In this document: one piece after another, positions 1 to 64,000 of the stretch | How the letters are laid out: every line of letters starts with the position of its first letter | How positions within the stretch are numbered: position 1 is the stretch's first letter | DNA from: Escherichia phage EC128 | Reading direction: 5' to 3' (one strand) | Sequence record: ON210139.1 | DNA: 64,000 nt | The notes under the pieces: generated by a model | Databases searched by the model: none | Told to the model about the DNA's origin: nothing | What the model saw: only the letters and a program-made list of their open reading frames with translations | Position numbers and translations under genes: made by a program

Positions 1-115
1 GAGGTTTATCGCTTTCGCGAATTTTGTATATAATTGATGAGCCTGTCAAATCTCCTGATATGGATAAGATTTATAGTGTCCATATTGACACTGTACACTG
101 CTGCTGTAATATTAA

Positions 116-496
116 ATGTTGTATTGGTGGTATTACTCGTCCACAGTTTTTCGTAATCGGAATGCAATGATGACAGACACTCAGCTTTTCGAATATCTTT
201 ATTTTTCGCCAAAAACTATTAAAAATAAATTGGTGAATCATTTTGAAATTTTGGCAAATAACAACGTCTTGAGCGAATTTTATCCTAAGCAATACAAATT
301 ACAAAAAGGCGTATTCAAAGGATGTAGAGTTTTATGTACTGCTCCTAATGCACGGCTAATGAATAAAATTCCATATTTTACCATGGAATTTATTGATGGG
401 CCTTTTAAAGGACTAATCACACAGAGTTTAATGGCATATGATTCTGAGCCATTTTTAATTAAAGAACAATCTTGGATAAATTTATTTTCTAATTGA
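116..496 (+). CDS. hypothetical protein (start uncertain, alternative ATG at 167)
   Basis: 126-aa ORF, co-oriented with downstream genes. Confidence 0.4.
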
Positions 497-503
497 GGTT
501 TAT

Positions 504-866
504 ATGAAAGCATATCAAATTCTTGAAGGCACACATAAAGGTACTATTTATTTTGAAGATGGTATTCAAGCACGAATTATCGTTTCTAAAACCTTTAAAG
601 AGGACTCTTTTGTAGACCCAGAAATTTTCTATGGTTTGCATGCCCGTGAAATTGAAATTGAGCAACAGCCTACAGTTAAAATTGAAGGTGGTCAACACCT
701 GAACGTTAACGTTCTGCGTCGTGAAACTCTGGAAGATGCAGTTAAGCATCCGGAAAAATATCCGCAGCTGACCATCCGTGTATCCGGTTATGCAGTTCGC
801 TTTAACTCTCTGACTCCGGAACAGCAGCGCGACGTTATCGCTCGTACCTTTACCGAGAGTTTGTAA
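504..866 (+). CDS. autonomous glycyl-radical cofactor, GrcA/YfiD-like (T4 Y06I-like)
   Basis: C-terminal glycyl-radical motif [25 protein letters not shown]; 3' half has GC-rich host-like codons. Confidence 0.85.
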
Positions 867-1087
867 TGGCAAAGATAATTATTGAAGGTTCTGAAGATGT
901 GCTAAATGCTTTCGCCGAATGGTTTAGTAATTCAGGCGAACAGCAATTTAACGAAGCATGGAACATGGGTGATATTAATGGAATTTATCCTACTACAGAA
1001 ATTTCTGTTCAGGGATATGGCATTCATGAACCTATTCGTTTAGTTGAATACGATTTATGTACTGGTGAGGAAGTCAAATATGATTGA
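866..1087 (+). CDS. hypothetical protein
   Basis: 73-aa ORF; ATG overlaps upstream stop. Confidence 0.5.
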   Translation: MAKIIIEGSEDVLNAFAEWFSNSGEQQFNEAWNMGDINGIYPTTEISVQGYGIHEPIRLVEYDLCTGEEVKYD

Positions 1088-1346
1088 AGATATTAAAGGT
1101 TATAAGCCACATACTAACGAAAAAATCGGTAAAGTAAATGCTATTAAAGACGCTGAAGTTCGTTTAGGACTTATCTTTGACGCTTTATACGATGAATTCT
1201 GGGAAGCACTAGATAATTGCGAAGACTACGAATTCGCAAAGAATTATGCTGAAAGCCTCGATCAGCTAACTATTGCTAAAACGAAACTCAAAGAAGCTAG
1301 TATGTGGGCTTGTCGCGCGGTATTCCAACCAGAGGAAAAATATTAA
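1080..1346 (+). CDS. hypothetical protein
   Basis: start trimmed to ATG 1080 overlapping upstream stop. Confidence 0.5.
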
Positions 1347-1624
1347 TGGCTCAATTAAGCGCAGGGTTTGGTTATGAGTATTATACTGCCCCTCGTCGTG
1401 TATCTGTTGCTCCTAAGAAAATTCAAAGTCTTGATGATTTCCAGGAAGTAATTCGTAACGCTTTCCAGGACTATGCGCGTTATCTTAAAGAAGATTCACA
1501 GGACTGTCTCGAAGAAGATGAAATTGCTTATTATGAGCAGCGTCTTGAACAGCTTAAAAACCTACATGAGGTTCGTGCAGAAGTTACAAAGTCTATGAAT
1601 AAATTGATTAGATTTAAAGAATAA
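1346..1624 (+). CDS. hypothetical protein
   Basis: TAATG overlap with upstream ORF; 92 aa. Confidence 0.5.
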
Positions 1625-1626
1625 TT

Positions 1627-1656
1627 GTTTACTTTTCCTCTTGACTGTGGTATAAT
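1627..1656 (+). promoter_or_regulatory. early promoter (-35 GTTTAC, extended -10 TGGTATAAT)
   Basis: GTTTAC 1627-1632, TATAAT 1651-1656, then SD GAGGAG and ATG 1684. Confidence 0.6.
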
Positions 1657-1683
1657 TTTTCTATCAGTTAAGAGGAGAATAAC

Positions 1684-2145
1684 ATGACTATCAACACAGA
1701 AGTTTTTATCCGTCGAAATAAGCTCCGTCGTCACTTTGAGTCGGAGTTTCGTCAAATTAACAATGAGATTCGTGAGGCATCAAAAGCAGCAGGAGTCTCA
1801 TCGTTTCATCTAAAATATTCTCAACATCTTCTTGATCGTGCAATTCAACGGGAGATTGATGAGACATATGTTTTTGAATTATTCCACAAAATAAAAGACC
1901 ATGTTTTAGAAGTTAATGAATTCCTGAGTATGCCTCCGCGTCCTGACATTGACGAGGATTTTATTGATGGGGTTGAATATCGTCCTGGGCGTTTAGAAAT
2001 CACAGATGGAAATCTTTGGCTTGGATTTACAGTTTGTAAACCTAATGCGAAGTTCAAAGACCCGTCACTTCAATGTAGGATGGCCATTATCAACAGTCGT
2101 CGTTTACCAGGAAAGGCTTCTAAAGCAGTAATTAAAACTCAATGA
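1684..2145 (+). CDS. regB: RegB endoribonuclease
   Basis: 153 aa as for T4 RegB; position upstream of tk block; own early promoter. Confidence 0.7.
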   Translation: MTINTEVFIRRNKLRRHFESEFRQINNEIREASKAAGVSSFHLKYSQHLLDRAIQREIDETYVFELFHKIKDHVLEVNEFLSMPPRPDIDEDFIDGVEYRPGRLEITDGNLWLGFTVCKPNAKFKDPSLQCRMAIINSRRLPGKASKAVIKTQ

Positions 2146-2152
2146 GGTAAGC

Positions 2153-2698
2153 ATGAGAAAAGCACTACTCGCTGGTCTATTGGCCATTTCTATGATGGCA
2201 CATAGCTCCGAGCATACTTTCAGTAATGTCCAACTCGATAACATGCGTTACGCGTATCAATTCGGGGAACAATTTTCCAAGGATGGAAAATATAAAACAC
2301 ATAAAAATATCCACAAGAGCGGATTAGGTCATATAATGGCTGCTATTTTATGGCAAGAAAGCTCTGCCGGAGTTAATTTAAAATCTAAACCAAAGCATCA
2401 TGCCTACGGAATGTTCCAAAACTATTTGCCGACCATGCGAGCAAGAGTTAAGGAACTTGGTTATAATATGACCGATGCTGAAATAAAAAGAATGTTGAAT
2501 AAACGGTCCAATTCAGCTTCCTGGGCGTACATTGAACTTTCTTATTGGTTAAATATACATAAGGGCGATATAAGAAAAGCAATATCCTCTTATAATTCGG
2601 GATGGAATGTTAAAGCAGGTTCTAAATATGCTTCTGAAGTCCTAGAAAAGGCTAACTACCTTAAAAATAATAAACTGTTGGAAATAGTAAATGACTAA
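2153..2698 (+). CDS. secreted lytic-transglycosylase-like protein
   Basis: N-terminal signal peptide; SLT-like motifs WQESSAG, AYGMFQ, SYNSGW. Confidence 0.55.
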   Translation: MRKALLAGLLAISMMAHSSEHTFSNVQLDNMRYAYQFGEQFSKDGKYKTHKNIHKSGLGHIMAAILWQESSAGVNLKSKPKHHAYGMFQNYLPTMRARVKELGYNMTDAEIKRMLNKRSNSASWAYIELSYWLNIHKGDIRKAISSYNSGWNVKAGSKYASEVLEKANYLKNNKLLEIVND

Positions 2699-3032
2699 AA
2701 TTTTGGTTTTATGTGTAGGATTAATTTCATTTTCTGCGTTAGCAGATATATCATATTCTGAAGTTAGAGAGTATGTAAACCGTACTGCCGCGGATTATTG
2801 TGGGAAAAATAAAGCATGCCAAGCTGAATTTGCGCAGAAATTAATATATGCATATAAAGACGGAGAAAGAGATAAATCAAGCAGATATAAAAATGATACA
2901 TTGTTAAAACGATATGCTAAAAAGTGGAATACTTTAGAATGTTCAGTTGCGGAGGAGAAAGATAAAGCCGCTTGTCATTCAATGGTTGACCGTTTGGTAG
3001 ATTCTTATAATCGAGGATTGAGTACTAGATGA
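2691..3032 (+). CDS. secreted small protein
   Basis: 113 aa with signal peptide MTKILVLCVGLISFSALA. Confidence 0.5.
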   Translation: MTKILVLCVGLISFSALADISYSEVREYVNRTAADYCGKNKACQAEFAQKLIYAYKDGERDKSSRYKNDTLLKRYAKKWNTLECSVAEEKDKAACHSMVDRLVDSYNRGLSTR

Positions 3033-3508
3033 TTGTAAAATATATCAAGGGCGATATTGTCGCCCTATTTCTTCAAGGTAATATTATTGCGCACGGGTGT
3101 AACTGTTTTCATACTATGGGTTCAGGTGTAGCGGGTCAATTAGCAAGGGCCTATCCTAAAATTTTAGAAATAGATAAAACCACTACCGAGTACGGTTCTC
3201 GTGATAAATTAGGCGATATGTCTATTGTTTTTAAACATAATCCTACAGGATTTGGTATATGCTATAACCTGTATACACAATACGAACCGGGTCCTAATCT
3301 TGATTATGGTGCTTTAGTAAACTGCATGATAGAATTAAATCTACAGGCAGAGACTCTTTTGTTTAAACCAGTAATTTACATTCCACGCATAGGTTGTGGT
3401 ATTGCTGGCGGCGATTGGGATAAGGTTTCTAAATTAATCGACATGTTTACTCCTGATATTGATTTGATAGTGGTGGATTATGAAAGTACATTACCCGCAT
3501 CCGTTTGA
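3029..3508 (+). CDS. macro-domain (ADP-ribose binding/processing) protein
   Basis: motifs HGCNCFHTMGSGVAGQLA and PRIGCGIAGG. Confidence 0.55.
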   Translation: MIVKYIKGDIVALFLQGNIIAHGCNCFHTMGSGVAGQLARAYPKILEIDKTTTEYGSRDKLGDMSIVFKHNPTGFGICYNLYTQYEPGPNLDYGALVNCMIELNLQAETLLFKPVIYIPRIGCGIAGGDWDKVSKLIDMFTPDIDLIVVDYESTLPASV

Positions 3509-3692
3509 TCCTAAAAACAAAGCGGAAATTATTCGTCAATGGGAACGCATTTGCCGTACTAAATGCCCAATTAATAGTCCTCATGATGTAGATAAAGACT
3601 ATATTGGAACATTCGTTGAATATACCTTTATTGATAGGAAAGGTCGTAAACAACATGTAGAAGAATATTGCTTAAAGGTTACATGGTTATGA
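3480..3692 (+). CDS. hypothetical protein
   Basis: 70-aa ORF, overlaps upstream gene end. Confidence 0.5.
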   Translation: MKVHYPHPFDPKNKAEIIRQWERICRTKCPINSPHDVDKDYIGTFVEYTFIDRKGRKQHVEEYCLKVTWL

Positions 3693-3895
3693 GCCAAACT
3701 AGTATTCTTAAAAATGCCCATTGTGAAAATTGTAAATGGCCTGTTGTTTTTGCTTTATGTAATGATGAAATGGCCTGTGATTTTGACTATTGGTGCTATT
3801 GTTCTAATAAAGGATGCATCAATCATAAAGGTGAAGGATTTTATTCAGGATTTTATCCTTATCCTGATTTCGTTAAAGAAGGTAAACCAAAATGA
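3689..3895 (+). CDS. Cys-rich small protein
   Basis: CENCKW...CNDEMAC...CYCSNKGC; ATGA overlap. Confidence 0.45.
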   Translation: MSQTSILKNAHCENCKWPVVFALCNDEMACDFDYWCYCSNKGCINHKGEGFYSGFYPYPDFVKEGKPK

Positions 3896-4065
3896 ATAAT
3901 TTTGAGTTACAATATGAAGTGTTACGTGAACTTGATAATTTAATTGAACTCGCTGTTAATAAAGGTTTTGCCATTGGAATTGGTCAAAAAGATACTGATC
4001 ATTTAACTATGGAAATATTTAAGCAAAAACGAATTATTTTAAAACTTCTGGAAATTAATATATGA
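3892..4065 (+). CDS. hypothetical small protein (57 aa)
   Basis: hand-translated, not in track; ATGA overlaps at both ends. Confidence 0.35.
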   Translation: MNNFELQYEVLRELDNLIELAVNKGFAIGIGQKDTDHLTMEIFKQKRIILKLLEINI

Positions 4066-4247
4066 GTCTGAGCAAAGAACAAAAAGATAAATTGTTTGAG
4101 CTTATCCATGAACTTCTAGATGAGCATACAGAAGTAAACACCTTTTATGATGAATACGGCCCGCTATCTCCCGAACAGCAAGAAGAATTTGCTGACCGGT
4201 TTGATAAGAAAGAAAACGAATTAATAGCTTATGTGAATACGCTTTAA
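4062..4247 (+). CDS. hypothetical acidic protein
   Basis: 61-aa ORF. Confidence 0.5.
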   Translation: MSLSKEQKDKLFELIHELLDEHTEVNTFYDEYGPLSPEQQEEFADRFDKKENELIAYVNTL

Positions 4248-4256
4248 GAAGGTGAT

Positions 4257-4838
4257 ATGGCGAGTTTAATTTTTACTTATGCGGCAATGAATGCTGGAAA
4301 ATCTGCTTCTCTTTTGACTGCTGCACATAATTATAAAGAACGCGGAATGAGTGTATTAGTTCTTAAGCCTGCTATTGATACTCGCGATTCTGTCTGTGAA
4401 GTCGTTTCTCGCATTGGAATTAAGCAGGAAGCGAATATTATTACGGATGATATGGATATTTTTGAGTTCTATAAATGGGCTGAAGCACAAAAAGATATTC
4501 ATTGTGTATTTGTAGATGAGGCCCAGTTTTTAAAAACTGAACAGGTGCATCAATTAAGCCGAATTGTTGATACATATAATGTTCCTGTTATGGCTTATGG
4601 GCTAAGGACTGATTTCGCTGGAAAATTATTTGAAGGTTCTAAAGAACTTTTAGCGATTGCAGATAAACTTATTGAACTAAAAGCAGTTTGTCATTGCGGC
4701 AAAAAAGCGATTATGACAGCTCGATTAATGGAAGATGGAACACCAGTTAAAGAAGGTAATCAAATCTGTATTGGTGATGAAATTTATGTTTCTTTGTGTA
4801 GAAAACATTGGAATGAATTAACTAAAAAGCTCGGTTAG
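4257..4838 (+). CDS. tk: thymidine kinase
   Basis: P-loop NAGKSASL, zinc site CHCGKK, 193 aa. Confidence 0.9.
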   Translation: MASLIFTYAAMNAGKSASLLTAAHNYKERGMSVLVLKPAIDTRDSVCEVVSRIGIKQEANIITDDMDIFEFYKWAEAQKDIHCVFVDEAQFLKTEQVHQLSRIVDTYNVPVMAYGLRTDFAGKLFEGSKELLAIADKLIELKAVCHCGKKAIMTARLMEDGTPVKEGNQICIGDEIYVSLCRKHWNELTKKLG

Positions 4839-4847
4839 TGCAAAAGT

Positions 4848-4855
4848 TATAAATA
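4848..4855 (+). promoter_or_regulatory. late promoter TATAAATA
   Basis: exact TATAAATA 26 nt upstream of ATG 4881. Confidence 0.4.
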
Positions 4856-4880
4856 GGTTTATCTAACTAAAGGGGTATAT

Positions 4881-5093
4881 ATGCTACAATTAACTGAAAA
4901 GCAACTTCGCAATCTTACTGTTCTTCAATTAGATGAAATTCGTAGGGAAGTTGGAAATATCATTTCAGCTTTGCGTCGAGAAGTATCACTCAACCAATCT
5001 CCGGCAGACTATACTAGATTGCGAAATTTTGAAAAATACCTTGATAAAGTTAAGGCCGTGCACCGGCACAAAGTAAATACAGGACAAAAATGA
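4881..5093 (+). CDS. hypothetical protein
   Basis: 70-aa ORF with SD AAAGGGG. Confidence 0.5.
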
Positions 5094-5105
5094 TAGGAGG
5101 CCTTT

Positions 5106-5399
5106 ATGGCCTTAAAAGCAACGGCACTATTTGCCATGCTAGGATTAGCGTTTGCTTTATCTCCACCAATTGAAGCGAATGTCGATCCTCATTTTGATAA
5201 ATTTATGGAATCTGGTATTAGACACGTTTATATGCTTTTTGAAAACAAAAGCGTAGAATCATCTGAACAGTTCTATAGTTTTATGCGAACGACTTATAAA
5301 AATGACCCGTGCTCTTCCGATTTTGAATGTATAGAGCGAGGCGCGGAGATGGCACAATCATACGCTAGAATTATGAACATTAAATTGGAGACTGAATGA
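5106..5399 (+). CDS. rI: lysis-inhibition antiholin RI
   Basis: 97 aa, N-terminal signal-anchor, located just after tk as in T4. Confidence 0.65.
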   Translation: MALKATALFAMLGLAFALSPPIEANVDPHFDKFMESGIRHVYMLFENKSVESSEQFYSFMRTTYKNDPCSSDFECIERGAEMAQSYARIMNIKLETE

Positions 5400-5782
5400 A
5401 ATTCAGCGACTTTTCACAAAGTGGAAAACCTTCAAAGGCAGATGAATACTTAGGTTTATTAATGGCTGCACAAGCTTATTTTCATTCTGCGCATTTTGAA
5501 ACTAAAAGTTATGCTAGACACAAAGCATACGATTTTATTTTCTCTGAGTTGCCAGATTTGATTGATAAATTTGGTGAGCAATATTTGGGGTATTCTGGTA
5601 GAAAATACACGCCTTCTATTCCAGATGCCAGTAAACTTCCTACCGACACAATTAAAATGATTGATCGCATACTAGACCAATCTAACAGCATTTACAAAGA
5701 AATGCCTCCAGCCATTCAAAGCACGATAGATGATATTACTGGAATGTTTTACCAGAGCAAATATCTTCTTTCCCTCGAATAA
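5396..5782 (+). CDS. hypothetical protein
   Basis: 128-aa ORF, ATGA overlap with rI. Confidence 0.55.
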
Positions 5783-5787
5783 CATTA

Positions 5788-5810
5788 GTCTCCTTCGGGA
5801 GACTTTTTTC
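5788..5810 (+). terminator. rho-independent terminator (UUCG tetraloop)
   Basis: GTCTCC-TTCG-GGAGAC followed by TTTTTT. Confidence 0.65.
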
Positions 5811-5819
5811 ATTTTACCG

Positions 5820-5850
5820 GTTTACTTTCCATTTGAGCTGTGATACTATA
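5820..5850 (+). promoter_or_regulatory. early promoter
   Basis: GTTTAC 5820-5825, extended -10 TGTGATACTAT. Confidence 0.5.
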
Positions 5851-5877
5851 CAACCATCGGATAAAGAGGAGAACATC

Positions 5878-6066
5878 ATGAAAATTGAAGCACTTAATCA
5901 AGAAGGAAATATCTACGTCATCATTAACGGCGATTTTTTCGTCGACATGGATGAAGTTACCAGTGAAGAACTTGAAGAACTTCTTAAGAAACGTTATGAT
6001 ATGTGTGATGAAGCTGCAACTCATATGGCGTGTGCAATATTCTCTCTTTCATATGTGGTGGAATAA
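5878..6066 (+). CDS. small acidic protein (paralog family)
   Basis: SD GAGGAG then ATG 5878; 62 aa. Confidence 0.5.
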
Positions 6067-6269
6067 TGATTAGTATCGAACAAGCAGATAAAATTAAAGA
6101 ATTGGTAGCTTTAATTCGCAAAGCAGATGAGGAACTTAGTGACTTTGCTTGGTTTTCGGCAGGCATTGCAAATAAAGGTATTGAAGAATTTGAAGCTAAA
6201 GTTGATAATGCTGTAGAAGCTTTAGATATGTTTCTTGATGAAATTATCGATCACAATACGAGAGTTTAA
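6066..6269 (+). CDS. small acidic protein (paralog family)
   Basis: TAATG overlap; 67 aa. Confidence 0.5.
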   Translation: MISIEQADKIKELVALIRKADEELSDFAWFSAGIANKGIEEFEAKVDNAVEALDMFLDEIIDHNTRV

Positions 6270-6271
6270 GT

Positions 6272-6466
6272 ATGCTGACACACGAACAGTTTGAAAAAAT
6301 CATTAAATTAGCACGTGATGTTGAAATAGATTCATATCAATTAGCAGTTGAGCATTGTGAAGGATATTCATACGAAGGTATAGCAGCAGCTAAAAGAGAT
6401 TTGGATGAATCTAAAGCTAAGTTAGTTCAATATCTTGAAATGATTAGGTGGAATAATGAAAACTGA
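6272..6466 (+). CDS. small acidic protein (paralog family)
   Basis: 64-aa ORF. Confidence 0.5.
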   Translation: MLTHEQFEKIIKLARDVEIDSYQLAVEHCEGYSYEGIAAAKRDLDESKAKLVQYLEMIRWNNEN

Positions 6467-6629
6467 AAAGCAGATGTTTTTAATGAAGCTAATTGAAGAA
6501 TATGCTAATGCAGTTTCTGACTATGAGTGTTCTTCTCGTGAAAGGGGTATAGCTTTCGCAAAGGAAGAAATGAAAATCATGGTTGATGCTCATACAAAGC
6601 TTCAGAATTTTATCGAAAACGTCATTTAA
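6456..6629 (+). CDS. small acidic protein (paralog family)
   Basis: 57-aa ORF, hand-translated; overlaps upstream gene end. Confidence 0.4.
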   Translation: MKTEKQMFLMKLIEEYANAVSDYECSSRERGIAFAKEEMKIMVDAHTKLQNFIENVI

Positions 6630-6631
6630 TG

Positions 6632-6661
6632 GTTTACAAGTTGGCAAGGTTATGGTATAGT
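6632..6661 (+). promoter_or_regulatory. early promoter
   Basis: GTTTAC 6632-6637, TATAGT 6656-6661. Confidence 0.55.
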
Positions 6662-6793
6662 AATCTTGTCAACTGCCAAGGAGAAGAGAATGAAAGTTTT
6701 GTTTGTTGTGTATGTGATGATTCAATATAATTACCCAATGTTTACTTATAATCTGGTGAACAACATTATTGATATTATTCAAAGGAGTATGTA

Positions 6794-6979
6794 ATGACAA
6801 GTGAGCAGGCTTTTAAATTAAGAGAATTAATTGAGACGTATAGTAAAGCTGTTCATACATCAACAATTATTGATGAATCAGCTTTCTCCGGACATGCTAA
6901 CAAGATTAAATACAAAACTCTTATGGAAGAAGCTAAAGTAAATCTTGATTCTTATATTGAAACTTTAATTGGTAAATAA
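6794..6979 (+). CDS. small acidic protein (paralog family)
   Basis: 61-aa ORF. Confidence 0.5.
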   Translation: MTSEQAFKLRELIETYSKAVHTSTIIDESAFSGHANKIKYKTLMEEAKVNLDSYIETLIGK

Positions 6980-7113
6980 TATGAAAGCTGTAATTGAAAC
7001 AACTGATTTGTTCGGTGACCTAGTTATCGAAAAACGCGGTAATGTATACGTTCTGACGCAGGAAGACGATAGTATTACTATTCTTCCTATGGAACTGGCT
7101 GCGATTTTATCTT

Positions 7114-7509
7114 ATGCTCCCTCAAACTAATATTACAGGTGACCTCCAAGTTCGTTTTTATCGTGGCCTTTACGGCGGTAATATTGAAACTGAATTTATG
7201 TGTCTTTCTATCAACAATTGGGCAACATTCGTTGCCAAGGTGAAAGAATTCTTAGAATCTGAAACAGTCGAAACACCCGAAAAGGCTAAACTTCAATGGG
7301 CTAAAGATCGCGGTGCTAACATTATTAATCCAGTAGCTGCAAACTATACTACGACTTTGGATGTCAAGACTTCTTATGAAGATGGCGATGTCGTACTTGT
7401 TCGCCAAAATGATGATTCTCGAGCACATATTGTCACATTTACCAAAGACGAAGCTATTGCGCTAAAGACTTATCTTGATTCTGTCATTCCAACTATGATT
7501 TCAAAGTGA
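7114..7509 (+). CDS. hypothetical protein
   Basis: 131-aa ORF. Confidence 0.5.
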   Translation: MLPQTNITGDLQVRFYRGLYGGNIETEFMCLSINNWATFVAKVKEFLESETVETPEKAKLQWAKDRGANIINPVAANYTTTLDVKTSYEDGDVVLVRQNDDSRAHIVTFTKDEAIALKTYLDSVIPTMISK

Positions 7510-7515
7510 GGAAAT

Positions 7516-8043
7516 ATGTTTATTTCAAGTGGAAGTGGTTTAATTCGTGTTGAATTTAAAAATGACATCTTTCTTATTCAAGGAGATGATATTATTAAAA
7601 TGAGTTATGACGAAATCAAGAAAATTTGTCATGCTCTTGAAAGTCATGGAAAAGTGAACGCTGTTATTGATATTGGCGATTTATGGGTGACACTTTATGA
7701 AGTATCCGAAGGATTTAACATTGAAGATGAAAATAACATTTTAGCTATTGATAAAAGAAGTGATTTGTTTGATGTATTAAAAGTTTATGAACAGTCAAAT
7801 GGCGGAAGAAAAGCTGCATTGATTTATCAAAAACCACATTCATGTGGAACTGCTTCAATCATTTCAAATATTGAAGATGAAGATGAAGTTGATACTTATA
7901 TGTGTGTTTTAAAAGCTGGTGGTGACCGTCATCCGGATTTTATTTCTATTCGTCAAAACAATGGAGAAATTTCATTATCAAAATCAGAAGCTGAAGCTAT
8001 GATTAAGTATTTAACAACTGTTACGCCTTCAATGAAAGGATAA
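7516..8043 (+). CDS. hypothetical protein
   Basis: 175-aa ORF with SD GAGGAAATATG. Confidence 0.55.
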   Translation: MFISSGSGLIRVEFKNDIFLIQGDDIIKMSYDEIKKICHALESHGKVNAVIDIGDLWVTLYEVSEGFNIEDENNILAIDKRSDLFDVLKVYEQSNGGRKAALIYQKPHSCGTASIISNIEDEDEVDTYMCVLKAGGDRHPDFISIRQNNGEISLSKSEAEAMIKYLTTVTPSMKG

Positions 8044-8045
8044 TT

Positions 8046-8507
8046 ATGATTATTAATGAAAACTCTTGGCACTATAAATTATTCAAATTGTTTAACGATG
8101 AATGGCAACGACCTAAGACACTATGCGCATATTTTTGGTCTATTGCTATTCCTACATTTTTCGTTTCTATTTTTGGATGTGCTATACTCGTAGGGCTAAC
8201 AATTATTTGCGCAGAAAGCCTACAGCGTTGGCTTATTTTTGGTAGTTTATGGACTTTGCTTCCATCAGCATTTATACTTGCGCTTTTGGTTGTTTTACTT
8301 ATTATCGGTTCATTTGTTATTCCTGCACATTTGCGTGAAAAATATAAAGATTATAAATGGAAAAAGGATTATGCTTTACACGTAGAAAATATTGATAGGG
8401 CGTATAAAGGTTTACCTCCTATTCAACCAAAGAAATCGATTATCGTTGAATTTTTAAAAGCTCGTAAAGCTAAAGTATGTCCTGTTATTGAATATAAGGC
8501 TGAATGA
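8046..8507 (+). CDS. integral membrane protein
   Basis: 153 aa, three hydrophobic segments. Confidence 0.55.
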   Translation: MIINENSWHYKLFKLFNDEWQRPKTLCAYFWSIAIPTFFVSIFGCAILVGLTIICAESLQRWLIFGSLWTLLPSAFILALLVVLLIIGSFVIPAHLREKYKDYKWKKDYALHVENIDRAYKGLPPIQPKKSIIVEFLKARKAKVCPVIEYKAE

Positions 8508-9517
8508 TGAAAACAGTAATGAAAAGTTATTTTGGCAGTCATCTTTATGGAACTTCTACTCCAGAATCTGATGTAGATTTTAAAGAAATCTTTGTTCCTC
8601 CTGCTCGCGATATTCTTATCGGAAGTGTCAAAGAGCACATGAGTAAAAACACTAACAACACATCATCTAAAAACACTAAAGATGATATTGACCATGAACT
8701 ATACAGTCTTAAATATTTCTTTAAATTAGCAGCAGATGGTGAAACTGTAGCATTGGATATGCTTCACACTCCACCTGAACTAGTGGTTAAATCTGATTTG
8801 CCTGATGTGTGGAAGTTTATTCAAGACAACCGTTCTCGTTTTTATACGACTAACATGAAATCATATTTAGGATATGTCCGCAAGCAAGCTTCTAAATACG
8901 GTGTCAAGGGTTCTCGTTTGGCTGCATTACGTGATGTATTGAAAGTAGTTAATCAAATCCCTGAGCAATGGATTGATTACCAAGAAGATGGTTCTATTAA
9001 GCAGCGTCGCACTAAAGTTGAAGATATTAAGCATCGTCTTCCAGAAAACGAATTCTGTGAATGGGTGTTCCATAATCATGAGAAAACAGGCCCACAAACG
9101 TTCTACACTGTGTTGGGTCGTAAATATCAGACAACTCTTTCTCTTATTGAGCTTAAGCAGTCACTGAACAAATTAGATGCTGAATACGGTGAACGTGCTC
9201 GTAAGGCCGAAGCCAATGAAGGTATTGACTGGAAAGCTCTGAGCCATGCCTGCCGTGGTGGACTTCAACTATTGGAAATTTACAAAACTGGCGACTTGAT
9301 TTATCCACTCCAAGATGCTCCATTTATTCTCGACGTGAAGTTGGGTAAACATCCATTTAAAACAGTTCAAGAGTTTTTGGAAGATGTGGTCGATCAAGTA
9401 GAAGCAGCATCTACTGAAGCTTCTAAGAACGGTATGCCTAAAACAGTAGACATGAGTTTCTGGGATGACTTCCTTGAGAAGGTCTATCTTGAAAACCACC
9501 GAAGTTATTATAAATGA
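8504..9517 (+). CDS. nucleotidyltransferase-fold protein
   Basis: Pol-beta-type motif GSHLYGTSTPESDVDF; 337 aa. Confidence 0.55.
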   Translation: MMKTVMKSYFGSHLYGTSTPESDVDFKEIFVPPARDILIGSVKEHMSKNTNNTSSKNTKDDIDHELYSLKYFFKLAADGETVALDMLHTPPELVVKSDLPDVWKFIQDNRSRFYTTNMKSYLGYVRKQASKYGVKGSRLAALRDVLKVVNQIPEQWIDYQEDGSIKQRRTKVEDIKHRLPENEFCEWVFHNHEKTGPQTFYTVLGRKYQTTLSLIELKQSLNKLDAEYGERARKAEANEGIDWKALSHACRGGLQLLEIYKTGDLIYPLQDAPFILDVKLGKHPFKTVQEFLEDVVDQVEAASTEASKNGMPKTVDMSFWDDFLEKVYLENHRSYYK

Positions 9518-9519
9518 TA

Positions 9520-9546
9520 GGGAGCCTTCGGGCTCCCTTTTTTTAT
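9520..9546 (+). terminator. rho-independent terminator (UUCG tetraloop)
   Basis: GGGAGCC-TTCG-GGCTCCC then T-run. Confidence 0.65.
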
Positions 9547-9646
9547 TTCAAAAATTTTTCACAAAACGGTTTACAAGCATAAAGCTTTATGGTACTATAC
9601 AACTATCAACTACTGATACAGATTTGGAGAATAAAATGAAAACTGT
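9543..9646 (+). repeat. promoter-early/stem-loop (PeSL-like) module, copy A
   Basis: includes promoter GTTTAC 9569-9574; 9591-9642 identical to 38255-38306. Confidence 0.6.
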
Positions 9647-10604
9647 AACTATCAATAAGGGTATCTACTTCGGTAAAGAAATCTCTGGAACTTTTGAGCT
9701 CTTAGGTGAATGGTTCCCAGATAATGCTCCGGTAGATGCACAAGGAGATGGTAAAGTTTTTGTTGAAATTGACGGTAAGCGTCGCGGTGTTTGGGTTTAC
9801 AAATCAGACATTTCATATGATGGTGTAAAAGTTGAAGAAGTTAAAGAATCATATGAAGATATGAAAACCCGCATTAATAAAAGATTTAATGTTATGGGAA
9901 TGATGACGAATGGTATTATTAACGGAAACATTCGTTCATTAATTATCTCTGGTGCGGCGGGTATTGGTAAAACGTATTCTTTAGATAAAGCTTTGAATAA
10001 AGCAAATGATAATGGATACATTGAATATAAAAGCATTAACGGTAAAATCTCCGGTATCGGTCTTTATGAACAACTTTGGAATAATCGTGAAGAGAATTCT
10101 GTCCTTTTGATTGATGATGTGGATGTTTTCTCTGATATGGACATTCTTAATCTTCTGAAAGCTGCTCTGGACACTGGAGAGACCCGTAAAGTCTGCTGGA
10201 GCACTGCATCTTCTTACTTAGAAGAAAAAGGCATTGAGCGTGAGTTTGAATTTAAAGGAACGATTGTTTTTATCACAAACGTTGACATTGACCGCGAATT
10301 AGACCGTGGTACTAAACTTGCTCCACATTTACAAGCATTAGTGTCCCGCTCAGTTTATTTAGATTTGGGTGTTCACACTAATGAAGAAATTATGGTCAGG
10401 GTTGAAGATGTTATTCTTTCAACTGACATGATGCAAAAGCGCGGTCTTTCTGATGAAGAAACTTATAAAGCATTATCATGGATGAAAGTCAATGTTAATC
10501 GTTTACGCAATGTTTCACTGCGTACTGCTCTTTATCTTGCTGACTTTATTATGACCGACAAAAACGGTTGGGAAGAAATCGCTGAAACAGTATTATTAAA
10601 ATGA
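9636..10604 (+). CDS. AAA+/P-loop ATPase
   Basis: Walker A SGAAGIGKT, Walker B LLIDDVD; start trimmed to ATG 9636. Confidence 0.65.
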   Translation: MKTVTINKGIYFGKEISGTFELLGEWFPDNAPVDAQGDGKVFVEIDGKRRGVWVYKSDISYDGVKVEEVKESYEDMKTRINKRFNVMGMMTNGIINGNIRSLIISGAAGIGKTYSLDKALNKANDNGYIEYKSINGKISGIGLYEQLWNNREENSVLLIDDVDVFSDMDILNLLKAALDTGETRKVCWSTASSYLEEKGIEREFEFKGTIVFITNVDIDRELDRGTKLAPHLQALVSRSVYLDLGVHTNEEIMVRVEDVILSTDMMQKRGLSDEETYKALSWMKVNVNRLRNVSLRTALYLADFIMTDKNGWEEIAETVLLK

Positions 10605-11320
10605 AAAAATATTTTACTATCTATAAAACTGAAATATTAAATTTAAAGACAGGTATTAAGAAATACTATTATGGTCGACATATAACTAATAATATCAATG
10701 ATTCGTATGTTGGTAGTGGAAATTATATAGAACGTGTAAAAGTGTCAAATGACCACATATTATCAAAAACGGTTTTAGAAGTTTTTGATAATTATGATAA
10801 AATGGTACAAGCTGAAATATTATATATCATGGCAGGTAAATTGAAATATGGGAAAAACTGTGTTAACCTGTCATACGGGGGTGAAGGAGGAAAGGTTGCA
10901 GATGAAACTAGGATAAAATGCAAAAAGCATTCTATAAATTTATGGAAAAATCCTAATCATATACAGCATATGAAGAAAAAGATGAAAGAGGTCACATCCA
11001 CGCCGGAAGCTAAATTAAACACTTCAATAAAAACTTCGCAACGATATAAGGACCCGGTTTTTGTTAGAAAAGTTAGTAATATTATTAAAAAGAAACTAAG
11101 CAATCCTGTAGTAAAAGAAAAGCATATTAATGGAATTAAAGCTGCAAAGCGTTCTCATTTAACTATATGGCAGTATGAAGATGAATTATTCGAGCTCTGG
11201 AAAGAAACTAAATGTGGATGGAGAAAATTTACAAAGGAAGCTATAAAACACGGATATCCAAATGAACCGTATCGTAGTATGGTATCAACTTTTCAGAAAA
11301 GACATTTAGAAGAATCCTAA
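10601..11320 (+). CDS. free-standing GIY-YIG-like homing endonuclease (possibly mobD by position)
   Basis: N-terminal YYYGRH...YVGSG, repeated NUMOD-like motifs; paralog of 21849, 40071, 49456. Confidence 0.6.
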   Translation: MKKYFTIYKTEILNLKTGIKKYYYGRHITNNINDSYVGSGNYIERVKVSNDHILSKTVLEVFDNYDKMVQAEILYIMAGKLKYGKNCVNLSYGGEGGKVADETRIKCKKHSINLWKNPNHIQHMKKKMKEVTSTPEAKLNTSIKTSQRYKDPVFVRKVSNIIKKKLSNPVVKEKHINGIKAAKRSHLTIWQYEDELFELWKETKCGWRKFTKEAIKHGYPNEPYRSMVSTFQKRHLEES

Positions 11321-11402
11321 GACAAAAAGGCAGTTCAGAAATAGATTATATGGACTGCCATTAAAAAGATGACTAGAATTAAACTGGTGAATGGAGGTAG
11401 TG

Positions 11403-11705
11403 ATGTTATACTCAAAGGCTCGTGAAATTTACGAAACTAAGATTAAAGAAGCTGTATTTCAGTTCGCAACGACAATGCGATGGACAAATGATTGGGAGTA
11501 TTCAAAAAATCATAAGAAGCCCATGGTGACAAGAAAGGCTCATATGTTAGTGTTAATAGACCGTGAGCAGATTAAAGCCCGAGAAGCCCTCCAGAATCAT
11601 AAAAAGGCTGCCTTTGAATGGTTTATGGATAACACTGCTCCTGAGACTAAGAAAGCGGTAAGCGCGTGGTTCAGTGGAAAAAATTGTGAAAGAAGTTTCT
11701 TTTAG
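11403..11705 (+). CDS. hypothetical protein
   Basis: SD GGAGGT then ATG 11403; 100 aa. Confidence 0.5.
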   Translation: MLYSKAREIYETKIKEAVFQFATTMRWTNDWEYSKNHKKPMVTRKAHMLVLIDREQIKAREALQNHKKAAFEWFMDNTAPETKKAVSAWFSGKNCERSFF

Positions 11706-11765
11706 TGGTTTACAAGACCGTTCCTCTGTGGTACTATACAACTATCAACTACGGAGGAACAGAAA
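11703..11765 (+). repeat. PeSL-like module, partial copy
   Basis: GTTTACAAG...GGTACTATACAACTATCAACTAC shared with copies A and B. Confidence 0.45.
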
Positions 11766-12293
11766 ATGAACGCTAAAGATATTTTCAACCTGGTAAATTA
11801 CAACGATGGTAAATTTAAATCAGAAGCACAAAGCAAGTTCTTTAATGACATCTCAATCGGAGGTGAAATCACTGTTAATGGAGGACAAATTTACAAATCC
11901 CGTTGGAATTGGATCGTTATTATCGATGAGATTGGTATTGTAGAAATTTACAAGAATACGAATAAAAATCGTACATTACACTGGTCTCGTGATACTAACG
12001 AACAGTACAAAAAGGATAAAGCATCTAAATTATCTCGTGTAACTCAAGAAGATATTGAGTTCATCAAGAAAGATATTTTAATGTATGATAACTTAATTGC
12101 TGAAGAGCAAGCTGTTATTGATAAATTTGACGAAATTAAAGCTTCTCGTGAAATTCCTGATTTTATGAAAGAATCAGTAAATGAACGATACTCTCTCATT
12201 TCAGAGCGTATTGAAACTTACAAAAAGCAAAGAGCTGAACGCCAAAATACTCTTCGGAAGTTTGAAGAACGGTTAAAGACGGTACTCGCATAA
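11766..12293 (+). CDS. hypothetical protein with C-terminal coiled coil
   Basis: 175-aa ORF. Confidence 0.55.
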   Translation: MNAKDIFNLVNYNDGKFKSEAQSKFFNDISIGGEITVNGGQIYKSRWNWIVIIDEIGIVEIYKNTNKNRTLHWSRDTNEQYKKDKASKLSRVTQEDIEFIKKDILMYDNLIAEEQAVIDKFDEIKASREIPDFMKESVNERYSLISERIETYKKQRAERQNTLRKFEERLKTVLA

Positions 12294-12348
12294 CTGCTTT
12301 ATACCAAGGATGGTATAATGGTTCTAAGCCCTTTTAATTGAGATTATT

Positions 12349-12750
12349 ATGAAACAGTTGATAATTAAAAGATTGAATTTATTGATATGTTGTTTATGTA
12401 TAGTAATTGCATATGGTTATTATGCTATTAATGATTATATGCATTATAAAGATTATGATGTTACTGTAGTTAATACCCTTACAGGAACTCAAGGAAAGGG
12501 GTCTAGTTTATCGTTTATTGCTGTATATGAACTAAATGACGGTTATAGATTTAGTGAATATATTTCACCAGAGATGTATTCTTCAATAGAAAAAGGCGAT
12601 AATATTACTGTAAGTTTACGTCCTTTCGACGTAAAACAGACATGGTTTGATAATATTGTTTGGTTCTTTGGAATGGTATTAGTTCAATCTGTGTGTGGTG
12701 CTTATATAGTCTTTTCAATCTTATTCTGTGTATTTAGTAAAATTGAGTGA
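12349..12750 (+). CDS. membrane protein
   Basis: 133 aa, hydrophobic N and C termini. Confidence 0.5.
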   Translation: MKQLIIKRLNLLICCLCIVIAYGYYAINDYMHYKDYDVTVVNTLTGTQGKGSSLSFIAVYELNDGYRFSEYISPEMYSSIEKGDNITVSLRPFDVKQTWFDNIVWFFGMVLVQSVCGAYIVFSILFCVFSKIE

Positions 12751-12757
12751 GGAAAAT

Positions 12758-13645
12758 ATGTCAGCGGTAATTAATAATGTCAATGCAGTAATTAAATCTT
12801 TAGTTAATAAAAAATCAAATGAATGGACTGTACTTCAACGCGACAAGTCAGATAAATTTTTTCATAAATTTAACCCAGTACTAAATTTAAATGTTATTGA
12901 TAAAGATGTTCACGCCGAAATTTTAGATAAGTTTAAAGTTGATATTGGATTTGGATTAGAAAAACATTTACAACGAACAAACGAGTCTGGAATGCTTTTA
13001 TCTAATCGCATCATGAAAGCCCTTAATAAAATTGGAGCATTGTCTCGCATTAACGCGAGTGAAATTCTTCGCAATTATAATAAAGGATATGACCTTTATG
13101 GCCGACTAATGCCAAAATTATCATTCGACCAAATGATTGCGGATTTGTGGGAAAATCAACGACGATTATTAGCATTAGGTGCTCGATTAGCTAAAGGTCT
13201 AGATAAACAAATGATTTTTAAAACTAATAATACAGAAGACCTTAAATGCTTTAAATTTAGTACTCGTGGAGATGATTATTACGTCAGAGCTCACTCTACA
13301 GATTATGTTAATATGGGGCATCATCTCTGTTTAGCTTTTGAAGTTTTAAAAGAAGCTGGAACATTAGAATATGTGTCTGGTGCTAAATGCCCGATTGGTT
13401 CAAGTTGTATTTTAATTTATCGCCCGGATGAATCCAGTTCATCTAAATTGCCTACAAAACCTGCACCAGTTCGTAGTAACGAAAAACATTCTGAACAAAT
13501 TGATTATTTTAATAAGCAAATTGAAGAGCTGAATATTTCTATTCAACGATATGACGATGAAATTTTCAGACTATCTGGATTGAGTAGTAAAGCTAAATCT
13601 GAACGTGAAAAATTAATTAAAATTGTTGATTTACTTAAATCTTAA
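12758..13645 (+). CDS. coiled-coil protein, paralog 1 of 4
   Basis: SD GAGGAAAATATG; C-terminal heptad-rich tail. Confidence 0.55.
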   Translation: MSAVINNVNAVIKSLVNKKSNEWTVLQRDKSDKFFHKFNPVLNLNVIDKDVHAEILDKFKVDIGFGLEKHLQRTNESGMLLSNRIMKALNKIGALSRINASEILRNYNKGYDLYGRLMPKLSFDQMIADLWENQRRLLALGARLAKGLDKQMIFKTNNTEDLKCFKFSTRGDDYYVRAHSTDYVNMGHHLCLAFEVLKEAGTLEYVSGAKCPIGSSCILIYRPDESSSSKLPTKPAPVRSNEKHSEQIDYFNKQIEELNISIQRYDDEIFRLSGLSSKAKSEREKLIKIVDLLKS

Positions 13646-13653
13646 GGAACACC

Positions 13654-14673
13654 ATGAAAACTCGTTCTCAAATTGAAGATATGGTTCGTAATGCCAGTTA
13701 TACTCGTGATGTTATGACATTTTTGTGCCAAAATAATTTAGACCCTGATAAAGTTAATCGTGATATTCACTTTAAATATCTAAATAGCATTGAATTGTTA
13801 CGTCATTTTAGTAAAGCGGGGTATATTACACAAATGACTGCTCGTGAGCAGCTCACCGATTTCTGTAAAACTATTGATTATAAAAATCCTCTATTTGTTC
13901 AAGGCGTTGGTCAGAGTAAGGTCGATTTATCATCTGGATTTTTCAATCCAAATCATTATCGTCTTGAATGGAGATTTATTGCTCTATTCCGTAAACAATT
14001 AAAGCAAATTTTGTCTACTGCTAGTCGATTAAAAGGTTCTGATATTAACTTAAAGAATCTGAAATTTGATGGTTATACTCTTCAAATGGAAGTAAGACCA
14101 TCTAAAGAAAATAATAGAACTGCACGAATTAGCTTTAAGCCTAATACTAAAAATTCTCTTTCAATTTGTGAATGCCTTAAATCGCAGTTGACAGAAGCAT
14201 TTAAGTATATGGATGTTGTTGCTGCTGTTCAATCTAAGATTTTACCTCGTTTTGAGCGAAATTGGGAACATACAACAACATATGAACTTGATATGATCGT
14301 TTCATTTAAATACGATTTTTTGAGAAAGGACGAAGTCCCGCAAGAGAAAAAGCAAGAAGTGCAAGATAACTTAAATTTATCCAATTACTCATCAAACGAT
14401 CCTAAATTTTGGATGTATAGTTCAGGTAATAAAGATGCATGGAAATTCAATAAAGTGAATTTTCTTCCTGTTGAAAATCCGAGTCTTAAACCTGTTGAAA
14501 AATGGCACGCGGATGCGATTGAGAAGTCTATCAAGGCAGTAGATGATGAACTCGTTAAAGCAACTAATGAAGTGTTAGAAGCTGAAAAGATGTTAGAAAA
14601 AGCTCAAGAAAAAGTCAAAAATCTCGCGAAGCAACGTTCTAAACTGAACAATGCACTAAATGCACTAAACTAG
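13654..14673 (+). CDS. coiled-coil protein, paralog 2 of 4
   Basis: 339 aa; shares FR.F.KQ.K.ILS.AS.L motif. Confidence 0.6.
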   Translation: MKTRSQIEDMVRNASYTRDVMTFLCQNNLDPDKVNRDIHFKYLNSIELLRHFSKAGYITQMTAREQLTDFCKTIDYKNPLFVQGVGQSKVDLSSGFFNPNHYRLEWRFIALFRKQLKQILSTASRLKGSDINLKNLKFDGYTLQMEVRPSKENNRTARISFKPNTKNSLSICECLKSQLTEAFKYMDVVAAVQSKILPRFERNWEHTTTYELDMIVSFKYDFLRKDEVPQEKKQEVQDNLNLSNYSSNDPKFWMYSSGNKDAWKFNKVNFLPVENPSLKPVEKWHADAIEKSIKAVDDELVKATNEVLEAEKMLEKAQEKVKNLAKQRSKLNNALNALN

Positions 14674-14702
14674 TTTACTTTGCCACAAGGATGTGGTATA
14701 AT
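14673..14702 (+). promoter_or_regulatory. early promoter
   Basis: GTTTACTTTGCCACAAGGATGTGGTATAAT; near-identical copy at 63742. Confidence 0.6.
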
Positions 14703-14730
14703 GTTCTTACTTTCTACTGAGGAGATTATT

Positions 14731-15732
14731 ATGACTCGTAACGAATATATCAAATCATTCAATAGCGTTATTGATGATAAAGTTAAACCTGTGTTTAGTC
14801 AGAATAGTGTTATTTCCATTATCAATCAATGGCTAAATAATATTGATGTAAGCATTGTTTCTTCCAGCAAATTTATTCACGAAGTTCGTGAAATTTCTAG
14901 TCGTACAGATAAAGATGACATTAAGAAAACCTTTAAAGGGTCTCGTCTTCTTTCATACTTAGTCAACAGAGATATTCTTGGTAAATTTGGGAAAGAAATT
15001 AAACGAACTAAAGATGTAATAGGATACAGTTGGTTCGGTGATGTTAATTCTTATCATCTTAATAATAAAGAAGACCCTGAGAATATTTTTACTCGTCGTT
15101 GGATTAGTAATTTTAGACTTTTCAAGAAGCAAATTCTAAAATCAGCTTCTAAATTATGCTATGGTGATTATCGTCAAATCCATCCTTGGGCTTCTGATAT
15201 GATTATCATAAAAGAATATGAGCTTGATAAAAATAAAGCAGCTATTTTTGTGAATTATGAATTTTTTACACCAGAAGCTAATCAAAAGAACATTAATAAA
15301 TTTTTCTCAATTGCTAGCGATATAACTCGTCAGTTAGAGACCGCATTACTTTGTATGGAAACAGTAGAAAATATTCATACTTATCCTTTTAAGAATATAT
15401 GCGGTTGGGAAGGATATAAAATTGTAGTTAGTCTCCGTGAAGTAAAGTGTGCGTACTCACCGACTGATAAAGAAATTTACCAACAAAAATGTGATGAAAT
15501 TGTGAATACTCCTAAAGAAGAAACTACCCTTGAGGAACTAATGGAATGTCTTGACGATTCGCCTGAACCAGTAGAAATTCGTCCAGAAGTTATTGCACTA
15601 GAAAAAGCTTATAAAGAAGTTCTAGAAATTTCTAATAAAGCGCAGAAAGAATATGAGCAGGCTAAAAGGATTTGGGAAGAATCTGTTAATCGCCTGGATC
15701 GTCTTGAACAAGCTTTACAGTTAATTAAGTAA
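14731..15732 (+). CDS. coiled-coil protein, paralog 3 of 4
   Basis: start trimmed to ATG 14731 after SD GAGGAG. Confidence 0.6.
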   Translation: MTRNEYIKSFNSVIDDKVKPVFSQNSVISIINQWLNNIDVSIVSSSKFIHEVREISSRTDKDDIKKTFKGSRLLSYLVNRDILGKFGKEIKRTKDVIGYSWFGDVNSYHLNNKEDPENIFTRRWISNFRLFKKQILKSASKLCYGDYRQIHPWASDMIIIKEYELDKNKAAIFVNYEFFTPEANQKNINKFFSIASDITRQLETALLCMETVENIHTYPFKNICGWEGYKIVVSLREVKCAYSPTDKEIYQQKCDEIVNTPKEETTLEELMECLDDSPEPVEIRPEVIALEKAYKEVLEISNKAQKEYEQAKRIWEESVNRLDRLEQALQLIK

Positions 15733-15784
15733 TTTAAAGCCAAGGATGGCTCGGAGTATAAATCATTAACCAAGTGAGAAGAAC

Positions 15785-16714
15785 ATGAAAACTCGTAAAC
15801 ATTATATTGATTATTTTGACAGCCTTATTACTAAACATCGTAATTATCAGATCGGGCACAGAGCAGTAATCAATAATATTCTTCGTGATTTCCTTCAATA
15901 TGTTGGCCAGGAAAATCATATCTGTAAAGATACTCAGAACGCTTATTCTCATTCGTTAGGCAATTTGCTTCAATGGTTTAAACGTTCTCGTCTGTTATCT
16001 TCTACTGTAGCTCGTGATAACATTGAAAACTTTATGAAGCCGAGCTTCATTAAATCTGCGACATCTATAACCGATTTGGTTGAATTTACTATTGTTAACG
16101 ATGTTAAAAAGACCCATTTGGCTGATTGGTTATCTACCATTCCCGAAACTAAATTTGCTGATAAATTCGCTTGTCAATTCAATGACCAAGTGAATATGCT
16201 TTTTAAGCATGCTCGTAAACTATTTACCGCGGGCGATGACCGTACAAATACAGTTCATGTTAAGGATTGGGTTATTGCTGATGAAGTAACACATAAGCCA
16301 GGTGGTTCATCAGTATTAATTAATATCCAGGTTCCTTATTATTACTCACGTAATCTCGGCACCATGAACTCTAGAGAAATTAATAAGCACAACAAAACTA
16401 TTCGTTCGTTGTCTTATAAACTCCGCATGATGTTAAAAATCATGGACGTAGTAGAAATGTATGACGAAACCGAAGATAATGGTTCAATGCTGTACAGTTC
16501 ACGCATTCTAATTAAACTGAAGAACCCTAATACATATAAGCCAGTTGTAAAAGAACCTAAAGCAGAAAAGGCTGATAACCTGAGTGAAGAACGCGAATAT
16601 CTCAAATCTCGACTGGTTGAAGTTGAAGCCCAGATTGCCGAACACACCAAATTGTTAAAAGCTCTTAATGCAAAAGCAAATGGTTTACGTAATGCTATTG
16701 AGGTACTGAAATGA
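15785..16714 (+). CDS. coiled-coil protein, paralog 4 of 4
   Basis: 309 aa, C-terminal coiled coil. Confidence 0.6.
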   Translation: MKTRKHYIDYFDSLITKHRNYQIGHRAVINNILRDFLQYVGQENHICKDTQNAYSHSLGNLLQWFKRSRLLSSTVARDNIENFMKPSFIKSATSITDLVEFTIVNDVKKTHLADWLSTIPETKFADKFACQFNDQVNMLFKHARKLFTAGDDRTNTVHVKDWVIADEVTHKPGGSSVLINIQVPYYYSRNLGTMNSREINKHNKTIRSLSYKLRMMLKIMDVVEMYDETEDNGSMLYSSRILIKLKNPNTYKPVVKEPKAEKADNLSEEREYLKSRLVEVEAQIAEHTKLLKALNAKANGLRNAIEVLK

Positions 16715-17007
16715 AAAAGCGCTTATTAGAAGATATTGCCGAAGCTTCAGATTTTCCTGAATGGACTCCATGCGCTGGGTTTGATAAAGGGCTGCTAGTT
16801 ACCGACGATTTAGACTTTAAACCTCCAGCATGGGATGCCATTATGGCTATGGTTAGTCGTCGTGAGCAATCTTCTAAGAATGTTCCAAACTGCCCAAAGT
16901 GTGGTACTGAACAGGTACAATTAGTTCATTGGCAGACTAGTATTCTTCGTTATAAATGTCGTCATTGCAAACACCGATTTAACCGAGAAGAAAATGACCA
17001 AGCGTAA
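16711..17007 (+). CDS. zinc-ribbon protein
   Basis: CPKCG...CRHCKH; ATGA overlap. Confidence 0.5.
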
Positions 17008-17236
17008 AGAATATATGGAGATTGCTGAAAAGGCAGTCCGTGAATTAGCAATAGCGTATTATAATGAACATGGTAAATTTCCTGATAGATACAGCGTGCT
17101 TAAATCTGCTTTAACTCGTTCATATAAAAATATGCTATCAGAAGTAAGTGATATTATATACAAACATAAAGAACAAACAGGCCAAAGTCTTGATTACGAC
17201 GAGACTTTTAAACAAGTATTAGGAATTAAGGAATAA
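16994..17236 (+). CDS. hypothetical protein
   Basis: 80-aa ORF. Confidence 0.5.
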
Positions 17237-17237
17237 T

Positions 17238-17501
17238 ATGTTTAAAGTATATGGTTATGATAGCAACATCCACAAATGCGTGTATTGCGATAATGCAAAA
17301 CGTCTTTTGACCGTGAAGAAACAGCCGTTTGAATTTATCAACATTATGCCGGAAAAAGGTGTTTTTGATGATGAGAAAATCGCTGAGCTTCTGACTAAAC
17401 TAGGTCGTGATACTCAAATCGGCTTAACAATGCCTCAGGTATTTGCTCCTGATGGAAGTCATATTGGTGGATTTGACCAATTGCGGGAATACTTTAAATG
17501 A
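17238..17501 (+). CDS. nrdC: glutaredoxin/thioredoxin NrdC
   Basis: 87 aa, active site CVYC. Confidence 0.85.
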   Translation: MFKVYGYDSNIHKCVYCDNAKRLLTVKKQPFEFINIMPEKGVFDDEKIAELLTKLGRDTQIGLTMPQVFAPDGSHIGGFDQLREYFK

Positions 17502-17713
17502 TGCTCGAAGGAACTGATTATATCCATGATTACCGCGGAAGCGCGGTATATGTAGGTGATGAAGTTGTAGTTTATTATGGGTATGGAACTTTGATGACAG
17601 CAAAGGTTATTCAAATTAAAAATAATCGTGCTAAACTTGAAGTTTATTATTCTAATGGTGAAAAGTCTATTTCTAAGTGGAAATATGGCGATTGTATGGT
17701 CAAACTGGGGTAA
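17498..17713 (+). CDS. hypothetical protein
   Basis: 71-aa ORF, ATGA overlap. Confidence 0.5.
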   Translation: MMLEGTDYIHDYRGSAVYVGDEVVVYYGYGTLMTAKVIQIKNNRAKLEVYYSNGEKSISKWKYGDCMVKLG

Positions 17714-17715
17714 AT

Positions 17716-17886
17716 ATGATTTACGATATTAATGTAGCAAGAGCTCCGTCAATGGTTACTATTCCTGCTAAAGAACTAGATCGTCTTCATAAAATTGAAG
17801 AACTTCTTTGGGAAATTGAATCTGATTTGCCATCAGGATTAGAATCCTGGATTGATTATGAAGAACTTAATAAGCTTCGGGGTTAA
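17716..17886 (+). CDS. hypothetical small protein
   Basis: SD GGGG then ATG 17716; 56 aa. Confidence 0.4.
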   Translation: MIYDINVARAPSMVTIPAKELDRLHKIEELLWEIESDLPSGLESWIDYEELNKLRG

Positions 17887-18008
17887 ACCTTGGTGGGCGG
17901 CTAGATGGGAAACTGTAGAGCCAGAGCCGGAAGAACCGGTTTACACTGATGAAGAAACAGTATATAATGAACCAACGATAAATGACTTAATTGATATGGA
18001 GATGGGAC

Positions 18009-18494
18009 ATGATTACAGTAGATAAGTGGTTTAGAATTAATCGTGCTGATACAGGGCTATGTAATTACTGGCCGGAACTTAGTGCAGGTACTGTCTTTAA
18101 AGTTCGTGAACTTGCAAAAGAATGTGAAGATGATATAGAGCCTGACACTGGAATTGTTGAAATTGAACTTTCCGACGGAAAGATTATTAATATCTATGAT
18201 AAGCCAATTACATATTGGTGCTTATGGAATACTGAATCAGTCGAAAATGGCGAAATTGAAGAAGTTGTAGAGCGAACTAATCAAGTTGTTCAGAAGCCTA
18301 AAGCCGATTTTCAAGGTGAACGTATTTCATACGCACTAGCTAAATTAGCTGCGCAAGAAAATAACGATGGCTATGAAGGTAACCTGATGCAAGCTGCCGC
18401 AGAGTACATTGAATGGCTTGAAACTCAAATTTCTTTTTCTGACCAAAAGATTCGGCAATATAAGCGATTGAATCAAATGTTTTACAATACTTGA
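18009..18494 (+). CDS. pin: Pin protease inhibitor (tentative)
   Basis: 161 aa from ATG 18009; lies between nrdC and 49 as in T4. Confidence 0.45.
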   Translation: MITVDKWFRINRADTGLCNYWPELSAGTVFKVRELAKECEDDIEPDTGIVEIELSDGKIINIYDKPITYWCLWNTESVENGEIEEVVERTNQVVQKPKADFQGERISYALAKLAAQENNDGYEGNLMQAAAEYIEWLETQISFSDQKIRQYKRLNQMFYNT

Positions 18495-18505
18495 AAATAA
18501 TAAAT

Positions 18506-18530
18506 ACCCTTATCTATTTAAGGTAAGGGT
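18506..18530 (+). promoter_or_regulatory. hairpin sequestering the gene 49 ribosome-binding site
   Basis: ACCCTTA...TAAGGGT 7-bp stem ends 5 nt before ATG 18536. Confidence 0.4.
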
Positions 18531-18535
18531 TTATT

Positions 18536-19009
18536 ATGTTATTGACTGGCAAATTATATAAAAAAGAAAAACAGAAATTTTATGATGCACAAAATGGTAA
18601 ATGCTTAATTTGCCAACGAGAACTAAATCCTGACGTTCAAGCTAATCACCTCGACCATGACCATGAATTAAATGGACCAAAAGCAGGAAAGGTACGTGGA
18701 TTGCTTTGTAATCTATGCAATGCCGCAGAAGGTCAAATGAAGCATAAATTTAATCGTTCTGGCTTAAAGGGACAGGGTGTTGATTATCTTGAATGGTTAG
18801 AAAATTTACTTACTTACTTAAAATCCGATTACACCCAAAATAATATTCACCCTAACTTCGTTGGAGATAAATCAAAGGAATTTTCTCGTTTAGGAAAAGA
18901 GGAAATGATGGCTGAGATGCTTCAAAGAGGATTTGAATATAATGAATCTGACACCAAAACACAATTAATAGCTTCATTTAAGAAGCAGCTTAGAAAGAGT
19001 TTAAAATGA
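18536..19009 (+). CDS. 49: endonuclease VII (Holliday junction resolvase)
   Basis: 157 aa, His-Me finger HLDHDH...N, four Cys. Confidence 0.85.
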   Translation: MLLTGKLYKKEKQKFYDAQNGKCLICQRELNPDVQANHLDHDHELNGPKAGKVRGLLCNLCNAAEGQMKHKFNRSGLKGQGVDYLEWLENLLTYLKSDYTQNNIHPNFVGDKSKEFSRLGKEEMMAEMLQRGFEYNESDTKTQLIASFKKQLRKSLK

Positions 19010-19543
19010 CAATTGAAAAAGAAATTGAAGGATTGATTCATAAAACTAATAAAGACCTTTTGAACGAGAATGCTAATAAAGATTCTCGTGTTTTTCCAAC
19101 TCAACGGGACCTTATGGCTGGTATTGTGTCTAAACACATTGCCAAAAATATGGTCCCGTCTTTTATTATGAAAGCGCATGAAAGCGGAATTATCCATTTC
19201 CATGATATTGATTATTCCCCTGCTCTTCCATTTACTAATTGCTGTTTAGTAGATTTAAAAGGAATGCTTGAGAACGGATTTAAGCTCGGTAATGCACAGA
19301 TTGAAACTCCTAAATCAATTGGCGTTGCTACTGCAATTATGGCACAAATTACTGCACAGGTTGCTTCCCATCAATATGGCGGAACGACTTTTGCGAATGT
19401 AGATAAAGTACTTTCTCCTTATGTTAAACGCACCTATGCAAAACATATTGAAGATGCAGAAAAATGGCAAATCGCCGATGCGTTGAATTATGCTCAATCT
19501 AAAACAGAAAAAGACGTATACGATGCATTCCAAGCTTATGAGT
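19006..19543 (+). CDS. nrdD: anaerobic ribonucleotide reductase NrdD, exon 1
   Basis: ends at U of AUGAGU, which pairs with intron guide GCUCAU; exons sum to 605 aa. Confidence 0.85.
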
Positions 19544-19747
19544 TAACGTAAGTCAAGCTCATGTAAAATCTGCCTAAAACGGGAAACTCTCACTGAGACA
19601 ATCCGTTGCTAAATCAGCGGTAGCTGTAAATGCCCAACGACTATCCCTGATGAATGTAAGGGAGTAGGGTCAAGCGACCCGAAACGGCAGACAACTCTTA
19701 GAGTTGAAGATATAGTCTGAACTGCATGGCGACATGCAGCTGTTTAT

Positions 19748-19771
19748 CCTCGTATAAATACGAATACGAGG
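19748..19771 (+). promoter_or_regulatory. late promoter inside an SD-sequestering hairpin
   Basis: CCTCGTA-TAAATACGAA-TACGAGG; TATAAATA 19753-19760; SD GAGG in 3' arm. Confidence 0.55.
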
Positions 19772-19778
19772 TGAAACG

Positions 19779-20555
19779 ATGAAATGGAAATTAAGAAAAA
19801 GCTTAAAAATTGACAATTCTGTAGCATTTACCTATATGGTAAGATTTCCTGATAAGTCTTTTTATATAGGTTTTAAAAAATTCAAAACTATATATGGTAA
19901 AGATACAAATTGGAAAGAATACAATTCGTCATCTAAGCTTGTTAAAGAAAAGCTTAAAGATTATAAAGCTAAGTGGATAATTCTTCAAGTTTTTGATTCT
20001 TATGAATCGGCCCTTAAACATGAAGAAATGCTTATTAGGAAACATTTTAATAACGAATTTATTCTTAATAAATCTATAGGTGGATATAAATTTAACAAAT
20101 ATCCGGATTCAGAAGAACATAAGCAAAAACTTAGTAATGCCCATAAAGGTAAAATCTTATCTTTAAAACATAAAGATAAGATACGAGAGAAATTGATTGA
20201 GCATTATAAAAATAATAGTAGAAGTGAAGCTCATGTTAAAAATAATATTGGTAGTAGAACGGCTAAAAAGACTGTTTCTATAGCTTTAAAATCCGGAAAT
20301 AAATTTAGAAGTTTTAAATCAGCTGCAAAATTTCTTAAATGCTCTGAAGAACAGGTTAGTAATCATCCAAATGTTATAGATATAAAAATAACAATTCATC
20401 CCGTCCCAGAATATGTTAGAATAAATGACAATATCTATAAATCATTTGTGGATGCTGCTAAAGATTTAAAACTCCACCCAAGTCGTATTAAAGATTTGTG
20501 CTTAGATGACAATTATCCAAATTACATTGTTTCATATAAACGGGTAGAGAAGTAG
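19779..20555 (+). CDS. I-TevII: intron-encoded homing endonuclease I-TevII
   Basis: 258-aa ORF inside the intron; divergent GIY-YIG N-terminus. Confidence 0.75.
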   Translation: MKWKLRKSLKIDNSVAFTYMVRFPDKSFYIGFKKFKTIYGKDTNWKEYNSSSKLVKEKLKDYKAKWIILQVFDSYESALKHEEMLIRKHFNNEFILNKSIGGYKFNKYPDSEEHKQKLSNAHKGKILSLKHKDKIREKLIEHYKNNSRSEAHVKNNIGSRTAKKTVSIALKSGNKFRSFKSAAKFLKCSEEQVSNHPNVIDIKITIHPVPEYVRINDNIYKSFVDAAKDLKLHPSRIKDLCLDDNYPNYIVSYKRVEK

Positions 20556-20576
20556 CGAACTCTACTGAACACATTG

Positions 20577-21856
20577 ATGAAGTGAACACGTTATTCAGTT
20601 CAAACGGACAAACGCCTTTTGTAACAATTACATTTGGTACGGGAACTGACTGGACTGAACGAATGATTCAGAAAGCAATTTTGAAAAATCGTATTAAAGG
20701 TCTTGGTCGTGATGGGATAACTCCTATTTTCCCTAAGCTTGTTATGTTCGTTGAAGAAGGTGTTAATCTTTATAAAGACGATCCGAACTATGATATTAAG
20801 CAGCTTGCTCTAGAGTGTGCAAGCAAAAGGATGTATCCTGATATTATTTCAGCTAAGAACAATAAAGCTATCACTGGTTCATCTGTTCCTGTTTCTCCAA
20901 TGGGTTGCCGTAGTTTCTTGAGCGTATGGAAAGATTCGACTGGTAATGAAATTCTTGATGGACGTAATAATCTTGGTGTTGTAACACTGAATCTTCCTCG
21001 CATCGCGTTAGATTCTTATATTGGAACACAGTTCAATGAACAGAAATTTGTTGAATTATTCAATGAACGAATGGATTTGTGTTTTGAAGCATTGATGTGT
21101 AGAATTAGTTCCTTAAAAGGAGTTAAAGCTACTGTTGCTCCTATTCTTTACCAAGAAGGTGCATTCGGGGTTCGTCTTAAACCTGATGACGATATAATTG
21201 AGTTATTTAAAAGCGGTAGAAGTTCAGTGTCCCTAGGATACATTGGTATTCACGAATTGAATATTCTTGTTGGTCGTGATATTGGACAAGAAATTTTAAC
21301 TAAAATGAATACTCATCTTAAACAATGGACTGAAAGAACTGGTTTTGCTTTTAGTTTGTATTCTACTCCTGCTGAAAACCTGTGCTATCGCTTCTGTAAA
21401 CTTGATACCGAAAAATATGGAAGTGTAAAAGATGTTACCGATAAAGGCTGGTACACTAACAGTTTCCACGTTTCGGTAGAAGAAAATATTACTCCATTTG
21501 AAAAGATTTCTCGCGAAGCCCCATATCATTTCATTGCGACAGGTGGTCACATTTCTTATGTTGAACTTCCTGATATGAAAAATAACTTAAAAGGTCTTGA
21601 GGCCGTATGGGATTATGCTGCACAACATTTAGATTATTTTGGTGTTAACATGCCGGTAGATAAATGTTTTACATGCGGAAGTACCCATGAAATGACTCCT
21701 ACTGAAAACGGATTTGTTTGTTCTATTTGTGGAGAAACTGATCCTAAAAAGATGAACACCATAAGAAGAACATGCGGATATCTTGGAACTCCTAGCGTTG
21801 TTCCATGGAATTTAGGTAAAATGAAAGAAATGGTAAAACGAGTAAAACATGCATAG
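20577..21856 (+). CDS. nrdD: anaerobic ribonucleotide reductase NrdD, exon 2
   Basis: C-terminal glycyl-radical RRTCGYLG and Zn ribbon CFTCG...CSICG. Confidence 0.85.
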
Positions 21857-22679
21857 GTATTATATAATTTATAAAATAACAAATATAATTAATTCAAAGG
21901 AATATATCGGTGCGCATAGCACCGATAACATAAATGACGGTTATATGGGGTCAGGAACATTGATTCGTGCCGCTTTATTAAAATATGGTAGAAAAAATTT
22001 TAATAAAGAAATTTTACATGTTTTTGATAATGAAAAACAAATGTATGATAAAGAAGCTGAACTTGTAACCGAAGAGTATTGTCTAAAAGAAAATACATAT
22101 AATATTAAACCTGGTGGAAAAGGTGGAACTGCCTATGAACAGACACTTGAACATCGCCGCAAAAATAGTTTAGCAAATAAAGGTAAAAAGAGAACAGAAG
22201 AAACTAAAATAGCTATTTCACGTGCTTTAAAGAAATATAAACGTACGCCAGAGCATCAAGCAAATTTAAATAAAGCCGTAAGCATAGCTATGAAGCGAAA
22301 AGATGTTAGAAGTAAATTAGCTGGAGAGCGGTCTGAGAAAGATAAATTATCTATATCAAACGGTGTTAAAAAATATTACAATTCTTTGAGTGAAGAAGAA
22401 CGCGAACTTCATCGCAAGCGAATTATTGAAGGTAAAAAGAATTCTCCCATGTCATTGGAATCTAGACAAAAGCTTTCAAAAGCTTTAAAAGGACTTCAAG
22501 TTGGTTCAAAAAATCCAATGTATGGAAAAATTTCTCCAACTAGCAAAACCGTTTCAGTTGACGGTATTAAATATGATTCAATTAAAAAGTGCTCAAATGC
22601 CATAAAAGTTTCTAGACATCTTATACTAAAACGCTGTAATTCTACTGATGAAGCTTGGAAAAATTGGATATTATTATGA
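21849..22679 (+). CDS. free-standing GIY-YIG-like homing endonuclease (possibly mobC by position)
   Basis: YYIIYKITN...KEYIGAH, NUMOD repeats, C-terminal H-T-H-like. Confidence 0.65.
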   Translation: MHRYYIIYKITNIINSKEYIGAHSTDNINDGYMGSGTLIRAALLKYGRKNFNKEILHVFDNEKQMYDKEAELVTEEYCLKENTYNIKPGGKGGTAYEQTLEHRRKNSLANKGKKRTEETKIAISRALKKYKRTPEHQANLNKAVSIAMKRKDVRSKLAGERSEKDKLSISNGVKKYYNSLSEEERELHRKRIIEGKKNSPMSLESRQKLSKALKGLQVGSKNPMYGKISPTSKTVSVDGIKYDSIKKCSNAIKVSRHLILKRCNSTDEAWKNWILL

Positions 22680-23146
22680 ATTATGACAGAATATACCCGT
22701 GCTGCTTTGTGAATGGCCCTGGATGCAGGGTCGTTCTTTTCGTTACAGGTTGTTTGCATAAATGTGAAGGGTGTTATAATAAATCAACATGGAATGCTAG
22801 AAATGGTGTTCCATTCACTGGTGAAACACTAGAACAATTAATTGAATGTTTGAATAATGATTATATAGAAGGATTGACTATAACCGGAGGTGACCCTCTT
22901 TATCCTGATAACAGAGACGTGATTCACTCTGTGGTTCAAACTATTAAAAATCTTTATCCCAATAAAAGCATTTGGTTGTGGACAGGATATAAGTTTGAAG
23001 ATATTAAACAACTAGAAATGCTTAAATATGTTGATGTTATTATTGATGGGAAGTATGAGAAAAATCTTCCGACTAAAAAGCTGTGGCGAGGATCAGATAA
23101 TCAGCGACTTTGGTCAAATACCGATGGGGTGTGGACACATGATTAA
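22676..23146 (+). CDS. nrdG: anaerobic RNR activase NrdG (radical SAM)
   Basis: cysteine cluster GCLHKCEGC; 156 aa. Confidence 0.85.
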   Translation: MNYDRIYPCCFVNGPGCRVVLFVTGCLHKCEGCYNKSTWNARNGVPFTGETLEQLIECLNNDYIEGLTITGGDPLYPDNRDVIHSVVQTIKNLYPNKSIWLWTGYKFEDIKQLEMLKYVDVIIDGKYEKNLPTKKLWRGSDNQRLWSNTDGVWTHD

Positions 23147-23261
23147 ATTGAATTACATTATGGATACTATAAATGATATGATTTTTCATTTTGGTCCAGA
23201 ATTTTATTCGCAATATAGTTTAGTGCTTATCAATGCTTGGTTAATCAATTAAGGGTAAAAT

Positions 23262-23477
23262 ATGTATAAATTTCGTAAAGGTTTAGCTGATTTTCTTACA
23301 ACTGTAACATTCTTTCTGTTTATGGCAGTTGGAGCTATTTTCCTTATTCCTTTTATTGCTATATTTTTCGTGATTAGTTTAATTTCTCCAGAAAAGGGCT
23401 TATCTTCTAGTGAGTTCAATGAGCGTCTGGATAAAATTACTAACAAGCTGAATGCGGTTCTTGATAAAAAGGATTAA
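23262..23477 (+). CDS. small membrane protein
   Basis: 71 aa, central hydrophobic segment. Confidence 0.5.
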   Translation: MYKFRKGLADFLTTVTFFLFMAVGAIFLIPFIAIFFVISLISPEKGLSSSEFNERLDKITNKLNAVLDKKD

Positions 23478-23479
23478 TT

Positions 23480-23791
23480 ATGATTAGTTTTGAGCGGTAT
23501 GTAGTAGAGAGTTGGAAGGGTTTTGATATGTTCGGTAATGACTATTATTTTTACGAATGTAGTCTAAATCCTAGTTTTTGGGCTGGACGTGAACGAGATC
23601 TCGAAGAAATTAATGCTCGTGCCGAATTGTTAGGTGAACTGCCTACGGTTTATTTTACCTTTGATGCATCTGGATTTGTTATCCAGGTTTATTTTCCTGA
23701 AGAAAACTCTGGCGAGAATTCTGTTAATCCTCCTTATTGGGCTTACCAAGGAATTATTTCTCGTGGAACAAAACTCGAACTTAAAGAATAA
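23480..23791 (+). CDS. hypothetical protein
   Basis: 103-aa ORF. Confidence 0.5.
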   Translation: MISFERYVVESWKGFDMFGNDYYFYECSLNPSFWAGRERDLEEINARAELLGELPTVYFTFDASGFVIQVYFPEENSGENSVNPPYWAYQGIISRGTKLELKE

Positions 23792-24086
23792 GATTGAAGT
23801 CTATGGAATTCCAGATGAAGTAGGTCGTTGTCCTGGATGTCAATCAGTTACAAAACTTCTAAAGGAGCTCAATGCTCCTTTTACTTTCTATAAAGTTCTT
23901 ACAAATAATGGTAAGATTGAGTATGATCGTCCGCTGATTGTATCTCTTGCTAAACGCGCTGGATTCACATCTCTTAACATTCGTTATCCAGTCATTTTCA
24001 TTAATGATTCTAGACAAAAGAACATTAAACACTTCAAAGAAACTCTCATTTCACTTGGATATGATAGAGATATCATAGAAGATTAA
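23763..24086 (+). CDS. nrdH: glutaredoxin-like NrdH (start uncertain, GTG 23763 or ATT 23793)
   Basis: CPGC motif; no in-frame ATG near N-terminus; SD AAGGA before GTG. Confidence 0.55.
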   Translation: MEQNSNLKNKIEVYGIPDEVGRCPGCQSVTKLLKELNAPFTFYKVLTNNGKIEYDRPLIVSLAKRAGFTSLNIRYPVIFINDSRQKNIKHFKETLISLGYDRDIIED

Positions 24087-24089
24087 GAC

Positions 24090-24110
24090 GGGCCCTCTGG
24101 GCCTTTCTTT
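24090..24110 (+). terminator. putative rho-independent terminator
   Basis: GGGCCC-TCT-GGGCC then TTTCTTT. Confidence 0.4.
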
Positions 24111-24184
24111 CTCACATTCTGTATATTACCATTCTAAGCTATCGTTCCTTTCTTATCATTCCCTAAAATATTTTTCACAAAGTT

Positions 24185-24214
24185 GTTTACAACAAGTTCA
24201 AACTATGGTATTAT
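24185..24214 (+). promoter_or_regulatory. early promoter
   Basis: GTTTAC 24185-24190, TGGTATTAT -10. Confidence 0.5.
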
Positions 24215-24244
24215 TAACATATGAATTACCTTTGAGGAATTGAT

Positions 24245-24421
24245 ATGGTTGATAAAGAGATTAAAATTGACCAGTATTATCGTGTTAACGGACATATCGT
24301 TATTGTTACAGCAGTCGATGATCTAGATGTTCATTATACTGTGATTAAATGGAACAAACGTATGATTTGTGATCGTGCTGTATTTAGTTCAGTTGCTAAG
24401 GAAATTAAACTCCATGGGTAA
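24245..24421 (+). CDS. hypothetical small protein (58 aa)
   Basis: SD GAGGAA then ATG; hand-translated. Confidence 0.4.
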   Translation: MVDKEIKIDQYYRVNGHIVIVTAVDDLDVHYTVIKWNKRMICDRAVFSSVAKEIKLHG

Positions 24422-24707
24422 AACGTATCGTCGTAAAGACTTGAAAGTTCGTGATTATGACTATTTCGGAAAGCGTAAAGCTCCTGATGGTGTAAGTCAT
24501 AAAGATATGGTTGAAAACATTTTTCGCTCAGATAAATGGCGTAGAATGAAAGGTATTGATTCAGAAGTTAAAGATGAGTTAAATCGTCAATTACGCGGTG
24601 AAGTAAGAAAGTTGAAAAAATCAGTTTACATTGACGATGATTTTGATTATAATACTTCTCAACGAGTTGCTAAACGTAAATCAAACGAGTGTTATCGTTA
24701 CAGCTGA
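24414..24707 (+). CDS. hypothetical basic protein
   Basis: start trimmed to ATG 24414. Confidence 0.5.
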   Translation: MGKTYRRKDLKVRDYDYFGKRKAPDGVSHKDMVENIFRSDKWRRMKGIDSEVKDELNRQLRGEVRKLKKSVYIDDDFDYNTSQRVAKRKSNECYRYS

Positions 24708-24714
24708 GGAAAAT

Positions 24715-24846
24715 ATGAATATCAAACGCATGCTTTTTAAACAAGGGTTATACACTTTAAATGTTACTCCAAAAGGCGATACAACTAAGTGGTCAGTAAA
24801 TGACTGGATTAAATTTATTGATGAAAATGGCAATTGGGAAATTTAA
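24715..24846 (+). CDS. hypothetical small protein (43 aa)
   Basis: SD GAGGAAAATATG. Confidence 0.35.
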   Translation: MNIKRMLFKQGLYTLNVTPKGDTTKWSVNDWIKFIDENGNWEI

Positions 24847-25047
24847 ATGAATCCTGAATCTAAATTATCGCAGCGAATTGCTGAAGAACGCGCCAAATTT
24901 TTCCAGAACATGAAACACAATGGTATTGAGGATGAAGTTTTTCTAAATTGGTTCTGGAATAATAAGTATGCAGCATGTGAAGGAGCTTTGTCATTGTCAG
25001 TCGCAATGATGTATGAAGGCTGGAAGGGTGCCAAAAAGTTTAGCTAA
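24847..25047 (+). CDS. hypothetical protein
   Basis: 66-aa ORF, TAAATG junction. Confidence 0.5.
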   Translation: MNPESKLSQRIAEERAKFFQNMKHNGIEDEVFLNWFWNNKYAACEGALSLSVAMMYEGWKGAKKFS

Positions 25048-25065
25048 GGGCTTCGGCCCTTTTTG
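25047..25065 (+). terminator. rho-independent terminator (UUCG tetraloop)
   Basis: GGGC-TTCG-GCCC then TTTTT. Confidence 0.6.
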
Positions 25066-25099
25066 GATAATAAAATTTTAACGTAATTGAGGATAATGT

Positions 25100-25426
25100 A
25101 TGACTATTCAAATTAAAAACGCCATCAATTCTTACGCATATGATAAAGTAGTTTCTTTGCTAGAAAAAGGCGATATTGTAACTCCTCAAATTTTGGATAA
25201 ATGGGAAAAAGAGCTTCATCAGACGATGAAACAGAATGATCAGAAGATTGGACGTAATACTGTCCGTGAATTGCTGGTTCAATATATCTTGTCAGAATTT
25301 GATGTTAAAGCTTTTGGTGTAGAATCTAAAGCTTATCAAAAGCATGAAATTTCCGATAAGACTATTCGTCGCATGAAAAATCAACGCAAGAAAAAATTTG
25401 CAGACCTGAAAATTACTAAGGTATAA
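25100..25426 (+). CDS. hypothetical protein
   Basis: 108-aa ORF with SD GAGGATAATG. Confidence 0.55.
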   Translation: MTIQIKNAINSYAYDKVVSLLEKGDIVTPQILDKWEKELHQTMKQNDQKIGRNTVRELLVQYILSEFDVKAFGVESKAYQKHEISDKTIRRMKNQRKKKFADLKITKV

Positions 25427-25428
25427 TT

Positions 25429-25644
25429 ATGAACGAAGCTCTTATTAACGATTTGCGTCTTGCTGGATATGAAGTAAATACAAATGGCATTGGTTTAACT
25501 CAAATTGAAGGAAATGGATTCATCCTTGAGTATGAATTTAGCCAATGGTGGTTATACGCTAATTACGGCGAATTGATTGAATACGTTGACCAATTTGATT
25601 CACTAGATGCAGCTCTCGAAGCGGCTAAGTTGATGAATGTATGA
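25429..25644 (+). CDS. hypothetical acidic protein
   Basis: 71-aa ORF. Confidence 0.5.
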   Translation: MNEALINDLRLAGYEVNTNGIGLTQIEGNGFILEYEFSQWWLYANYGELIEYVDQFDSLDAALEAAKLMNV

Positions 25645-25910
25645 AATTTATTAATATTTCTATTACTATTGAAAATTATGGCATTTTCTATGTTGACCAA
25701 TACATGAAAATTTCATTTTTCCCAAATAAGACTGGTGTTGGATATTGGGAAAGTCATGTTTCTGAATTAAATGAAAGTGAATATGCTAGCACACATGAAA
25801 AGTTTTTAGACTTTTTATATCATGCTGATTTAACTAGTCATTATATAGATATTCATGAATTTAAAAAGATGATGGAGAAAGTGTTCCAAGCATACTGTTT
25901 ACTTAGATAA
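25641..25910 (+). CDS. hypothetical protein
   Basis: 89-aa ORF, ATGA overlap. Confidence 0.5.
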   Translation: MKFINISITIENYGIFYVDQYMKISFFPNKTGVGYWESHVSELNESEYASTHEKFLDFLYHADLTSHYIDIHEFKKMMEKVFQAYCLLR

Positions 25911-25926
25911 CTGATTCATCCTCTAT

Positions 25927-25953
25927 GCTTTAAGATAGATCTTCAAATATTAT
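25927..25953 (+). promoter_or_regulatory. middle promoter (MotA box + -10)
   Basis: TGCTTTA 25927-25933, TATTAT 14 nt downstream. Confidence 0.45.
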
Positions 25954-25990
25954 GATATAATAGATCTATGAATTGAGCTAAGAGGTGAAA

Positions 25991-26548
25991 ATGTCAGAAA
26001 CTAAGCCTAAATATAATTACGTAAACAATAAAGAGCTTTTACAAGCTATTATTGATTGGAAAACAGAATTAGCAAATAATAAAGACCCAAATAAAGTAGT
26101 TCGTCAGAATGATACTATCGGATTAGCCATTATGCTTATTGCAGAAGGCTTATCTAAACGTTTCAACTTTTCAGGATACACCCAGTCTTGGAAACAAGAA
26201 ATGATTGCAGATGGTGTAGAAGCTTCTATTAAGGGGCTTCACAATTTTGATGAAACGAAATATAAAAACCCACATGCGTATATAACTCAAGCTTGTTTTA
26301 ATGCATTCGTCCAACGTATTAAAAAAGAACGTAAGGAAGTTGCAAAGAAATATAGTTACTTCGTTCACAATGTCTATGACAGCCGTGACGACGATATGGT
26401 TGCGTTAGTAGATGAAACTTTTATTCAAGACATCTACGATAAAATGACGCATTACGAAGAATCAACCTATAGAACACCGGGGGCTGAAAAGAAAAGTGTT
26501 GTAGACGATTCTCCTAGTTTGGATTTTTTATATGAGGCTAACGATTAA
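25991..26548 (+). CDS. 55: late-transcription sigma factor gp55
   Basis: 185 aa from ATG 25991, N-terminus [17 protein letters not shown]. Confidence 0.9.
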
Positions 26549-26750
26549 CCTCTCCGGATTCTTGGAAGAAATACCTGAAGTTGAAGCTATTCCCTATTTA
26601 CTTAAAATGTATCTCAGGGAAGTTTTAGCTCTTGACATTGATATTGATCCAGAAAATCCGTATGATACCGCTTTTAAATCTAATGGTGTAGAATTAAACT
26701 ATCGGTATCATTTAACAGATGATGATTTTTATTTTATATTAGAGAAATAA
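26532..26750 (+). CDS. hypothetical protein
   Basis: 72-aa ORF. Confidence 0.5.
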
Positions 26751-26751
26751 T

Positions 26752-27069
26752 ATGACTGATAAACCCGAAATTAATGATGAAGTGGAAAAGCTTATTTCTT
26801 CTATTGAAGAAAAGAACCGTCTTGAAGCAGAAAGAAAAGCAAATAAGTTATTGTCTAAAAACAAACGCGAACTGAATCGTCTTTATAAGCACGCTCAGAT
26901 TGCAGCTGAAAATAATAATTTTGCTCAATACGAATATGCTATCAAGAAAAGTCGGGATATTCTGAAACAGCCATATAACGATGAACTCATCAGTATTCTT
27001 TGGAAGACTACTAGATCGCAGATTGAGGATATGATTGATGCTTACACACGTAAAATTCAAGCGTCTTAA
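26752..27069 (+). CDS. hypothetical protein
   Basis: 105-aa ORF. Confidence 0.5.
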   Translation: MTDKPEINDEVEKLISSIEEKNRLEAERKANKLLSKNKRELNRLYKHAQIAAENNNFAQYEYAIKKSRDILKQPYNDELISILWKTTRSQIEDMIDAYTRKIQAS

Positions 27070-27241
27070 AATTAATGCAGGATTTACTGAATCTTTGAAT
27101 GGTCATCTTTGTGTGAAAATTTCTGAAAAAGAATACCATGATAGTTCAATTAAAGAAGTTAATCCTCCTATTGTAAGAGCAGACCCTAATATGAAAGTGT
27201 GGGTTGATTCTTATCAAGTCAAAAAATGGTGGCAGTTATGA
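27035..27241 (+). CDS. hypothetical protein
   Basis: 68-aa ORF. Confidence 0.4.
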   Translation: MMLTHVKFKRLKINAGFTESLNGHLCVKISEKEYHDSSIKEVNPPIVRADPNMKVWVDSYQVKKWWQL

Positions 27242-27244
27242 AAG

Positions 27245-27418
27245 ATGAACATCCAGACTTCTGAAATAGATTATAATAAAATTCGTTCCTCTAAAGAGGA
27301 AATGATGAGACGCTTTAAAGAGTCTCATGATAAAGCTAAAGCAGAAGGAACTATAACATATAAGCGCATAAAATTTAAAAGTTCTAATGAGCCTCTGTAT
27401 GGCGTATTATGTGGATAG
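27245..27418 (+). CDS. hypothetical small protein (57 aa)
   Basis: hand-translated; ends in hairpin TAGGAGC-TTCG-GCTCCTA. Confidence 0.35.
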   Translation: MNIQTSEIDYNKIRSSKEEMMRRFKESHDKAKAEGTITYKRIKFKSSNEPLYGVLCG

Positions 27419-27436
27419 GAGCTTCGGCTCCTATAT

Positions 27437-27460
27437 TGCTTTATAAAATTTTGGTAAAAT
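27437..27460 (+). promoter_or_regulatory. middle promoter candidate
   Basis: TGCTTTA 27437-27443, TAAAAT 12 nt downstream. Confidence 0.4.
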
Positions 27461-27484
27461 AAACCAAAACAAAGAGGATATTAA

Positions 27485-28687
27485 ATGAAAGTATGTATTT
27501 TTATGGCTCGAGGTCTTGAAGGTTGTGGTGTAACTAAATTTTCTCTTGAGCAACGTGATTGGTTTATTAAAAATGGTCATGAAGTAACTTTGGTTTATGC
27601 TAAAGATAAATCATTTACTCGTACAAGTTCTCATGACCACAAATCATTTTCAATTCCAGTTATTTTAGCTAAAGAATACGATAAAGCACTTAAGCTGGTA
27701 AATGATTGTGATATTCTAATTATTAATTCTGTTCCTGCTACTTCCGTTCAAGAAGCCACGATTAATAACTATAAAAAACTTTTAGATAATATTAAACCTT
27801 CTATTCGTGTTGTAGTTTATCAGCATGATCATTCTGTTCTTTCTTTGCGTCGAAATTTGGGATTAGAAGAAACTGTTCGTCGAGCTGATGTTATTTTTAG
27901 CCATTCTGATAATGGTGATTTTAATAAAGTTCTGATGAAAGAATGGTATCCAGAAACTGTTTCTCTGTTTGATGATATTGAAGAAGCACCAACAGTATAT
28001 AACTTTCAGCCTCCTATGGATATTGCGAAGGTTCGGTCAACTTATTGGAAAGATGTTTCTGAAATTAACATGAACATCAACCGTTGGATTGGTCGTACGA
28101 CTACATGGAAAGGTTTTTATCAGATGTTTGATTTTCATGAAAAATTCTTAAAACCTGCTGGTAAATCCACTGTAATGGAAGGTCTTGAACGTTCCCCTGC
28201 TTTTATTGCAATTAAGGAAAAAGGTATTCCGTATGAATATTATGGTAATCGTGAGATTGATAAAATGAATCTCACGCCGAATCAACCGGCACAAATCCTA
28301 GATTGTTATATTAATAGTGAAATGCTTGAACGAATGAGTAAATCTGGCTTTGGATATCAGTTGAGTAAACTTAACCAGAAATACTTACAACGCTCACTCG
28401 AATATACTCATCTTGAATTAGGTGCTTGCGGTACAATTCCTGTTTTCTGGAAATCAACGGGTGATAATTTAAAATTCCGTGTTGATAATACTCCTTTGAC
28501 CTCACATGATAGCGGTATCATTTGGTTTGATGAAAATGACATGGAATCAACATTCGAGCGTATTAAAGAATTGTCATCTGACCGAGCTCTTTATGACCGT
28601 GAGCGAGAAAAAGCATATGAATTTTTGTATCAGCACCAAGATTCAAGCTTCTGTTTTAAAGAACAGTTTGACATTATTACAAAATAA
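27485..28687 (+). CDS. a-gt: DNA alpha-glucosyltransferase
   Basis: 400 aa; N-terminus IFMARGLEGCGVTKF. Confidence 0.9.
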   Translation: MKVCIFMARGLEGCGVTKFSLEQRDWFIKNGHEVTLVYAKDKSFTRTSSHDHKSFSIPVILAKEYDKALKLVNDCDILIINSVPATSVQEATINNYKKLLDNIKPSIRVVVYQHDHSVLSLRRNLGLEETVRRADVIFSHSDNGDFNKVLMKEWYPETVSLFDDIEEAPTVYNFQPPMDIAKVRSTYWKDVSEINMNINRWIGRTTTWKGFYQMFDFHEKFLKPAGKSTVMEGLERSPAFIAIKEKGIPYEYYGNREIDKMNLTPNQPAQILDCYINSEMLERMSKSGFGYQLSKLNQKYLQRSLEYTHLELGACGTIPVFWKSTGDNLKFRVDNTPLTSHDSGIIWFDENDMESTFERIKELSSDRALYDREREKAYEFLYQHQDSSFCFKEQFDIITK

Positions 28688-28688
28688 A

Positions 28689-28703
28689 GGGCTTCGGCCC
28701 TTT
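28689..28703 (+). terminator. UUCG-tetraloop terminator/stability hairpin
   Basis: GGGC-TTCG-GCCC then TTT. Confidence 0.55.
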
Positions 28704-28726
28704 AGCTTTATGCGGAGTTTGATATA

Positions 28727-28867
28727 ATGATATTTCTTGGATATGTGATACTTTTTCTCGCGCTTTATCTTTTCACTAGAGCATGTTGGATTGGGTTCTT
28801 TAGCACACCAGATGGGTTTATTTCAATAATTTTATTTTGCATTTCAATGACGGTTCTTGATATATGA
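28727..28867 (+). CDS. small hydrophobic membrane peptide (46 aa)
   Basis: hand-translated; ATGA overlap with gene 47. Confidence 0.35.
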   Translation: MIFLGYVILFLALYLFTRACWIGFFSTPDGFISIILFCISMTVLDI

Positions 28868-29883
28868 AAATTTTAAATTTAGGTGATTGGCATTTAGGCG
28901 TTAAAGCTGATGATGAGTGGATTCGCGGTATTCAAATTGATGGAATTAAACAAGCAATAGAATATTCTAAGAAAAATGGAATTACTACCTGGATTCAATA
29001 CGGTGATATTTTTGATGTGCGAAAAGCAATCACGCATAAAACTATGGAGTTTGCCCGTGAAATAGTTCAAATGCTTGATGGTGCTGGAATCACATTACAT
29101 ACTATTGTAGGAAATCACGATCTTCACTACAAAAATGTAATGCATCCAAATGCCTCTACTGAGCTTTTGGCTAAATATCCTAATGTTAAAGTATATGATA
29201 AGCCTACTACAGTAGATTTTGACGGATGTTTGATTGATTTAATTCCTTGGATGTGTGAAGAAAATACTGGTGAAATTCTTGAGCATATCAAAACTTCATC
29301 TGCTTCTTTTTGTGTTGGTCACTGGGAACTGAATGGATTTTATTTTTATAAAGGAATGAAATCTCACGGTCTTGAACCTGATTTCCTTAAGACTTATAAA
29401 GAAGTGTGGTCTGGTCACTTCCATACTATCTCTGAGGCTGCAAACGTCAGATATATTGGGACACCATGGACACTAACTGCAGGTGACGAGAATGACCCTC
29501 GTGGGTTCTGGATGTTTGATACAGAAACAGAACGAATGGAATTTATTCCAAACAATACTACCTGGCATCGTAGAATTCATTATCCATTTAAAGGAAAAAT
29601 TGACTATAAAGATTTTACAAATCTATCAGTACGTGTTATAGTAACTGAAGTAGACAAAAATCTGACGAAGTTCGAATCTGAACTAGAAAAAGTTGTGCAT
29701 TCATTACGAGTTGTGTCAAAGATTGATAACTCTGTCGAGTCAGATGACAGTGAAGAAGTTGAAGTTCAATCGCTTCAGACGTTGATGGAAGAATACATTA
29801 ATGCAATTCCAGACATCACTGATTCTGACCGTGAAGCACTTATTCAATATGCAAATCAGTTATATGTAGAGGCAACACAATGA
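28864..29883 (+). CDS. 47: recombination nuclease subunit gp47 (Mre11/SbcD-like)
   Basis: phosphoesterase motifs GDWHLG, GNHD; 339 aa. Confidence 0.9.
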   Translation: MKILNLGDWHLGVKADDEWIRGIQIDGIKQAIEYSKKNGITTWIQYGDIFDVRKAITHKTMEFAREIVQMLDGAGITLHTIVGNHDLHYKNVMHPNASTELLAKYPNVKVYDKPTTVDFDGCLIDLIPWMCEENTGEILEHIKTSSASFCVGHWELNGFYFYKGMKSHGLEPDFLKTYKEVWSGHFHTISEAANVRYIGTPWTLTAGDENDPRGFWMFDTETERMEFIPNNTTWHRRIHYPFKGKIDYKDFTNLSVRVIVTEVDKNLTKFESELEKVVHSLRVVSKIDNSVESDDSEEVEVQSLQTLMEEYINAIPDITDSDREALIQYANQLYVEATQ

Positions 29884-30143
29884 CTTTTGATGAATTTAAA
29901 AATGTTATGATGGGTCAGCATTTTGAATGCGAAGTAAAAGATGATATTGGGCATAAAGAAATTATTGAATATTGGTTTGAACCGCTAGAGGTTGAAGATA
30001 ATTGTATTAAAAAGGTTACGGTCTGCACTGATTGGGCTGTATCTTTTAACTTCAACATTTTAGATAATGACACACCTAAATCATTACGAGATATGGCTGT
30101 ATCTTGTATTAAGGATGCATACTGTGAAGTTTTCGACATTTGA
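29880..30143 (+). CDS. hypothetical protein
   Basis: 87-aa ORF, ATGA overlap. Confidence 0.5.
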   Translation: MTFDEFKNVMMGQHFECEVKDDIGHKEIIEYWFEPLEVEDNCIKKVTVCTDWAVSFNFNILDNDTPKSLRDMAVSCIKDAYCEVFDI

Positions 30144-30330
30144 CATTAATGATGAATTCATAGCAAATATTGATTACACCGAAGAAGATTCTAGATATGT
30201 TGGAATAATTTATATCACATCAAAAGCAGCACAAGGTGTTGTTTGCATGGCTGAATTTGATGAATACTTTTTAGATTATGATGATATGATAGAATGGTCT
30301 AAAAGATACATTAAAAGGAATCTTTTGTGA
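30115..30330 (+). CDS. hypothetical protein (start uncertain)
   Basis: SD AAGGA then ATG 30115. Confidence 0.4.
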   Translation: MHTVKFSTFDINDEFIANIDYTEEDSRYVGIIYITSKAAQGVVCMAEFDEYFLDYDDMIEWSKRYIKRNLL

Positions 30331-32009
30331 AGAATTTTAAACTAAACCGAGTTAGGTATCAAAATATAATGTCAGTAGGTGGAAATCCTATTGACATTCA
30401 ACTAGATAAGGTTCAAAAAACTCTTATTACTGGACGAAATGGCGGTGGTAAGTCTACTATGTTAGAAGCCATCACATTTGGGCTTTTTGGCAAGCCATTT
30501 CGTGATGTAAAGAAAGGTCAATTAATAAACAGCACAAATAAGAAAGAACTTTTAGTTGAACTGTGGATGGAATATGATGAGAAAAAGTACTATATCAAAA
30601 GAGGACAAAAACCAAACGTTTTCGAAATCACCGTTAACGGTACACGTCTTAATGAATCTGCCAGCAGTAAAGATTTCCAAGCAGAATTTGAACAGCTTAT
30701 CGGAATGTCATATGCCAGTTTCAAGCAGATTGTTGTCCTTGGTACAGCAGGGTATACCCCTTTCATGGGTTTGTCGACCCCTGCGCGAAGAAAGCTTGTG
30801 GAAGACCTGCTTGAGGTAGGAACATTAGCTGAAATGGATAAGCTTAATAAAGCACTAATACGTGAATTAAATTCACAAAACCAAGTGCTTGATGTTAAAA
30901 AAGATAGTATTATCCAACAAATTAAAATATATAATGATAATGTTGAACGCCAGAAAAAATTAACTGGTGAAAACCTTATTCGTCTGCAAAATATGTATGA
31001 TGATTTGGCAAAAGAAGCTAGAACGCTAAAATCGGAAATAGAAGAAGCTAATGAAAGATTAGTTAATATTGTTTTAGATGAAGACCCGACTGATGCATTT
31101 AATAAAATCGGTCAAGAAGCAGTTTTAATTAAATCAAAAATTGACTCGTATAATAAAGTCATTAATATGTATCACGAAGGTGGATTATGTCCAACCTGTT
31201 TGTCACAATTAAGTTCCGGTGATAAAGTTGTTTCTAAAATTAAAGATAAAATTTCTGAATGCACGCATTCGTTTGAACAGCTTTCAACACATCGTGATAA
31301 TTTAAAAGTTCTTGTTGATGAATACCGAGATAATATTAAAACTCAGCAGTCGTTGGCAAATGATATTCGCAATAAAAAGCAATCTCTGATCGCAGCAGTA
31401 GATAAAGCTAAAAAAGTTAAAGCGGCTATAGAAAAAGCATCTTCTGAGTTTATTGACCATGCTGATGAAATAGCACTGCTTCAAGAAGAACTTGATAAAA
31501 TTGTTAAGACAAAAACTAATTTAGTAATGGAAAAATACCACCGAGGAATTTTGACTGATATGCTCAAAGATTCTGGTATTAAAGGTGCTATTATTAAAAA
31601 GTACATTCCATTATTTAATAAGCAGATTAACCATTATCTTAAAATAATGGAAGCGGATTATGTGTTTACATTAGATGAAGAATTTAATGAGACAATTAAA
31701 TCCCGTGGTCGCGAAGATTTTAGTTATGCTTCATTTAGTGAAGGTGAAAAAGCGCGAATTGATATTGCTCTTTTATTTACTTGGCGTGATATTGCTTCTA
31801 TTGTATCTGGTGTTAGTATTAGTACATTAATACTCGATGAAGTGTTTGATGGGTCATTTGATGCCGAAGGTATTAAAGGTGTAGCTAATATTATAAATTC
31901 AATGAAAAACACTAATGTTTTTATAATTTCGCATAAAGACCATGACCCGCAAGAATACGGTCAGCATCTTCAAATGAAGAAAGTTGGTCGATTTACTGTA
32001 ATGGTTTAA
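30327..32009 (+). CDS. 46: recombination nuclease/ATPase subunit gp46 (Rad50/SbcC-like)
   Basis: Walker A GRNGGGKST, coiled coil with CPTC zinc hook, Walker B LILDEVFD; GTG start; 560 aa. Confidence 0.9.
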   Translation: MKNFKLNRVRYQNIMSVGGNPIDIQLDKVQKTLITGRNGGGKSTMLEAITFGLFGKPFRDVKKGQLINSTNKKELLVELWMEYDEKKYYIKRGQKPNVFEITVNGTRLNESASSKDFQAEFEQLIGMSYASFKQIVVLGTAGYTPFMGLSTPARRKLVEDLLEVGTLAEMDKLNKALIRELNSQNQVLDVKKDSIIQQIKIYNDNVERQKKLTGENLIRLQNMYDDLAKEARTLKSEIEEANERLVNIVLDEDPTDAFNKIGQEAVLIKSKIDSYNKVINMYHEGGLCPTCLSQLSSGDKVVSKIKDKISECTHSFEQLSTHRDNLKVLVDEYRDNIKTQQSLANDIRNKKQSLIAAVDKAKKVKAAIEKASSEFIDHADEIALLQEELDKIVKTKTNLVMEKYHRGILTDMLKDSGIKGAIIKKYIPLFNKQINHYLKIMEADYVFTLDEEFNETIKSRGREDFSYASFSEGEKARIDIALLFTWRDIASIVSGVSISTLILDEVFDGSFDAEGIKGVANIINSMKNTNVFIISHKDHDPQEYGQHLQMKKVGRFTVMV

Positions 32010-32064
32010 TTTATAAGAGATTATGCTTTAATTTATTAGAGTATAATCTCTATGGAGGAAAAAC

Positions 32065-32253
32065 ATGGAATATTCAACTGGACAGCATCTATTAACTTTT
32101 CCTGAAATAAAACGATATATTCTGAGAAATAATTTTTCTAATGAAGAGCATATAGTTACTGAATCTATGCTTAGGAATGCATTTAAAGCAGAATATACAA
32201 AAATAATGTCCAATAGAAATGAAGCTTGGACTGTTACTGATTATTATGACTAA
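32065..32253 (+). CDS. hypothetical protein
   Basis: 62-aa ORF with SD GGAGGAAAAACATG. Confidence 0.5.
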   Translation: MEYSTGQHLLTFPEIKRYILRNNFSNEEHIVTESMLRNAFKAEYTKIMSNRNEAWTVTDYYD

Positions 32254-32262
32254 AGGTGTATT

Positions 32263-32652
32263 ATGACTAAAATTACTGTGAATTATACTGTTGATGTAAA
32301 AGATATTCAGCCAAAACACGTGCGTTCTGAATCAAATCCACAAAACCAAAATAAAATTCGTCGAGCATGGGTTTTGTCTCTTTCTGATAACGCAATGGAA
32401 GTTATTCAGAACAAAATTAAATCTGCACCTGCTCGTCATGCGTATTATGAAGCTATCGATCGTGAAGTAAGTAATAAATGGATTGAACTAATGCGCAAAC
32501 ATACTACAGAATCCCTAAACGCCGGTGCTAAATTTATTATGACTTCATGTGGTGAACGCCTTGAAGATGATTATTGCGGTAATGCAGATGAACGTCTAAT
32601 TGTTGCTGCTCAAATTGTCGCTGAAACAATTGCGGCTGATTTTAATCGTTAA
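32263..32652 (+). CDS. rpbA: RNA polymerase-binding protein RpbA
   Basis: 129 aa; lies between 46 and 45. Confidence 0.7.
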
Positions 32653-32653
32653 T

Positions 32654-32678
32654 TGCTTTATTAAATTAGTTATAAAAT
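32654..32678 (+). promoter_or_regulatory. middle promoter candidate for gene 45
   Basis: TGCTTTA 32654-32660, TATAAAAT downstream. Confidence 0.45.
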
Positions 32679-32707
32679 TAAATCTCATTTGAATTGAAGG
32701 AAATTAC

Positions 32708-33394
32708 ATGAAACTGTCTAAAGATACTACTGCTCTGCTTAAAAATTTCGCTACTATTAACTCCGGTATTATGCTTAAATCCGGTCAATTTATTATGACT
32801 CGCGCAGTTAATGGTACAACTTATGCAGAAGCAAATATTTCTGACGTTATTGATTTTGATGTAGCGATTTACGATTTGAACGGTTTTCTCGGTATTCTGT
32901 CTCTAGTTAATGATGATGCAGAAATTTCCCAGTCAGAAGATGGAAATATTAAAATTGCTGATGCTCGTTCAACAATTTTTTGGCCAGCAGCCGATCCGAG
33001 TACAGTAGTTGCTCCTAATAAACCAATTCCATTCCCGGTAGCATCTGTTGTTACTGAAATTAAAGCTGAAGACCTTCAACAACTGTTGCGTGTATCTCGC
33101 GGTCTGCAGATTGATACAATTGCTATCACAGTAAAAGAAGGTAAAATCGTAATTAACGGTTTTAATAAAGTAGAAGATTCTGCTTTGACCCGTGTTAAAT
33201 ATTCTTTGACTCTTGGTGATTATGATGGTGAAAATACATTTAATTTCATTATCAATATGGCAAATATGAAAATGCAACCAGGAAATTATAAACTTCTGCT
33301 CTGGGCAAAAGGTAAACAAGGTGCTGCTAAATTTGAAGGTGAACACGCGAATTATGTAGTAGCTCTTGAAGCTGATTCTACCCACGACTTTTAA
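32708..33394 (+). CDS. 45: sliding clamp gp45
   Basis: 228 aa; heads the 45-44-62-regA-43 array. Confidence 0.9.
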   Translation: MKLSKDTTALLKNFATINSGIMLKSGQFIMTRAVNGTTYAEANISDVIDFDVAIYDLNGFLGILSLVNDDAEISQSEDGNIKIADARSTIFWPAADPSTVVAPNKPIPFPVASVVTEIKAEDLQQLLRVSRGLQIDTIAITVKEGKIVINGFNKVEDSALTRVKYSLTLGDYDGENTFNFIINMANMKMQPGNYKLLLWAKGKQGAAKFEGEHANYVVALEADSTHDF

Positions 33395-33398
33395 TAAA

Positions 33399-33413
33399 GG
33401 GCTTCGGCCCTTT
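33399..33413 (+). terminator. UUCG-tetraloop terminator/stability hairpin
   Basis: GGGC-TTCG-GCCC then TTT. Confidence 0.55.
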
Positions 33414-33445
33414 ATAATTTACACTAAAACTTGAATGAGGAAATT

Positions 33446-34405
33446 ATGATTACTGTAAATGAAAAAGAACACATTCTTGAACAGAAATATCGTCCATCTA
33501 CTATCGATGAATGTATTCTTCCCGCCTTTGATAAAGAAACCTTTAAATCTATTACAAGTAAAGGTAAGATTCCACATATTATTCTTCATTCTCCTTCTCC
33601 AGGAACAGGTAAAACAACCGTAGCAAAAGCATTGTGTCATGATGTAAATGCTGATATGATGTTTGTGAATGGGTCAGATTGTAAAATTGATTTCGTTCGT
33701 GGTCCTTTGACTAATTTTGCCAGCGCCGCTTCATTTGATGGTCGTCAAAAAGTAATCGTTATTGATGAATTTGACCGCTCAGGGTTAGCAGAGTCTCAGC
33801 GACATCTTCGTTCCTTTATGGAAGCTTATAGTTCAAACTGTAGTATTATTATTACTGCTAACAATATTGATGGTATTATTAAACCACTTCAGTCACGCTG
33901 TCGAGTTATTACATTCGGTCAACCGACCGATGAAGATAAAATTGAAATGATGAAGCAGATGATTCGTCGATTGACTGAAATCTGTAAGCATGAAGGAATT
34001 GCTATAGCTGATATGAAAGTTGTAGCAGCTTTGGTTAAAAAGAATTTTCCTGATTTTCGTAAAACTATTGGCGAGCTCGATAGTTATTCATCTAAAGGTG
34101 TTTTGGATGCTGGTATTTTATCACTGGTTACTAACGATCGTGGTGCTATTGATGATGTTCTTGAGTCTCTCAAAAATAAAGATGTTAAACAACTCAGAGC
34201 TTTAGCACCAAAATATGCAGCTGATTATTCGTGGTTCGTGGGTAAACTTGCTGAAGAAATCTATTCACGTGTAACACCACAGAGTATTATTCGTATGTAC
34301 GAAATTGTCGGCGAAAATAATCAGTATCATGGTATTGCAGCTAATACGGAATTGCATCTAGCTTATCTTTTCATTCAGTTAGCATGTGAAATGCAGTGGA
34401 AGTGA
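33446..34405 (+). CDS. 44: clamp-loader ATPase gp44
   Basis: Walker [11 protein letters not shown]; 319 aa from ATG 33446. Confidence 0.9.
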
Positions 34406-34406
34406 T

Positions 34407-34970
34407 ATGAGCTTATTTGAAGATGATATTCAATTAAACGAGCATCAAGTTGCTTGGTATTCAAAAGATTGGACCGCTGTCCAATCCGCTGCTGATTCTT
34501 TTAAAGAAAAAGCTGAAAATGAATTTTTTGAAATAATTGGAGCTATTAATAATAAAACTAAATGCTCTATTGCTCAAAAAGATTATTCAAAATACATGGT
34601 TGAGAATGCATTATCACAATTTCCTGAATGCATGCCAGCTGTATATGCAATGAATTTAATCGGTTCTGGATTAAGTGATGAAGCTCATTTTAATTATCTG
34701 ATGGCTGCAGTTCCTCGTGGTAAAAGATATGGTAAATGGGCAAAACTGGTTGAAGATTCCACCGAAGTATTGATTATTAAGTTACTTGCTAAACGGTATC
34801 AAGTTAATACAAATGATGCAATTAACTATAAATCAATTCTTACTAAAAATGGAAAACTTCCTTTAGTATTAAAAGAACTAAAAGGTTTAGTCACGGATGA
34901 TTTTTTGAAAGAAGTGACTAAGAACGTAAAAGAACAGAAACAACTCAAAAAACTAGCATTGGAATGGTAA
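34407..34970 (+). CDS. 62: clamp-loader subunit gp62
   Basis: 187 aa, immediately after 44. Confidence 0.85.
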
Positions 34971-34971
34971 A

Positions 34972-35340
34972 ATGATTGAAATTACTCTTAAAAAACCTGA
35001 AGATTTTCTGAAAGTAAAAGAAACTTTGACTCGTATGGGAATTGCTAATAATAAAGATAAAGTTCTGTATCAGTCCTGTCATATTCTTCAGAAAAAAGGA
35101 CTATATTATATCGTTCATTTTAAAGAAATGCTTCGTATGGATGGTCGCCAAGTTGAAATGACAGAAGAAGATGAAGTTCGTCGTGATTCGATTGCATGGC
35201 TGTTAGAAGATTGGGGACTGATTGAAATCGTTCCTGGTCAAAGAACTTTTATGAAAGATTTAACTAATAACTTCCGAGTTATTTCTTTTAAACAAAAACA
35301 TGAATGGAAACTCGTTCCTAAATATACGATTGGTAATTAA
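34972..35340 (+). CDS. regA: translational repressor RegA
   Basis: 122 aa, between 62 and 43. Confidence 0.85.
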   Translation: MIEITLKKPEDFLKVKETLTRMGIANNKDKVLYQSCHILQKKGLYYIVHFKEMLRMDGRQVEMTEEDEVRRDSIAWLLEDWGLIEIVPGQRTFMKDLTNNFRVISFKQKHEWKLVPKYTIGN

Positions 35341-35344
35341 GCAA

Positions 35345-35364
35345 GGGGCTTCGGCCCCTTATTT
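35345..35364 (+). terminator. UUCG-tetraloop terminator/stability hairpin
   Basis: GGGGC-TTCG-GCCCC then TTATTT. Confidence 0.6.
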
Positions 35365-35418
35365 GGAGTATAATATATCAAGAGCCTAATAACTCGGGCT
35401 ATAAACTAAGGAATATCT

Positions 35419-38115
35419 ATGAAAGAATTTTATATCTCTATTGAAACAGTCGGAAATAACATCGTTGAACGTTATATTGATGAAAACGGAAAGGAACGTA
35501 CTCGTGAAGTAGAATATCTTCCGACTATGTTTAGGCATTGTAAGGAAGAGTCAAAGTACAAAGACATCTATGGTAAAAATTGCGCTCCTCAAAAATTTCC
35601 ATCAATGAAAGATGCTCGAGATTGGATGAAGCGAATGGAAGACATCGGTCTCGAAGCTCTCGGTATGAACGATTTTAAACTCGCTTATATCAGTGATACA
35701 TATGGTTCAGAAATTGTTTATGACCGAAAATTTGTTCGTGTAGCTAACTGTGACATTGAGGTTACTGGTGATAAATTTCCTGACCCAATGAAAGCTGAAT
35801 ATGAAATTGATGCTATCACTCATTATGATTCAATTGACGATCGTTTTTACGTCTTTGATTTGTTGAATTCAATGTACGGTTCAGTATCAAAATGGGATGC
35901 AAAGTTAGCTGCTAAGCTTGACTGTGAAGGTGGTGATGAAGTTCCTCAAGAAATTCTTGACCGAGTAATTTATATGCCATTTGATAATGAGCGTGATATG
36001 CTCATGGAATATATCAATCTTTGGGAACAGAAACGACCTGCTATTTTTACTGGTTGGAATATTGAGGGATTTGACGTTCCGTATATCATGAATCGCGTTA
36101 AAATGGTTCTCGGTGAACGCAGTATGAAACGTTTCTCTCCAATCGGTCGAGTAAAATCTAAACTAATTCAAAATGTGTACGGTAGCAAAGAAATTTATTC
36201 TATTGATGGCGTATCTATTCTTGATTATTTAGATTTGTATAAGAAATTCGCATTTACTAATTTGCCGTCATTCTCTTTGGAATCAGTTGCTCAACATGAA
36301 ACCAAAAAAGGTAAATTACCATACGACGGTCCTATTAATAAACTTCGTGAGACTAATCATCAACGATACATTAGTTATAACATCATTGACGTAGAATCAG
36401 TTCAAGCAATTGATAAAATTCGCGGGTTTATCGATCTAGTTTTAAGTATGTCTTATTACGCTAAAATGCCTTTTTCTGGTGTAATGAGTCCTATTAAAAC
36501 TTGGGATGCTATTATTTTTAACTCATTGAAAGGTGAACACAAGGTTATTCCTCAACAAGGTTCGCACGTTAAACAAAGTTTTCCGGGTGCATTTGTGTTT
36601 GAACCTAAGCCAATTGCTCGTCGATATATTATGAGTTTTGACTTGACGTCTCTGTATCCGAGTATTATTCGTCAGGTTAACATTAGTCCTGAGACTATTC
36701 GTGGGCAGTTTAAAGTTCATCCAATTCATGAATATATCGCAGGAACAGCTCCTAAACCGAGTGATGAATATTCTTGTTCTCCGAATGGATGGATGTATGA
36801 TAAGCATCAAGAAGGTATCATTCCAAAGGAAATCGCTAAAGTATTTTTCCAGCGTAAAGATTGGAAAAAGAAAATGTTCGCTGAAGAAATGAATGCCGAA
36901 GCTATTAAAAAGATTATTATGAAAGGCGCAGGGTCTTGTTCAACTAAACCAGAAGTTGAACGATATGTTAAGTTCAGTGATGATTTCTTAAATGAACTAT
37001 CGAATTATACTGAATCTGTTCTCAATAGTCTGATTGAGGAATGTGAAAAAGCAGCTACACTTGCTAATACAAATCAGCTGAACCGTAAAATTCTCATTAA
37101 CAGTCTTTATGGTGCTCTTGGTAATATTCATTTCCGTTACTATGATTTGCGAAATGCTACTGCTATCACAATTTTCGGCCAAGTTGGTATTCAGTGGATT
37201 GCTCGTAAAATTAATGAATATCTGAATAAAGTATGCGGAACTAATGATGAAGATTTCATCGCAGCAGGTGATACTGATTCGGTATATGTTTGCGTAGATA
37301 AAGTTATTGAAAAAGTTGGTCTTGACCGATTCAAAGAGCAGAACGATTTAGTTGAATTCATGAATCAGTTCGGTAAGAAAAAGATGGAACCTATGATTGA
37401 TGTTGCATATCGTGAGTTATGTGATTATATGAATAACCGCGAGCATCTGATGCATATGGACCGTGAAGCTATTTCTTGCCCTCCACTTGGTTCAAAGGGC
37501 GTTGGTGGATTTTGGAAAGCGAAAAAGCGTTATGCTCTGAACGTTTATGATATGGAAGATAAACGATTTGCTGAACCGCATCTAAAAATCATGGGTATGG
37601 AAACTCAACAGAGTTCAACACCAAAAGCAGTGCAAGAAGCTCTCGAAGAAAGTATTCGTCGTATTCTTCAGGAAGGTGAAGAGTCTGTCAAAGAATACTA
37701 CAAGAACTTCGAGAAAGAATATCGTCAACTTGACTATAAAGTTATTGCTGAAGTAAAAACTGCGAACGATATAGCAAAATATGATGATAAAGGTTGGCCA
37801 GGATTTAAATGTCCGTTCCATATTCGCGGTGTGCTAACTTATCGTCGAGCTGTTAGTGGTCTGGGTGTAGCTCCAATTTTGGATGGAAATAAAGTAATGG
37901 TTCTTCCATTGCGTGAAGGAAATCCATTTGGTGACAAGTGCATTGCTTGGCCGTCGGGCACAGAACTTCCAAAAGAAATTCGTTCTGATGTACTGTCTTG
38001 GATTGACTACTCAACTTTGTTCCAAAAATCGTTTGTTAAACCGCTTGCGGGTATGTGTGAATCGGCTGGTATGGACTATGAAGAAAAAGCTTCGTTAGAC
38101 TTCCTGTTTGGCTGA
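35419..38115 (+). CDS. 43: DNA polymerase gp43 (family B)
   Basis: 898 aa; exonuclease FDIE and polymerase YGDTDS motifs. Confidence 0.95.
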   Translation: MKEFYISIETVGNNIVERYIDENGKERTREVEYLPTMFRHCKEESKYKDIYGKNCAPQKFPSMKDARDWMKRMEDIGLEALGMNDFKLAYISDTYGSEIVYDRKFVRVANCDIEVTGDKFPDPMKAEYEIDAITHYDSIDDRFYVFDLLNSMYGSVSKWDAKLAAKLDCEGGDEVPQEILDRVIYMPFDNERDMLMEYINLWEQKRPAIFTGWNIEGFDVPYIMNRVKMVLGERSMKRFSPIGRVKSKLIQNVYGSKEIYSIDGVSILDYLDLYKKFAFTNLPSFSLESVAQHETKKGKLPYDGPINKLRETNHQRYISYNIIDVESVQAIDKIRGFIDLVLSMSYYAKMPFSGVMSPIKTWDAIIFNSLKGEHKVIPQQGSHVKQSFPGAFVFEPKPIARRYIMSFDLTSLYPSIIRQVNISPETIRGQFKVHPIHEYIAGTAPKPSDEYSCSPNGWMYDKHQEGIIPKEIAKVFFQRKDWKKKMFAEEMNAEAIKKIIMKGAGSCSTKPEVERYVKFSDDFLNELSNYTESVLNSLIEECEKAATLANTNQLNRKILINSLYGALGNIHFRYYDLRNATAITIFGQVGIQWIARKINEYLNKVCGTNDEDFIAAGDTDSVYVCVDKVIEKVGLDRFKEQNDLVEFMNQFGKKKMEPMIDVAYRELCDYMNNREHLMHMDREAISCPPLGSKGVGGFWKAKKRYALNVYDMEDKRFAEPHLKIMGMETQQSSTPKAVQEALEESIRRILQEGEESVKEYYKNFEKEYRQLDYKVIAEVKTANDIAKYDDKGWPGFKCPFHIRGVLTYRRAVSGLGVAPILDGNKVMVLPLREGNPFGDKCIAWPSGTELPKEIRSDVLSWIDYSTLFQKSFVKPLAGMCESAGMDYEEKASLDFLFG

Positions 38116-38128
38116 TAGAATAAATCTA

Positions 38129-38149
38129 GGGACCTCCAGGTCCCTTTTT
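38129..38149 (+). terminator. rho-independent terminator
   Basis: GGGACC-TCCA-GGTCCC then TTTTT. Confidence 0.65.
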
Positions 38150-38206
38150 CATACAAGTAATATAAATCTATACTTAGGAAAAATAGATGATTCTAGGTCC
38201 TGTAAA

Positions 38207-38310
38207 TTCATTAAAAATTTTTTCACAAAACTGTTTACAAGACTGTTCTTCCATGGTACTATACAACTATCAACTACTGATACAGATTTGGAGAATAAAA
38301 TGAAAATTGT
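38207..38310 (+). repeat. PeSL-like module, copy B
   Basis: GTTTAC 38233-38238; 38255-38306 identical to 9591-9642. Confidence 0.6.
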
Positions 38311-38536
38311 TATGGGGTGCTTAGCAGTTTGTTTAGTTGCATTAGCAGCAGTTCCATTTGTTAGTGTTGAAAATGATACTCAACCTGTGATTGAATCTAG
38401 CACCGTTATTCACACTAATGGTAAAATATCAGTTAAAATTGATGATAATCTTCATGTGAATACTAATGGAACGCTGGGTGTTCAATTAGGTAATATCTGT
38501 GTAAGCACTACTGGAGTAATTACTACTTGTATTTGA
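38300..38536 (+). CDS. small secreted/membrane protein
   Basis: 78 aa from ATG 38300, hydrophobic N-terminus. Confidence 0.5.
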   Translation: MKIVMGCLAVCLVALAAVPFVSVENDTQPVIESSTVIHTNGKISVKIDDNLHVNTNGTLGVQLGNICVSTTGVITTCI

Positions 38537-38546
38537 GGAAATTATT

Positions 38547-38927
38547 ATGAAAATCGCTATTTTGGTTATTGCATTAGGTCTTACTGGTTGTGTAGCTCAA
38601 GGACCGGTAGTAAATCAGTCTGATGTAGGAAAAATTGTAAACTGTTCAAGCAAATTTTATAATCCTAATGTCAAGTGTTATAAAGAAGCTCCAAAACAGA
38701 CAGTAGAACAAATGCAGGCGAATTTTGACGAGGCTATTCGTCCAGATGAATCTGCTCAAGCATATCGTAATTCGGATGTAATTACACGCGAAGAAAAAAT
38801 TGAAAACTACTGTGCAGAACTTTGGGCAAATTGGGCTAATAATTACCAATGGCGTACAGGTAAAAATGCTCCGATGGAGTATGTAGTGAATTCTTATAAT
38901 TCATGTGTAAAAAATTTGACTAAGTGA
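38547..38927 (+). CDS. putative lipoprotein
   Basis: signal peptide with lipobox LTGC. Confidence 0.55.
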   Translation: MKIAILVIALGLTGCVAQGPVVNQSDVGKIVNCSSKFYNPNVKCYKEAPKQTVEQMQANFDEAIRPDESAQAYRNSDVITREEKIENYCAELWANWANNYQWRTGKNAPMEYVVNSYNSCVKNLTK

Positions 38928-38934
38928 GGAAAAC

Positions 38935-39186
38935 ATGGAAACTTTAGTAGCAGGTTCAATTTTTATGGTTTTAGTTTCAGGTGTGTTGGCTATTATTATA
39001 TACATGCTTCCATGGTTTATCGCCTTGATGCGTGGGTCAAAATCGACAGTAGGAATCTTTTTCACATCTTTACTGTTTAACTGGTCAATCATTGGTTGGT
39101 TTATTACATTTATTTGGTCAATTGCAGGTGAAACTAAAAAGTCTGCGCAGCCAAATCAGGTAATTATCATCAGAGAGAAGGAATGA
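38935..39186 (+). CDS. imm: immunity (superinfection exclusion) membrane protein Imm
   Basis: 83 aa, two transmembrane helices, between 43 and 42. Confidence 0.6.
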   Translation: METLVAGSIFMVLVSGVLAIIIYMLPWFIALMRGSKSTVGIFFTSLLFNWSIIGWFITFIWSIAGETKKSAQPNQVIIIREKE

Positions 39187-39332
39187 AAAGCAAAATTATA
39201 GCAGCATTGCTTTTAATCTTGATGGTTATAATAAGTATATACTATAGTGTAACGGTTCCTCTTATGATTCCAACTATTATTTTAGGTTGGAGTTTATTAC
39301 TGTTACAAATTAAATATGAATGCATCAATTGA
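39183..39332 (+). CDS. small membrane peptide (49 aa)
   Basis: hand-translated; ATGA overlap with imm. Confidence 0.35.
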   Translation: MKSKIIAALLLILMVIISIYYSVTVPLMIPTIILGWSLLLLQIKYECIN

Positions 39333-39339
39333 GGTTTAA

Positions 39340-40080
39340 ATGATTAACGATTATATGACAGTTGAAGAAATCCGTCTTGATTTGGGTCTTGCATTAAAGG
39401 AAAAAGATTTCGTAATTGATAAAACCGGGGTTAAAACTATTGAAATTATTGGTGCATCATTTGTAGCAGATGAACCTTTTATTTTTGGCGCTCTTAATGA
39501 TGAATACATTCAGCGTGAACTTGAATGGTATAAATCTAAGAGCTTGTTCGTTAAAGATATTCCAGGTGAAACACCGAAGATTTGGCAGCAGGTAGCATCT
39601 TCTAAAGGCGAAATTAACTCGAATTATGGTTGGGCTATCTGGTCAGAAGATAACTATGCTCAGTATGATATGTGTTTAGCTGAACTTGGTCAAAATCCTG
39701 ATTCTCGACGTGGTATCATGATTTATACTCGTCCATCCATGCAATTTGACTACAATAAAGATGGTATGTCAGATTTCATGTGTACGAATACAGTACAGTA
39801 CCTGATTCGTGATAAGAAAGTCAATGCGGTTGTTAGCATGAGAAGCAATGATTGCTGGGCAGGCTATCGTAATGATTATGCTTGGCAAAAATACGTACTA
39901 GATAAATTAGTATCTGATTTGAATGCAGGCGACCCATCGCGGCAATATAAAGCAGGTTCTATTATATGGAACGTTGGAAGTCTTCATGTGTACGAAAATC
40001 AGTTTTATTTAGTTGACCATTGGTGGAACACCGGTGAGACTCATATTGCTAAAAAGGATTATACTGGAAAATGGAAGTAA
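39340..40080 (+). CDS. 42: dCMP hydroxymethylase gp42
   Basis: 246 aa, thymidylate-synthase-like. Confidence 0.9.
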   Translation: MINDYMTVEEIRLDLGLALKEKDFVIDKTGVKTIEIIGASFVADEPFIFGALNDEYIQRELEWYKSKSLFVKDIPGETPKIWQQVASSKGEINSNYGWAIWSEDNYAQYDMCLAELGQNPDSRRGIMIYTRPSMQFDYNKDGMSDFMCTNTVQYLIRDKKVNAVVSMRSNDCWAGYRNDYAWQKYVLDKLVSDLNAGDPSRQYKAGSIIWNVGSLHVYENQFYLVDHWWNTGETHIAKKDYTGKWK

Positions 40081-40712
40081 ATGTGCCACATGTTTATAAG
40101 TATAAACATCCTAAAACTAAAAAGTGGTATATAGGAAGTCATGATGGTCACAACCCGAATTATGACGGTTCGGGTGTAGTTTGGCAACATGCTAAAAAGA
40201 AATATGGAATAAAATCCTTTAATAAAGAAATATTATATGAAGGACCAATGTTTAGACAGGTTGAAGAAATTATTTTAACTTGTTTAGATGCTGCTAATTG
40301 TCCGGATTCATATAATTTAAAGAATGAAGCATGGGGAGGAAGTTTTCCAGGCAAATTAAATGGAATGTACGGTAAAAAACTATCTCCAGAAGAAAGATAT
40401 AAGTGCGGAAATGCCTTTCGTGGAATCAAGCGTCCTGATCATTCTAAAAGAATGAAAGGCGAAGGTAATCCAATGTATGGTAAAAATGAGCAGGCATATG
40501 GAATTATAAATCGAGCAAAGGAAAATTCTGGTAAAACTTATGAAGAAATTTTTGGCGCAGAAAAAGCTAAAATAATTAAAGAAACGATGTCTAAAAATCG
40601 TAAAGGAAAACCTCATAATTTGATAGAAAAAATATGTCCGCATTGCGGACTAAAAGGACGTGGGCCAAATATGACAAGATACCATTTTGACAAATGTAAG
40701 GCACTTAAATGA
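40071..40712 (+). CDS. free-standing GIY-YIG-like homing endonuclease (possibly segA)
   Basis: KKWYIGSH...YDGSG, NUMOD-like repeats, C-terminal CPHCG zinc motif. Confidence 0.6.
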   Translation: MEVNVPHVYKYKHPKTKKWYIGSHDGHNPNYDGSGVVWQHAKKKYGIKSFNKEILYEGPMFRQVEEIILTCLDAANCPDSYNLKNEAWGGSFPGKLNGMYGKKLSPEERYKCGNAFRGIKRPDHSKRMKGEGNPMYGKNEQAYGIINRAKENSGKTYEEIFGAEKAKIIKETMSKNRKGKPHNLIEKICPHCGLKGRGPNMTRYHFDKCKALK

Positions 40713-41551
40713 TTCAATTCGTAATTCCAAGCTATCAACGCGTAGGGGCAGTTTCTGCCCTTGATATGTTTCCGACTGATTATGAACCACATATTGTAGT
40801 GCGTGAACACGAAGAAAAAGCTTATTATGATGCTTATGGGTCTAAAGCTAAAATTGTAACTATTCCTGATGATGTTAATGGAATTGCCGGTACTCGTAAA
40901 GCAATTACTGATATGTATGCAGGTCAACGAATCTGGATGATTGATGATGATACTACTATTCGTATGAGTTCAATACGAAAGAGAGACGATAAACGGCGCG
41001 TAGATAAAATTAATCAATTAACTCGTGAACAGTTCTATGAATTAATTCAATACGTTGAGGATGCTATGGATTGCGGGTATTATCACGGTCATGCTCGTCT
41101 ACCAATTTTTAAAATTACTTCATCTTGGGGTAATTATCGTGAAAACTCATATGGATTCACGAATACATGGTATGACCTCGGAAAACTTACGACAGAACAA
41201 ATTGGGTATGGAAAAATTGATTTATGTGAAGATATGTACGCATTTCTCAATTTAATTAATCAAGGTTATCCGCATTTGGCCTTGTTCAAATATCTAGTTG
41301 TATCTGGAAAATCACACGCTCCCGGCGGGTGCAGTTCAATTCGTAGTAATTCTAAACATAATAGAGCGCTTGAACAAATCAATAGAGAGTTTCCAGAGCA
41401 AGCTTGTTGGAAAACTTCTAATATTGAAAAACGAAAATCGTTGGGTGAAGAAGACGAGCCATTAAAGGTTCTTCGCATGTGTGTTTCTCGTAAAGAAAAA
41501 TCAGAAGCATTTCATAAGTTTAATGCTATTCATCCAATAGCAGTTGATTAA
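40709..41551 (+). CDS. 280-aa protein at the beta-gt locus; possibly a glucosyltransferase
   Basis: position between 42 and uvsX; shorter than the 351 aa I recall for T4 beta-gt. Confidence 0.45.
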   Translation: MIQFVIPSYQRVGAVSALDMFPTDYEPHIVVREHEEKAYYDAYGSKAKIVTIPDDVNGIAGTRKAITDMYAGQRIWMIDDDTTIRMSSIRKRDDKRRVDKINQLTREQFYELIQYVEDAMDCGYYHGHARLPIFKITSSWGNYRENSYGFTNTWYDLGKLTTEQIGYGKIDLCEDMYAFLNLINQGYPHLALFKYLVVSGKSHAPGGCSSIRSNSKHNRALEQINREFPEQACWKTSNIEKRKSLGEEDEPLKVLRMCVSRKEKSEAFHKFNAIHPIAVD

Positions 41552-41628
41552 TGCCTAAATTTATTGTGTTATAATTACTCTATCTTTAACCAGTGAGGAA
41601 AATATAATGATGCCTATGGAAAAAATGA

Positions 41629-42810
41629 ATGTCTATTGCAGATTTAAAATCCCGTTTGATTAAAGCTTCCACTTCTAAAATGACTGCTGAACTGACTACA
41701 TCTAAATTCTTTAATGAAAAGGATGTAATTCGTACAAAAATTCCAATGCTTAATATTGCTATTTCTGGTGCGATTGATGGTGGTATGCAGTCTGGTTTAA
41801 CTATTTTCGCAGGGCCTTCTAAACACTTTAAATCAAATATGTCTTTGACTATGGTTGCGGCGTATTTGAACAAATATCCTGACGCGGTTTGTCTATTCTA
41901 TGATAGCGAATTTGGTATTACTCCAGCTTATTTGCGATCCATGGGAGTTGACCCGGAACGAGTAATTCATACGCCGATTCAGTCAGTTGAACAACTGAAA
42001 ATTGATATGGTGAACCAGCTTGAAGCTATTGAGCGTGGTGAAAAGGTTATTGTATTCATCGACTCAATCGGTAATATGGCTTCTAAGAAAGAAACGGAAG
42101 ATGCCTTGAATGAAAAATCTGTGGCAGATATGACTCGTGCTAAATCACTGAAGTCATTATTCCGTATTGTTACTCCTTATTTTAGCATTAAAAATATTCC
42201 ATGTGTTGCGGTTAACCATACAATTGAAACAATTGAAATGTTTAGTAAAACCGTGATGACAGGTGGTACAGGCGTAATGTATTCGGCTGATACTGTATTC
42301 ATTATCGGTAAGCGTCAGATTAAAGATGGTTCTGATCTTCAGGGGTATCAATTTGTTCTAAATGTAGAAAAATCTCGTACCGTTAAAGAAAAAAGTAAAT
42401 TCTTTATTGATGTTAAATTTGACGGTGGTATCGATCCTTATTCTGGATTGTTAGATATGGCTCTAGAATTAGGATTTGTAGTAAAACCTAAAAATGGCTG
42501 GTATGCTCGTGAATTTCTTGACGAAGAAACCGGCGAGATGATTCGCGAAGAAAAATCTTGGCGTGCAAAAGATACCAACTGCACTACATTCTGGGGTCCT
42601 TTATTTAAGCATCAACCATTCCGAGATGCTATTAAACGTGCTTATCAGTTAGGTGCTATTGATAGTAATGAAATTGTTGAAGCTGAAGTTGATGAATTGA
42701 TTAACTCAAAGGTTGAAAAATTTAAATCTCCAGAAAGTAAAAGTAAATCAGCTGCTGATTTAGAAACTGACCTCGAACAGTTAAGTGATATGGAAGAATT
42801 TAATGAATAA
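41629..42810 (+). CDS. uvsX: recombinase UvsX (RecA-like)
   Basis: 393 aa, RecA fold, acidic C-terminal tail. Confidence 0.95.
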   Translation: MSIADLKSRLIKASTSKMTAELTTSKFFNEKDVIRTKIPMLNIAISGAIDGGMQSGLTIFAGPSKHFKSNMSLTMVAAYLNKYPDAVCLFYDSEFGITPAYLRSMGVDPERVIHTPIQSVEQLKIDMVNQLEAIERGEKVIVFIDSIGNMASKKETEDALNEKSVADMTRAKSLKSLFRIVTPYFSIKNIPCVAVNHTIETIEMFSKTVMTGGTGVMYSADTVFIIGKRQIKDGSDLQGYQFVLNVEKSRTVKEKSKFFIDVKFDGGIDPYSGLLDMALELGFVVKPKNGWYAREFLDEETGEMIREEKSWRAKDTNCTTFWGPLFKHQPFRDAIKRAYQLGAIDSNEIVEAEVDELINSKVEKFKSPESKSKSAADLETDLEQLSDMEEFNE

Positions 42811-43147
42811 AGATGATTTAGACTTAGATCTAGAAATTATCGATGAATCCCCCTCTTCGGAGGGGGAAGAAGAAAGAAAAGAACGTCTTTTTAATGAATC
42901 TCTTAAGATAATTAAATCTGCCATGGAAAATGTTATCCAGGAGATTGTCATTAAACTAGAAGATGGTTCTACACACATTGTGTATGTGACAAAATTAGAT
43001 TGGGTTGATGGAAAGGTTGTAATGGACTTTGCTGTTCTTGACCAAGAAAGAAAAGCTGAGTTAGCTCCTCATGTAGAAAAATGTATTACAATGCAACTGC
43101 AAGATGCATTTAATAAAAGGTCAAAGAAAAAGTTTAAATTCTTTTAA
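42803..43147 (+). CDS. 40: gp40
   Basis: between uvsX and 41; start trimmed to ATG 42803. Confidence 0.55.
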   Translation: MNKDDLDLDLEIIDESPSSEGEEERKERLFNESLKIIKSAMENVIQEIVIKLEDGSTHIVYVTKLDWVDGKVVMDFAVLDQERKAELAPHVEKCITMQLQDAFNKRSKKKFKFF

Positions 43148-43156
43148 GGAGTAAGT

Positions 43157-44584
43157 GTGGTAGAAATTATTCTTTCTCATCTTATATTTGATCAAGCTTA
43201 TTTTTCAAAAGTTTGGCCATATATGGATTCAGAATATTTTGAAAGTGGTCCAGCTAAAAATACATTCAAATTAATTAAATCTCATGTCAATGAGTATCAT
43301 AGCGTTCCATCTATTAATGCGTTAAATGTTGCATTAGAAAATAGTTCATTTACTGAAACAGAATATTCTGGTGTAAAAACACTTATTTCAAAACTAGCTG
43401 ATTCTCCGGAAGACCACAGCTGGTTAGTAAAAGAAACAGAAAAATATGTTCAGCAAAGGGCGATGTTTAATGCTACGTCTAAAATAATCGAAATTCAAAC
43501 TAATGCTGAGCTTCCTCCGGAAAAACGAAATAAGAAAATGCCAGATGTAGGTGCTATTCCTGACATCATGCGCCAAGCATTATCAATTTCATTTGATAGT
43601 TACGTTGGTCATGATTGGATGGATGACTACGAAGCACGCTGGCTATCTTATATGAATAAAGCTCGTAAAGTTCCGTTTAAACTCAGAATTCTAAACAAAA
43701 TTACGAAAGGCGGAGCTGAAACTGGAACACTGAACGTTTTAATGGCTGGCGTTAACGTTGGTAAGTCATTAGGTCTGTGTTCATTGGCAGCAGATTATTT
43801 GCAGCTCGGACATAATGTTCTTTACATTTCCATGGAAATGGCAGAAGAAGTCTGTGCTAAGCGTATTGATGCTAATATGCTTGATGTTTCTCTTGATGAC
43901 ATTGATGATGGGCATATTTCTTACGCTGAGTATAAAGGAAAAATGGAAAAATGGCGTGAGAAATCTACTCTCGGTCGTTTAATCGTTAAACAGTATCCTA
44001 CTGGTGGAGCAGATGCTAATACATTTCGGTCGCTTTTAAATGAATTAAAGCTCAAGAAGAATTTTGTTCCAACAATCATTATTGTTGACTATCTAGGTAT
44101 TTGTAAATCTTGCCGCATTAGAGTTTATTCAGAAAATAGTTACACAACTGTTAAAGCCATCGCAGAAGAATTGCGTGCTCTGGCTGTTGAAACTGAAACT
44201 GTTCTTTGGACTGCAGCACAGGTTGGTAAACAGGCTTGGGATTCTTCTGATGTTAACATGAGCGATATTGCAGAATCTGCTGGTCTTCCAGCAACAGCTG
44301 ATTTTATGCTTGCGGTCATTGAAACCGAGGAGTTAGCAGCTGCTGAACAACAACTCATTAAGCAAATCAAATCACGATATGGTGATAAGAATAAGTGGAA
44401 TAAGTTTTTGATGGGTGTTCAAAAGGGAAATCAGAAATGGGTAGAAATTGAACAAGATTCTACTCCAACTGAAGTGAACGAAGTAGCAGGTTCACAACAG
44501 ATTCAGGCTGAGCAGAATCGCTATCAAAGAAATGAATCCACTCGAGCTCAGTTAGATGCTTTGGCGAATGAATTAAAATTTTAG
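43157..44584 (+). CDS. 41: replicative helicase gp41 (DnaB-like)
   Basis: 475 aa, Walker A GVNVGKS, GTG start. Confidence 0.95.
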   Translation: MVEIILSHLIFDQAYFSKVWPYMDSEYFESGPAKNTFKLIKSHVNEYHSVPSINALNVALENSSFTETEYSGVKTLISKLADSPEDHSWLVKETEKYVQQRAMFNATSKIIEIQTNAELPPEKRNKKMPDVGAIPDIMRQALSISFDSYVGHDWMDDYEARWLSYMNKARKVPFKLRILNKITKGGAETGTLNVLMAGVNVGKSLGLCSLAADYLQLGHNVLYISMEMAEEVCAKRIDANMLDVSLDDIDDGHISYAEYKGKMEKWREKSTLGRLIVKQYPTGGADANTFRSLLNELKLKKNFVPTIIIVDYLGICKSCRIRVYSENSYTTVKAIAEELRALAVETETVLWTAAQVGKQAWDSSDVNMSDIAESAGLPATADFMLAVIETEELAAAEQQLIKQIKSRYGDKNKWNKFLMGVQKGNQKWVEIEQDSTPTEVNEVAGSQQIQAEQNRYQRNESTRAQLDALANELKF

Positions 44585-44613
44585 TTTACAAGCTGACGAG
44601 ACTATGGTATAGT
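44584..44613 (+). promoter_or_regulatory. early promoter with inverted repeat
   Basis: GTTTAC 44584-44589, TATAGT -10 flanked by AGACTA/TAGTCT. Confidence 0.55.
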
Positions 44614-44642
44614 AGTCTTGTTGGTTAAATGAGGAGATTGTT

Positions 44643-44825
44643 ATGGAATTGGTAAAGGTAGTTTTTATGGGGTGGTTTAAGAATGAAAGCATGTTTACTA
44701 AAGAAACCACAATGATGAAAGATGACGTTCAATGGGTTACTACTCAGTATGCTGAAGTTAATAAAGCATTAGTTAAAGCTTTCATTGATGACAAGAAAGT
44801 ATGTGAAGTGGATTGCCGAGGATAA
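44643..44825 (+). CDS. dmd: Dmd-like antitoxin (tentative)
   Basis: 60 aa, first gene after 41 as for T4 61.5. Confidence 0.45.
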   Translation: MELVKVVFMGWFKNESMFTKETTMMKDDVQWVTTQYAEVNKALVKAFIDDKKVCEVDCRG

Positions 44826-44826
44826 T

Positions 44827-45084
44827 ATGCATATTGTTTTATTTAAACCTACTCCGTATAACGTCAGGAAAAATACGCAATTCAAAGCACTTATTGCAGA
44901 TACGTGGGAATTGGTGCTAGATATTCCAGCAGAAGAAAGTCCTCCATTTGGTCGAGTGGAATTTATTAAGTTTGCTGTACGTCCTACGAAGCGACAGATT
45001 CGTCAATGTAAAAGATACTTTCGTAAAATCGTCAAGCTAGAGAAACAGTTTGTAACATGTGATTACGCAGAAGTTTTAAAATAA
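44827..45084 (+). CDS. hypothetical basic protein
   Basis: SD GAGGATAATATG; 85 aa. Confidence 0.5.
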   Translation: MHIVLFKPTPYNVRKNTQFKALIADTWELVLDIPAEESPPFGRVEFIKFAVRPTKRQIRQCKRYFRKIVKLEKQFVTCDYAEVLK

Positions 45085-45086
45085 CT

Positions 45087-45116
45087 GTTTACTTTTGTTG
45101 GAAATTGAGATATTAT
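45087..45116 (+). promoter_or_regulatory. early promoter
   Basis: GTTTAC 45087-45092, TATTAT -10. Confidence 0.5.
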
Positions 45117-45144
45117 ATAAACATAAACTACTGAGGAGATTATC

Positions 45145-45438
45145 ATGAAAAAATTTGTTTTTGCTGCAATTTTTGCTTTAGCTTCTTGTGCTGCTCAGCC
45201 TGCTATGGCAGGTTATGATAAAGATTTGTGCGAATGGTCTATGACTGCAGATCAGACTGAAGTTGAAACTCAAATTGAAGCGGATATTATGAATATCGTT
45301 GAGCGCGATCGTCCTGAAATGAAAGCTGAAGTGCAAAAACAACTTAAGTCTGGTGGTGTAATGCAGTATAATTATGTTCTGTATTGCGATAAAAACTTTA
45401 ATAATAAAAATATCATCGCTGAAGTGGTAGGTGAATAA
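45145..45438 (+). CDS. sp: periplasmic protein, Spackle-like (tentative)
   Basis: 97 aa with cleavable signal peptide ...AQPAMA. Confidence 0.45.
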   Translation: MKKFVFAAIFALASCAAQPAMAGYDKDLCEWSMTADQTEVETQIEADIMNIVERDRPEMKAEVQKQLKSGGVMQYNYVLYCDKNFNNKNIIAEVVGE

Positions 45439-46064
45439 TGCTTTATCAAATGCACAAGTGTAAAGACACGTACAAATATAAAGGTGCCCAGTGTTATATC
45501 ATTAATCGTGAAAACGCAGGTCCAGGCCATTCGCATCAATCACGGTTTGTATTCGTTAAAAATAATGAAATTATAGCAGTTGCTAATTATATGCTTGTGA
45601 CCAATGATGTTAATCCGGTGCCTTTCACATATGACAATCTAATGGACTTGGCATATGATTATAATTGGTTTAATCATGATACTTTGGCTCATATTGAAGG
45701 CGTAGGATTTGACATCTCTTATTCTAGTTATTCGTTGTGCCCTATGAGCCGAGCTCATAAAGAGCCTGAATATTTTTCATTTCGTCGGCGTGTAGACTTT
45801 AAACGCAGTACAGAGTATGTCGGTGGAATCTTTGTTAAAGATAATCGAATTACTCGCATTATTTATCCTTTGGGCTTTGGTCAAAAAGATATTGATGTTG
45901 ATTTAGACTTTACTGAAAATATCATTAATCATATTGCTTCTGTGTATTTTGATATTGATCACAAAATTGTAATATGTGGATATGAATTGCCATCTGAAAA
46001 ACAGTCTAAAGTAAATGTTTCTATTGATGACCAAATTTTTAATGCTTTTATGAATAGAGGTTAA
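45438..46064 (+). CDS. hypothetical protein (61.2 position)
   Basis: 208-aa ORF, ATGA overlap. Confidence 0.55.
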   Translation: MLYQMHKCKDTYKYKGAQCYIINRENAGPGHSHQSRFVFVKNNEIIAVANYMLVTNDVNPVPFTYDNLMDLAYDYNWFNHDTLAHIEGVGFDISYSSYSLCPMSRAHKEPEYFSFRRRVDFKRSTEYVGGIFVKDNRITRIIYPLGFGQKDIDVDLDFTENIINHIASVYFDIDHKIVICGYELPSEKQSKVNVSIDDQIFNAFMNRG

Positions 46065-46065
46065 T

Positions 46066-46230
46066 ATGAAAACATATAAAGAATTTATTAAAGAAGATAT
46101 GGTCGCTGGAGATTCAGGTGGTAATCCTGAAAATATCTCTACTGGAACAACATCAGGTGCTGTAGTAAATAAAGGTCCTGAACAGATTCCTAAAAAGAAA
46201 AAAGAGGAATCTAAAGAAAAAGAAGAGTAA
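46066..46230 (+). CDS. small Lys/Glu-rich protein (54 aa)
   Basis: hand-translated; fills gap before 61. Confidence 0.35.
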   Translation: MKTYKEFIKEDMVAGDSGGNPENISTGTTSGAVVNKGPEQIPKKKKEESKEKEE

Positions 46231-46232
46231 AA

Positions 46233-47261
46233 ATGTCATCAATACCTTGGATTGATAATGAGTTTGCATACCGTGCATTAGCTCATTTACCTAAATTCAC
46301 ACAAGTAAATAATAGTTCAACTTTTAAATTACGGTTTAGATGCCCAGTGTGTGGAGATTCAAAAACCGACCAGAATAAAGCTCGTGGATGGTATTATGGC
46401 GATAATAATGAAGGAAATATTCATTGTTATAACTGTAACTATCATGCACCAATCGGAATATATTTAAAGGAGTTTGAACCTGATTTATATCGTGAGTATA
46501 TCTTTGAAATAAGAAAAGAAAAAGGTAAAAGTCGTCCAGTAGAAAAACCTAAAGAACTTCCTAAACAACCTGAGAAGAAAATAATTAAATCTCTTCCGTC
46601 ATGTGTTAGATTAGATAAACTGACGGAAGACCATCCAATTATAAAATATGTAAAAGCTCGTTGTATTCCAAAGGATAAATGGAAATATCTTTGGTTTACA
46701 ACCGAATGGCCTAAATTGGTTAATAGCATAGCACCGGGAACATATAAAAAGGAAATACCTGAGTCTCGTCTTGTTATTCCAATTTATAATGCTAATGGAA
46801 AAGCTGAGTCTTTTCAAGGACGTGCATTAAAGAAAGATGCTCCTCAAAAATATATCACCATCAAAGCTTATCCTGAAGCAACAAAAATCTATGGAGTCGA
46901 ACGAGTTAAAGATGGTGATGTATATGTTCTAGAAGGACCTATAGATTCACTTTTTATTGAAAATGGTATAGCTATTACGGGTGGTCAATTAGACCTAGAA
47001 GTTGTTCCATTTAAAGATAGACGAGTGTGGGTCTTAGATAATGAACCTCGTCACCCTGACACTATTAAACGAATGACTAAATTAGTTGATGCAGGAGAAA
47101 GGGTTATGTTTTGGGATAAATCTCCCTGGAAATCAAAAGATGTTAATGATATGATTAGAAAGGAAGGTGCAACCCCTGAACAAATTATGGAATATATGAA
47201 AAATAATATTGCCCAGGGGTTAATGGCTAAAATGCGGCTATCTAAATATGCTAAGATTTAA
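46233..47261 (+). CDS. 61: DNA primase gp61
   Basis: 342 aa, zinc ribbon CPVCG...CYNC, TOPRIM-like core. Confidence 0.9.
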   Translation: MSSIPWIDNEFAYRALAHLPKFTQVNNSSTFKLRFRCPVCGDSKTDQNKARGWYYGDNNEGNIHCYNCNYHAPIGIYLKEFEPDLYREYIFEIRKEKGKSRPVEKPKELPKQPEKKIIKSLPSCVRLDKLTEDHPIIKYVKARCIPKDKWKYLWFTTEWPKLVNSIAPGTYKKEIPESRLVIPIYNANGKAESFQGRALKKDAPQKYITIKAYPEATKIYGVERVKDGDVYVLEGPIDSLFIENGIAITGGQLDLEVVPFKDRRVWVLDNEPRHPDTIKRMTKLVDAGERVMFWDKSPWKSKDVNDMIRKEGATPEQIMEYMKNNIAQGLMAKMRLSKYAKI

Positions 47262-47458
47262 ATTAACCCAACTAAAGCAAATGCTAAATCTACGAATGTA
47301 TCAAGAGTAACTACTGGAATACTAACGCCATGAGCAATAGCAACTGGCGATAAAACAAAATTCCAAAGTAAAATTCCTATCATAGCAGAAATAGTAAAAG
47401 CTATACGTTTCTTATTACCTTTTATGGCATTAACAAGTGCCATTAATTTTTGTACCAT
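47258..47458 (-). CDS. small two-helix membrane protein, opposite orientation
   Basis: 66 aa; strong SD AAGGAGG 5 nt before its ATG; converges on gene 61 stop. Confidence 0.45.
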   Translation of the reverse strand: MVQKLMALVNAIKGNKKRIAFTISAMIGILLWNFVLSPVAIAHGVSIPVVTLDTFVDLAFALVGLI

Positions 47459-47493
47459 ATGTCCTCCTTTAAATTAATATTTATCATAAATTT

Positions 47494-47523
47494 GTTTACT
47501 TTCTCAGCTTGTTATGGTATTAT
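47494..47523 (+). promoter_or_regulatory. early promoter
   Basis: GTTTAC 47494-47499, TGGTATTAT -10. Confidence 0.55.
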
Positions 47524-47548
47524 AAAATAAATTGCTGAGGATGATATA

Positions 47549-48888
<1,340 letters not shown>

Positions 48889-48950
48889 TTGCTTACATAT
48901 TCAAATGATATAATTATTTAACTTATTGATGAATTGAAAGGAAAAATAAC

Positions 48951-49466
48951 ATGCCACATTTCAACGAATGTAGTCAACTGATCGAAGGCGCTGATAAAGC
49001 TCAAAATGAGTATTGGGATATTCTCGGTGATGAAAAAGACCCGCTGCAGGTTATGCTTGATATGCAGAAATCTTTACAGGTTCGTTTAGCAAATGACCGC
49101 GAATACTGTTATCATCCAGATAAATTAGAAACTGCCGGTGATGTTGTTTCTTGGATGCGTGAACAAAAAGACTGTATTGATGATGAATTCCGCGAACTTC
49201 TGACTTCTCTTGGTGAAATGTCACGTGGTGAAAAAGATGCATCGGCAGTTTGGAAAAAATGGAAAGCACGTTATATTGAAGCGCAAGAAAAACGCATTGA
49301 TGAAATGTCCCCAGAAGATCAGCTCGAAATTAAATTTGAGCTTGTGGATATATTTCATTTCGTATTAAATATGTTTGCTGGCCTTGGAATGAATGCGGAA
49401 GAAATCTTTAAACTTTATTATTTGAAAAATAAACATAATTTTGAACGTCAAGATAATGGGTATTAA
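48951..49466 (+). CDS. 56: dCTPase/dCTP pyrophosphatase gp56
   Basis: 171 aa, MazG-like; between dam and soc. Confidence 0.8.
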   Translation: MPHFNECSQLIEGADKAQNEYWDILGDEKDPLQVMLDMQKSLQVRLANDREYCYHPDKLETAGDVVSWMREQKDCIDDEFRELLTSLGEMSRGEKDASAVWKKWKARYIEAQEKRIDEMSPEDQLEIKFELVDIFHFVLNMFAGLGMNAEEIFKLYYLKNKHNFERQDNGY

Positions 49467-50130
49467 ACAAAAATTTTATAGAACATATATAGTAAAAGTT
49501 AGGACGCCGAAAGGCGTCTTTTGGTACGCTGGGAAACATGAATCATTTATTGTAAATCCATATGATGATAAATATCCGGGGTCAGGCAAAATACTATGGA
49601 ACATATATCGTAAGTATGGTTTTAATTATAAAATACGTTGGTCAAAATGCCATGGTTCTAGAGAAAAATCATATGAAGTTGAACGCGAGCTAATATCTGC
49701 ATTAAAACGTAAACACCCAGATACTTGCATTAATATTTCTCCTGGTGGTCAGGGTGGAGAAGGAAGAAAATGGACTGAGCAACAACGATTAGAACATAAA
49801 CTTAGATTAAACAATCCTGAAACAAAAACTCGGATGAAGAATTCACAACGTATAGCCCAAAATAGAGCAGAACGAAAAGCTCGGCAATCTGAAGTAATGA
49901 AAAAGTTTTATTCGAATGGCGGAAATAAAAAGATTTCAGAAGGAACTTCAAGGGCGCAAAGAAAAGCGCCGCATTGGCATGAACCGCTTAAAAGCGAAAT
50001 ACATGAGTTATGGGTTTCTTTAGGTAAACCAGCAACAGGCCCGGTTGTAAAGGCGCTTAAAGGAAAATATGATGTAACAAGTTCAGCTCTTAAGAATTTA
50101 ATTTACTTATTCAGAAAAGAAGATATATAA
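49456..50130 (+). CDS. segF: free-standing GIY-YIG-like homing endonuclease (SegF-like)
   Basis: FWYAGKH...YPGSG, NUMOD-like repeats; adjacent to gene 56. Confidence 0.55.
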   Translation: MGIKQKFYRTYIVKVRTPKGVFWYAGKHESFIVNPYDDKYPGSGKILWNIYRKYGFNYKIRWSKCHGSREKSYEVERELISALKRKHPDTCINISPGGQGGEGRKWTEQQRLEHKLRLNNPETKTRMKNSQRIAQNRAERKARQSEVMKKFYSNGGNKKISEGTSRAQRKAPHWHEPLKSEIHELWVSLGKPATGPVVKALKGKYDVTSSALKNLIYLFRKEDI

Positions 50131-50133
50131 ATA
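50126..50133 (+). promoter_or_regulatory. late promoter TATAAATA for soc
   Basis: exact TATAAATA 31 nt upstream of soc ATG. Confidence 0.55.
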
Positions 50134-50163
50134 ATCATGTAATTTAAATAAAAGGAGAATTAC

Positions 50164-50409
50164 ATGGCTAGTACTCGCGGTTATGTTAATATCAAAACAT
50201 TTGAGCAGAAATTAGATGGAAATAAGAAAATTGAAGGAAAGGAAATTTCAGTAGCTTTCCCTCTTTATTCTGATGTTCACAAAATTTCTGGCGCTCATTA
50301 CCAGACATTCCCTTCAGAAAAAGCAGCATATACTACTGTATATGAAGAAAATCAGCGTACTGAATGGATTGCTGCAAACGAAGATTTGTGGAAAGTAACT
50401 GGTGAATAA
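50164..50409 (+). CDS. soc: small outer capsid protein Soc
   Basis: 81 aa; SD AAAGGAG. Confidence 0.8.
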   Translation: MASTRGYVNIKTFEQKLDGNKKIEGKEISVAFPLYSDVHKISGAHYQTFPSEKAAYTTVYEENQRTEWIAANEDLWKVTGE

Positions 50410-50415
50410 ATTCAA

Positions 50416-50439
50416 GGACTCCTTCGGGAGTCCTTTTTC
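50416..50439 (+). terminator. rho-independent terminator (UUCG tetraloop)
   Basis: GGACTCC-TTCG-GGAGTCC then TTTTTC. Confidence 0.7.
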
Positions 50440-50448
50440 ATTTAAATG

Positions 50449-50478
50449 GTTTACTTTCCAAAATGAGTATGGTATAAT
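50449..50478 (+). promoter_or_regulatory. early promoter
   Basis: GTTTAC 50449-50454, TGGTATAAT -10. Confidence 0.6.
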
Positions 50479-50504
50479 AGAATTATCTTATAGAGGAGAG
50501 CACT

Positions 50505-50711
50505 ATGTTAAATCGCTGGATTAAACCAAATGAAGATTTAGATATTATCATTTCACGACATGTAATGAAGAAATATGAACTACAACCATGGTCTACAGAA
50601 GTTGTTGTGCATTCATTTATGATGTACGCAGATGGTTCTGTCGAATTTAATGCAGAGATTCGATATGATTATGGTGAAAAGCAAGTCGAATTCAAAAGAG
50701 GCTTTTTGTAA
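50505..50711 (+). CDS. hypothetical protein
   Basis: 68-aa ORF with SD GAGGAGAG. Confidence 0.5.
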   Translation: MLNRWIKPNEDLDIIISRHVMKKYELQPWSTEVVVHSFMMYADGSVEFNAEIRYDYGEKQVEFKRGFL

Positions 50712-51052
50712 TGTTTATCTTTAATTGGTTTAAAAGTTTCTTTACAGATTTTTTCTCTACGACTCCTGGAGAAGGTGTAGTTCCTATTTCAAATGACTAC
50801 CTTCCTTTAACTGTAGTTGAATATGTTTATATGGGAGATGGAACAGTCGAAGCAGTCACTATGACTTATGAAGAAGCCCAAGAATATTATAAAAATCCTT
50901 GGCGCTGGTCAGTACCTACTACATCATCTAATGCACAGAATACACAGTCTAGTTCTGATTCATATGATACTAATGTTCCTGTTCATGTATGGATGGGCGA
51001 TTCATGTGGAAGTTCTTGTGATTCTGGTTGTTCATCTACATCTTGCGATTGA
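50711..51052 (+). CDS. hypothetical protein with Cys/Ser-rich C-terminus
   Basis: C-terminal [16 protein letters not shown]. Confidence 0.5.
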
Positions 51053-51060
51053 GGAAAATT

Positions 51061-51546
51061 ATGGAAGCGATTTTGTTTGAAATGTATATTAGCAGTAATA
51101 GCATGTCGTTTGCTAAAGATGTTCCAATTACTGTAGCCGTAGTGATTGATAAGGGTTATTGTAACCCTATGTATCTCGTAGAAAATTTCGTTTCAATGCC
51201 AGTTCCAGAAGATGTTGAAATAAAACTTAAAAAGATCGGAATTATTGAAACTGTGCCAAATAGTCCGTTTAGAGCAATTGAAGCATTTACTAAATCCGAA
51301 TACATTAATGTTAGCGCAGAACAATATAATGGTAATCCTTTATCTTTTTATTCGTACGATTCAGTATATGACTGGAAAATAAATGAAGGAAATAAATTTA
51401 TAATTGCGAGTGAAGATGCTTTATCATACTTTATTTATTATGTATGGAATAATTTAAACCCAAATTTGCTAAAAATTCATGAATTTGACGATGCTCCTAC
51501 TATTGTTTTAGGTAAAATAAATGAAAGTTCTGAAGAAGATTCTTGA
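51061..51546 (+). CDS. hypothetical protein
   Basis: SD GAGGAAAATT then ATG 51061. Confidence 0.5.
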
Positions 51547-51724
51547 ATGGCTCAATAGACCAAACTCAATGTATATTGATGATGGCTGTGTTGAACAAGC
51601 AAATAAAGAAATGCAGAACGAATCAGAAGAGTGGATGAAATCTATGATTAAAGCTGAGCAAGAAAAGAAATTAGAGCGCTCAGCTCTTAAATTAATGAGA
51701 GATATTTACGGTGATAAATCATGA
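51521..51724 (+). CDS. hypothetical protein
   Basis: 67-aa ORF. Confidence 0.4.
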
Positions 51725-51885
51725 GCAAAGATATGACGTTAGAAGAGGCCAAAGCAAAAGCAAATGAAGCCTTGGATTTGCTTCTTAAAATTGGCAGTAA
51801 AATGATGGAAGAAAATGAGAAATATATCCAGGAAAACAAAATTCCTGACGGTCCATTAGTAGGCAAAAGGAAATCACATGATTGA
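51721..51885 (+). CDS. hypothetical small protein (54 aa)
   Basis: hand-translated; ATGA overlaps at both ends. Confidence 0.35.
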
Positions 51886-52348
51886 AGTAGCAAAACATTA
51901 TTCAATAGAATTTATGTCCAAAGAAGGTAAATCAGTAAATACACTTGATAAAAATTGCTCGTTAATTATTCCTTTAGCAGAAAATCCGGATATTTTAATT
52001 AAAGATATAAAAGAAAGAAAATATCCAGAAAATATTATTCTAATTATAAAGCATACTGAAGATATTTTGCAGAATACTGATTCACCGTTTTCTTCTTCTG
52101 AAGCTTTAACTATTAAAGGCTATAAAAGAGCTCATGAATATGGTCTTTTTGACATGTTTGAAGACGATAAAGTTAAATTAGCGAGTCAACCTTCTAAAAG
52201 TAAAACATTCATTATTGAAGATATTAAAGATATAAATGCATTTGTTAGGATGGTCTGGGCTCATTTTGATGTTGGACTACGCTGGAGAATGTCCGAAGAA
52301 GAAAGAAAGATTGTTGAAGCTAATCGTCACTTTGGTTTTTATCGCTAG
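51878..52348 (+). CDS. hypothetical protein
   Basis: 156-aa ORF. Confidence 0.5.
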
Positions 52349-52356
52349 GAATTAAT

Positions 52357-52539
52357 ATGAATTTATTTGAGATGTTAGAAGATAATCATTCTACGAATAT
52401 CCAGAATGATTCTAGTGATTATAAGAAAGAGTACCGTATAGTATTACAGAATTATGGAATTGAAGCCCCAGATGCTCTTCTAGAAAAACTAGCTTCATAC
52501 CATCTTGACCCTCCGCCCTGGGCTCCCTGGGCAAAATAA
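52357..52539 (+). CDS. hypothetical protein
   Basis: 60-aa ORF. Confidence 0.45.
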   Translation: MNLFEMLEDNHSTNIQNDSSDYKKEYRIVLQNYGIEAPDALLEKLASYHLDPPPWAPWAK

Positions 52540-52550
52540 TTCAAAAAGTT

Positions 52551-52580
52551 GTTTACTTTCCTTTCTAACGATGATATGAT
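52551..52580 (+). promoter_or_regulatory. early promoter
   Basis: GTTTAC 52551-52556, TATGAT -10. Confidence 0.5.
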
Positions 52581-52606
52581 AGCTTCTGAAGTATACGGAG
52601 GCTATC

Positions 52607-53230
52607 ATGATTATTAATCTTGCAGATGTTGAACAGTTATCTATAAAAGTTGAAAGCGTTGATTTTCAATATGATATGTATAAAAAGGTCTGTGAAAAAT
52701 TTACTGACTTTGAGCAGTCTGTTCTTTGGCAATGTATGGAAGCTAAAAAGAATGAAGCTCTTCATCGGCAATTGAATAAAATCATTAAAAAGCATTTAAC
52801 TAAATCACCTTATCAGTTATATCGTGGTATATCAAAATCAACAGAAGAACTTATTAAAGATTTACAAGTTGGAGAAGTGTTTTCAACGAACAGGGTAGAT
52901 TCATTTACTACTAGTTTGCTCACAGCATGTTCTTTTTCTTACGCTGAATATTTTACTAAAATAATACTTCGCTTAAAAACTAATAAAGCTTTTAATTATT
53001 CTGACCATATCAGCGATATTATACTTTCTTCTCCTAATACTGAGTTTAAGTACACGTATGAAGATACTGATGGGCTAGATTCAGAGCGTACTGATAACTT
53101 AATGATGATTGTGCGTGAACAAGAATGGATGATTCCAATTGGAAAGTATAGAATAACTTCTATTTCAAAAGAAAAATTACACGATTCATTTGGAACATTT
53201 AAAGTTTATGATATTGAGGTAGTTGAATGA
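52607..53230 (+). CDS. modB: ADP-ribosyltransferase ModB
   Basis: R-S-E motif (YRGI, STN, EQEWMIP); 207 aa. Confidence 0.6.
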   Translation: MIINLADVEQLSIKVESVDFQYDMYKKVCEKFTDFEQSVLWQCMEAKKNEALHRQLNKIIKKHLTKSPYQLYRGISKSTEELIKDLQVGEVFSTNRVDSFTTSLLTACSFSYAEYFTKIILRLKTNKAFNYSDHISDIILSSPNTEFKYTYEDTDGLDSERTDNLMMIVREQEWMIPIGKYRITSISKEKLHDSFGTFKVYDIEVVE

Positions 53231-53829
53231 AATACTCAGTAATGCAACTAAAAGATTTTAAAATAAAATCAATGGATGCATCGGTGCGTGCTTCTATTCG
53301 TGAAGAATTACTTTCTGAAGGGTTTAATTTATCTGAAATTGAACTTTTAATTCATTGTATTACCAACAAACCAGATGACCATACTTGGTTAAATGAAATA
53401 ATCAAATCTCGTTTGGTTCCAAACGATAAACCTCTTTGGAGAGGTGTTCCAGCTGAGACTAAGCAGGTGTTAAATCAAGGAATTGATATTATTACATTTG
53501 ATAAAGTAGTATCAGCTTCATATGATAAAAATATAGCTCTACATTTTGCTTCCGGTTTAGAGTATAACACACAAGTTATTTTTGAATTCAAAGCTCCTAT
53601 GGTATTCAATTTCCAGGAGTATGCTATAAAAGCTCTACGCTGTAAAGAATACAATCCAAACTTTAAGTTTCCGGATAGTCATCGTTATCGTAATATGGAA
53701 TTAGTTTCAGATGAACAAGAAGTAATGATACCAGCTGGAAGTGTATTTAGAATTGCAGATAGATATGAGTACAAAAAGTATTCAACATACACTATCTATA
53801 CTCTTGATTTTGAAGGATTTAATCTATAA
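53227..53829 (+). CDS. modA: ADP-ribosyltransferase ModA
   Basis: R-S-E motif (WRGV, SAS, EQEVMIP); 200 aa; paralog of upstream gene. Confidence 0.6.
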   Translation: MKYSVMQLKDFKIKSMDASVRASIREELLSEGFNLSEIELLIHCITNKPDDHTWLNEIIKSRLVPNDKPLWRGVPAETKQVLNQGIDIITFDKVVSASYDKNIALHFASGLEYNTQVIFEFKAPMVFNFQEYAIKALRCKEYNPNFKFPDSHRYRNMELVSDEQEVMIPAGSVFRIADRYEYKKYSTYTIYTLDFEGFNL

Positions 53830-53885
53830 TGGAAGGACTTAGATTCATTATACCATGAAAGTTTTAAAGCATTTTTCATAAAGTT

Positions 53886-53918
53886 GTTTACAAGTTAAAG
53901 TAAAAATGTTATAGTATA
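53886..53918 (+). promoter_or_regulatory. early promoter
   Basis: GTTTAC 53886-53891, TATAGTAT -10. Confidence 0.5.
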
Positions 53919-53951
53919 AGTAGTTAACCGTCCGTAAGATGTGAGAAAAAT

Positions 53952-54698
53952 ATGAAGCTGTCTAATAACCAAATTCGTAAAATTAAACGTCGTCTAGAGC
54001 ATACCCAGGCATCTGCAAAAAGACGTTCTAAAGATTTTAACTTAGACTTCAATTACATTAAGAACATTTTAGATCAGAAAGTTTGTGCTTACTCAGGAGA
54101 ACCTTTTGATAATCGTGTTGAAGGAGAGAAATTATCATTAGAACGTTTTGATAATAACGTTGGATACATTAAAGGGAATGTTATTGCAGTAAAGAAAAAG
54201 TATAATACATTTCGTTCTGATTATACTTTAGAAGAGTTGATTGAAAAGCGTGATTTATTTGCTTTGCGAATTGGTCGTTCATCTGCGAAAAAAGTTCATA
54301 AACTAAATTTAGATGAAAAGAAATGGGCTAAAATCAAAAAGACTTATAATCAAATTAAAGCTATACAGAAAAAACGTGAAAACCGAATTGAACACATTTC
54401 TAAGCTTTCTAAATCAAAACAGACCTCTGATATTAAGCTAAGGATTATAGCACTTAAAGCTCGTATTGATGGTTCTCGCATAGCAGAAGGCGCTGAAGTT
54501 GTTAAATTGAACGTTCTTCTTAAAGGCTCGGATTGGAAAATTGTGAAAAAGCTGTCAGAAGCAGAAATGCAATATGATATGTGTGATAAAATTATTCAAG
54601 GTGTAGAGCGGTATCAAAATTTGTCTTTTATTGATAAACTTAAACTGAAAAGAGGATACCCGCTAAATTGTTCAATTTTTAAACTTATCCGAGGATAA
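53952..54698 (+). CDS. basic protein, possibly Srd
   Basis: 248 aa, Lys/Arg-rich; between modA and dda. Confidence 0.4.
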   Translation: MKLSNNQIRKIKRRLEHTQASAKRRSKDFNLDFNYIKNILDQKVCAYSGEPFDNRVEGEKLSLERFDNNVGYIKGNVIAVKKKYNTFRSDYTLEELIEKRDLFALRIGRSSAKKVHKLNLDEKKWAKIKKTYNQIKAIQKKRENRIEHISKLSKSKQTSDIKLRIIALKARIDGSRIAEGAEVVKLNVLLKGSDWKIVKKLSEAEMQYDMCDKIIQGVERYQNLSFIDKLKLKRGYPLNCSIFKLIRG

Positions 54699-54699
54699 T

Positions 54700-55011
54700 A
54701 TGGTTTATGTATACGCGATAGTTTACCGAGACAAAGACGGATTTACGGCGCCAGTTCCGCTTGATGAACATCGTCCTGCTGTATTTTTTGAATGGAAGAT
54801 TGCTGATAAAGTATTTACCACTCTTAAAGAGCAGTATCGACTAGCTTTAGGTAAAGGAATTCCAAGATTAGTTGAGACTCCACGTAAATTTTGGTTTAAT
54901 AAAATAGAAGTTAAACATGTTAAGCCTGACGTAGACACGCAAAGATTATATCAGCGAATTTTAGATACTGGGCGTATTGTTAGTATACCAATTGCAGGGA
55001 ATTTACGATGA
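54700..55011 (+). CDS. hypothetical protein
   Basis: 103-aa ORF. Confidence 0.5.
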   Translation: MVYVYAIVYRDKDGFTAPVPLDEHRPAVFFEWKIADKVFTTLKEQYRLALGKGIPRLVETPRKFWFNKIEVKHVKPDVDTQRLYQRILDTGRIVSIPIAGNLR

Positions 55012-56327
55012 CATTTGATGATTTGACCGAAGGCCAGAAAAATGCCTTTAACATTGTTATGAAGGCTATTAAAGAAAAGAAACACCATGTAACTATTAAT
55101 GGACCTGCCGGTACCGGTAAGACTACTCTTACTAAGTTCATCATTGAAGCTTTAATATCTACGGGTGAAACTGGTATTATTTTAGCAGCTCCTACTCATG
55201 CAGCTAAAAAGATTCTTTCAAAACTATCAGGGAAAGAAGCAAGTACTATTCATAGTATTCTTAAAATTAACCCAGTAACATATGAAGAAAATGTCCTCTT
55301 CGAGCAGAAGGAAGTACCAGATTTAGCTAAATGCAGAGTATTAATCTGCGATGAAGTGTCAATGTATGATAGAAAGCTATTTAAAATTCTGCTTTCAACT
55401 ATCCCGCCGTGGTGTACTATAATTGGAATAGGTGATAATAAGCAAATTAGACCTGTTGACCCAGGAGAAAATACTGCTTATATCAGTCCATTCTTTACAC
55501 ACAAAGATTTTTATCAGTGTGAACTTACTGAAGTTAAACGCAGTAATGCTCCTATTATTGATGTAGCTACTGATGTTCGCAACGGTAAGTGGATTTATGA
55601 TAAAGTTGTTGACGGTCATGGAGTACGTGGATTTACTGGTGATACCGCTTTACGCGATTTTATGGTAAATTATTTTTCAATCGTAAAATCACTAGACGAT
55701 TTGTTTGAAAATCGCGTAATGGCATTTACGAATAAATCTGTTGATAAGTTAAATAGCATTATTCGCAAAAAGATTTTTGAAACTGATAAAGATTTTATCG
55801 TTGGTGAAATTATTGTAATGCAGGAACCATTAATTAAAACATATAAAATTGATGGAAAGCCTGTGTCAGAAATTATTTTTAATAACGGACAATTAGTTCG
55901 TATTATAGAAGCAGAGTATACATCAACCTTTGTTAAAGCTCGTGGTGTTTCTGGAGAATACTTAATTCGTCATTGGGATTTAACAGTAGAAACTTACGGC
56001 GATGATGAATATTATCGTGAAAAGATTAAAATAATTTCATCTGATGAAGAGCTATATAAGTTTAACCTATTTTTAGGTAAAACGGCAGAAACTTATAAAA
56101 ATTGGAACAAAGGCGGAAAAGCTCCATGGAGTGATTTTTGGGATGCTAAATCACAGTTCAGTAAAGTGAAAGCACTTCCTGCATCAACATTCCATAAAGC
56201 TCAGGGTATGTCTGTAGACCGTGCTTTCATTTATACGCCTTGTATTCATTATGCAGATGCTGAATTGGCCCAACAACTTCTTTATGTTGGTGTTACCCGT
56301 GGTCGTTATGATGTATTTTATGTATGA
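55008..56327 (+). CDS. dda: DNA helicase Dda (SF1B)
   Basis: Walker A GPAGTGKTT, Walker B LICDEVSM; 439 aa. Confidence 0.9.
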   Translation: MTFDDLTEGQKNAFNIVMKAIKEKKHHVTINGPAGTGKTTLTKFIIEALISTGETGIILAAPTHAAKKILSKLSGKEASTIHSILKINPVTYEENVLFEQKEVPDLAKCRVLICDEVSMYDRKLFKILLSTIPPWCTIIGIGDNKQIRPVDPGENTAYISPFFTHKDFYQCELTEVKRSNAPIIDVATDVRNGKWIYDKVVDGHGVRGFTGDTALRDFMVNYFSIVKSLDDLFENRVMAFTNKSVDKLNSIIRKKIFETDKDFIVGEIIVMQEPLIKTYKIDGKPVSEIIFNNGQLVRIIEAEYTSTFVKARGVSGEYLIRHWDLTVETYGDDEYYREKIKIISSDEELYKFNLFLGKTAETYKNWNKGGKAPWSDFWDAKSQFSKVKALPASTFHKAQGMSVDRAFIYTPCIHYADAELAQQLLYVGVTRGRYDVFYV

Positions 56328-56348
56328 TTAAATTTGAGGAAGCTATTC

Positions 56349-56594
56349 GTGGAAATAACTAAAGATCAGTTTTATCTTCTTCAAGATAAAGTAAGCGAAA
56401 TTTATGAAATAGCTTATAGCAAAAATCGCAAAAATGTGAAAACTGAATCAGGCAAGTTAATGCTTCAATTGGAAGAAATTGAACGAGATTTGATTGCGTT
56501 AGAATTCTTTTGTGGTGAAGTAAAAACTGTTACAATCAGTGATTACATTTTAGGTGAAATTAGCCATCTTTATAAGGCGGTTATTAATGATTGA
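56349..56594 (+). CDS. hypothetical protein (tandem paralog 1)
   Basis: SD GAGGAAG then GTG 56349. Confidence 0.45.
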   Translation: MEITKDQFYLLQDKVSEIYEIAYSKNRKNVKTESGKLMLQLEEIERDLIALEFFCGEVKTVTISDYILGEISHLYKAVIND

Positions 56595-56829
56595 ATTAAG
56601 TTTGCAGCAGTTTAAATCTCTTATGACAAATGTTAAAGCTGTCATTGAGAAAAATTCGGGTCCTGAAAATATTACTATTCGCGAAAAAGCTTTAAAGATA
56701 ATATACAGTCTTGAAGAGATGCAAAAAGATATTGAATCTATGGCAAAATTTATTGATGAGCCTATTAATAAAGTTTATATTCAAGATTATACTGTAGGTC
56801 AAATTCGTGATTTAGCAAGGAAAATTTAA
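56587..56829 (+). CDS. hypothetical protein (tandem paralog 2)
   Basis: similar length and residue pattern to 56349 ORF. Confidence 0.45.
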   Translation: MIELSLQQFKSLMTNVKAVIEKNSGPENITIREKALKIIYSLEEMQKDIESMAKFIDEPINKVYIQDYTVGQIRDLARKI

Positions 56830-57512
56830 TGTTTGATTTTATTATAGATTTTGAAACAATGGGAAGCGGTGAAAAAGCAGCTGTTATTGATTTGGCTGTA
56901 ATTGCTTTTGACCCTAATCCAGAAGTCGTTGAAACATTCGATGAATTAGTTTCACGTGGCATTAAAATCAAGTTTGATTTAAAAAGCCAAAAAGGACATC
57001 GTCTTTTTACTAAAAGCACTATCGAATGGTGGAAAAATCAGTCTCCCGAAGCTCGAAAAAATATTGCGCCATCAGATGAAGATGTAAGCACTATCGATGG
57101 TATTGCAAAATTTAATGATTACATCAATGCACATAACATCGATCCTTGGAAATCTCAGGGCTGGTGCCGTGGAATGTCGTTTGATTTTCCAATTTTAGTC
57201 GATCTCATTCGCGATATTCAACGTCTTAATGGTGTTTCCGAGAATGAGCTTGATACGTTTAAGTTAGAACCTTGTAAATTTTGGAATCAGCGTGATATTC
57301 GTACCAGAATTGAAGCACTTCTGCTTGTTCGTGATATGACCACATGCCCCCTTCCAAAGGGAACTTTAGATGGATTCGTTGCACATGATTCTATTCATGA
57401 TTGTGCGAAAGACATCCTGATGATGAAGTATGCTTTGCGATATGCTATGGGTCTTGAAGATGCTCCGTCAGAGGAAGAGTGCGATCCTCTGTCTCTTCCA
57501 ACAAAACGATAA
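56829..57512 (+). CDS. dexA: exonuclease A (DEDDh 3'-5' exonuclease)
   Basis: N-terminal DFETMG, 227 aa. Confidence 0.85.
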   Translation: MFDFIIDFETMGSGEKAAVIDLAVIAFDPNPEVVETFDELVSRGIKIKFDLKSQKGHRLFTKSTIEWWKNQSPEARKNIAPSDEDVSTIDGIAKFNDYINAHNIDPWKSQGWCRGMSFDFPILVDLIRDIQRLNGVSENELDTFKLEPCKFWNQRDIRTRIEALLLVRDMTTCPLPKGTLDGFVAHDSIHDCAKDILMMKYALRYAMGLEDAPSEEECDPLSLPTKR

Positions 57513-57518
57513 AAAGTT

Positions 57519-57548
57519 GTTTACTTCCTCGGTTAGTTGTGGTATTAT
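57519..57548 (+). promoter_or_regulatory. early promoter
   Basis: GTTTAC 57519-57524, TGGTATTAT -10. Confidence 0.55.
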
Positions 57549-57575
57549 AACATCATAGCTACTGAGGATAATAAA

Positions 57576-58079
57576 ATGAAAATTTATCGTGTTGAATCAT
57601 CTTTTAGTATTCTTAATTGTGAAGATGCTATAACAATACGTCGAAATCTTTGTGTTCAAATAACGCCATACAGGAGTATAATAGATTCATGGAGCGAAGA
57701 GTGGTTATTACACGTAGGTTATGATAGACCTAATTTTATGCATCATAGTAATGATAACAAAAGAATTCCTCTTCCGCGCGAAGACAAATTATTAGTTAAA
57801 AATGCTAATATAGCAATTAATACTAACTTTGAGAAAGAAGAATATGTAGGCGTAGATCATTATATTCCTGGATGGTTTATAGCTCTTTATCATTTTGCTT
57901 TCGCTAGTGAGTATGATATGATGAGATGGTTCACGCGAGAAGAGCGGGAAGAATTATCTTCTAAAGGATTTTATCTCGCTGTATACGAAGTTCCTGAAGA
58001 TGAAGTTATCATTGGTGGGCACCAAGTAATGTTCCGCAAATCGCATGCTGAACTCGTAGATTTTATTGAAATGAGATAA
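57576..58079 (+). CDS. hypothetical protein
   Basis: SD GAGGATAATAAA then ATG 57576. Confidence 0.55.
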   Translation: MKIYRVESSFSILNCEDAITIRRNLCVQITPYRSIIDSWSEEWLLHVGYDRPNFMHHSNDNKRIPLPREDKLLVKNANIAINTNFEKEEYVGVDHYIPGWFIALYHFAFASEYDMMRWFTREEREELSSKGFYLAVYEVPEDEVIIGGHQVMFRKSHAELVDFIEMR

Positions 58080-58081
58080 TT

Positions 58082-58624
58082 ATGAAATTTAATTATAATC
58101 CTGAATACATACCAAATCCGGTAGCTAAACCGTTTGCTATGGATATAGCAAGCATGTACGGCACTCTTGTTAAACCATTAGAAATTAAGGAAACATTTAT
58201 GACTGCTCGGACCATCGAAATTGGCAAAACCTACAAACTGGTTGAAACTGAAATTAAAACTACTGAACTAAATTTGGGTTATAAAGCATTGACTAATGCT
58301 TTTGGTGAAGGCGAGTTTGTGGTTAAAAGCTTTTCAAAAAGTAACTGGTATGATAAGAATAAAGCTTACGTGATTCGAGTACACCGTTTAGATAATGATG
58401 AAGTAATTAAAACTATAGTCTTTGAAGCAGAGCTTATCCTCTTCAAAGAAGTTGATCCTACTGACCTTTTGGCTCATGCAGTAGCTATTAAGACCCCATT
58501 TATTTCGGTCTGTGGTTGGGTAACAGACCAATGGATTGAAGATGGTGTTGAACTTCTGAACGTTGTTCATGCGGGTGATTTTAGCGTAGTACCTCGTAGT
58601 GCAGTGGTAGCTATTTTGAATTAA
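58082..58624 (+). CDS. hypothetical protein (paralog of 58701 ORF)
   Basis: shared C-terminal motif CGWVTDQWIEDGVELLNVV. Confidence 0.55.
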   Translation: MKFNYNPEYIPNPVAKPFAMDIASMYGTLVKPLEIKETFMTARTIEIGKTYKLVETEIKTTELNLGYKALTNAFGEGEFVVKSFSKSNWYDKNKAYVIRVHRLDNDEVIKTIVFEAELILFKEVDPTDLLAHAVAIKTPFISVCGWVTDQWIEDGVELLNVVHAGDFSVVPRSAVVAILN

Positions 58625-58626
58625 TA

Positions 58627-58656
58627 GTTTACAAACTCTTGGGACCAGAGTATAAT
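58627..58656 (+). promoter_or_regulatory. early promoter enclosed by short inverted repeat
   Basis: GTTTAC 58627-58632, TATAAT 58651-58656, GGGACC...GGTCC flanking -10. Confidence 0.55.
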
Positions 58657-58700
58657 GGTCCTGTGGAGTATAAAATCTTTTTAACAAGTGAGAGATAACT

Positions 58701-59189
58701 ATGATTATTAATATTGGTGAAATTGCTCGTGTGTCTGATAAATCCCGTTCTAAAGCAGCAGGAAAATTGGTCGAAATTGTAAGCATTCAGCTTAAACACG
58801 GCGTTAAAGATGAAGATTCTGAAGTAAAAGTGCGTATCATTCCTAAAGATGGAAAGTCTAAACCTCAGTTTGGTTATGTTCGCGCGAAATTTCTTGAATC
58901 TGCGTTTTTGAAAGCTGTTCCCGCTAAAGGAATTGAAACGATTGATACTTCGCATGTAGGTGTAGACTTTAAGTGGAAACTCGGTCAAGCTATCAAGTTC
59001 ATTGCTCCTTGTGAATTTAAATTTATCAAAGATGATGGAAAGGCTGTTTATACTCGTGCTATGTGTGGATACATTACCGATCAATGGGTAGAAGATGGTG
59101 TTAAGCTGTACAATGTGGTATTTTTAGGAACATACAAAGTCATTCCTGAAAGTTGGATTAAACACTATAGCAATGCTCTCTATGCATAA
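58701..59189 (+). CDS. hypothetical protein, possibly MotB
   Basis: 162 aa; shares CGYITDQWVEDGVKLYNVV with 58082 ORF. Confidence 0.5.
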   Translation: MIINIGEIARVSDKSRSKAAGKLVEIVSIQLKHGVKDEDSEVKVRIIPKDGKSKPQFGYVRAKFLESAFLKAVPAKGIETIDTSHVGVDFKWKLGQAIKFIAPCEFKFIKDDGKAVYTRAMCGYITDQWVEDGVKLYNVVFLGTYKVIPESWIKHYSNALYA

Positions 59190-59197
59190 AGTTTAAA

Positions 59198-59295
59198 TTT
59201 TTTCATAAAACTATATACATCAGTAGTTGATTATGGTACTATATCAATATCAACTACTGATACAGAAAACAACTTGGAGAATAAAATGGAAATTC
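59198..59295 (+). repeat. degenerate PeSL-like module with 4-codon remnant ORF
   Basis: TGGTACTATA...CAACTACTGATACAGA...TTGGAGAATAAAATGGAAATTCGCTAA. Confidence 0.45.
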
Positions 59296-59359
59296 GCTAA
59301 AGGTGCTGATACTCTTCTGAAACGCATCGCTCCAATGTTTAATTAATGAGGAAATTGTA

Positions 59360-59575
59360 ATGAAACGTAAAATTGTTCAGAACTGCACTAATGATGAATT
59401 TGAAGATGTATTATTTGATCCAAATTTGGTAGTAGTTCAAAAGGAACATACTAGCAAGTTTACTCACTTGACTTCTGTTTATGTGTATGAGAAAGTCGGT
59501 GATAAACAGCCAATTTACGGTGTATTTCGTGAAATTACTGAAGACGGCACAACTTACTGGAAGGAAATTTATTAA
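59360..59575 (+). CDS. hypothetical protein
   Basis: 71-aa ORF with SD GAGGAAATTGTAATG. Confidence 0.5.
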
Positions 59576-59994
59576 TGGCTATTAAATTTGAAGTTAATAA
59601 ATGGTATCAATTTAAAAATAAACAAGCTCAAGAAAATTTTATTAAAGACCATACTGATAACGGAATCTATGCGCGACGTTTAGGTATGTATCCTTTTAAA
59701 ATTTTAGATGTGGATGCTCTTGGGCGTCCTATTAAAATTTTGTCATCTACTGGAAATTTAGTACTATCTTCTGGTAAAGATGTTTTGGATGAAGACTTTA
59801 TTTGGCTTTCAAAAAGTGAAGCTGGGTTCTTTGATGAAGTGGAAAATCCATATCAGGCAGCTGAAGAGCAAGAGCAGGAAGAGCAAGAACAAATAGAAGA
59901 TTTCACAGAATTCCCGGTAATGAAAGTTATTATTGAAAATAATGAACAGGCATGGTCTTTGTATCAGATGTTGAAAGCTCACTTTAAGGAATAA
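59575..59994 (+). CDS. hypothetical protein with acidic C-terminal repeat
   Basis: 139 aa, [10 protein letters not shown] tract. Confidence 0.5.
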
Positions 59995-59996
59995 TT

Positions 59997-60173
59997 ATGC
60001 CGCTTTATGATTATAAATGTCAATCCAAAGACTGCGCAAAAGAATACGAAAAAATCAAGAAAATTTCTGAAAGGGATACTGATGTATGTCCTGATTGTCA
60101 TCGGATTGCTATTCGGTTAGTTTCCGCTCCTAAGCATGTGAATGGTGGATTTTACGACTTACTTAAAGGGTGA
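59997..60173 (+). CDS. FmdB-like zinc-ribbon protein (58 aa)
   Basis: YDYKC...C...CPDC, hand-translated. Confidence 0.4.
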   Translation: MPLYDYKCQSKDCAKEYEKIKKISERDTDVCPDCHRIAIRLVSAPKHVNGGFYDLLKG

Positions 60174-60175
60174 TT

Positions 60176-60547
60176 ATGTTTAAAATCGGTAAGAAATATC
60201 GTATTCGCGAAGGCGAAGAAAAGAAATATCTAATGTCTGCTATTTATAGGAATGGTTCTATTAATGCTGTAATATCTACAAGCGAATTTATCGTTGAAGA
60301 TATGAAAGGTCATAATGTTACGATGATTAGTACAGCGTCTGGAAATAATGGAAAAATTCTTCACAGTATGCAGAGTAATGTTCTAATTTATGCTGAAGAA
60401 TTTGACTTCTTCGAAGAAGTTCCCGAAAATTTTGATTTTGGATGCACTATCACTATGAAATCTGGTGACCCTCTTTCCTTTACAGTTAAAGATGAAAGAA
60501 GTCGCTTGAGAGTTATTAGTCTCCTTCAAGCCATTAAATTTAAGTGA
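60176..60547 (+). CDS. hypothetical protein
   Basis: start at ATG 60176. Confidence 0.5.
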   Translation: MFKIGKKYRIREGEEKKYLMSAIYRNGSINAVISTSEFIVEDMKGHNVTMISTASGNNGKILHSMQSNVLIYAEEFDFFEEVPENFDFGCTITMKSGDPLSFTVKDERSRLRVISLLQAIKFK

Positions 60548-60813
60548 AAATTATGAAATATGTTAATCGTTCTATCGCAGCATTAGTATTAGCAGTATCT
60601 TTAGTAGGATGTACTGATGCTGATAATGCAACTAAAATTTTATCATCAAGTGGTTTTACTAATATTGAAATCACTGGATATAACTGGTTCGGTTGCTCTG
60701 AAAATGATTTCCAACATACTGGATTTCGTGCTATTGGACCTACTGGGCAGAAAGTAGAAGGAACAGTATGTTCTGGTCTATTCTTCAAGGATTCGACTAT
60801 TCGTTTTAAATAA
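60544..60813 (+). CDS. putative lipoprotein
   Basis: signal peptide with lipobox LVGC. Confidence 0.5.
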   Translation: MKIMKYVNRSIAALVLAVSLVGCTDADNATKILSSSGFTNIEITGYNWFGCSENDFQHTGFRAIGPTGQKVEGTVCSGLFFKDSTIRFK

Positions 60814-60814
60814 A

Positions 60815-60831
60815 AGGCCTTCGGGCCTTTA
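60815..60831 (+). terminator. UUCG-tetraloop terminator/stability hairpin
   Basis: AGGCC-TTCG-GGCCT then TTT. Confidence 0.55.
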
Positions 60832-60855
60832 GCTTTATGATTATTGGAGTATAAT
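60831..60855 (+). promoter_or_regulatory. middle promoter candidate for gene 39
   Basis: AGCTTTA MotA-box variant, 12 nt, TATAAT 60850-60855. Confidence 0.45.
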
Positions 60856-60882
60856 ATTCCCGAAACCAAACGAGGATAAGTG

Positions 60883-62433
60883 ATGATTAAGAATGAAATT
60901 AAAATTCTGAGCGATATTGAACATATCAAAAAGCGTAGCGGCATGTACATTGGTTCTTCTGCTAATGAAATGCATGAGCGCTTTCTGTTTGGTAAATGGG
61001 AAAGTGTTCAGTATGTACCTGGTCTTGTTAAGCTTATTGATGAAATTATCGATAACTCAGTAGATGAAGGTATTCGTACTAAGTTTAAATTCGCAAATAA
61101 AATTAATGTTACTATTAAAAACAATCAAGTAACAGTTGAAGATAACGGTCGCGGTATTCCACAAGCGATGGTTAAAACACCTACCGGTGAAGAAATTCCT
61201 GGTCCTGTTGCTGCATGGACTATTCCAAAAGCAGGTGGTAACTTCGGTGATGATAAAGAACGCGTCACTGGCGGTATGAATGGTGTTGGTTCTAGTTTGA
61301 CAAACATTTTTTCTGTGATGTTTGTTGGTGAAACTGGCGACGGTCAAAATAATATTGTAGTTCGTTGTTCAAATGGCATGGAAAATAAATCATGGGAAGA
61401 TATTCCTGGAAAATGGAAAGGAACTCGTGTTACTTTCATTCCTGATTTTATGTCATTTGAAACTAATGAATTGTCCCAAGTTTATCTTGACATTACACTA
61501 GATCGTCTCCAGACACTTGCAGTAGTTTATCCTGATATTCAATTTACCTTTAATGGTAAAAAGGTTCAGGGCAATTTTAAGAAATATGCACGACAGTATG
61601 ATGAGCATGCTATCGTTCAAGAACAAGAAAACTGTTCTATTGCAGTTGGTCGTTCACCGGATGGTTTTCGTCAATTAACTTATGTGAATAACATTCACAC
61701 TAAGAATGGTGGCCATCACATTGACTGTGTTATGGATGATATTTGTGAAGACCTTATTCCACAAATCAAACGTAAGTTCAAAATTGATGTGACTAAAGCG
61801 CGTGTCAAAGAATGTTTGACTATCGTTATGTTTGTCCGTGATATGAAAAACATGCGATTTGATTCTCAAACTAAAGAGCGTTTGACTTCTCCATTTGGCG
61901 AAATTCGTAGTCATATTCAGCTTGATGCTAAAAAGATTTCACGCGCTATTCTAAATAATGAAGCAATTCTAATGCCGATTATCGAAGCTGCTTTGGCTCG
62001 TAAATTGGCGGCAGAAAAAGCAGCAGAAACTAAAGCAGCTAAAAAGGCTTCTAAAGCTAAGGTTCATAAACATATCAAAGCGAACCTTTGCGGTAAAGAT
62101 GCTGACACTACTCTTTTCTTGACTGAGGGTGATTCTGCTATCGGATATCTTATTGATGTTCGTGATAAAGAACTTCACGGTGGTTATCCATTGCGCGGTA
62201 AAGTTCTCAACAGTTGGGGTATGTCTTATGCAGATATGCTTAAAAACAAAGAACTATTTGATATTTGCGCAATCACTGGTCTAGTTCTCGGTGAAAAGGC
62301 GTTTGAAGAAAAAGAAGATGGCGAGTGGTTTACTTTCGAACTAAATGGCGATACAATTATCGCAAATGAAAATGATGAAGTACAGATTAATGGTAAATGG
62401 ATAACAGTAGGTGAATTACGAAAAAATCTATAA
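60883..62433 (+). CDS. 39: DNA topoisomerase II large subunit, ATPase part (gp39)
   Basis: 516 aa, GyrB-type GHKL ATPase and TOPRIM motifs. Confidence 0.9.
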   Translation: MIKNEIKILSDIEHIKKRSGMYIGSSANEMHERFLFGKWESVQYVPGLVKLIDEIIDNSVDEGIRTKFKFANKINVTIKNNQVTVEDNGRGIPQAMVKTPTGEEIPGPVAAWTIPKAGGNFGDDKERVTGGMNGVGSSLTNIFSVMFVGETGDGQNNIVVRCSNGMENKSWEDIPGKWKGTRVTFIPDFMSFETNELSQVYLDITLDRLQTLAVVYPDIQFTFNGKKVQGNFKKYARQYDEHAIVQEQENCSIAVGRSPDGFRQLTYVNNIHTKNGGHHIDCVMDDICEDLIPQIKRKFKIDVTKARVKECLTIVMFVRDMKNMRFDSQTKERLTSPFGEIRSHIQLDAKKISRAILNNEAILMPIIEAALARKLAAEKAAETKAAKKASKAKVHKHIKANLCGKDADTTLFLTEGDSAIGYLIDVRDKELHGGYPLRGKVLNSWGMSYADMLKNKELFDICAITGLVLGEKAFEEKEDGEWFTFELNGDTIIANENDEVQINGKWITVGELRKNL

Positions 62434-63229
62434 TGACTTAATAGTGCGGGGTAAAACCCGCGTTTCTAAATTTAAGGGTGAAATTCATCATATCCTTCCA
62501 AGATCAATGGGAGGTTCTGATGATAAAGAAAATTTGGTGAAACTGACTTTTCGTGAACATTTTTTAGCACATTTTCTACTATATAAAATTCATCGTAATC
62601 GTGAAATGGCATATGCGATGAATAGAATGTTAAACACTGAAAAATATTTACGTTCTAGTAAATTATATGAAATTGCTAGAATTTACCATCAAAGAGCAGT
62701 ATCTGAATGGTCAAAAAACTTTATGAAAGATAAAGTTTTAATGAGAAGTATTAAATCGGGTAAATGCGCCTTATTAATTAAAGGATCATTTAACCCAAAG
62801 GAATGGTGCGGTGTTAATAAAGGTGTTAAGCTTCCTGGAATTAAAGGCATGACATGCTTTAAAAATGAAAAAGGCGAAGTTTTTCGTCTTCATGTTAATG
62901 ATCCACGCATTAAAGCTGAAAAATTAGTTGGTATTGGAAATACTGTTGCTGCTACTGCAAAAGCAGCTGAACTTGAAAAAGCGAAACCATGGTATAATAA
63001 ATCAGCGACAAATCCAGAGGCTGTAAAATTAATACCAAATTTATATGAATGGTACGTCACGAAATATGACCCCGATCATTATAAACGAACGGGAGTTGCT
63101 AAATGGAAATCAGTTAATAATATAACTGTGAATTCAAAATTATTCGGCCGAGCATTTAATGAATTTAAACGCGGTTGGATTCCTGATGAAAAGTTCTATG
63201 AGGTGTATAATGAAATTTGTAAAAATTGA
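62411..63229 (+). CDS. mobA: HNH homing endonuclease MobA
   Basis: HNH motif EIHHILPRSMGGSDDKENLVKLTFREH; overlaps ends of 39 and 60; start GTG 62411 or 62444. Confidence 0.65.
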   Translation: MNYEKIYNDLIVRGKTRVSKFKGEIHHILPRSMGGSDDKENLVKLTFREHFLAHFLLYKIHRNREMAYAMNRMLNTEKYLRSSKLYEIARIYHQRAVSEWSKNFMKDKVLMRSIKSGKCALLIKGSFNPKEWCGVNKGVKLPGIKGMTCFKNEKGEVFRLHVNDPRIKAEKLVGIGNTVAATAKAAELEKAKPWYNKSATNPEAVKLIPNLYEWYVTKYDPDHYKRTGVAKWKSVNNITVNSKLFGRAFNEFKRGWIPDEKFYEVYNEICKN

Positions 63230-63347
63230 TTCTTCTAGCGTTGATATGAAAAAATATAAATTGCAGAACAATGTTCGTCGTTCTATTAAATCCTCTTCAA
63301 TGAACTATGCGAATGTCGCTATTATGACAGACGCAGATCACGATGGA
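63210..63347 (+). CDS. 60: topoisomerase II subunit gp60, codons 1-46 up to take-off GGA
   Basis: 46 codons ending ...DADHDG then TAG. Confidence 0.85.
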
Positions 63348-63397
63348 TAGCCTTCGGGCTATCTATAGAAATACCTCATAATTAAGAGATTATTGGA
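63348..63397 (+). promoter_or_regulatory. 50-nt translational bypass (hop) element
   Basis: take-off GGA 63345-63347, TAG, hairpin with UUCG loop, landing GGA 63395-63397; downstream frame continues. Confidence 0.85.
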
Positions 63398-63742
63398 TTA
63401 GGTTCTATTTATCCTTCTCTGCTCGGATTTTTTAGTAATTGGCCAGAATTGTTTGAGCAAGGACGAATTCGCTTTGTCAAAACTCCTGTAATCATCGCTC
63501 AGGTCGGTAAAAAACAAGAATGGTTTTATACAGTCGCTGAATATGAGAGTGCTAAAGATGCTCTACCTAAACATAGCATCCGTTATATTAAGGGACTTGG
63601 CTCTTTGGAAAAATCTGAATATCGTGAGATGATTCAAAACCCAGTATATGATGTTGTTAAACTTCCTGAGAACTGGAAAGAGCTTTTTGAAATGCTCATG
63701 GGAGATAATGCTGACCTTCGCAAAGAATGGATGAGCCAGTAG
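63398..63742 (+). CDS. 60: topoisomerase II subunit gp60, codons 47-160
   Basis: resumes at UUA after landing GGA; no in-frame ATG; total 160 aa. Confidence 0.85.
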   Translation, partial: LGSIYPSLLGFFSNWPELFEQGRIRFVKTPVIIAQVGKKQEWFYTVAEYESAKDALPKHSIRYIKGLGSLEKSEYREMIQNPVYDVVKLPENWKELFEMLMGDNADLRKEWMSQ

Positions 63743-63771
63743 TTTACTTTACCACAAGGATGTGGTATAAT
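63742..63771 (+). promoter_or_regulatory. early promoter
   Basis: GTTTACTTTACCACAAGGATGTGGTATAAT, near-identical to 14673. Confidence 0.6.
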
Positions 63772-63796
63772 TAATTGGGCAAATGAGGATATTGGA

Positions 63797-64000
63797 ATGA
63801 AATCATATAAAGTAAATTTAGAACTTTTTGATAAAGCAGTTCATCGAGAATATAGAATCATTCAACGCTTTTTCGATATGGGAGAAGCCGAAGAATTTAA
63901 AAACCGCTTTAAAGATATTAGAGATAAAATTCAATCCGACACCGCAACTAAAGATGAACTACTAGAAGTTGCTGAAGTTATTAAGCGTAATATGAATTAA
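63797..64000 (+). CDS. hypothetical protein (rIIA.1 position)
   Basis: 67-aa ORF; stop coincides with window end. Confidence 0.5.
   Translation: MKSYKVNLELFDKAVHREYRIIQRFFDMGEAEEFKNRFKDIRDKIQSDTATKDELLEVAEVIKRNMN

Follow-up and report, generated by a model that had tools for sequence, protein, structure and literature searches.

The window, i.e., the whole stretch of 64,000 nucleotides analyzed here, belongs to a Tequatrovirus (T4-like) genome and is oriented opposite to the T4 reference. The open reading frame that a first-pass annotation had proposed at 3029-3508 on the plus strand does exist, with an ATG start, a TGA stop and a deduced product of 159 amino acids. It is embedded in the gene order regB, vs.1, vs, tk.4, tk.3 ... 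tk, which is common to the window and T4, and many phages of Escherichia and Shigella match the 3-kb stretch around it with 98-99% identity. We will refer to Table 1 for the location of all features discussed below.

Table 1. Location of the tk.4-type gene, its sequence features and the ADP-ribosyltransferase genes in the window.
Feature	Position	Strand	Basis and remarks
tk.4/adfM-type gene, single-domain macrodomain protein, 159 aa	3029..3508	+	ATG at 3029, TGA at 3506-3508
ATGA overlap of tk.4 start and vs stop	3029..3032	+	Sequence 'agATGAttg'; vs ends at 3032, tk.4 starts at 3029; 4-nt overlap also in T4
GC-rich 8-bp hairpin, then U-rich run, 20 nt into the tk.4 coding sequence	3048..3066	+	Terminator-like scan, RNA fold
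Variable island between vs and tk	3061..4260	+	Divergent tk.4, tk.3 and three small ORFs unlike T4 tk.2/tk.1
Substrate-binding loop 1, H22-G-C-N25-C ... G31-S-G-V-A-G-Q37	3092..3139	+	Family alignments; H22, G23, N25, C26, G33 and A35 invariant
Gln84 codon, at the position of TARG1 catalytic Lys84	3278..3280	+	Profile alignment and residue counts
Phosphate-binding loop P119-R-I-G-C-G-I-A-G-G-D-W130; A126 at the position of TARG1 catalytic Asp125	3383..3418	+	Alignment
modB, ADP-ribosyltransferase, 207 aa	52607..53230	+	95% identical to T4 ModB; PHROG 832 at 6.4e-41
modA, RNA polymerase alpha ADP-ribosyltransferase, 200 aa	53227..53829	+	99% identical to T4 ModA; PHROG 832 at 1.4e-33

The ATGA shared by the end of vs and the start of tk.4 suggests co-transcription and translational coupling of both genes. 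The hairpin located shortly behind the start codon is labelled 'rho-independent terminator' in record OL631480, and it falls into the stretch 3001-3060, which is 100% identical to T4. A scan for sigma-70-like promoters revealed 19 sites compared to 21.2 expected from shuffled sequence, i.e., no excess. At its C-terminus, the window protein is four residues longer than T4 Tk.4, and the gene overlaps tk.3 by 29 nt.

The closest reference for this gene is T4 tk.4 (NP_049723), whose product of 155 aa is annotated as 'phosphatase; contains A1pp phosphatase motif'. Both proteins share 58% identity over 155 aa (E=1e-70) and fall into PHROG 335, which matches the window protein with E=1.6e-71. Because gene order, protein identity and PHROG membership agree, the open reading frame is, by position and by homology, a member of the T4 tk.4 (AdfM) orthologous group. 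Along this line, both genes are located between vs and tk.3 with the same 4-nt vs overlap, their products are of similar size (155 vs 159 aa), and the residues H22, N25, Q84, P119 and W130 are common to both proteins. A difference is given by the phosphate loop at 126-129, which reads GKGN in T4 and AGGD in the window; AGGD represents the family consensus, while the T4 variant is unusual.

Nucleotide identity to T4 is distributed unevenly along the region. It amounts to 98% for regB and vs.1 and 96% for vs, declines to 66% for tk.4, 90% for tk.3 and 24-53% for the next three small ORFs of the variable island (PHROGs 2306, 3452 and 653), and returns to 98% for tk. The identity breaks off some 30-90 nt into tk.4. 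Between the window and T4, tk.4 reveals a dN of 0.38, a dS of 1.35 and a dN/dS ratio of 0.28, whereas dS of the flanking genes ranges from 0.09 to 0.14. Due to this excess of synonymous divergence over the flanks and the low ratio, tk.4 of the window is, judged from substitution patterns, an old allele, kept under purifying selection and acquired through recombinational exchange, rather than a gene that evolved fast in place. Both allele types are widespread: at a threshold of at least 90% identity, the window type is represented by 312 phage records and the T4 type by 224, with a further 159 records at 80-90% identity to T4. Escherichia phage FL33 encodes a protein that is 100% identical to the one of the window.

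These allele histories bear on a functional link that had been suggested at first sight of the sequence, namely that the macrodomain protein is tied to the phage's own ADP-ribosyltransferases. The tandem ADP-ribosyltransferase genes at 52607-53829 were recognized correctly; they encode ModB and ModA, and PHROG 832, to which both belong, carries the label 'RNA polymerase ADP-ribosylase'. The idea that the Tk.4-type protein erases or edits the marks set by Alt, ModA or ModB on host proteins has in its favour the presence of ModB and ModA in the same genome. The products of Alt, ModA and ModB, however, are arginine-linked ADP-ribose, and we know of no arginine-ADP-ribose hydrolase among TARG1, DarG and SCO6735; for the class to which the window protein is assigned below, the activities characterized concern ADP-ribose on thymine or uracil bases and in Glu/Asp esters. 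SCO6735 and TARG1 do act on some protein-linked ADP-ribose (PMC9411070). Yet the macrodomain gene is 58% and the mod genes are 95-99% identical to T4 at the protein level, which indicates a separate recombination event and unlinked histories, and macro domains are common in myoviruses generally, being found in about 41% of them, with or without ADP-ribosyltransferases (PMC9503650). We therefore give hardly any credence to editing of the phage's own ADP-ribosylation.

The assignment to the macrodomains themselves is borne out by both sequence profile and fold. Pfam Macro (PF01661, gathering cut-off 22 bits) matches the window protein with 33.1 bits and E=5.8e-8 over profile positions 2-117 of 118, and homologues were detected by tblastn in 2,777 of 50,697 phage records. 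Of the two motifs named in the first-pass annotation, PRIGCGIAGG is located at residues 119-128 and GSGVAGQ at residues 31-37, while the spacing from N25 is N-x5-GSGVAGQ instead of the N-x6 given there. Counted from N25, the loop satisfies the classical macro signature N-x6-[GS]-G-V. AlphaFold2 with an alignment of 104 sequences, made without the T4 sequence, resulted in a model with a pLDDT of 94.1 and a pTM of 0.89; this model was used instead of a single-sequence prediction, which was unusable (pLDDT 33.9). The predicted structure is a three-layer alpha/beta/alpha arrangement with a central mixed sheet, i.e., a macrodomain fold and not an unrelated one, as had been demanded of such a check.

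Within the macrodomains, three comparisons point to the same neighbours. Structure comparison of the model yielded 18.1 for BT1257, 17.3 for the M. tuberculosis DarG macrodomain, 17.2 for Poa1p, 16.5 for TARG1 and 16.3 for T. africanus DarTG, but at most 13.8 for viral and MacroD-type macrodomains. Foldseek returned the same neighbours, with human TARG1/OARD1 as top match (E=4e-10, TM about 0.72-0.80). The family profile, run against PDB sequences, matched BT1257 (2e-19), TARG1 (2.6e-16), SCO6735 (2e-15) and DarG (3.5e-11). The nearest relatives in structure and sequence are thus TARG1, DarG, SCO6735/BT1257 and Poa1p, and not MacroD- or PARG-type proteins. Since structure comparison, Foldseek and family profile agree on these neighbours, the window protein is, on its modelled fold and its sequence, a member of the ALC1/TARG1-like class, whose characterized enzymes take off thymine-linked ADP-ribose (PMC9411070).

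For the T4 counterpart, genetic evidence is available. A transposon library of T4, screened on an E. coli host that produces DarTG2, gave tk.4 as its only significant hit, and a clean tk.4 knockout rendered T4 DarTG2-sensitive; the preprint of November 2025 that reported these findings renamed the gene adfM (anti-DarT factor Macrodomain), and its authors proposed enzymatic removal of ADP-ribose from DNA (10.1101/2025.11.20.689424). This is in line with the earlier observation that T4 without adfA and adfN kept its DarTG2 resistance, such that a further factor was to be expected (PMC11825919). Of the two roles considered in the first-pass annotation, reversal of a DarT-type toxin agrees with the DarTG2 screen and the knockout of the T4 counterpart, while editing of the phage's own ADP-ribosylation finds no support. 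The function had been put there as open, but the gene was already annotated and has been genetically characterized in T4. As far as the T4 counterpart is concerned, the idea of DarT reversal is right and has been published before; we are dealing with a member of an already known family.

A substrate other than DNA has to be considered in view of Poa1p, one of the structural neighbours. In the alignment with Poa1p (PDB 6LFS/6LFT), an ADP-ribose-1''-phosphate phosphatase, H22 corresponds to His23 and T29 to Ser30, both of which were probed in these structures, and the motif H-x-C-N-C is common to both. The high similarity of the N-terminal half to Poa1p was counted against a DNA-directed function. 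Together with the legacy annotation as 'A1pp phosphatase', it would fit a soluble ADP-ribose derivative as substrate, be it ADP-ribose-1''-phosphate, O-acetyl-ADP-ribose or an ADP-ribose-based immune signal. However, the match is strong over window residues 3-79 only, i.e., mainly the N-terminal half, and is followed by a weak second stretch; the names in the annotations stem from homology transfer; and the sole phenotype known for the T4 gene concerns only DarTG2, which modifies DNA. We consider a soluble substrate unlikely.

The active site gives a more precise picture. Across 105 homologues, twelve residues do not vary (H22, G23, N25, C26, G33, A35, D49, N80, Y82, Q84, P119 and W130), and G127 and G128 of the phosphate loop are invariant or nearly so in the family. 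In the profile alignment to TARG1, 'NlYtQ' is placed over 'YLITK', such that Q84 is paired with the catalytic Lys84 and A126 with Asp125; BT1257 carries a Gln at the position aligned with Q84 as well. In SCO6735 (54% identity to BT1257), the residue equivalent to TARG1 K84 and T. aquaticus DarG Lys80 is Gln85; on DarT-modified DNA, the exchange Q85A abolishes the activity and N27S nearly does so, and thymidine-ADP-ribose made by DarT is cleaved more rapidly by SCO6735 than by DarG or TARG1 (PMC9411070). Our equivalences to SCO6735 (5E3B) and DarG were derived via the TARG1 and BT1257 alignments and published structure-based equivalences. From the motif position H-x-x-N, rather than from a residue-level alignment, we infer that H22 and N25 correspond to SCO6735 His24 and Asn27. 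N25 also matches the Asn that was mutated in PhiKZ AdfM (N23A; mutant described in PMC13309987).

The mobile loop that follows Q84, counted between Q84 and Y92, comprises 7 residues in the window protein and in TARG1, but 13 in BT1257 and 10 in most bacterial relatives. In the SCO6735/BT1257 subclass, which it is said to define, it is five residues longer than in DarG and TARG1, and in SCO6735 it carries Lys89 and Lys94 (PMC9411070). By alignment, the window protein thus unites an active site of the Gln type with a short loop.

A scan of bacteria, considering one genome per species, revealed 80 loci with identities of up to 44%. The relatives are encoded by stand-alone genes, and their median length is about 152 aa. 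Q84, N80 and Y82 are kept in all 80 of them, and none of the three had been part of the search pattern; for Q84, invariance thus extends over the 105 family members and the bacterial relatives alike. Their neighbourhoods are heterogeneous: the 131 flanking ORFs represent 127 Pfam families. The list of the 25 commonest of these families, each present in at least 2 ORFs, contains no DarT, although a single occurrence could escape; likewise, eight long upstream ORFs that were scanned represent rpoC, ileS, metH and similar genes and include no DarT. Because the neighbours are heterogeneous and DarT does not recur, the bacterial neighbourhoods argue against a recent origin of the family from a DarTG operon, as far as gene content can tell.

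With respect to the same neighbourhoods, a link to valyl-tRNA synthetase, as an echo of the phage vs gene, was considered and rejected: the class I aminoacyl-tRNA synthetases encoded immediately upstream of several relatives are isoleucyl-tRNA synthetases (NCBIfam), and other loci carry rpoC or metH at the upstream side. Aminoacyl-tRNA synthetase neighbours of the bacterial relatives were treated as ordinary housekeeping context.

Based on these findings, the open reading frame likely encodes a stand-alone macrodomain ADP-ribosylglycohydrolase of the Tk.4 (AdfM) family, which acts as an 'orphan antitoxin' against DarT2 marks on DNA. By analogy, we infer that the window allele, in spite of no more than 58% identity, has the activity and the target of T4 Tk.4. 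The protein is probably made early, because regB, vs and tk, known early genes of T4, are encoded on the strand that also carries tk.4. Upon infection, host DarT2 would ADP-ribosylate thymidines (TNTC motifs) of single-stranded phage DNA and thereby block replication. The Tk.4-type protein would bind the ADP-ribose in its cleft and hydrolyse the thymine-ribose bond, so that normal DNA is restored and replication continues. Catalysis probably follows SCO6735, with H22, N25, Q84 and G127/G128 as participants: Gln84 would be held by Asn25 and position the distal ribose, and water would do the chemistry. Since the active site has a Gln as in SCO6735, and not the Lys found in DarG and TARG1, substrate positioning together with water is the probable mode of catalysis, rather than a Lys nucleophile.

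The allele difference allows for a variant of this reading, in which base-linked ADP-ribose is removed as well, but from a target other than the product of the E. coli DarT2 examined with T4, be it the product of another DarT2 variant or ADP-ribosylated RNA (e.g., uracil-ADP-ribose), with the alleles differing in specificity. The tk.4 alleles are old and recombining (dS 1.35 vs 0.09-0.14), and both are common. Furthermore, SCO6735 and TARG1 cleave uracil-ADP-ribose in RNA (PMC13036486), and T-even AdfA alleles differ in the DarT1 that they neutralise (PMC11825919). On the other hand, outside the 126-129 loop the alleles do not differ in residues for catalysis and ligand binding, and a hydrolase, whose substrate is the toxin's product, should hardly be affected by which toxin made it, an argument that has been made for AdfN (PMC11825919). 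A different target is improbable in our view. As regards the distance between the alleles, the 58% identity to the tested T4 protein and the exchange of AGGD for GKGN in the loop were counted against the main reading.

The preferred reading, a hydrolase directed at DarT2 marks on DNA, is of relevance since DarTG systems stop phage replication through ADP-ribosylation of phage DNA. T-even phages are equipped with several layers of countermeasures, namely AdfA and AdfN (a NADAR enzyme), which act against DarTG1, and the macrodomain protein, which acts against DarTG2, and the identity of the allele in a therapeutic or model phage may help to predict its host range on DarTG2-bearing strains. Our study adds modest new points: the Gln-type site with a short loop, the distance from DarG and PhiKZ AdfM, the finding that DarT is not recurrent beside the bacterial relatives, and the old, recombining alleles. 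They bear on how base-linked ADP-ribose can be cleaved without a Lys nucleophile and on how frequently an 'orphan antitoxin' has been gained independently. The published basic picture is unchanged by them, with T4 carrying the sole allele for which a genetic test exists.

A comparison with the characterized enzymes places the window protein between known types. DarG of DarTG2 (PDB 5M3I, 5M31, 7OMU) differs in three respects: it has a catalytic Lys80 where the window protein has Gln84, it possesses a C-terminal DarT-binding domain that is absent here, and its gene adjoins darT, whereas tk.4 of the window is flanked by vs and tk.3. The NCBIfam equivalog for DarG (NF048014) gives 27.8 bits against a cut-off of 250 and matches at model positions 2-142 of 338 only. 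With respect to DarG and SCO6735, the missing catalytic Lys, the missing Lys-bearing loop, which holds DNA in SCO6735, and the 28 bits on the DarG models were counted against the main reading.

This comparison also touches on the question whether DarT2 is neutralised mainly through binding of the toxin and not through hydrolysis. Loss of catalysis in SCO6735 (Q85A), DarG (K80A) and TARG1 (K84A) does not prevent inhibition of DarT in vitro, SCO6735 being the strongest inhibitor (PMC9411070). The window protein, however, has no counterpart of the DarG domain that binds DarT, the match ending at model position 142, and the strict conservation of H22, N25 and Q84 argues for catalysis. Neutralisation by binding thus appears very unlikely, and hydrolysis is retained as the preferred mode of action.

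Human TARG1/OARD1 (PDB 4J5R/4J5S), which reverses thymine- and uracil-linked ADP-ribose (PMC13036486), shares the equally short mobile loop of 7 residues and the PRIGCG...W motif with the window protein. It differs in the catalytic centre, where its dyad Lys84/Asp125 is replaced by Gln84/Ala126 in the window protein. SCO6735 of Streptomyces coelicolor and BT1257 of Bacteroides (PDB 5E3B, 2FG1, 2AFC) reveal the reverse pattern: the Gln at the Lys position, the loop-1 His and Asn and the phosphate-loop Gly are all shared, but their extended mobile loop, Lys-bearing in SCO6735, is absent from the window protein. Moreover, Lys34 of SCO6735 corresponds by position to S32, and the BT1257 fragment has a pI of 8.4, compared to an acidic 5.03 for the window protein.

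The acidic pI is no argument against a DNA substrate, because PhiKZ gp104, with a pI of 5.05, acts on DNA. Gp104 was independently named AdfM and takes DarT2-made ADP-ribose off DNA in vitro (Cell Rep 2026, PMC13309987). Like the window protein, it is a phage-borne single macrodomain of about 160 aa with the loop-1 Asn, and it counters DarTG2. It differs in being of the close DarG type with the Lys motif 'FPTK', and it obtains 31 bits on the Tk.4 family profile. The equivalence of its Lys with Gln84 was taken from the FPTK motif, as the family-HMM alignment shifts gp104 by two columns there. On the PADLOC DarG model PDLC02990, the window protein scores 27.7 bits, T4 Tk.4 36 bits and PhiKZ gp104 132.9 bits. 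Since gp104 combines 133 bits on the DarG comparison with FPTK, and the window protein 28 bits with Gln, Tk.4 and PhiKZ gp104, both named AdfM, belong by these sequence scores to different branches of the macrodomain class.

A further step, which we take tentatively and regard as rather doubtful, would be to see in the Tk.4 family, instead of a DarG antitoxin captured by phages, a separate Gln-type branch of the ALC1-like macrodomains with a trimmed DNA-clamping loop, which was derived from stand-alone bacterial genes and is convergent with the Lys-type AdfM of PhiKZ, and whose AGGD and GKGN alleles differ in substrate or toxin range. If this was true, the window allele could act, e.g., on RNA uracil-ADP-ribose.

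The region between vs and tk behaves as a variable island flanked by these two conserved genes. Within it, nucleotide identity to T4 amounts to 66% for tk.4 and 90% for tk.3, while three small ORFs reach only 24-53% identity to the tk.2/tk.1 region of T4. The product of the first of these is rich in Cys (CENCKW...CYCSNKGCINH) and, judged from this sequence, may be a zinc-ribbon-like protein.

Features of the vs-tk region and of the T4 protein
Feature	Coordinates	Strand	Source	Remarks
Variable island	3061-4260		window	flanked by conserved vs and tk
Three small ORFs	3668-3895, 3892-4065, 4062-4247		window	PHROGs 2306, 3452, 653
Hairpin	3048-3066	+	window	8-bp, GC-rich, AGGGCGAU-AUU-GUCGCCCU, then U-rich run
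Tk.4 residues 126-129	L001:5926-6390	-	T4 locus	phosphate-binding loop

A hairpin is located 20 nt into tk.4, within coding sequence that shows 100% identity to T4. In one GenBank record, OL631480, it is labelled as a rho-independent terminator; the z-score of the local fold is just -1.6. The element could serve transcription attenuation downstream of vs, or stabilisation of the mRNA.

The flanks of the 80 stand-alone bacterial macrodomain genes (L002-L081, alignment A3) were inspected for recurrent neighbours. Directly upstream and on the same strand, isoleucyl-tRNA synthetase is found in Hyphomicrobiaceae and Jannaschia, and rpoC lies upstream in Ruegeria; these observations derive from loci L006, L017, L036, L041, and L045 (upstream of the match at ~4001) as well as L015 and L019. 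In the phage, tk.4 follows vs, the valyl-tRNA synthetase modifier. The parallel is probably coincidental, since the bacterial enzyme is IleRS and not ValRS. Furthermore, NAPRTase/NAMPT-family enzymes are encoded by four neighbours, and two contain the PRPP-synthetase N-terminal domain. This is a hint either of a connection with NAD salvage or reconstitution in some of the genomes or of contigs derived from prophages.

The T4 allele, i.e., the one tested by experiment, carries G-K-G-N in the phosphate-binding loop. In contrast, at least 90% of the Tk.4 family, including the window protein, have A-G-G at 126-128, and 80% have D129; Lys127 occurs in just three of the 105 homologues.

The name AdfM was given by two groups, to PhiKZ gp104 (PMC13309987) and to T4 Tk.4 (bioRxiv 10.1101/2025.11.20.689424), such that assigning AdfM function from the name alone could mislead. 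Within the macrodomain class, the two proteins belong to separate branches: PhiKZ gp104 is DarG-like and Lys-type and scores 133 bits on the DarG model, whereas T4 Tk.4 represents the Gln type and scores 36 bits.

Follow-up and report, generated by a model that had tools for sequence, protein, structure and literature searches.

How does one and the same early expression signal come to stand, letter for letter, before two different genes at distant loci of a T4-like phage genome, and what does such a repeat mean for the genes around it? Here, we address this question in 64,000 nt of Escherichia phage EC128 (record ON210139.1, one strand, 34% G+C), the whole stretch of DNA analysed and hereafter referred to as the window. 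The window is a segment of a Tequatrovirus (T4-like) genome with 97-98% identity to RB32, T6 and T4-like Tequatrovirus genomes. It runs in reverse to the T4 map, roughly from vs.7/vs.8 to rIIA.1, with the early genes on the + strand, and gene names were transferred from RB32, T4T and AR1. An earlier note on this DNA had pointed to two identical promoter-early/stem-loop cassettes, accompanied by a partial and a decayed copy, and had proposed recombination-mediated shuffling of gene cassettes. Based on our analysis, the four copies very probably all belong to one family of immediate-early cassettes for gene expression in T4-type phages, known from the literature as PeSL (promoter-early stem-loop) elements, with a role in the exchange of ORFs.

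The identity between the two main copies had been placed at 9591-9642 and 38255-38306, over 52 bp; the identity is real, and its full length is 54 bp, from 9589 to 9642 and from 38253 to 38306 (ATGGTACTATACAACTATCAACTACTGATACAGATTTGGAGAATAAAATGAAAA). This match ranks first among the exact direct repeats of the 64-kb window, with runners-up of 24, 22 and 20 bp. It begins just 5' of the -10 element, past locus-specific spacers, and stops at base 8 of both coding sequences. Each copy leads into a different ORF (nrdC.10 and a 78-aa ORF), as the earlier note had stated. The same upstream motif reported there, GTTTACAAG, lies 5' of both copies at 9569-9577 and 38233-38241, and the A/T-rich upstream region together with the -35 element is identical at 27 of 28 positions, with an unrelated 11-nt spacer stretch ahead of the -10 (CATAAAGCTTT vs ACTGTTCTTCC). 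A 23-nt core, GGTACTATACAACTATCAACTAC, occurs four times in the window at up to 3 mismatches and was absent from all of 100 dinucleotide-preserving shuffles. All four copies are intergenic and on the early (+) strand, between nrdC.11 and nrdC.10 (copy 1), gene 43 and the 78-aa ORF (copy 2), nrdC.9 and nrdC.8 (copy 3) and motB and cef (copy 4), and the genes that they would drive are nrdC.10, the 78-aa ORF after gene 43, nrdC.8 and a remnant before cef, respectively. The features are as follows.

8504-9517, + strand: nrdC.11 ORF, upstream neighbour of copy 1
9519-9545, + strand: copy 1, terminator-like hairpin AGGGAGCC-TTCG-GGCTCCCT (hairpin 9519-9538) and T-run, from the terminator scan
9546-9575, + strand: copy 1, A/T-rich UP-like region AAAAATTTTTCACAAAACG and -35 G-TTTACA (9570-9575)
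9589-9642, + strand: copy 1, exact 54-bp repeat, with TGn and -10 TACTAT at 9593-9598
9636-10604, + strand: nrdC.10 (RB32 annotation), 322 aa, P-loop NTPase-like, driven by copy 1
11708-11768, + strand: copy 3, promoter only, with GTTTACA, spacer AAGACCGTTCCTCTG and TGG-TACTAT (11732-11737)
35419-38115, + strand: gene 43, DNA polymerase (stop at 38115), upstream neighbour of copy 2
38128-38150, + strand: copy 2, terminator-like hairpin AGGGACC-TCCA-GGTCCCT (hairpin 38128-38145) and T-run, after the gene 43 stop
38209-38239, + strand: copy 2, UP-like A/T-rich region and -35 G-TTTACA (38234-38239)
38253-38306, + strand: copy 2, exact 54-bp repeat, with TGn and -10 at 38257-38262
38300-38536, + strand: 78-aa ORF with hydrophobic N-terminus, phrog_4189, driven by copy 2
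38547-38927, + strand: imm.1, downstream of the 78-aa ORF and followed by imm
59214-59300, + strand: copy 4, decayed, between motB (58701-59189) and cef (59360-59575)

Copies 1 and 2 share a complete anatomy. The hairpin of copy 1 (8 pairs, 6 of them G-C) stands directly 3' of the nrdC.11 stop codon, and the promoter follows 31 nt downstream of it; at copy 2 the corresponding distance is 88 nt. Within the repeat, the predicted start (A 9605; 38269 in copy 2) is followed by the leader, GGAG (9626-9629; 38290-38293) and the start codon (ATG 9636, in ATGAAAA; ATG 38300). The leader of both copies spans 31 nt from the predicted start, with GGAG 6 nt before ATG. The nrdC.10 product has weak AAA/STAND Pfam matches and belongs to phrog_1250. 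The 78-aa ORF is found in 325 of about 520 Tequatrovirus relatives; T4 and PST are without it and RB27 has an unrelated ORF instead.

In copies 1-3, TTTACA and TACTAT are 17 nt apart and combined with a TG extended -10 (9570-9598, 38234-38262 and 11709-11737), in agreement with the T4 PeSL consensus, from which copy 4 deviates by TATACA for TTTACA. Copies 1, 2 and 4 have the A/T-rich tract AAAAATTTTTCACAAAAC 5' of the -35; in copy 3 the tract at this position is looser. An identical promoter (-35 GTTTACA, -10 TACTAT) was annotated by the depositors of X75802, from the ndd region of T4, as a feature ending 7 nt after the -10; by homology to it, transcription starts are predicted at 9605, 11744, 38269 and 59249. 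From literature and homology, we infer promoter and terminator activity for the cassettes. The leader RNA folds no better than shuffled sequence (z-scores -0.5 to +1.5) and is predicted to be unstructured, and among Rfam families nothing matched it near gathering scores. A 5'-terminal mRNA-protecting hairpin, UAUCA-ACUAC-UGAUA, was rejected as a candidate, its fold being at the shuffled level and its loop being lost in a common 3-nt deletion. A structured cis-regulatory leader of any Rfam family was likewise dismissed, given neither fold signal nor covariance-model match.

The partial copy reported near 11703-11765 and the decayed one with its 4-codon remnant were both recovered. Copy 3 lies just 3' of the nrdC.9 ORF end (11705), carries GTTTACAAG at 11708 and has an exact 24-mer (11729-11752) in common with copies 1 and 2. 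Its Shine-Dalgarno differs: the leader is of type B (see below), with GGAGG at 11753-11757 and the ATG of nrdC.8 at 11766. Copy 4 combines a degenerate -35, TATACA (59214-59219), with -10 TACTAT (59237-59242) and a leader with an extra AAAACAAC insert, followed by GGAG (59276-59279) and ATG (59286), where the remnant ORF of four codons begins (ATG GAA ATT CGC TAA, MEIR*, 59286-59300). No stem-loop was found upstream of either copy in the terminator scan, and because of this copies 3 and 4 are only half PeSLs. The designation as promoter-early/stem-loop cassettes fits copies 1 and 2, where hairpins (9519-9538 and 38128-38145) precede the promoters; of the full layout, copies 3 and 4 lack the stem-loop.

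The + strand of the window holds 16 early promoter/leader cassettes, all having GTTTAC, TGn and a GAGGAG-type Shine-Dalgarno in common. In the 54-nt register their mean pairwise identity is 42.5% (sd 10.8%, 120 pairs). As the second-best pair reaches only 70%, the 100% identity of the focal pair is far above what a shared promoter consensus provides. In other phages, the nrdC.10 copy is identical over 72/72 positions in approximately 34 of 511 records, including PST, RB3-RB10, RB27 and HY01, and identical gene-43 copies are found in PTE-Eco15 and AR1. Each copy is therefore present at its own locus in independently sequenced genomes, contrary to the assembly artefact that the earlier note had considered.

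The copies belong to a larger family. In T4T, the -10-plus-leader core stands before imm.1, nrdC.10, ndd.6, e.8, cef, motA, nrdC.8, ndd.4 and frd.3, the sequence common to family members being TGGTACTATACAACTATCAAC. Around it, the members are mosaics of a handful of blocks. The spacer is AAGCATAAAGCTTTA at nrdC.10 and frd.3, AAGACTGTTCTTCC at the gene-43 site and ndd.4, and ATCCCTGTTCTTCC at e.8. The type-A leader block reads TACTGATAC(A/G)GATTTGGAGAATAAAATG, with a variant carrying the AAAACAAC insert at e.8 and cef, and the type-B block, TACGGAGGAACA.AAAATG, is found at nrdC.8 and ndd.4. The T4 ndd.6 cassette additionally holds ATGAAAATCGCT, which corresponds to codons 1-4 of imm.1, and a stop codon then overlaps with the start of ndd.6.

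If such cassettes take part in gene exchange, their boundaries are expected to coincide with gene gain and loss in related phages. They do so at three of the four copies, the sites compared being gene 43/imm.1, nrdC.11/nrdC.10 and motB/cef, and strict conservation of the flanking genes, which would have spoken against shuffling, is not what the relatives display: ORF content varies at all three sites. Between gene 43 and imm.1, three states occur, namely no ORF, the 78-aa ORF and an unrelated 83-aa ORF. In T4 and PST the cassette drives imm.1 directly; in the window, AR1 and PTE-Eco15 a type-A leader and the 78-aa ORF are present; and in RB27 the same promoter continues through CAACTAC and then into a type-B leader and the 83-aa ORF. 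The 5' breakpoint thus falls inside the cassette, after CAACTAC. Both ORF-bearing states rejoin at GAGGAAATTATT-ATG of imm.1, and the T4 junction lies in ATGAAAAT microhomology.

Between nrdC.11 and nrdC.10, relatives form a nested series of 0, 1, 2 and 3 extra ORFs, with further promoter cassettes between the ORFs. The three-ORF state came from an exact-pattern scan of IMG/VR for the core, which gave 12 loci in 5 phages: the metagenomic T4-like contig L014 has promoter a, ORF49 and ORF87, promoter b, ORF66, promoter c and nrdC.10, in this order. KMB22 has ORF66 alone, behind a hybrid a/b cassette with the crossover in CTATCAAAACAAA, matching an a-by-b deletion. In NIC06P2, ORF49 and ORF87 are the only extra ORFs; its cassette is a b/c hybrid with the crossover in GGAGA, matching a b-by-c deletion. 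The window and T4 have no extra ORF at this site. Such a series would be expected from exchanges between neighbouring cassettes. At motB/cef, AR1 has an 89-aa ORF (AR1_010) behind the cassette, of which the window and T4 keep the first codons and the last 18 codons, with an internal deletion of approximately 212 bp; the 4-codon remnant of copy 4 is this internally deleted ORF. From these comparisons, the direction of change, insertion or deletion, cannot be inferred.

All cargo ORFs belong to PHROG families of unknown function, one of them being DUF4031. Mobility of cargo between loci was considered and rejected: each of the 325 records has a single 78-aa ORF, and the positions agree with one and the same locus. 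For the other cargo ORFs, matches were seen only at the same site among the loci compared, and none behind a different cassette. Between the window and T4, there are 14 indel or replacement gaps. Because only about 2-3 of these 14 adjoin an early promoter, we make no claim that indels are enriched at cassettes. The gaps in question are the 78-aa ORF (38314-38546), a 536-bp block from the promoter at 47495 and perhaps one more. Several other gaps involve homing-endonuclease genes (a seg-like ORF at 10601-11320 and differences in mobB, mobC and mobD), and the remaining ones are without a nearby promoter. The cassettes are, thus, one contributor among several to the differences between the window and T4, as was likewise concluded for PeSLs by Comeau et al. 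2014 (PMC4122927).

Exchange between distant cassettes is a separate matter. The nrdC.10 leader of the window is a variant with TAC retained and an A (+TAC, A), found in approximately 7% of database relatives (the approximately 34 of 511 records above). Most relatives, including T4, have a 3-nt deletion and a G (delta-TAC, G). Both haplotypes occur at both the nrdC.10 and the gene-43 sites, in different phages; at the latter, delta-TAC/G is seen in PST and +TAC/A in the window, AR1 and PTE. This haplotype argument is weakened by the position of delta-TAC within an ACTACT repeat, where slippage could generate it more than once. Further, the gene-43 spacer is of the nrdC.8 type in SfPhi01 and of the e.8 type in PST, CJY920 and e11/2, and the RB27 gene-43 site has an nrdC.8-type leader. 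From locus to locus and from phage to phage, a given promoter spacer is not tied to a given leader half. For multi-nucleotide blocks that different loci share in different combinations, the best explanation is ectopic recombination in which the crossovers fall in the common core.

Strict concerted evolution was not supported as an explanation, as the nrdC.10 and gene-43 copies differ at 1-5 positions in PST, T4, e11/2, SfPhi01 and CJY920. Other phages with the window-type nrdC.10 leader have a gene-43 copy of their own that differs by 1-2 nt, and among the nine genomes compared at both loci, perfect identity is confined to the window. General homogenisation of the cassettes within genomes is thus absent. 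Copies 1 and 2 lie 28,664 bp apart in direct orientation. Because the essential genes 43, 44, 45, 46, 47 and 55 lie between them, a crossover of copy 1 with copy 2 would be lethal and viable excision would be impossible; therefore, only non-crossover patches or exchanges with co-infecting genomes would be viable. Their identity would accordingly stem from shared ancestry or from an exchanged patch; the two copies are not the two ends of one cassette. The 54-bp identity is most likely a recent patch, one combination among many.

The sequence anatomy of the cassettes, their mosaicism and their coincidence with indels in relatives point to recombination at these elements, and with breakpoints inside cassettes at three sites the shuffling proposed in the earlier note is supported. 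For recombination and its mechanism, we infer the following course. Where present, the hairpin would keep transcription from upstream out of the downstream gene. Via the UP-like region, GTTTACA, the 17-nt spacer with TGn and TACTAT, the cassette would recruit host sigma-70 RNA polymerase in its unmodified form, and transcription would begin approximately 7 nt past the -10. The short, unstructured, A/U-rich leader would provide the GGAG ribosome-binding site 6 nt before ATG. As the cassette brings promoter and leader, any ORF following it would be switched on as soon as infection begins. The example of T4 motA makes GGAG also a likely site of cleavage by RegB, for the later shut-off of the message. 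At the same time, the common blocks of 20-70 bp may serve as portable homology for the very active recombination system of the phage: through exchanges in the interval from -10 to ATG, ORFs downstream of a cassette would be lost, gained or substituted, and patches could also pass between cassettes at distant loci.

Several other readings of the repeats have to be weighed. Chance similarity or an assembly artefact has a vanishingly small probability, considering the absence of the core from the shuffles, an exact 54-bp match in 64 kb of 34% G+C and the recovery of each copy from its corresponding locus in many phages sequenced independently of one another. More can be said for selection only, where purifying selection for an optimal early promoter and translation start would maintain the sequence, with no recombination role and with nearby indels being coincidental. 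T4 early promoters do have a consensus beyond the canonical elements (PMC2988021), the 16 cassettes of the window agree in GTTTAC, TGn and the Shine-Dalgarno type, an unstructured leader is expected for efficient initiation, and the 78-aa ORF keeps to one locus. We nevertheless regard this reading as improbable: other functional cassettes are approximately 42% identical, so function does not need this particular sequence, and orthologous leaders tolerate the 3-nt deletion and base changes. Point-wise selection, moreover, cannot yield multi-nucleotide blocks recombined among loci, and at three sites the breakpoints of gain, loss and replacement fall inside the cassette. Possible, although unlikely as the source of the identity, is a common operator, with a single trans-acting factor (RegB with ribosomal protein S1, or a translational repressor) keeping the leader and co-regulating nrdC.10, the 78-aa ORF and others. 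GGAG lies inside the Shine-Dalgarno of all type-A leaders, and the family also includes the leader of T4 motA, with a Shine-Dalgarno that RegB cleaves (PMC2988021). However, GGAG is found in most early leaders whatever the rest of their sequence, which leaves the 54-bp identity unexplained, the leader is without RNA structure and Rfam match, and its part from the start to the Shine-Dalgarno varies among orthologues (delta-TAC, A/G, AAAACAAC insert). A common operator may hold alongside a role in recombination.

Alternatively, the cassettes could be recognition sites of a dedicated site-specific recombinase or nuclease, similar to integron attC/attI, and not passive homology. Arbiol et al. (PMC2839356) raise this possibility for a GGGG...CCCC stem-loop, and the crossovers do cluster in the narrow zone from the -10 to the ATG. 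The crossover points, however, differ from case to case (CAACTAC, CTATCAAAACAAA, GGAGA, ATGAAAAT) and always lie in available microhomology, as homology-driven exchange predicts; copies 3 and 4 have no stem-loop, and an integrase-like gene was not seen adjoining any of the four copies. We consider a dedicated system very improbable. Only slightly better are the chances of a broader proposal, quite improbable in our judgement, in which the block from the -10 to the ATG is recognised by a phage factor, be it a DNA nuclease or recombinase or else RegB, S1 or another RNA regulator, with integron-like gene capture, or, in a weaker version, undergoes long-range ectopic gene conversion. If true, the recognition-site version would make the cassettes an actively targeted gene-capture system in T-even phages, and the weaker one would make a single recombining population of cassettes that lie tens of kilobases from each other. 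The reading that we prefer is still that of T4-type early cassettes acting as shared homology.

On this reading, the cassettes help to explain the reshuffling of the many small early genes of unknown function in T4-like phages, which probably serve host takeover and counter-defence. With a ready promoter, ribosome-binding site and terminator, a captured ORF would be expressed at once with its neighbours undisturbed, and the repeated sequence would offer the recombination machinery a place to cut and paste.

Among known systems, integron cassettes are similar in that small promoter-proximal ORFs are exchanged at repeated boundary sequences, and circular intermediates have been reported for PeSLs (PMC2839356). 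They differ in that no integrase is found here and that promoter, terminator and ribosome-binding site are all part of the boundary element. Homologous recombination is favoured over site-specific recombination, because the crossover points vary and follow microhomology. With the RegB-sensitive early mRNAs of T4, the cassettes share GGAG in the Shine-Dalgarno, 6 nt before ATG, and the first approximately 28 transcribed nucleotides of the motA leader are common to the cassette family. By this analogy the leaders here would be cleaved by RegB; a published RegB cleavage test of the nrdC.10 or 78-aa ORF leaders was not found. T4 early promoters, with their UP/-35/TGn/-10 architecture, were described together with the RegB cut in the motA Shine-Dalgarno by Hinton 2010 (PMC2988021). 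All four recognition elements are present in the cassettes, and orthologues stand before T4 nrdC.10, imm.1, nrdC.8 and cef. There is no difference in kind; the gene-43 promoter here drives a 78-aa ORF missing from T4, and the nrdC.10 leader is of the +TAC/A variant.

The closest counterpart is the PeSL itself, for which the definition, promoter and terminator assays, and mini-circles in RB49 and phi1 were presented by Arbiol 2010 (PMC2839356), and which was described in PST and T4 as TTTACW-N17-TAYWAT with Shine-Dalgarno and ATG at the 3' end by Comeau, Arbiol and Krisch 2014 (PMC4122927). The present elements have A/T-rich region, sigma-70-like promoter, Shine-Dalgarno and start codon in this order, headed at copies 1 and 2 by the stem-loop, and the TTTACA-17-TACTAT of copies 1-3 fits the T4/PST consensus. 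They occur in multiple copies in early variable regions, where closely related phages differ by inserted, deleted or replaced ORFs, with crossovers between the -10 and the ATG. The cassettes in the ndd.4/.5 exchange between T4 and PST of the 2014 paper are, in addition, of the same sequence family. Differences are that copies 3 and 4 lack the stem-loop, for which the published term is 1/2 or degraded PeSLs, and that the pair separated by 28.7 kb across essential genes suggests, by sequence comparison alone, long-range patch exchange and not the local mini-circle route of those papers. The type of element and its proposed role are, thus, already known for T4 and PST, and no new principle is involved. 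What is added here are clean examples: downstream of the DNA polymerase gene, a site with three alleles; ahead of nrdC.10, a nested series of 0, 1, 2 or 3 ORFs, the crossovers of which were narrowed to 5-13 nt; and, for distant cassettes, evidence of an exchange of spacer and leader blocks.

Besides the focal pair, the two 54-bp identical cassette copies before nrdC.10 and after gene 43, the window holds three more pairs of near-identical early promoter cassettes at distant loci, and the focal pair is thus not the sole sub-family. The genes behind these three additional pairs were named through coordinate mapping onto T4:

14671-14702 and 63740-63771, cassette pair ahead of the equivalents of nrdC.4 and rIIA.1, identity 31/32
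5790-5831 and 50419-50460, cassette pair ahead of the equivalents of mobD.5 and mrh.2, identity 88% over the terminator plus the -35
6632-6669 and 44584-44621, cassette pair ahead of the equivalents of mobD.2 and dmd, identity 84%

The replication-gene region also repeats a family of terminator hairpins that are nearly identical to one another (AAAGGGCTTCGGCCCTTT, loop TTCG), and one pair of these hairpins has a 22-bp exact match in common. Like the promoters, these terminators may serve as homology patches:

28680-28703, 33390-33413, 25039-25062, 35337-35360 and 60807-60830, AAAGGGCTTCGGCCCTTT hairpins

Several blocks of the window are missing in T4, wholly or for the most part, including the following:

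47549-48109, + strand, 186-aa ORF directly 5' of dam (whole region with its promoter, 47476-48109)
10601-11320, + strand, 239-aa seg-like homing-endonuclease ORF (intron-like, site-specific) between nrdC.10 and nrdC.9
60170-60547, + strand, 125-aa ORF between the 39.2 and 39.1 equivalents
23463-23786 and 25656-25908, insertions relative to T4 in the nrdH/55.8 and 55/55.1 regions

The 186-aa ORF is preceded by an early-type promoter, with GTTTAC at 47494 and TATTAT at 47518-47523, and in T4 this promoter and most of the ORF are absent through a 536-bp deletion, the breakpoints of which lie outside any cassette. The Pfam match of the ORF to the restriction endonuclease DpnII is weak and sub-threshold (16.8 bits for a cutoff of 23, E 0.0045); the ORF belongs to phrog_8706, a PHROG family of unknown function, and had no sequence match in PDB. 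GATC is both the site cut by DpnII and the site methylated by Dam, and the ORF may be the remnant of a restriction-modification pair.

The seg-like ORF is carried by RB32, T6 and others, and is the main reason why only 64 of the 744 records in the database comparison showed full coverage. For the blocks at 60170-60547, 23463-23786 and 25656-25908, comparison with T4 revealed no early promoter at the borders.

Within the T4 genome itself (T4T), we compared the promoters of frd.3 (~146866) and nrdC.10 (55349). They agree in terminator tail, A/T-rich tract, -35 and -10 and over the full length of the spacer AAGCATAAAGCTTTAT, and part in the leader, after the -10. The cassette upstream of T4 ndd.6 (167079-167007) contains an 8-codon mini-ORF, MKIAEIEL*, which starts with the first four codons of imm.1 and whose stop codon overlaps the ndd.6 start (ATGA).

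Follow-up and report, generated by a model that had tools for sequence, protein, structure and literature searches.

The nrdC.6-nrdC.3 array of a T4-like coliphage: distant paralogs of the anti-Dsr1 gene nrdC.5 and candidate antagonists of host immunity

Even in T4, the best-studied of phages, most accessory genes lack an assigned function. An exception is nrdC.5, with which T4 can defeat the SIR2 defence Dsr1: a T4 deletion mutant plates again on MG1655 bearing dsr1 of ECOR17 once T4 nrdC.5 is expressed (Srikant, Guegler & Laub, eLife 2022; PMC9391042). In a T4 evolution experiment, loss of the genes discussed here carried no cost on the laboratory host, and the sole phenotype reported for it is specific to a defence and disappears when dsr1 is deleted; that paper gives no mechanism for nrdC.5 (PMC9391042). 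The trigger of EcDsr1 is a phage major capsid protein, which its TPR (tetratricopeptide repeat) sensor recognises (preprint PMC12803255). For nrdC.6, nrdC.4 and nrdC.3, our literature search returned passing mentions only and no experiment on function. The surrounding region has been described in terms of promoter-early stem-loop (PeSL) motifs, whose consensus in the T4/PST phage pair is TTTACW-N17-TAYWAT, and which were placed at ~50-51 kb of phage PST, the region equivalent to the array examined here (PMC4122927).

The DNA analysed (the window, 64,000 nucleotides of Escherichia phage EC128, ON210139.1) comes from a T4-like coliphage (Tequatrovirus). The four consecutive open reading frames claimed for it in an earlier note are present with exactly the starts given there (Table 1); they are intact, lie on one strand, and are each preceded by a Shine-Dalgarno-like sequence. 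What that note missed is that they are named T4 genes, one of them with a published function: they are the orthologs of T4 nrdC.6, nrdC.5, nrdC.4 and nrdC.3, in the gene order of T4 (NC_000866), with nrdC.5 between nrdC.6 and nrdC.4 and upstream of nrdC. The nrdC.5 ortholog matches Pfam DUF7235 (PF23882) at 416.6 bits (gathering cutoff 30), residues 1-339 covering model positions 1-307 of 307, and differs from T4 nrdC.5 by a dS of 0.19. Homologs of the nrdC.6 ortholog, 105 in number, have PF26899 as a precomputed assignment, and all 64 homologs of the nrdC.4 ortholog carry PF26897. In PHROGs, nrdC.6 matches its own model significantly over its full length, and nrdC.4 and nrdC.3 both match a single family model, phrog_1435, likewise significantly and full-length. 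Pfam and PHROGs split the four proteins into three separate families. In hundreds of GenBank records, nrdC.3, nrdC.4 and nrdC.6 are wrongly labelled "thioredoxin".

Table 1. Genes, protein segments and promoter-like sites of the array, in window coordinates
Feature	Nucleotides	Strand	Residues	Details
nrdC.6 ortholog	12758..13645	+	295 aa	phrog_2257 E 1.5e-147; 89% aa identity to T4 NrdC.6
nrdC.6 motif 1	13013-13093		86-112	
nrdC.6 motif 2	13142-13210		129-151	
nrdC.6 motif-3 helix			186-205	
nrdC.6 coiled-coil tail	13490-13642		245-295	
nrdC.5 ortholog	13654..14673	+	339 aa	DUF7235, phrog_2351; 92.3% aa identity to T4 NrdC.5
nrdC.5 motif 1	13795-13872		48-73	
nrdC.5 motif 2	13966-14043		105-130	
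nrdC.5 motif-3 helix			175-193	
nrdC.5 coiled-coil tail	14491-14670		280-339	
Early-promoter-like PeSL site	14674..14702	+		TTTACT-N17-TATAAT, TG-extended -10; just upstream of nrdC.4
nrdC.4 ortholog	14731..15732	+	333 aa	phrog_1435 E 3.5e-166; 91.6% identity to T4 NrdC.4
nrdC.4 motif 1	14923-14997		65-89	
nrdC.4 motif 2	15094-15177		122-149	
nrdC.4 motif-3 helix			198-216	
nrdC.4 coiled-coil tail	15583-15729		285-333	
Degraded PeSL-like site	15733..15762	+		TTTAAA-N18-TATAAA, hairpin GCCA-AGGA-TGGC; upstream of nrdC.3
nrdC.3 ortholog, non-T4 allele class	15785..16714	+	309 aa	phrog_1435 E 4.2e-116
nrdC.3 motif 1	15965-16042		61-86	
nrdC.3 motif 2	16160-16246		126-154	
nrdC.3 motif-3 helix			206-227	
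nrdC.3 coiled-coil tail	16580-16711		266-309	

Pairwise BLASTP among the four proteins is significant for nrdC.4-nrdC.3 only (E 7e-8), so by BLASTP alone the array comes close to lacking the similarity that its earlier description as diversified tandem paralogs demands. That description is nevertheless upheld by profile-profile comparison with controls. A first round of hhalign with low-diversity families gave nothing past nrdC.4-nrdC.3, and the signal emerged once diverged orthologs from Mosigvirus, Dhakavirus-like, Gaprivervirus, Kagamiyamavirus and Winklervirus loci were added. With the enriched profiles, nrdC.4-nrdC.3 reaches 98% (E 3e-14), nrdC.5-nrdC.4 86-89% (E 2-6e-6), nrdC.5-nrdC.3 56-63% (E ~1e-4), and nrdC.5 against a combined nrdC.4+nrdC.3 profile 94% (E 1e-7). 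Controls scored 9-26, whether they were reversed targets, column shuffles (160), genes from the neighbourhood (four) or unrelated phage ORFs (seven), as against 53-61 for the real pairs, or 40-61 across the comparisons offered for the whole superfamily; ORFs from another part of the Acj9 genome were among the negative controls. The similarity sits in two central motifs, colinear and outside the coiled coils, and an alignment of 28 superfamily sequences is colinear from the N terminus (MKTR / MTR) to the C-terminal L..A[LI]..LK with no invariant column. The shared motif of the earlier note, F-R/K-x-F-R/K-KQ-L/I-K-x-ILS-x-AS-R/K-L, holds as written in nrdC.5 (FRKQLKQILSTASRLKG) and nrdC.4 (FKKQILKSASKLCYG), but is degenerate in nrdC.3 (QVNMLFKHARKLFTAG) and nrdC.6 (NQRRLLALGARLAKG). 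These comparisons indicate that nrdC.6, nrdC.5, nrdC.4 and nrdC.3 are distant paralogs descended from one ancestral gene. Profile comparison excluded from the family EcS1 ORF092 and X20 gp086 (257 aa), which adjoin an nrdC.5-like gene, and nrdC.8 (whose C terminus is also helical), nrdC.2, nrdC.7 and nrdC.10 are unrelated to it.

The most divergent member is nrdC.6, and one may argue that only nrdC.5, nrdC.4 and nrdC.3 are true paralogs, the likeness of nrdC.6 being convergent or compositional. Direct comparisons of the nrdC.6 profile with those of nrdC.4 and nrdC.3 are not significant (P 0.02-0.13), HMMER with the nrdC.4+nrdC.3 profile retrieves no nrdC.6-type protein, and BLAST retrieves none either. 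However, the nrdC.6 family matches the nrdC.5 family (62%, E 7.7e-5) and the merged nrdC.5+nrdC.4+nrdC.3 profile (91.5%, E 8.6e-7, score 53 against null maxima of 19-21), a link that runs over a ~70-residue stretch and depends in part on a merged profile presupposing the homology of the other three. Moreover, the two motifs keep their order and spacing in the aligned stretch, which lies outside the coiled coil, and secondary-structure elements follow one another in the same order in the AF2 outputs for nrdC.6 (pLDDT 77.8, pTM 0.66) and nrdC.5 (shallow alignment, overall pLDDT 44.6). In addition, Foldseek with the nrdC.6 model retrieves ~300-335-aa proteins of other T4-like phages, one of which appears to occupy the same genomic slot in Acj9. 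A separate origin of nrdC.6 is thus very improbable.

All four proteins share a common layout. A helical N-terminal part closes with motif 1, [GS]-x-L-S-x-x-x-A-R-[ED]-x-L-x-x-F, and leads into a helix bearing motif 2, Q-x-x-[LI]-L-x-x-A-[SR]-[RK]-L-x-x-G. Next come a small module predicted as beta-hairpin / helix / beta-hairpin and a disordered linker whose length varies, and the proteins finish in a C-terminal coiled coil ending L-x-x-A-[LI]-x-x-L-K. The heptad-rich tail noted earlier on each protein is confirmed by its composition, since a/d positions in the last ~50 residues are 75-94% hydrophobic, as against 18-30% elsewhere; the hydrophobic heptads run over at least four heptads in predicted helix, with no Pro/Gly breaks. 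AlphaFold places long tail helices at residues 280-338 of nrdC.5 (pLDDT 80-94) and at 242-271 and 277-294 of nrdC.6. On the basis of these heptads, NrdC.3-6 are predicted to oligomerise. Searches found no PDB relative by sequence or by fold and no matching enzyme family in Pfam or NCBIfam; neither an enzyme signature nor a solved structure nor any homolog in cells came to light. A lead connecting the motif-1 region to the N-terminal SAM-like domain of XerD / tyrosine recombinases (Phage_int_SAM_1) was rejected because only one of 28 members, nrdC.3, matches, and weakly (Pfam E 0.05; NCBIfam E 0.0015 at 17.8 bits, where the cutoff is 279).

The family is restricted to T4-like phages. A HMMER search of 1.84 billion proteins (representatives) with the nrdC.4+nrdC.3 profile returned nine cluster representatives, none of nrdC.6 or nrdC.5 type. 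Within this narrow range the genes occur in nearly all ~650 Tequatrovirus records, and array size across genera varies from four members down to one. Family variants include fusions and internal duplications, a homing endonuclease is inserted near the array, and nrdC.3 falls into two allele classes among 653 phage records, all of which agrees with the earlier description of the region as plastic. The window nrdC.3 is 61% identical to T4 NrdC.3, as against 76% to NrdC.3 of Mosigvirus Shf125875, and nrdC.3 alleles have been exchanged between genera. Identity between genera is 23-28% for nrdC.5 orthologs and 42-52% for those of nrdC.6 and nrdC.4. The four genes evolve faster than their neighbours, with dN/dS against T4 of 0.14-0.28, compared with 0-0.09 for gene 49, nrdC, nrdC.1, nrdC.8 and nrdC.9; no dN/dS value reaches 1, so these figures do not demonstrate positive selection. 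Together, divergence, dN/dS, variation in member number and allele exchange form what may be read as an arms-race signature, which would support an anti-defence role.

Two of the open reading frames had been credited with promoter-like sequences of their own, and the case is good for one and weaker for the other. The site before nrdC.4 scores a 10/12 sigma-70 match plus TG in our scan and fits the PeSL consensus fully, being intergenic with a stem-loop in its spacer (CCACA-AGGA-TGTGG); a near-identical copy lies at 63743. The site before nrdC.3 fell short in a stricter sigma-70 scan, and promoter-like sites in the region as a whole do not exceed chance (26 found, 27.6 expected). Together, the two PeSL-like sites bracket nrdC.4.

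We consider it probable that the array is a paralogous block of early, oligomeric, non-enzymatic binding inhibitors, each directed at a different host immune protein, with nrdC.5 directed at Dsr1. The genes would be expressed early, with some of the transcription starting at early promoters of their own, and each product would bind and inhibit its host target without catalysis. The globular part would supply target specificity, and through the coiled coil the protein would assemble into dimers or larger oligomers, a match for the many defence proteins that are themselves oligomeric. NrdC.5 would neutralise the SIR2-domain, NAD+-depleting Dsr1, most likely by binding it directly before the late capsid protein that triggers Dsr1 appears. 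The earlier suggestion of counter-defence or host-range factors is established by experiment for the T4 ortholog of nrdC.5, the window allele of which is a putative anti-Dsr1 gene, and is backed by homology and context for nrdC.6, nrdC.4 and nrdC.3. Because their paralog nrdC.5 disarms Dsr1, these three are good candidates for acting against other defences, a role that we infer from sequence and position. A bolder extension, which we regard as distinctly unlikely, is that NrdC.3-6 constitute one unrecognised superfamily of modular immune antagonists reaching from Escherichia to Acinetobacter T4-like phages, in which a swappable head sets the target and the coiled coil (L..A[LI]..LK) would homo- or hetero-oligomerise, even into a multi-specific anti-defence complex.

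The effect of nrdC.5 on Dsr1 could also be indirect, for example if the capsid trigger or NAD+ metabolism changed in timing or level, and the paralogs could be general host-takeover or regulatory early proteins that bind host nucleic acid or core machinery. Such a role would accord with the absence of an nrdC.5 mechanism from the source paper (PMC9391042) and with the near-universal presence of the genes in Tequatrovirus, where they are more conserved than many accessory anti-defence genes. It would also suit the R/K/N/Q-rich polar patch strongly conserved across ~15 diverged sequences of the nrdC.6 family (GYDLYGR, NQRRLLALGARLAxGxDKQMxFKTN), a patch that could equally be a catalytic or a nucleic-acid-binding site. 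However, the costless loss of the genes on the laboratory host and the defence-specific, dsr1-dependent phenotype (PMC9391042) are hard to reconcile with host takeover, as are the extreme divergence between genera, the variable copy number, and the failure to detect any nucleic-acid-binding domain beyond the weak XerD-like match in a single member; we therefore hold this explanation to be rather unlikely. The same conserved patch would be expected if the proteins were enzymes that modify or degrade a defence protein, its signal or its substrate, with the motif 2 region as active site, and many phage anti-defence proteins are indeed enzymes, such as Acb1 and the NAD+ reconstitution pathways NARP1-3. 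Yet no residue is invariant over the four families, nrdC.5 orthologs from five genera retain only 11 invariant residues, mostly hydrophobic and with almost no polar ones outside the coiled coil, and the searches revealed no resemblance to an enzyme family or a solved structure, a combination that points to a binding rather than an enzymatic role and leaves catalysis little credence.

The locus itself was already known, and what is new is a modest unification of families, together with a hypothesis on nrdC.3, nrdC.4 and nrdC.6 that can be tested. Paralogy turns three "hypothetical proteins" into specific candidate inhibitors of other bacterial immune systems, and a variable head joined to a conserved coiled coil offers a framework for mapping the determinants of specificity and for predicting which hosts therapeutic T4-like phages can infect. 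If the wider superfamily of immune antagonists is real, each paralog defines a new inhibitor-defence pair; if nrdC.3, nrdC.4 and nrdC.6 have no anti-defence role, the finding is a family unification of modest interest.

Among known systems, the closest is T4 NrdC.5 itself, of which the window nrdC.5 is the ortholog at 92% amino acid identity, matched over its full length and in the same position; nothing substantive differs, and anti-Dsr1 activity of the window allele is predicted, whereas window nrdC.6, nrdC.4 and nrdC.3 are remote paralogs only, filed apart by Pfam and PHROGs. DSAD1 of phage SPbeta, an inhibitor of the SIR2 defence DSR2, likewise blocks a sirtuin-domain, NAD+-depleting defence, and reportedly does so by binding the defence protein and suppressing activity triggered by a phage structural protein, which is our working model for NrdC.5 and Dsr1; no sequence or structural homology to DSAD1 was found. 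The PeSL shuffling modules of T4-like hyperplastic regions (Arbiol 2010; Comeau 2014) resemble this locus in that two such motifs flank nrdC.4, but they account for module gain and loss rather than for protein function, and recombination at the window sites is putative. Finally, the T-even IPI/IPII/IPIII genes and the dmd-tifA-adfA "anti-TA island" are also clusters of T4 accessory genes that evolve fast and can be dispensed with; each counters a host defence of its own, and they are lost or swapped among related phages (PMC9391042; PMC4122927). Their proteins, in contrast, are small, unrelated in sequence and without the coiled-coil architecture, and the IPs enter the cell along with the injected DNA, whereas expression of nrdC.3-6 follows infection.

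The four tandem ORFs form a known T4 locus, and a counter-defence role of one of its members was published in 2022. The 4-kb array shares 96% DNA identity with Tequatrovirus genomes such as that of Escherichia phage AV119 and has matches in 646 phage records. By comparison with the T4 reference record, relative to which the window is reversed in orientation, the ORFs are in order nrdC.6, nrdC.5, nrdC.4 and nrdC.3. All four are intact from the starts that the earlier note had claimed, encode proteins of 295, 339, 333 and 309 aa, and are each preceded by a Shine-Dalgarno-like sequence. Many GenBank records label these genes 'thioredoxin', a label due only to the locus-tag style 'nrdC.N', and no thioredoxin model in Pfam or NCBIfam matches any of the four proteins. 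The same annotation is widespread for nrdC.1 to nrdC.11 homologs in GenBank phage records, and some T4 RefSeq products of this region also look mis-propagated from gene names, among them those of mobD.4 ('molybdopterin-guanine dinucleotide biosynthesis protein MobD') and gene 49.2 ('ribonucleotide reductase').

Features of the nrdC array and its surroundings (window coordinates unless another phage is named)
Feature	Coordinates	Strand	Description
nrdC.10 ORF	9465-10604		379 aa as listed
Further PeSL-type motif	9570-9598	+	-35 / hairpin / -10
Homing-endonuclease-like ORF	10601-11320		239 aa; between nrdC.10 and nrdC.9 homologs; phrog_314, E 6e-30
Upstream flank of array			nrdC.7/nrdC.8, by gene order vs T4
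nrdC.6	12758-13645	+	
nrdC.5	13654-14673	+	
PeSL-type site before nrdC.4	14674-14702	+	TTTACT-N17-TATAAT, TG-extended -10, spacer hairpin
nrdC.4	14731-15732	+	
PeSL-type site before nrdC.3	15733-15762	+	degraded version, AGGA loop as at 14674-14702
nrdC.3	15785-16714	+	
Downstream flank of array			nrdC.2/nrdC.1/nrdC/pin/gene 49/nrdD, by gene order vs T4
GIY-YIG / NUMOD ORF	19779-20555		258 aa; inside apparent nrdD interruption
Further PeSL-type motif	33390-33418	+	-35 / hairpin / -10
Further PeSL-type motif	63743-63771	+	-35 / hairpin / -10
Acj9p122	836-1813 (Acinetobacter phage Acj9)	-	325 aa; between gene 49 and nrdC.10

The earlier note called the four proteins tandem paralogs, and this view is borne out by profile-profile comparison above controls, whereas BLASTP alone links nrdC.4 with nrdC.3 (E 7e-8) and no other pair among the four. 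PHROGs groups these two in a single family and gives nrdC.6 and nrdC.5 a family each, and three distinct Pfam entries cover the array proteins. Initial profile comparisons were weak, yet colinear and in mutual agreement, and scores rose when the profiles were enriched with highly diverged nrdC.5 orthologs of other genera, which tblastn finds in the identical genomic slot at 23-28% identity. With the enriched profiles, nrdC.5 matches nrdC.4 at 86-89% probability (E 2-6e-6), nrdC.3 at E ~1e-4 and the joint nrdC.4+3 profile at 94% (E 1e-7), while nrdC.6 matches nrdC.5 at 62% (E 8e-5) and the merged nrdC.5+nrdC.4+nrdC.3 profile at 91.5% (E 9e-7). The controls scored 13-22 for reversed profiles, 9-17 for the neighbours nrdC.2, nrdC.7, nrdC.8 and nrdC.10, and 12-24 for seven unrelated ORFs of other T4-like phages, and 160 column shuffles gave maxima of 19-26.

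Heptad-rich tails were also rightly claimed, since periodicity is clear in the final ~50 residues of all four proteins, which form long helices where modelled. Compositional bias of these tails does not explain the signal, because the profile alignments span motifs 1 and 2 and lie outside the coiled coils. Motif 2, the central motif of the earlier note, fits nrdC.5 and nrdC.4 as written, but nrdC.3 and nrdC.6 carry only a degenerate form of it. Motif 1 is a second common motif ~40-60 residues upstream (GYITQMTAREQLTDF / RLLSYLVNRDILGKF / RLLSSTVARDNIENF / GALSRINASEILRNY); across all six translated frames of the window, a generalised form of this motif has no further occurrence, which is an illustration and not a test, as the pattern was derived post hoc. 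An alignment of 28 sequences is colinear from the N-terminal MKTR/MTR through the C-terminal L..A[LI]..LK. From these profiles we conclude that the four proteins are remote paralogs, with nrdC.6 the weakest link in the proposed paralogy. What is new here is evidence, at the sequence level, for a single superfamily of all four genes.

A usable model was obtained for nrdC.6 (pLDDT 77.8, pTM 0.66); it runs from a helical N-terminal region through two motif-2 helices, a hairpin-helix-hairpin module and a disordered linker (residues 226-242) to a C-terminal helical pair. The low-confidence nrdC.5 model (pLDDT 44.6) has the same order of elements, with a confident 59-residue terminal helix. No solved structure is significantly related to the nrdC.6 model, and no PDB sequence matches the family profiles. 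Among predicted viral structures, Foldseek returns nrdC.6 orthologs first and then, sharing 12-16% identity (E 1e-7 to 2e-5, TM ~0.5), proteins of 304-335 aa from T4-like phages of Enterobacter, Pectobacterium and Acinetobacter. Acj9p122 resembles the array proteins in architecture, combining helices similar to those of motifs 1 and 2 with a Ser-rich linker and a coiled coil at the C-terminus. Judging from length only, it is probably the Foldseek match E5EPQ6; if so, the family would reach Acinetobacter phages.

The family is restricted to T4-like phages, and a search of 1.84 billion proteins with the nrdC.4+3 profile gave 9 cluster representatives. Array size differs from genus to genus: Tequatrovirus carries the full set of four, Gaprivervirus and a Dhakavirus-like phage lack nrdC.3, Mosigvirus lacks nrdC.4, and Kagamiyamavirus and Winklervirus have one nrdC.5-like gene each. 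Against T4, dN/dS is 0.14-0.28 for the four array genes and 0-0.09 for the neighbours gene 49, nrdC, nrdC.1, nrdC.8 and nrdC.9. The interval 15785-17007 looks like a mosaic allele replacement: window nrdC.3 shares only 61% aa identity with T4 NrdC.3 (dS 1.1) but 76% with a Mosigvirus copy, nrdC.2 next to it shares 71% with its T4 counterpart, and identity is 92-100% for the flanking genes. Across ~650 phage records nrdC.3 falls into two allele classes, each common in Tequatroviruses. In the database protein P0056, mid-nrdC.5 is fused in frame to nrdC.3 from motif 2 on, with nrdC.4 deleted, and in P0122 of Shigella phage Sf25, nrdC.6 has an internal duplication of 83 residues; rearrangement in the array is thus ongoing. 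The closest relative, AV119, has nrdC.5 and nrdC.4 annotated as two split CDSs apiece (5961-8039), which may be pseudogenes or sequencing errors; unlike in that annotation, both genes are intact in the window.

The sites before nrdC.4 and nrdC.3 both fit the promoter-early stem-loop (PeSL), a motif of T4/PST-type phages for which a role in shuffling modules within hyperplastic regions has been proposed (PMC4122927). The + strand of the window holds five such motifs, and the sequence at 63743 is almost the same as that at 14674 (TTTACTTT[G/A]CCACAAGGATGTGGTATAAT), 49 kb apart. As both intergenic sites match PeSL, nrdC.4 is flanked by two such motifs, a bracketing consistent with its absence from Mosigvirus. 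The listed nrdC.10 ORF is probably overlong, because the family model begins only at residue 58 and there is a PeSL-like promoter at 9570; matches of its product to AAA/STAND-type NTPases are weak (GAAGIGKT). T4 has no gene at the site of the homing-endonuclease-like ORF, for which Pfam gave no match. Further downstream, nrdD (19006-20555) appears interrupted, in a manner resembling the T4 nrdD intron with I-TevII.

The single functional result in our literature search concerns T4 nrdC.5 and Dsr1, a SIR2-domain defence that depletes NAD+ and whose tetratricopeptide repeat sensor is reported to be triggered by a phage major capsid protein (2026 preprint, PMC12803255). In an evolution experiment, T4 clones lacking an accessory-gene block lost plating on ECOR17; deletion of host dsr1 let the mutant plate again, plasmid-borne dsr1 shielded MG1655 from it, and expression of T4 nrdC.5 restored infection (PMC9391042). 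The suggestion that the array encodes host-range or counter-defence factors thus holds for T4 nrdC.5, to which the window copy is 92% identical; for nrdC.3, nrdC.4 and nrdC.6, found in passing mentions only, such a role is hypothetical.

We favour a reading in which the array proteins would act as non-enzymatic binding inhibitors, because the family alignments contain no conserved catalytic residues, the array proteins match no enzyme family or fold, their genes lie in an early-promoter context and diverge rapidly, and each protein ends in a coiled coil. A conserved polar patch in nrdC.6 leaves room for an enzymatic or nucleic-acid-binding role of that member. For the three members that are still uncharacterised, the binding-inhibitor reading supplies a concrete hypothesis. 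Its nearest analogy, functional only since no homology to the array proteins was detected, is DSAD1 of phage SPbeta, described in abstracts as a phage-encoded suppressor of DSR2.

Follow-up and report, generated by a model that had tools for sequence, protein, structure and literature searches.

The DNA analysed here, below referred to as the window, is a stretch of 64,000 nucleotides from Escherichia phage EC128 (ON210139.1), and positions are those of the window with the features of interest on the + strand. We report that its nrdD gene is interrupted by a group I intron of 1033 nt with a terminal G (19544..20576), which in turn carries the gene for the homing endonuclease I-TevII (19779..20555) preceded by a hairpin with an embedded late promoter motif. 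An open reading frame with an NrdD-like N-terminus starts at 19006 and runs into a TAA at 19549-19551, and the NrdD frame reopens at 20540 and continues to 21856. On the basis of the ORF list, the joining of the exons and collinearity with nrdD of phage RB3, and for exon 1 also the two-piece nrdD of T4, we delimited exon 1 to 19006..19543 (179 codons plus one nucleotide) and exon 2, including the stop codon, to 20577..21856.

The exons joined at 19543/20577 amount to 1818 nt encoding 605 amino acids plus the stop codon, and the piece removed is 1033 nt long with G as its last base. The joined exons align without gaps to the uninterrupted 1818-nt nrdD of RB3 (1759/1818 nt identical), and their translation agrees with RB3 NrdD at 602 of 606 positions, the stop counted. 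At the junction the window reads GAGT/ATGAAG where RB3 reads GAAT/ATGAAG; since a shift of either intron boundary by a single nucleotide destroys this match, the boundaries are independently fixed. The initial annotation had placed the stop of the nrdD frame at 19549 and its resumption at 20577, and had given an intron of 1033 nt ending in G and an in-frame product of 605 amino acids; all these numbers match the exon join.

The exon bases beside the intron (19538-19543 and 20577-20600) show a cluster of differences relative to the intronless RB3 gene (L004 2368-2417), the insertion site being GAGT/ATGAAGTGAACACGTTATTCAG in the window and GAAT/ATGAAGTAAATACTCTCTTTAG in RB3. One of the differing bases is G19542, without which a Watson-Crick pair of the intron helix P1 could not form. 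Such clustering would fit co-conversion of exon sequence or, alternatively, variation in the I-TevII target.

Searching the window against Rfam, the group I intron family Intron_gpI (RF00028) was matched at 19508-19739 over the whole model (1-253) with a score of 98.2 bits (E 3.7e-24; gathering score 50), and it was the sole Rfam family at or above the gathering score in the 64 kb. The P1 helix is formed by the end of exon 1, AUGAGU (19538-19543), and the internal guide GCUCAU (19557..19562), which constitutes its 3' strand; these pair over 6 bp with U19543.G19557 at the splice site, exactly as had been claimed, and P1 is 100% paired in five related introns. The catalytic core, as supported by the Rfam match and the covariation count, extends over 19569..19739. 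In the hand-drawn structure it comprises P3 (19569-74/19686-91), P4 (19578-83/19602-07), P5 (19588-91/19595-98), P6 (19608-09/19632-33), P6a (19615-18/19623-26), P7 (19639-43/19713-17), P7.1 (19644-47/19660-63), P7.2 (19667-71/19676-80), P8 (19693-97/19701-05) and P9 (19722-28/19733-39), where P3 and P7 form a pseudoknot.

To evaluate this structure, pairs were counted on an alignment of five introns: those of the window and T4, two diverged nrdD introns (type B, see below) and that of phage 24-2-1. The regulatory hairpin was excluded from the count, because the type B hairpin is 2 nt off in the MAFFT alignment, and was instead folded for each sequence. Over P1 and P3-P9, including the P3/P7 pseudoknot, standard pairs make up 98.9% of the cells, and compensatory changes are present in 20 of the 54 pairs (five introns, three lineages). 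None of 500 shuffles reached these values, and when the 3' partners were shifted by 1-3 columns no more than two compensatory pairs remained. Although this is a small sample, the covariation signal is unambiguous, with few events that are nevertheless consistent across the five sequences and three lineages. The covariance-model search that had been proposed as a check thus finds a group I core within 19544-20576, and a group I intron in nrdD is supported by the Rfam score, by covariation, by collinearity of the exons with an intronless allele and by identity to the T4 intron (below).

At the 3' end of the intron, GGUAGAG and CUCUACU form a terminal hairpin (20543..20566; -7.1 kcal/mol) whose loop contains the stop codon of I-TevII (20553-20555); the pairing is kept in the type B intron, where four of the seven pairs are changed on both sides. 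Just before the terminal G, the sequence ACAUU (20571-20575) is by eye complementary to AAUGU (19653-19657) in the P7.1 loop, and only four of these five pairs are kept in type B. If real, such a long-range contact might draw the distant 3' splice site towards the core.

In a terminator scan, P9 (19722-19739) together with the tail CUGUUUAU (19740-19749) came out as terminator-like. We rejected it as a terminator, since exon 2 downstream must be transcribed and since this stem does not vary among the five introns, where it serves as P9. In at least one public phage record, the GenBank record of SA20RB, the P9 equivalent (OL960581.1, L002 1827-1854) is labelled as a "rho-independent terminator", which is probably an annotation artefact.

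The ORF within the intron encodes 258 amino acids and was assigned using the ORF list, the T4 record, Pfam and alignment to T4 I-TevII. Its product is identical to T4 I-TevII at 255 of 258 positions and it occupies the same place in the same intron; the substitutions, window versus T4, are D12 for A, H89 for Y and R214 for K. In Pfam, SegE_GIY-YIG scored 23.3 bits, below its cut-off of 25, NUMOD1 scored 23.1 against a cut-off of 22.8 and NUMOD3 18.8 against 20.4. As Pfam alone stays below threshold for GIY-YIG, this assignment rests on orthology to I-TevII and on the T4 annotation. The 258-aa ORF that the initial annotation had described as GIY-YIG-like is accordingly I-TevII, its family membership being weak by Pfam and secured through the T4-annotated orthologue. 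T4 I-TevII is listed as an active endonuclease (Table 1 in PMC2988022).

Phage T4 (AF158101 / NC_000866) has an intron of 1033 nt in the same gene at the same insertion site, and the intron in the window is identical to it at 1025 of the 1033 nt (99.2%), i.e. with eight differences. In the T4 record nrdD is given as a two-piece join and I-TevII is described as "encoded by group 1A intron in nrdD; GIY-YIG family"; the T4 copy also shares the hairpin, the motif TATAAATA and the Shine-Dalgarno (SD) sequence with the window. Four of the differences are in the ORF, three of them non-synonymous, and the four outside it are in L6a (19619), L8 (19699), L9 (19730) and the loop of the regulatory hairpin (19761). 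All differences upstream of the ORF are hence in loops, which is the pattern expected of a working ribozyme, and the T4 nrdD intron has been described as self-splicing (PMC2988022). Judged by sequence, the element is a copy of the T4 nrdD (sunY) intron with I-TevII, and the window derives from a T4-like phage (Tequatrovirus). Since the intron length, the lengths of NrdD and of the endonuclease, and the identity of the latter are all the T4 values, the initial annotation represents the correct recognition of a textbook element rather than a discovery.

A megablast search of phage genomes with positions 19400-20700 as query matched 693 records. In 24 of these, a single place accounts for at least 80% of the query, i.e. 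a T4-type intron is present; the 23 full-cover records are 98.7-99.1% identical to the query and include T4, T4T, RB55, RB59, U5 and Yersinia phage PST. Counting copies among the 693 records that match the 1.3-kb nrdD query gives 24 of the T4 type and approximately 40 of type B, a sporadic distribution that would fit mobility of the intron.

Compared to T4, the genome in the window is a mosaic: the last 22 amino acids of NrdD and the endonuclease gene downstream are RB3-like, whereas T4 has its own C-terminus followed by mobC. Specifically, nrdD codons 584-605 (approximately 21790-21856) have 26 mismatches per 100 nt to T4 and 3 to RB3, and the switch from T4-like to RB3-like sequence at these codons looks like a mosaic or co-conversion boundary. 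Between nrdD and nrdG there is a 276-aa seg-like GIY-YIG/NUMOD3 endonuclease ORF (21849-22679, +), which overlaps the last 8 nt of nrdD and occupies the place where T4 has the HNH gene mobC; this segment resembles RB3 and vB_EcoM_112 (98-99%). A T4-type intron together with an RB3-like downstream segment is also present in phages RPN226 and fPS-2.

The type B nrdD intron is found at the identical insertion site in approximately 40 Tequatrovirus records, e.g. vB_EcoM_SA20RB (OL960581) and pSe_SNUABM_01 (NC_054937), with the coordinates 1645-2689 in OL960581.1 (L002) and the same in NC_054937.1 (L003). The SA20RB copy measures 1045 nt, and its exons join to 605 amino acids. Type B has the same P1, core architecture and endonuclease gene position as the intron in the window, but is only about 72% identical to it in core and leader (about 78% when the aligned parts of the 1.3-kb query are taken together), many of its core helices carry compensatory changes relative to the window, and its endonuclease is 56% identical to I-TevII. 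Most type B records annotate nrdD as two separate genes. In unrelated phages, nrdD is also interrupted by related group I introns that share the GCUCAUGUAAAA guide region and core sequences: the intron of Vibrio phage F99 (OZ196423.1, L005 ~1494-2260) has an HNH ORF inserted after the 5' strand of P6, while that of Escherichia phage 24-2-1 (OK181862.1, L006 ~1499-1717) is apparently ORF-less and is located at a different nrdD position.

Upstream of the I-TevII gene is the regulatory hairpin (19741..19778). Its main stem of 8 bp is formed by CCUCGUAU (19748-19755) and AUACGAGG (19764-19771), and an outer stem of 5 bp (19741-19745/19774-19778) ends at the base directly 5' of the AUG. The 51 nt at 19740-19790 fold with -15.5 kcal/mol (z -5.2), none of 200 shuffles being as stable, and the T4 intron copy gives the same fold. 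The SD sequence of I-TevII, GAGG (19768..19771), is part of the 3' arm, with 7 nt separating it from the AUG. A pattern search identified the late promoter consensus TATAAATA at 19753..19760, with the first three nucleotides in the 5' arm and the remainder in the loop; the type B intron has retained this motif, which is annotated there as a late promoter. Only four copies of TATAAATA are present in the 64 kb while 11 are expected from shuffles, and because the motif is depleted in this way a copy exactly here is not a background event. The initial annotation had described a 7-bp stem with GAGG in the 3' arm and a late promoter in the loop region: the stem and the placement of the SD hold, the stem is one base pair longer than claimed, and the promoter is inside the hairpin, although with its first three nucleotides in the 5' arm "in the loop" is an approximation.

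T4 late transcripts usually begin approximately 6 nt past the promoter motif, and from this spacing we infer that late transcription begins near 19766, within the 3' arm. RNA beginning at 19766 would be devoid of the 5' arm of the hairpin, and its first 35 nt have no predicted structure. In partition function calculations the probability that the SD is unpaired is 0.000 in read-through RNA (151-nt and 357-nt contexts) and 0.35 in RNA starting at 19764-19768, the late value being no higher due to weak long-range alternative pairing. The suggestion that read-through transcripts hide the ribosome binding site (RBS) while late transcripts expose it is thus borne out by the predicted accessibilities, and the layout is kept in the diverged intron.

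In type B, TATAAATA lies inside an 11-bp stem that buries the same GAGG (-17.8 kcal/mol, z -4.6) and that differs from the hairpin in the window by two G.U pairs and an extra inner hairpin. The 5' arm is CCUCGUA in the window and UCUUGUA in type B, the C-to-U changes keeping the pairing as G.U, and in type B the SD is predicted to be unpaired with a probability of 0.001 in read-through transcripts and of 0.26 in late ones. That the stem has been kept by way of pairing-preserving changes points to selection on RNA structure.

For T4, the promoters of the three intron endonucleases were located by primer extension, according to the account of Gott et al. 1988 given in PMC2988022. The same source states that each of these endonucleases has a consensus SD, located approximately 8 nt from the AUG and hidden within a very stable structure, and PMC3014915 and PMC2790892 agree with it on mapped promoters and RBS sequestration. 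The hairpin mechanism of I-TevII is described in reviews as a "similar arrangement", the mutational dissection being that of I-TevI.

A second RBS-sequestering hairpin (18497-18537, +) is situated 1.2 kb upstream, before gene 49 (endonuclease VII, 18536-19009). It has a predicted stability of -16.3 kcal/mol (z -4.1), spans the SD together with the AU of the AUG, and was also flagged as terminator-like by the scan. The sequence AATAAATA (18499-18506), given as preceding it, is one mismatch from the late promoter consensus. This arrangement of hairpin and promoter agrees with the known regulation of T4 gene 49 (PMC3014915).

Other readings of these features were considered. The DNA comprising the promoter and hairpin might mainly be an operator through which I-TevII, by virtue of a likeness to its homing site, represses its own late promoter, with the RNA hairpin being secondary; this could also add to translational control. 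Autorepression has been reported for I-TevI, and a putative operator overlaps the I-TevII promoter (PMC2988022). Aligned without gaps, the exon junction and the leader agree at best at 12/16 positions, TATGAGTATGAAGTGA versus TACGAATACGAGGTGA (19759-19774), or at 13/18, but this similarity is weak, given that 6-7% of shuffled sequences do as well, and C19761 in the window (T in T4) loses one of the homing-site matches. The pairing-preserving changes in type B also speak for the RNA structure, and we consider a primarily operator-based function rather unlikely. We assign the same low likelihood to the promoter/hairpin being a dual-purpose element, at once a translation-blocking RNA stem and, as has been suggested for I-TevII, a putative DNA operator for autorepression. 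If it were, the T-to-C change at 19761, directly after TATAAATA, would retune both functions; C19761 creates an alternative 5-bp pairing, UCGUA/UACGA, that would leave the SD free.

It appears far less probable that TATAAATA is an inactive chance match, with I-TevII produced at low levels from read-through or absent and the hairpin merely being part of the intron structure. The sequence is AT-rich, as such a reading would have it, but against it are the depletion of the motif in the window, the preservation of its place with respect to stem and SD in an intron lineage with a core of only about 72% identity, and the report, as given in PMC2988022, that the promoters of the T4 intron ORFs were mapped. 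The least probable of these readings in our estimate, and one to which we give hardly any weight, is that the window holds a decaying copy where splicing is lost or the endonuclease inactive and nrdD is a split pseudogene. Homing elements can indeed decay, as in the case of the defunct T4 I-TevIII (PMC2790892), and I-TevII here has three amino acid changes relative to T4; yet all core helices are intact, all changes outside the ORF are in loops, the I-TevII ORF is full length, and both nrdD exons are intact and in frame.

Taken together, we consider it highly probable that the element is a copy of the T4 nrdD intron which self-splices, which is mobile through I-TevII homing, and in which expression of I-TevII is delayed by a promoter-in-hairpin switch. 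For this joint reading, the identity, boundaries, core, hairpin, promoter motif and difference in SD accessibility come from our computations, and self-splicing, endonuclease activity and mapped promoters from the T4 literature. The intron RNA would fold into the P1-P9 core and self-splice, joining 19543 to 20577 to give the mRNA for the 605-aa anaerobic ribonucleotide reductase, with the I-TevII gene carried between the core and the short 3'-terminal hairpin. I-TevII would cut intronless nrdD alleles and in this way allow the intron to spread. In early and middle read-through transcripts from upstream of nrdD, the SD would be locked in the 8-bp (plus 5-bp) hairpin and ribosomes would fail to load. 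Late in infection, gp55-directed RNA polymerase would initiate at the hairpin-embedded TATAAATA, and the RBS would be free in the resulting RNA, which lacks the 5' arm. By analogy with I-TevI, we also infer that exclusion of ribosomes from the intron may protect splicing. Because the I-TevII stop codon is in the 3'-terminal hairpin, a translating ribosome would unfold this hairpin, and an ORF running into it fits the idea of splicing protection.

The same logic, a late promoter within a hairpin that hides the RBS, is known for the T4 td intron with I-TevI and for genes e, soc and 49 (PMC2988022, PMC3014915). The td/I-TevI system differs in gene, sequence and ORF position, the td ORF being looped out of P6, and it is for I-TevI that the mechanism and its role in splicing protection have been tested by mutation. 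According to PMC2988022, promoter-in-hairpin regulation of the T4 intron endonucleases was already published by Gott et al. 1988.

The feature is thus already known: it belongs to the trio of classic T4 introns, and publications on its endonuclease and delayed-expression switch go back to the late 1980s. Its discovery value is therefore small, and it serves instead as a positive control, in that the boundaries, P1, the ORF and the hairpin were recovered from raw sequence. The retention of the promoter-in-hairpin layout in the type B intron, by way of pairing-preserving changes, provides comparative support for a mechanism that has been dissected experimentally only for I-TevI.
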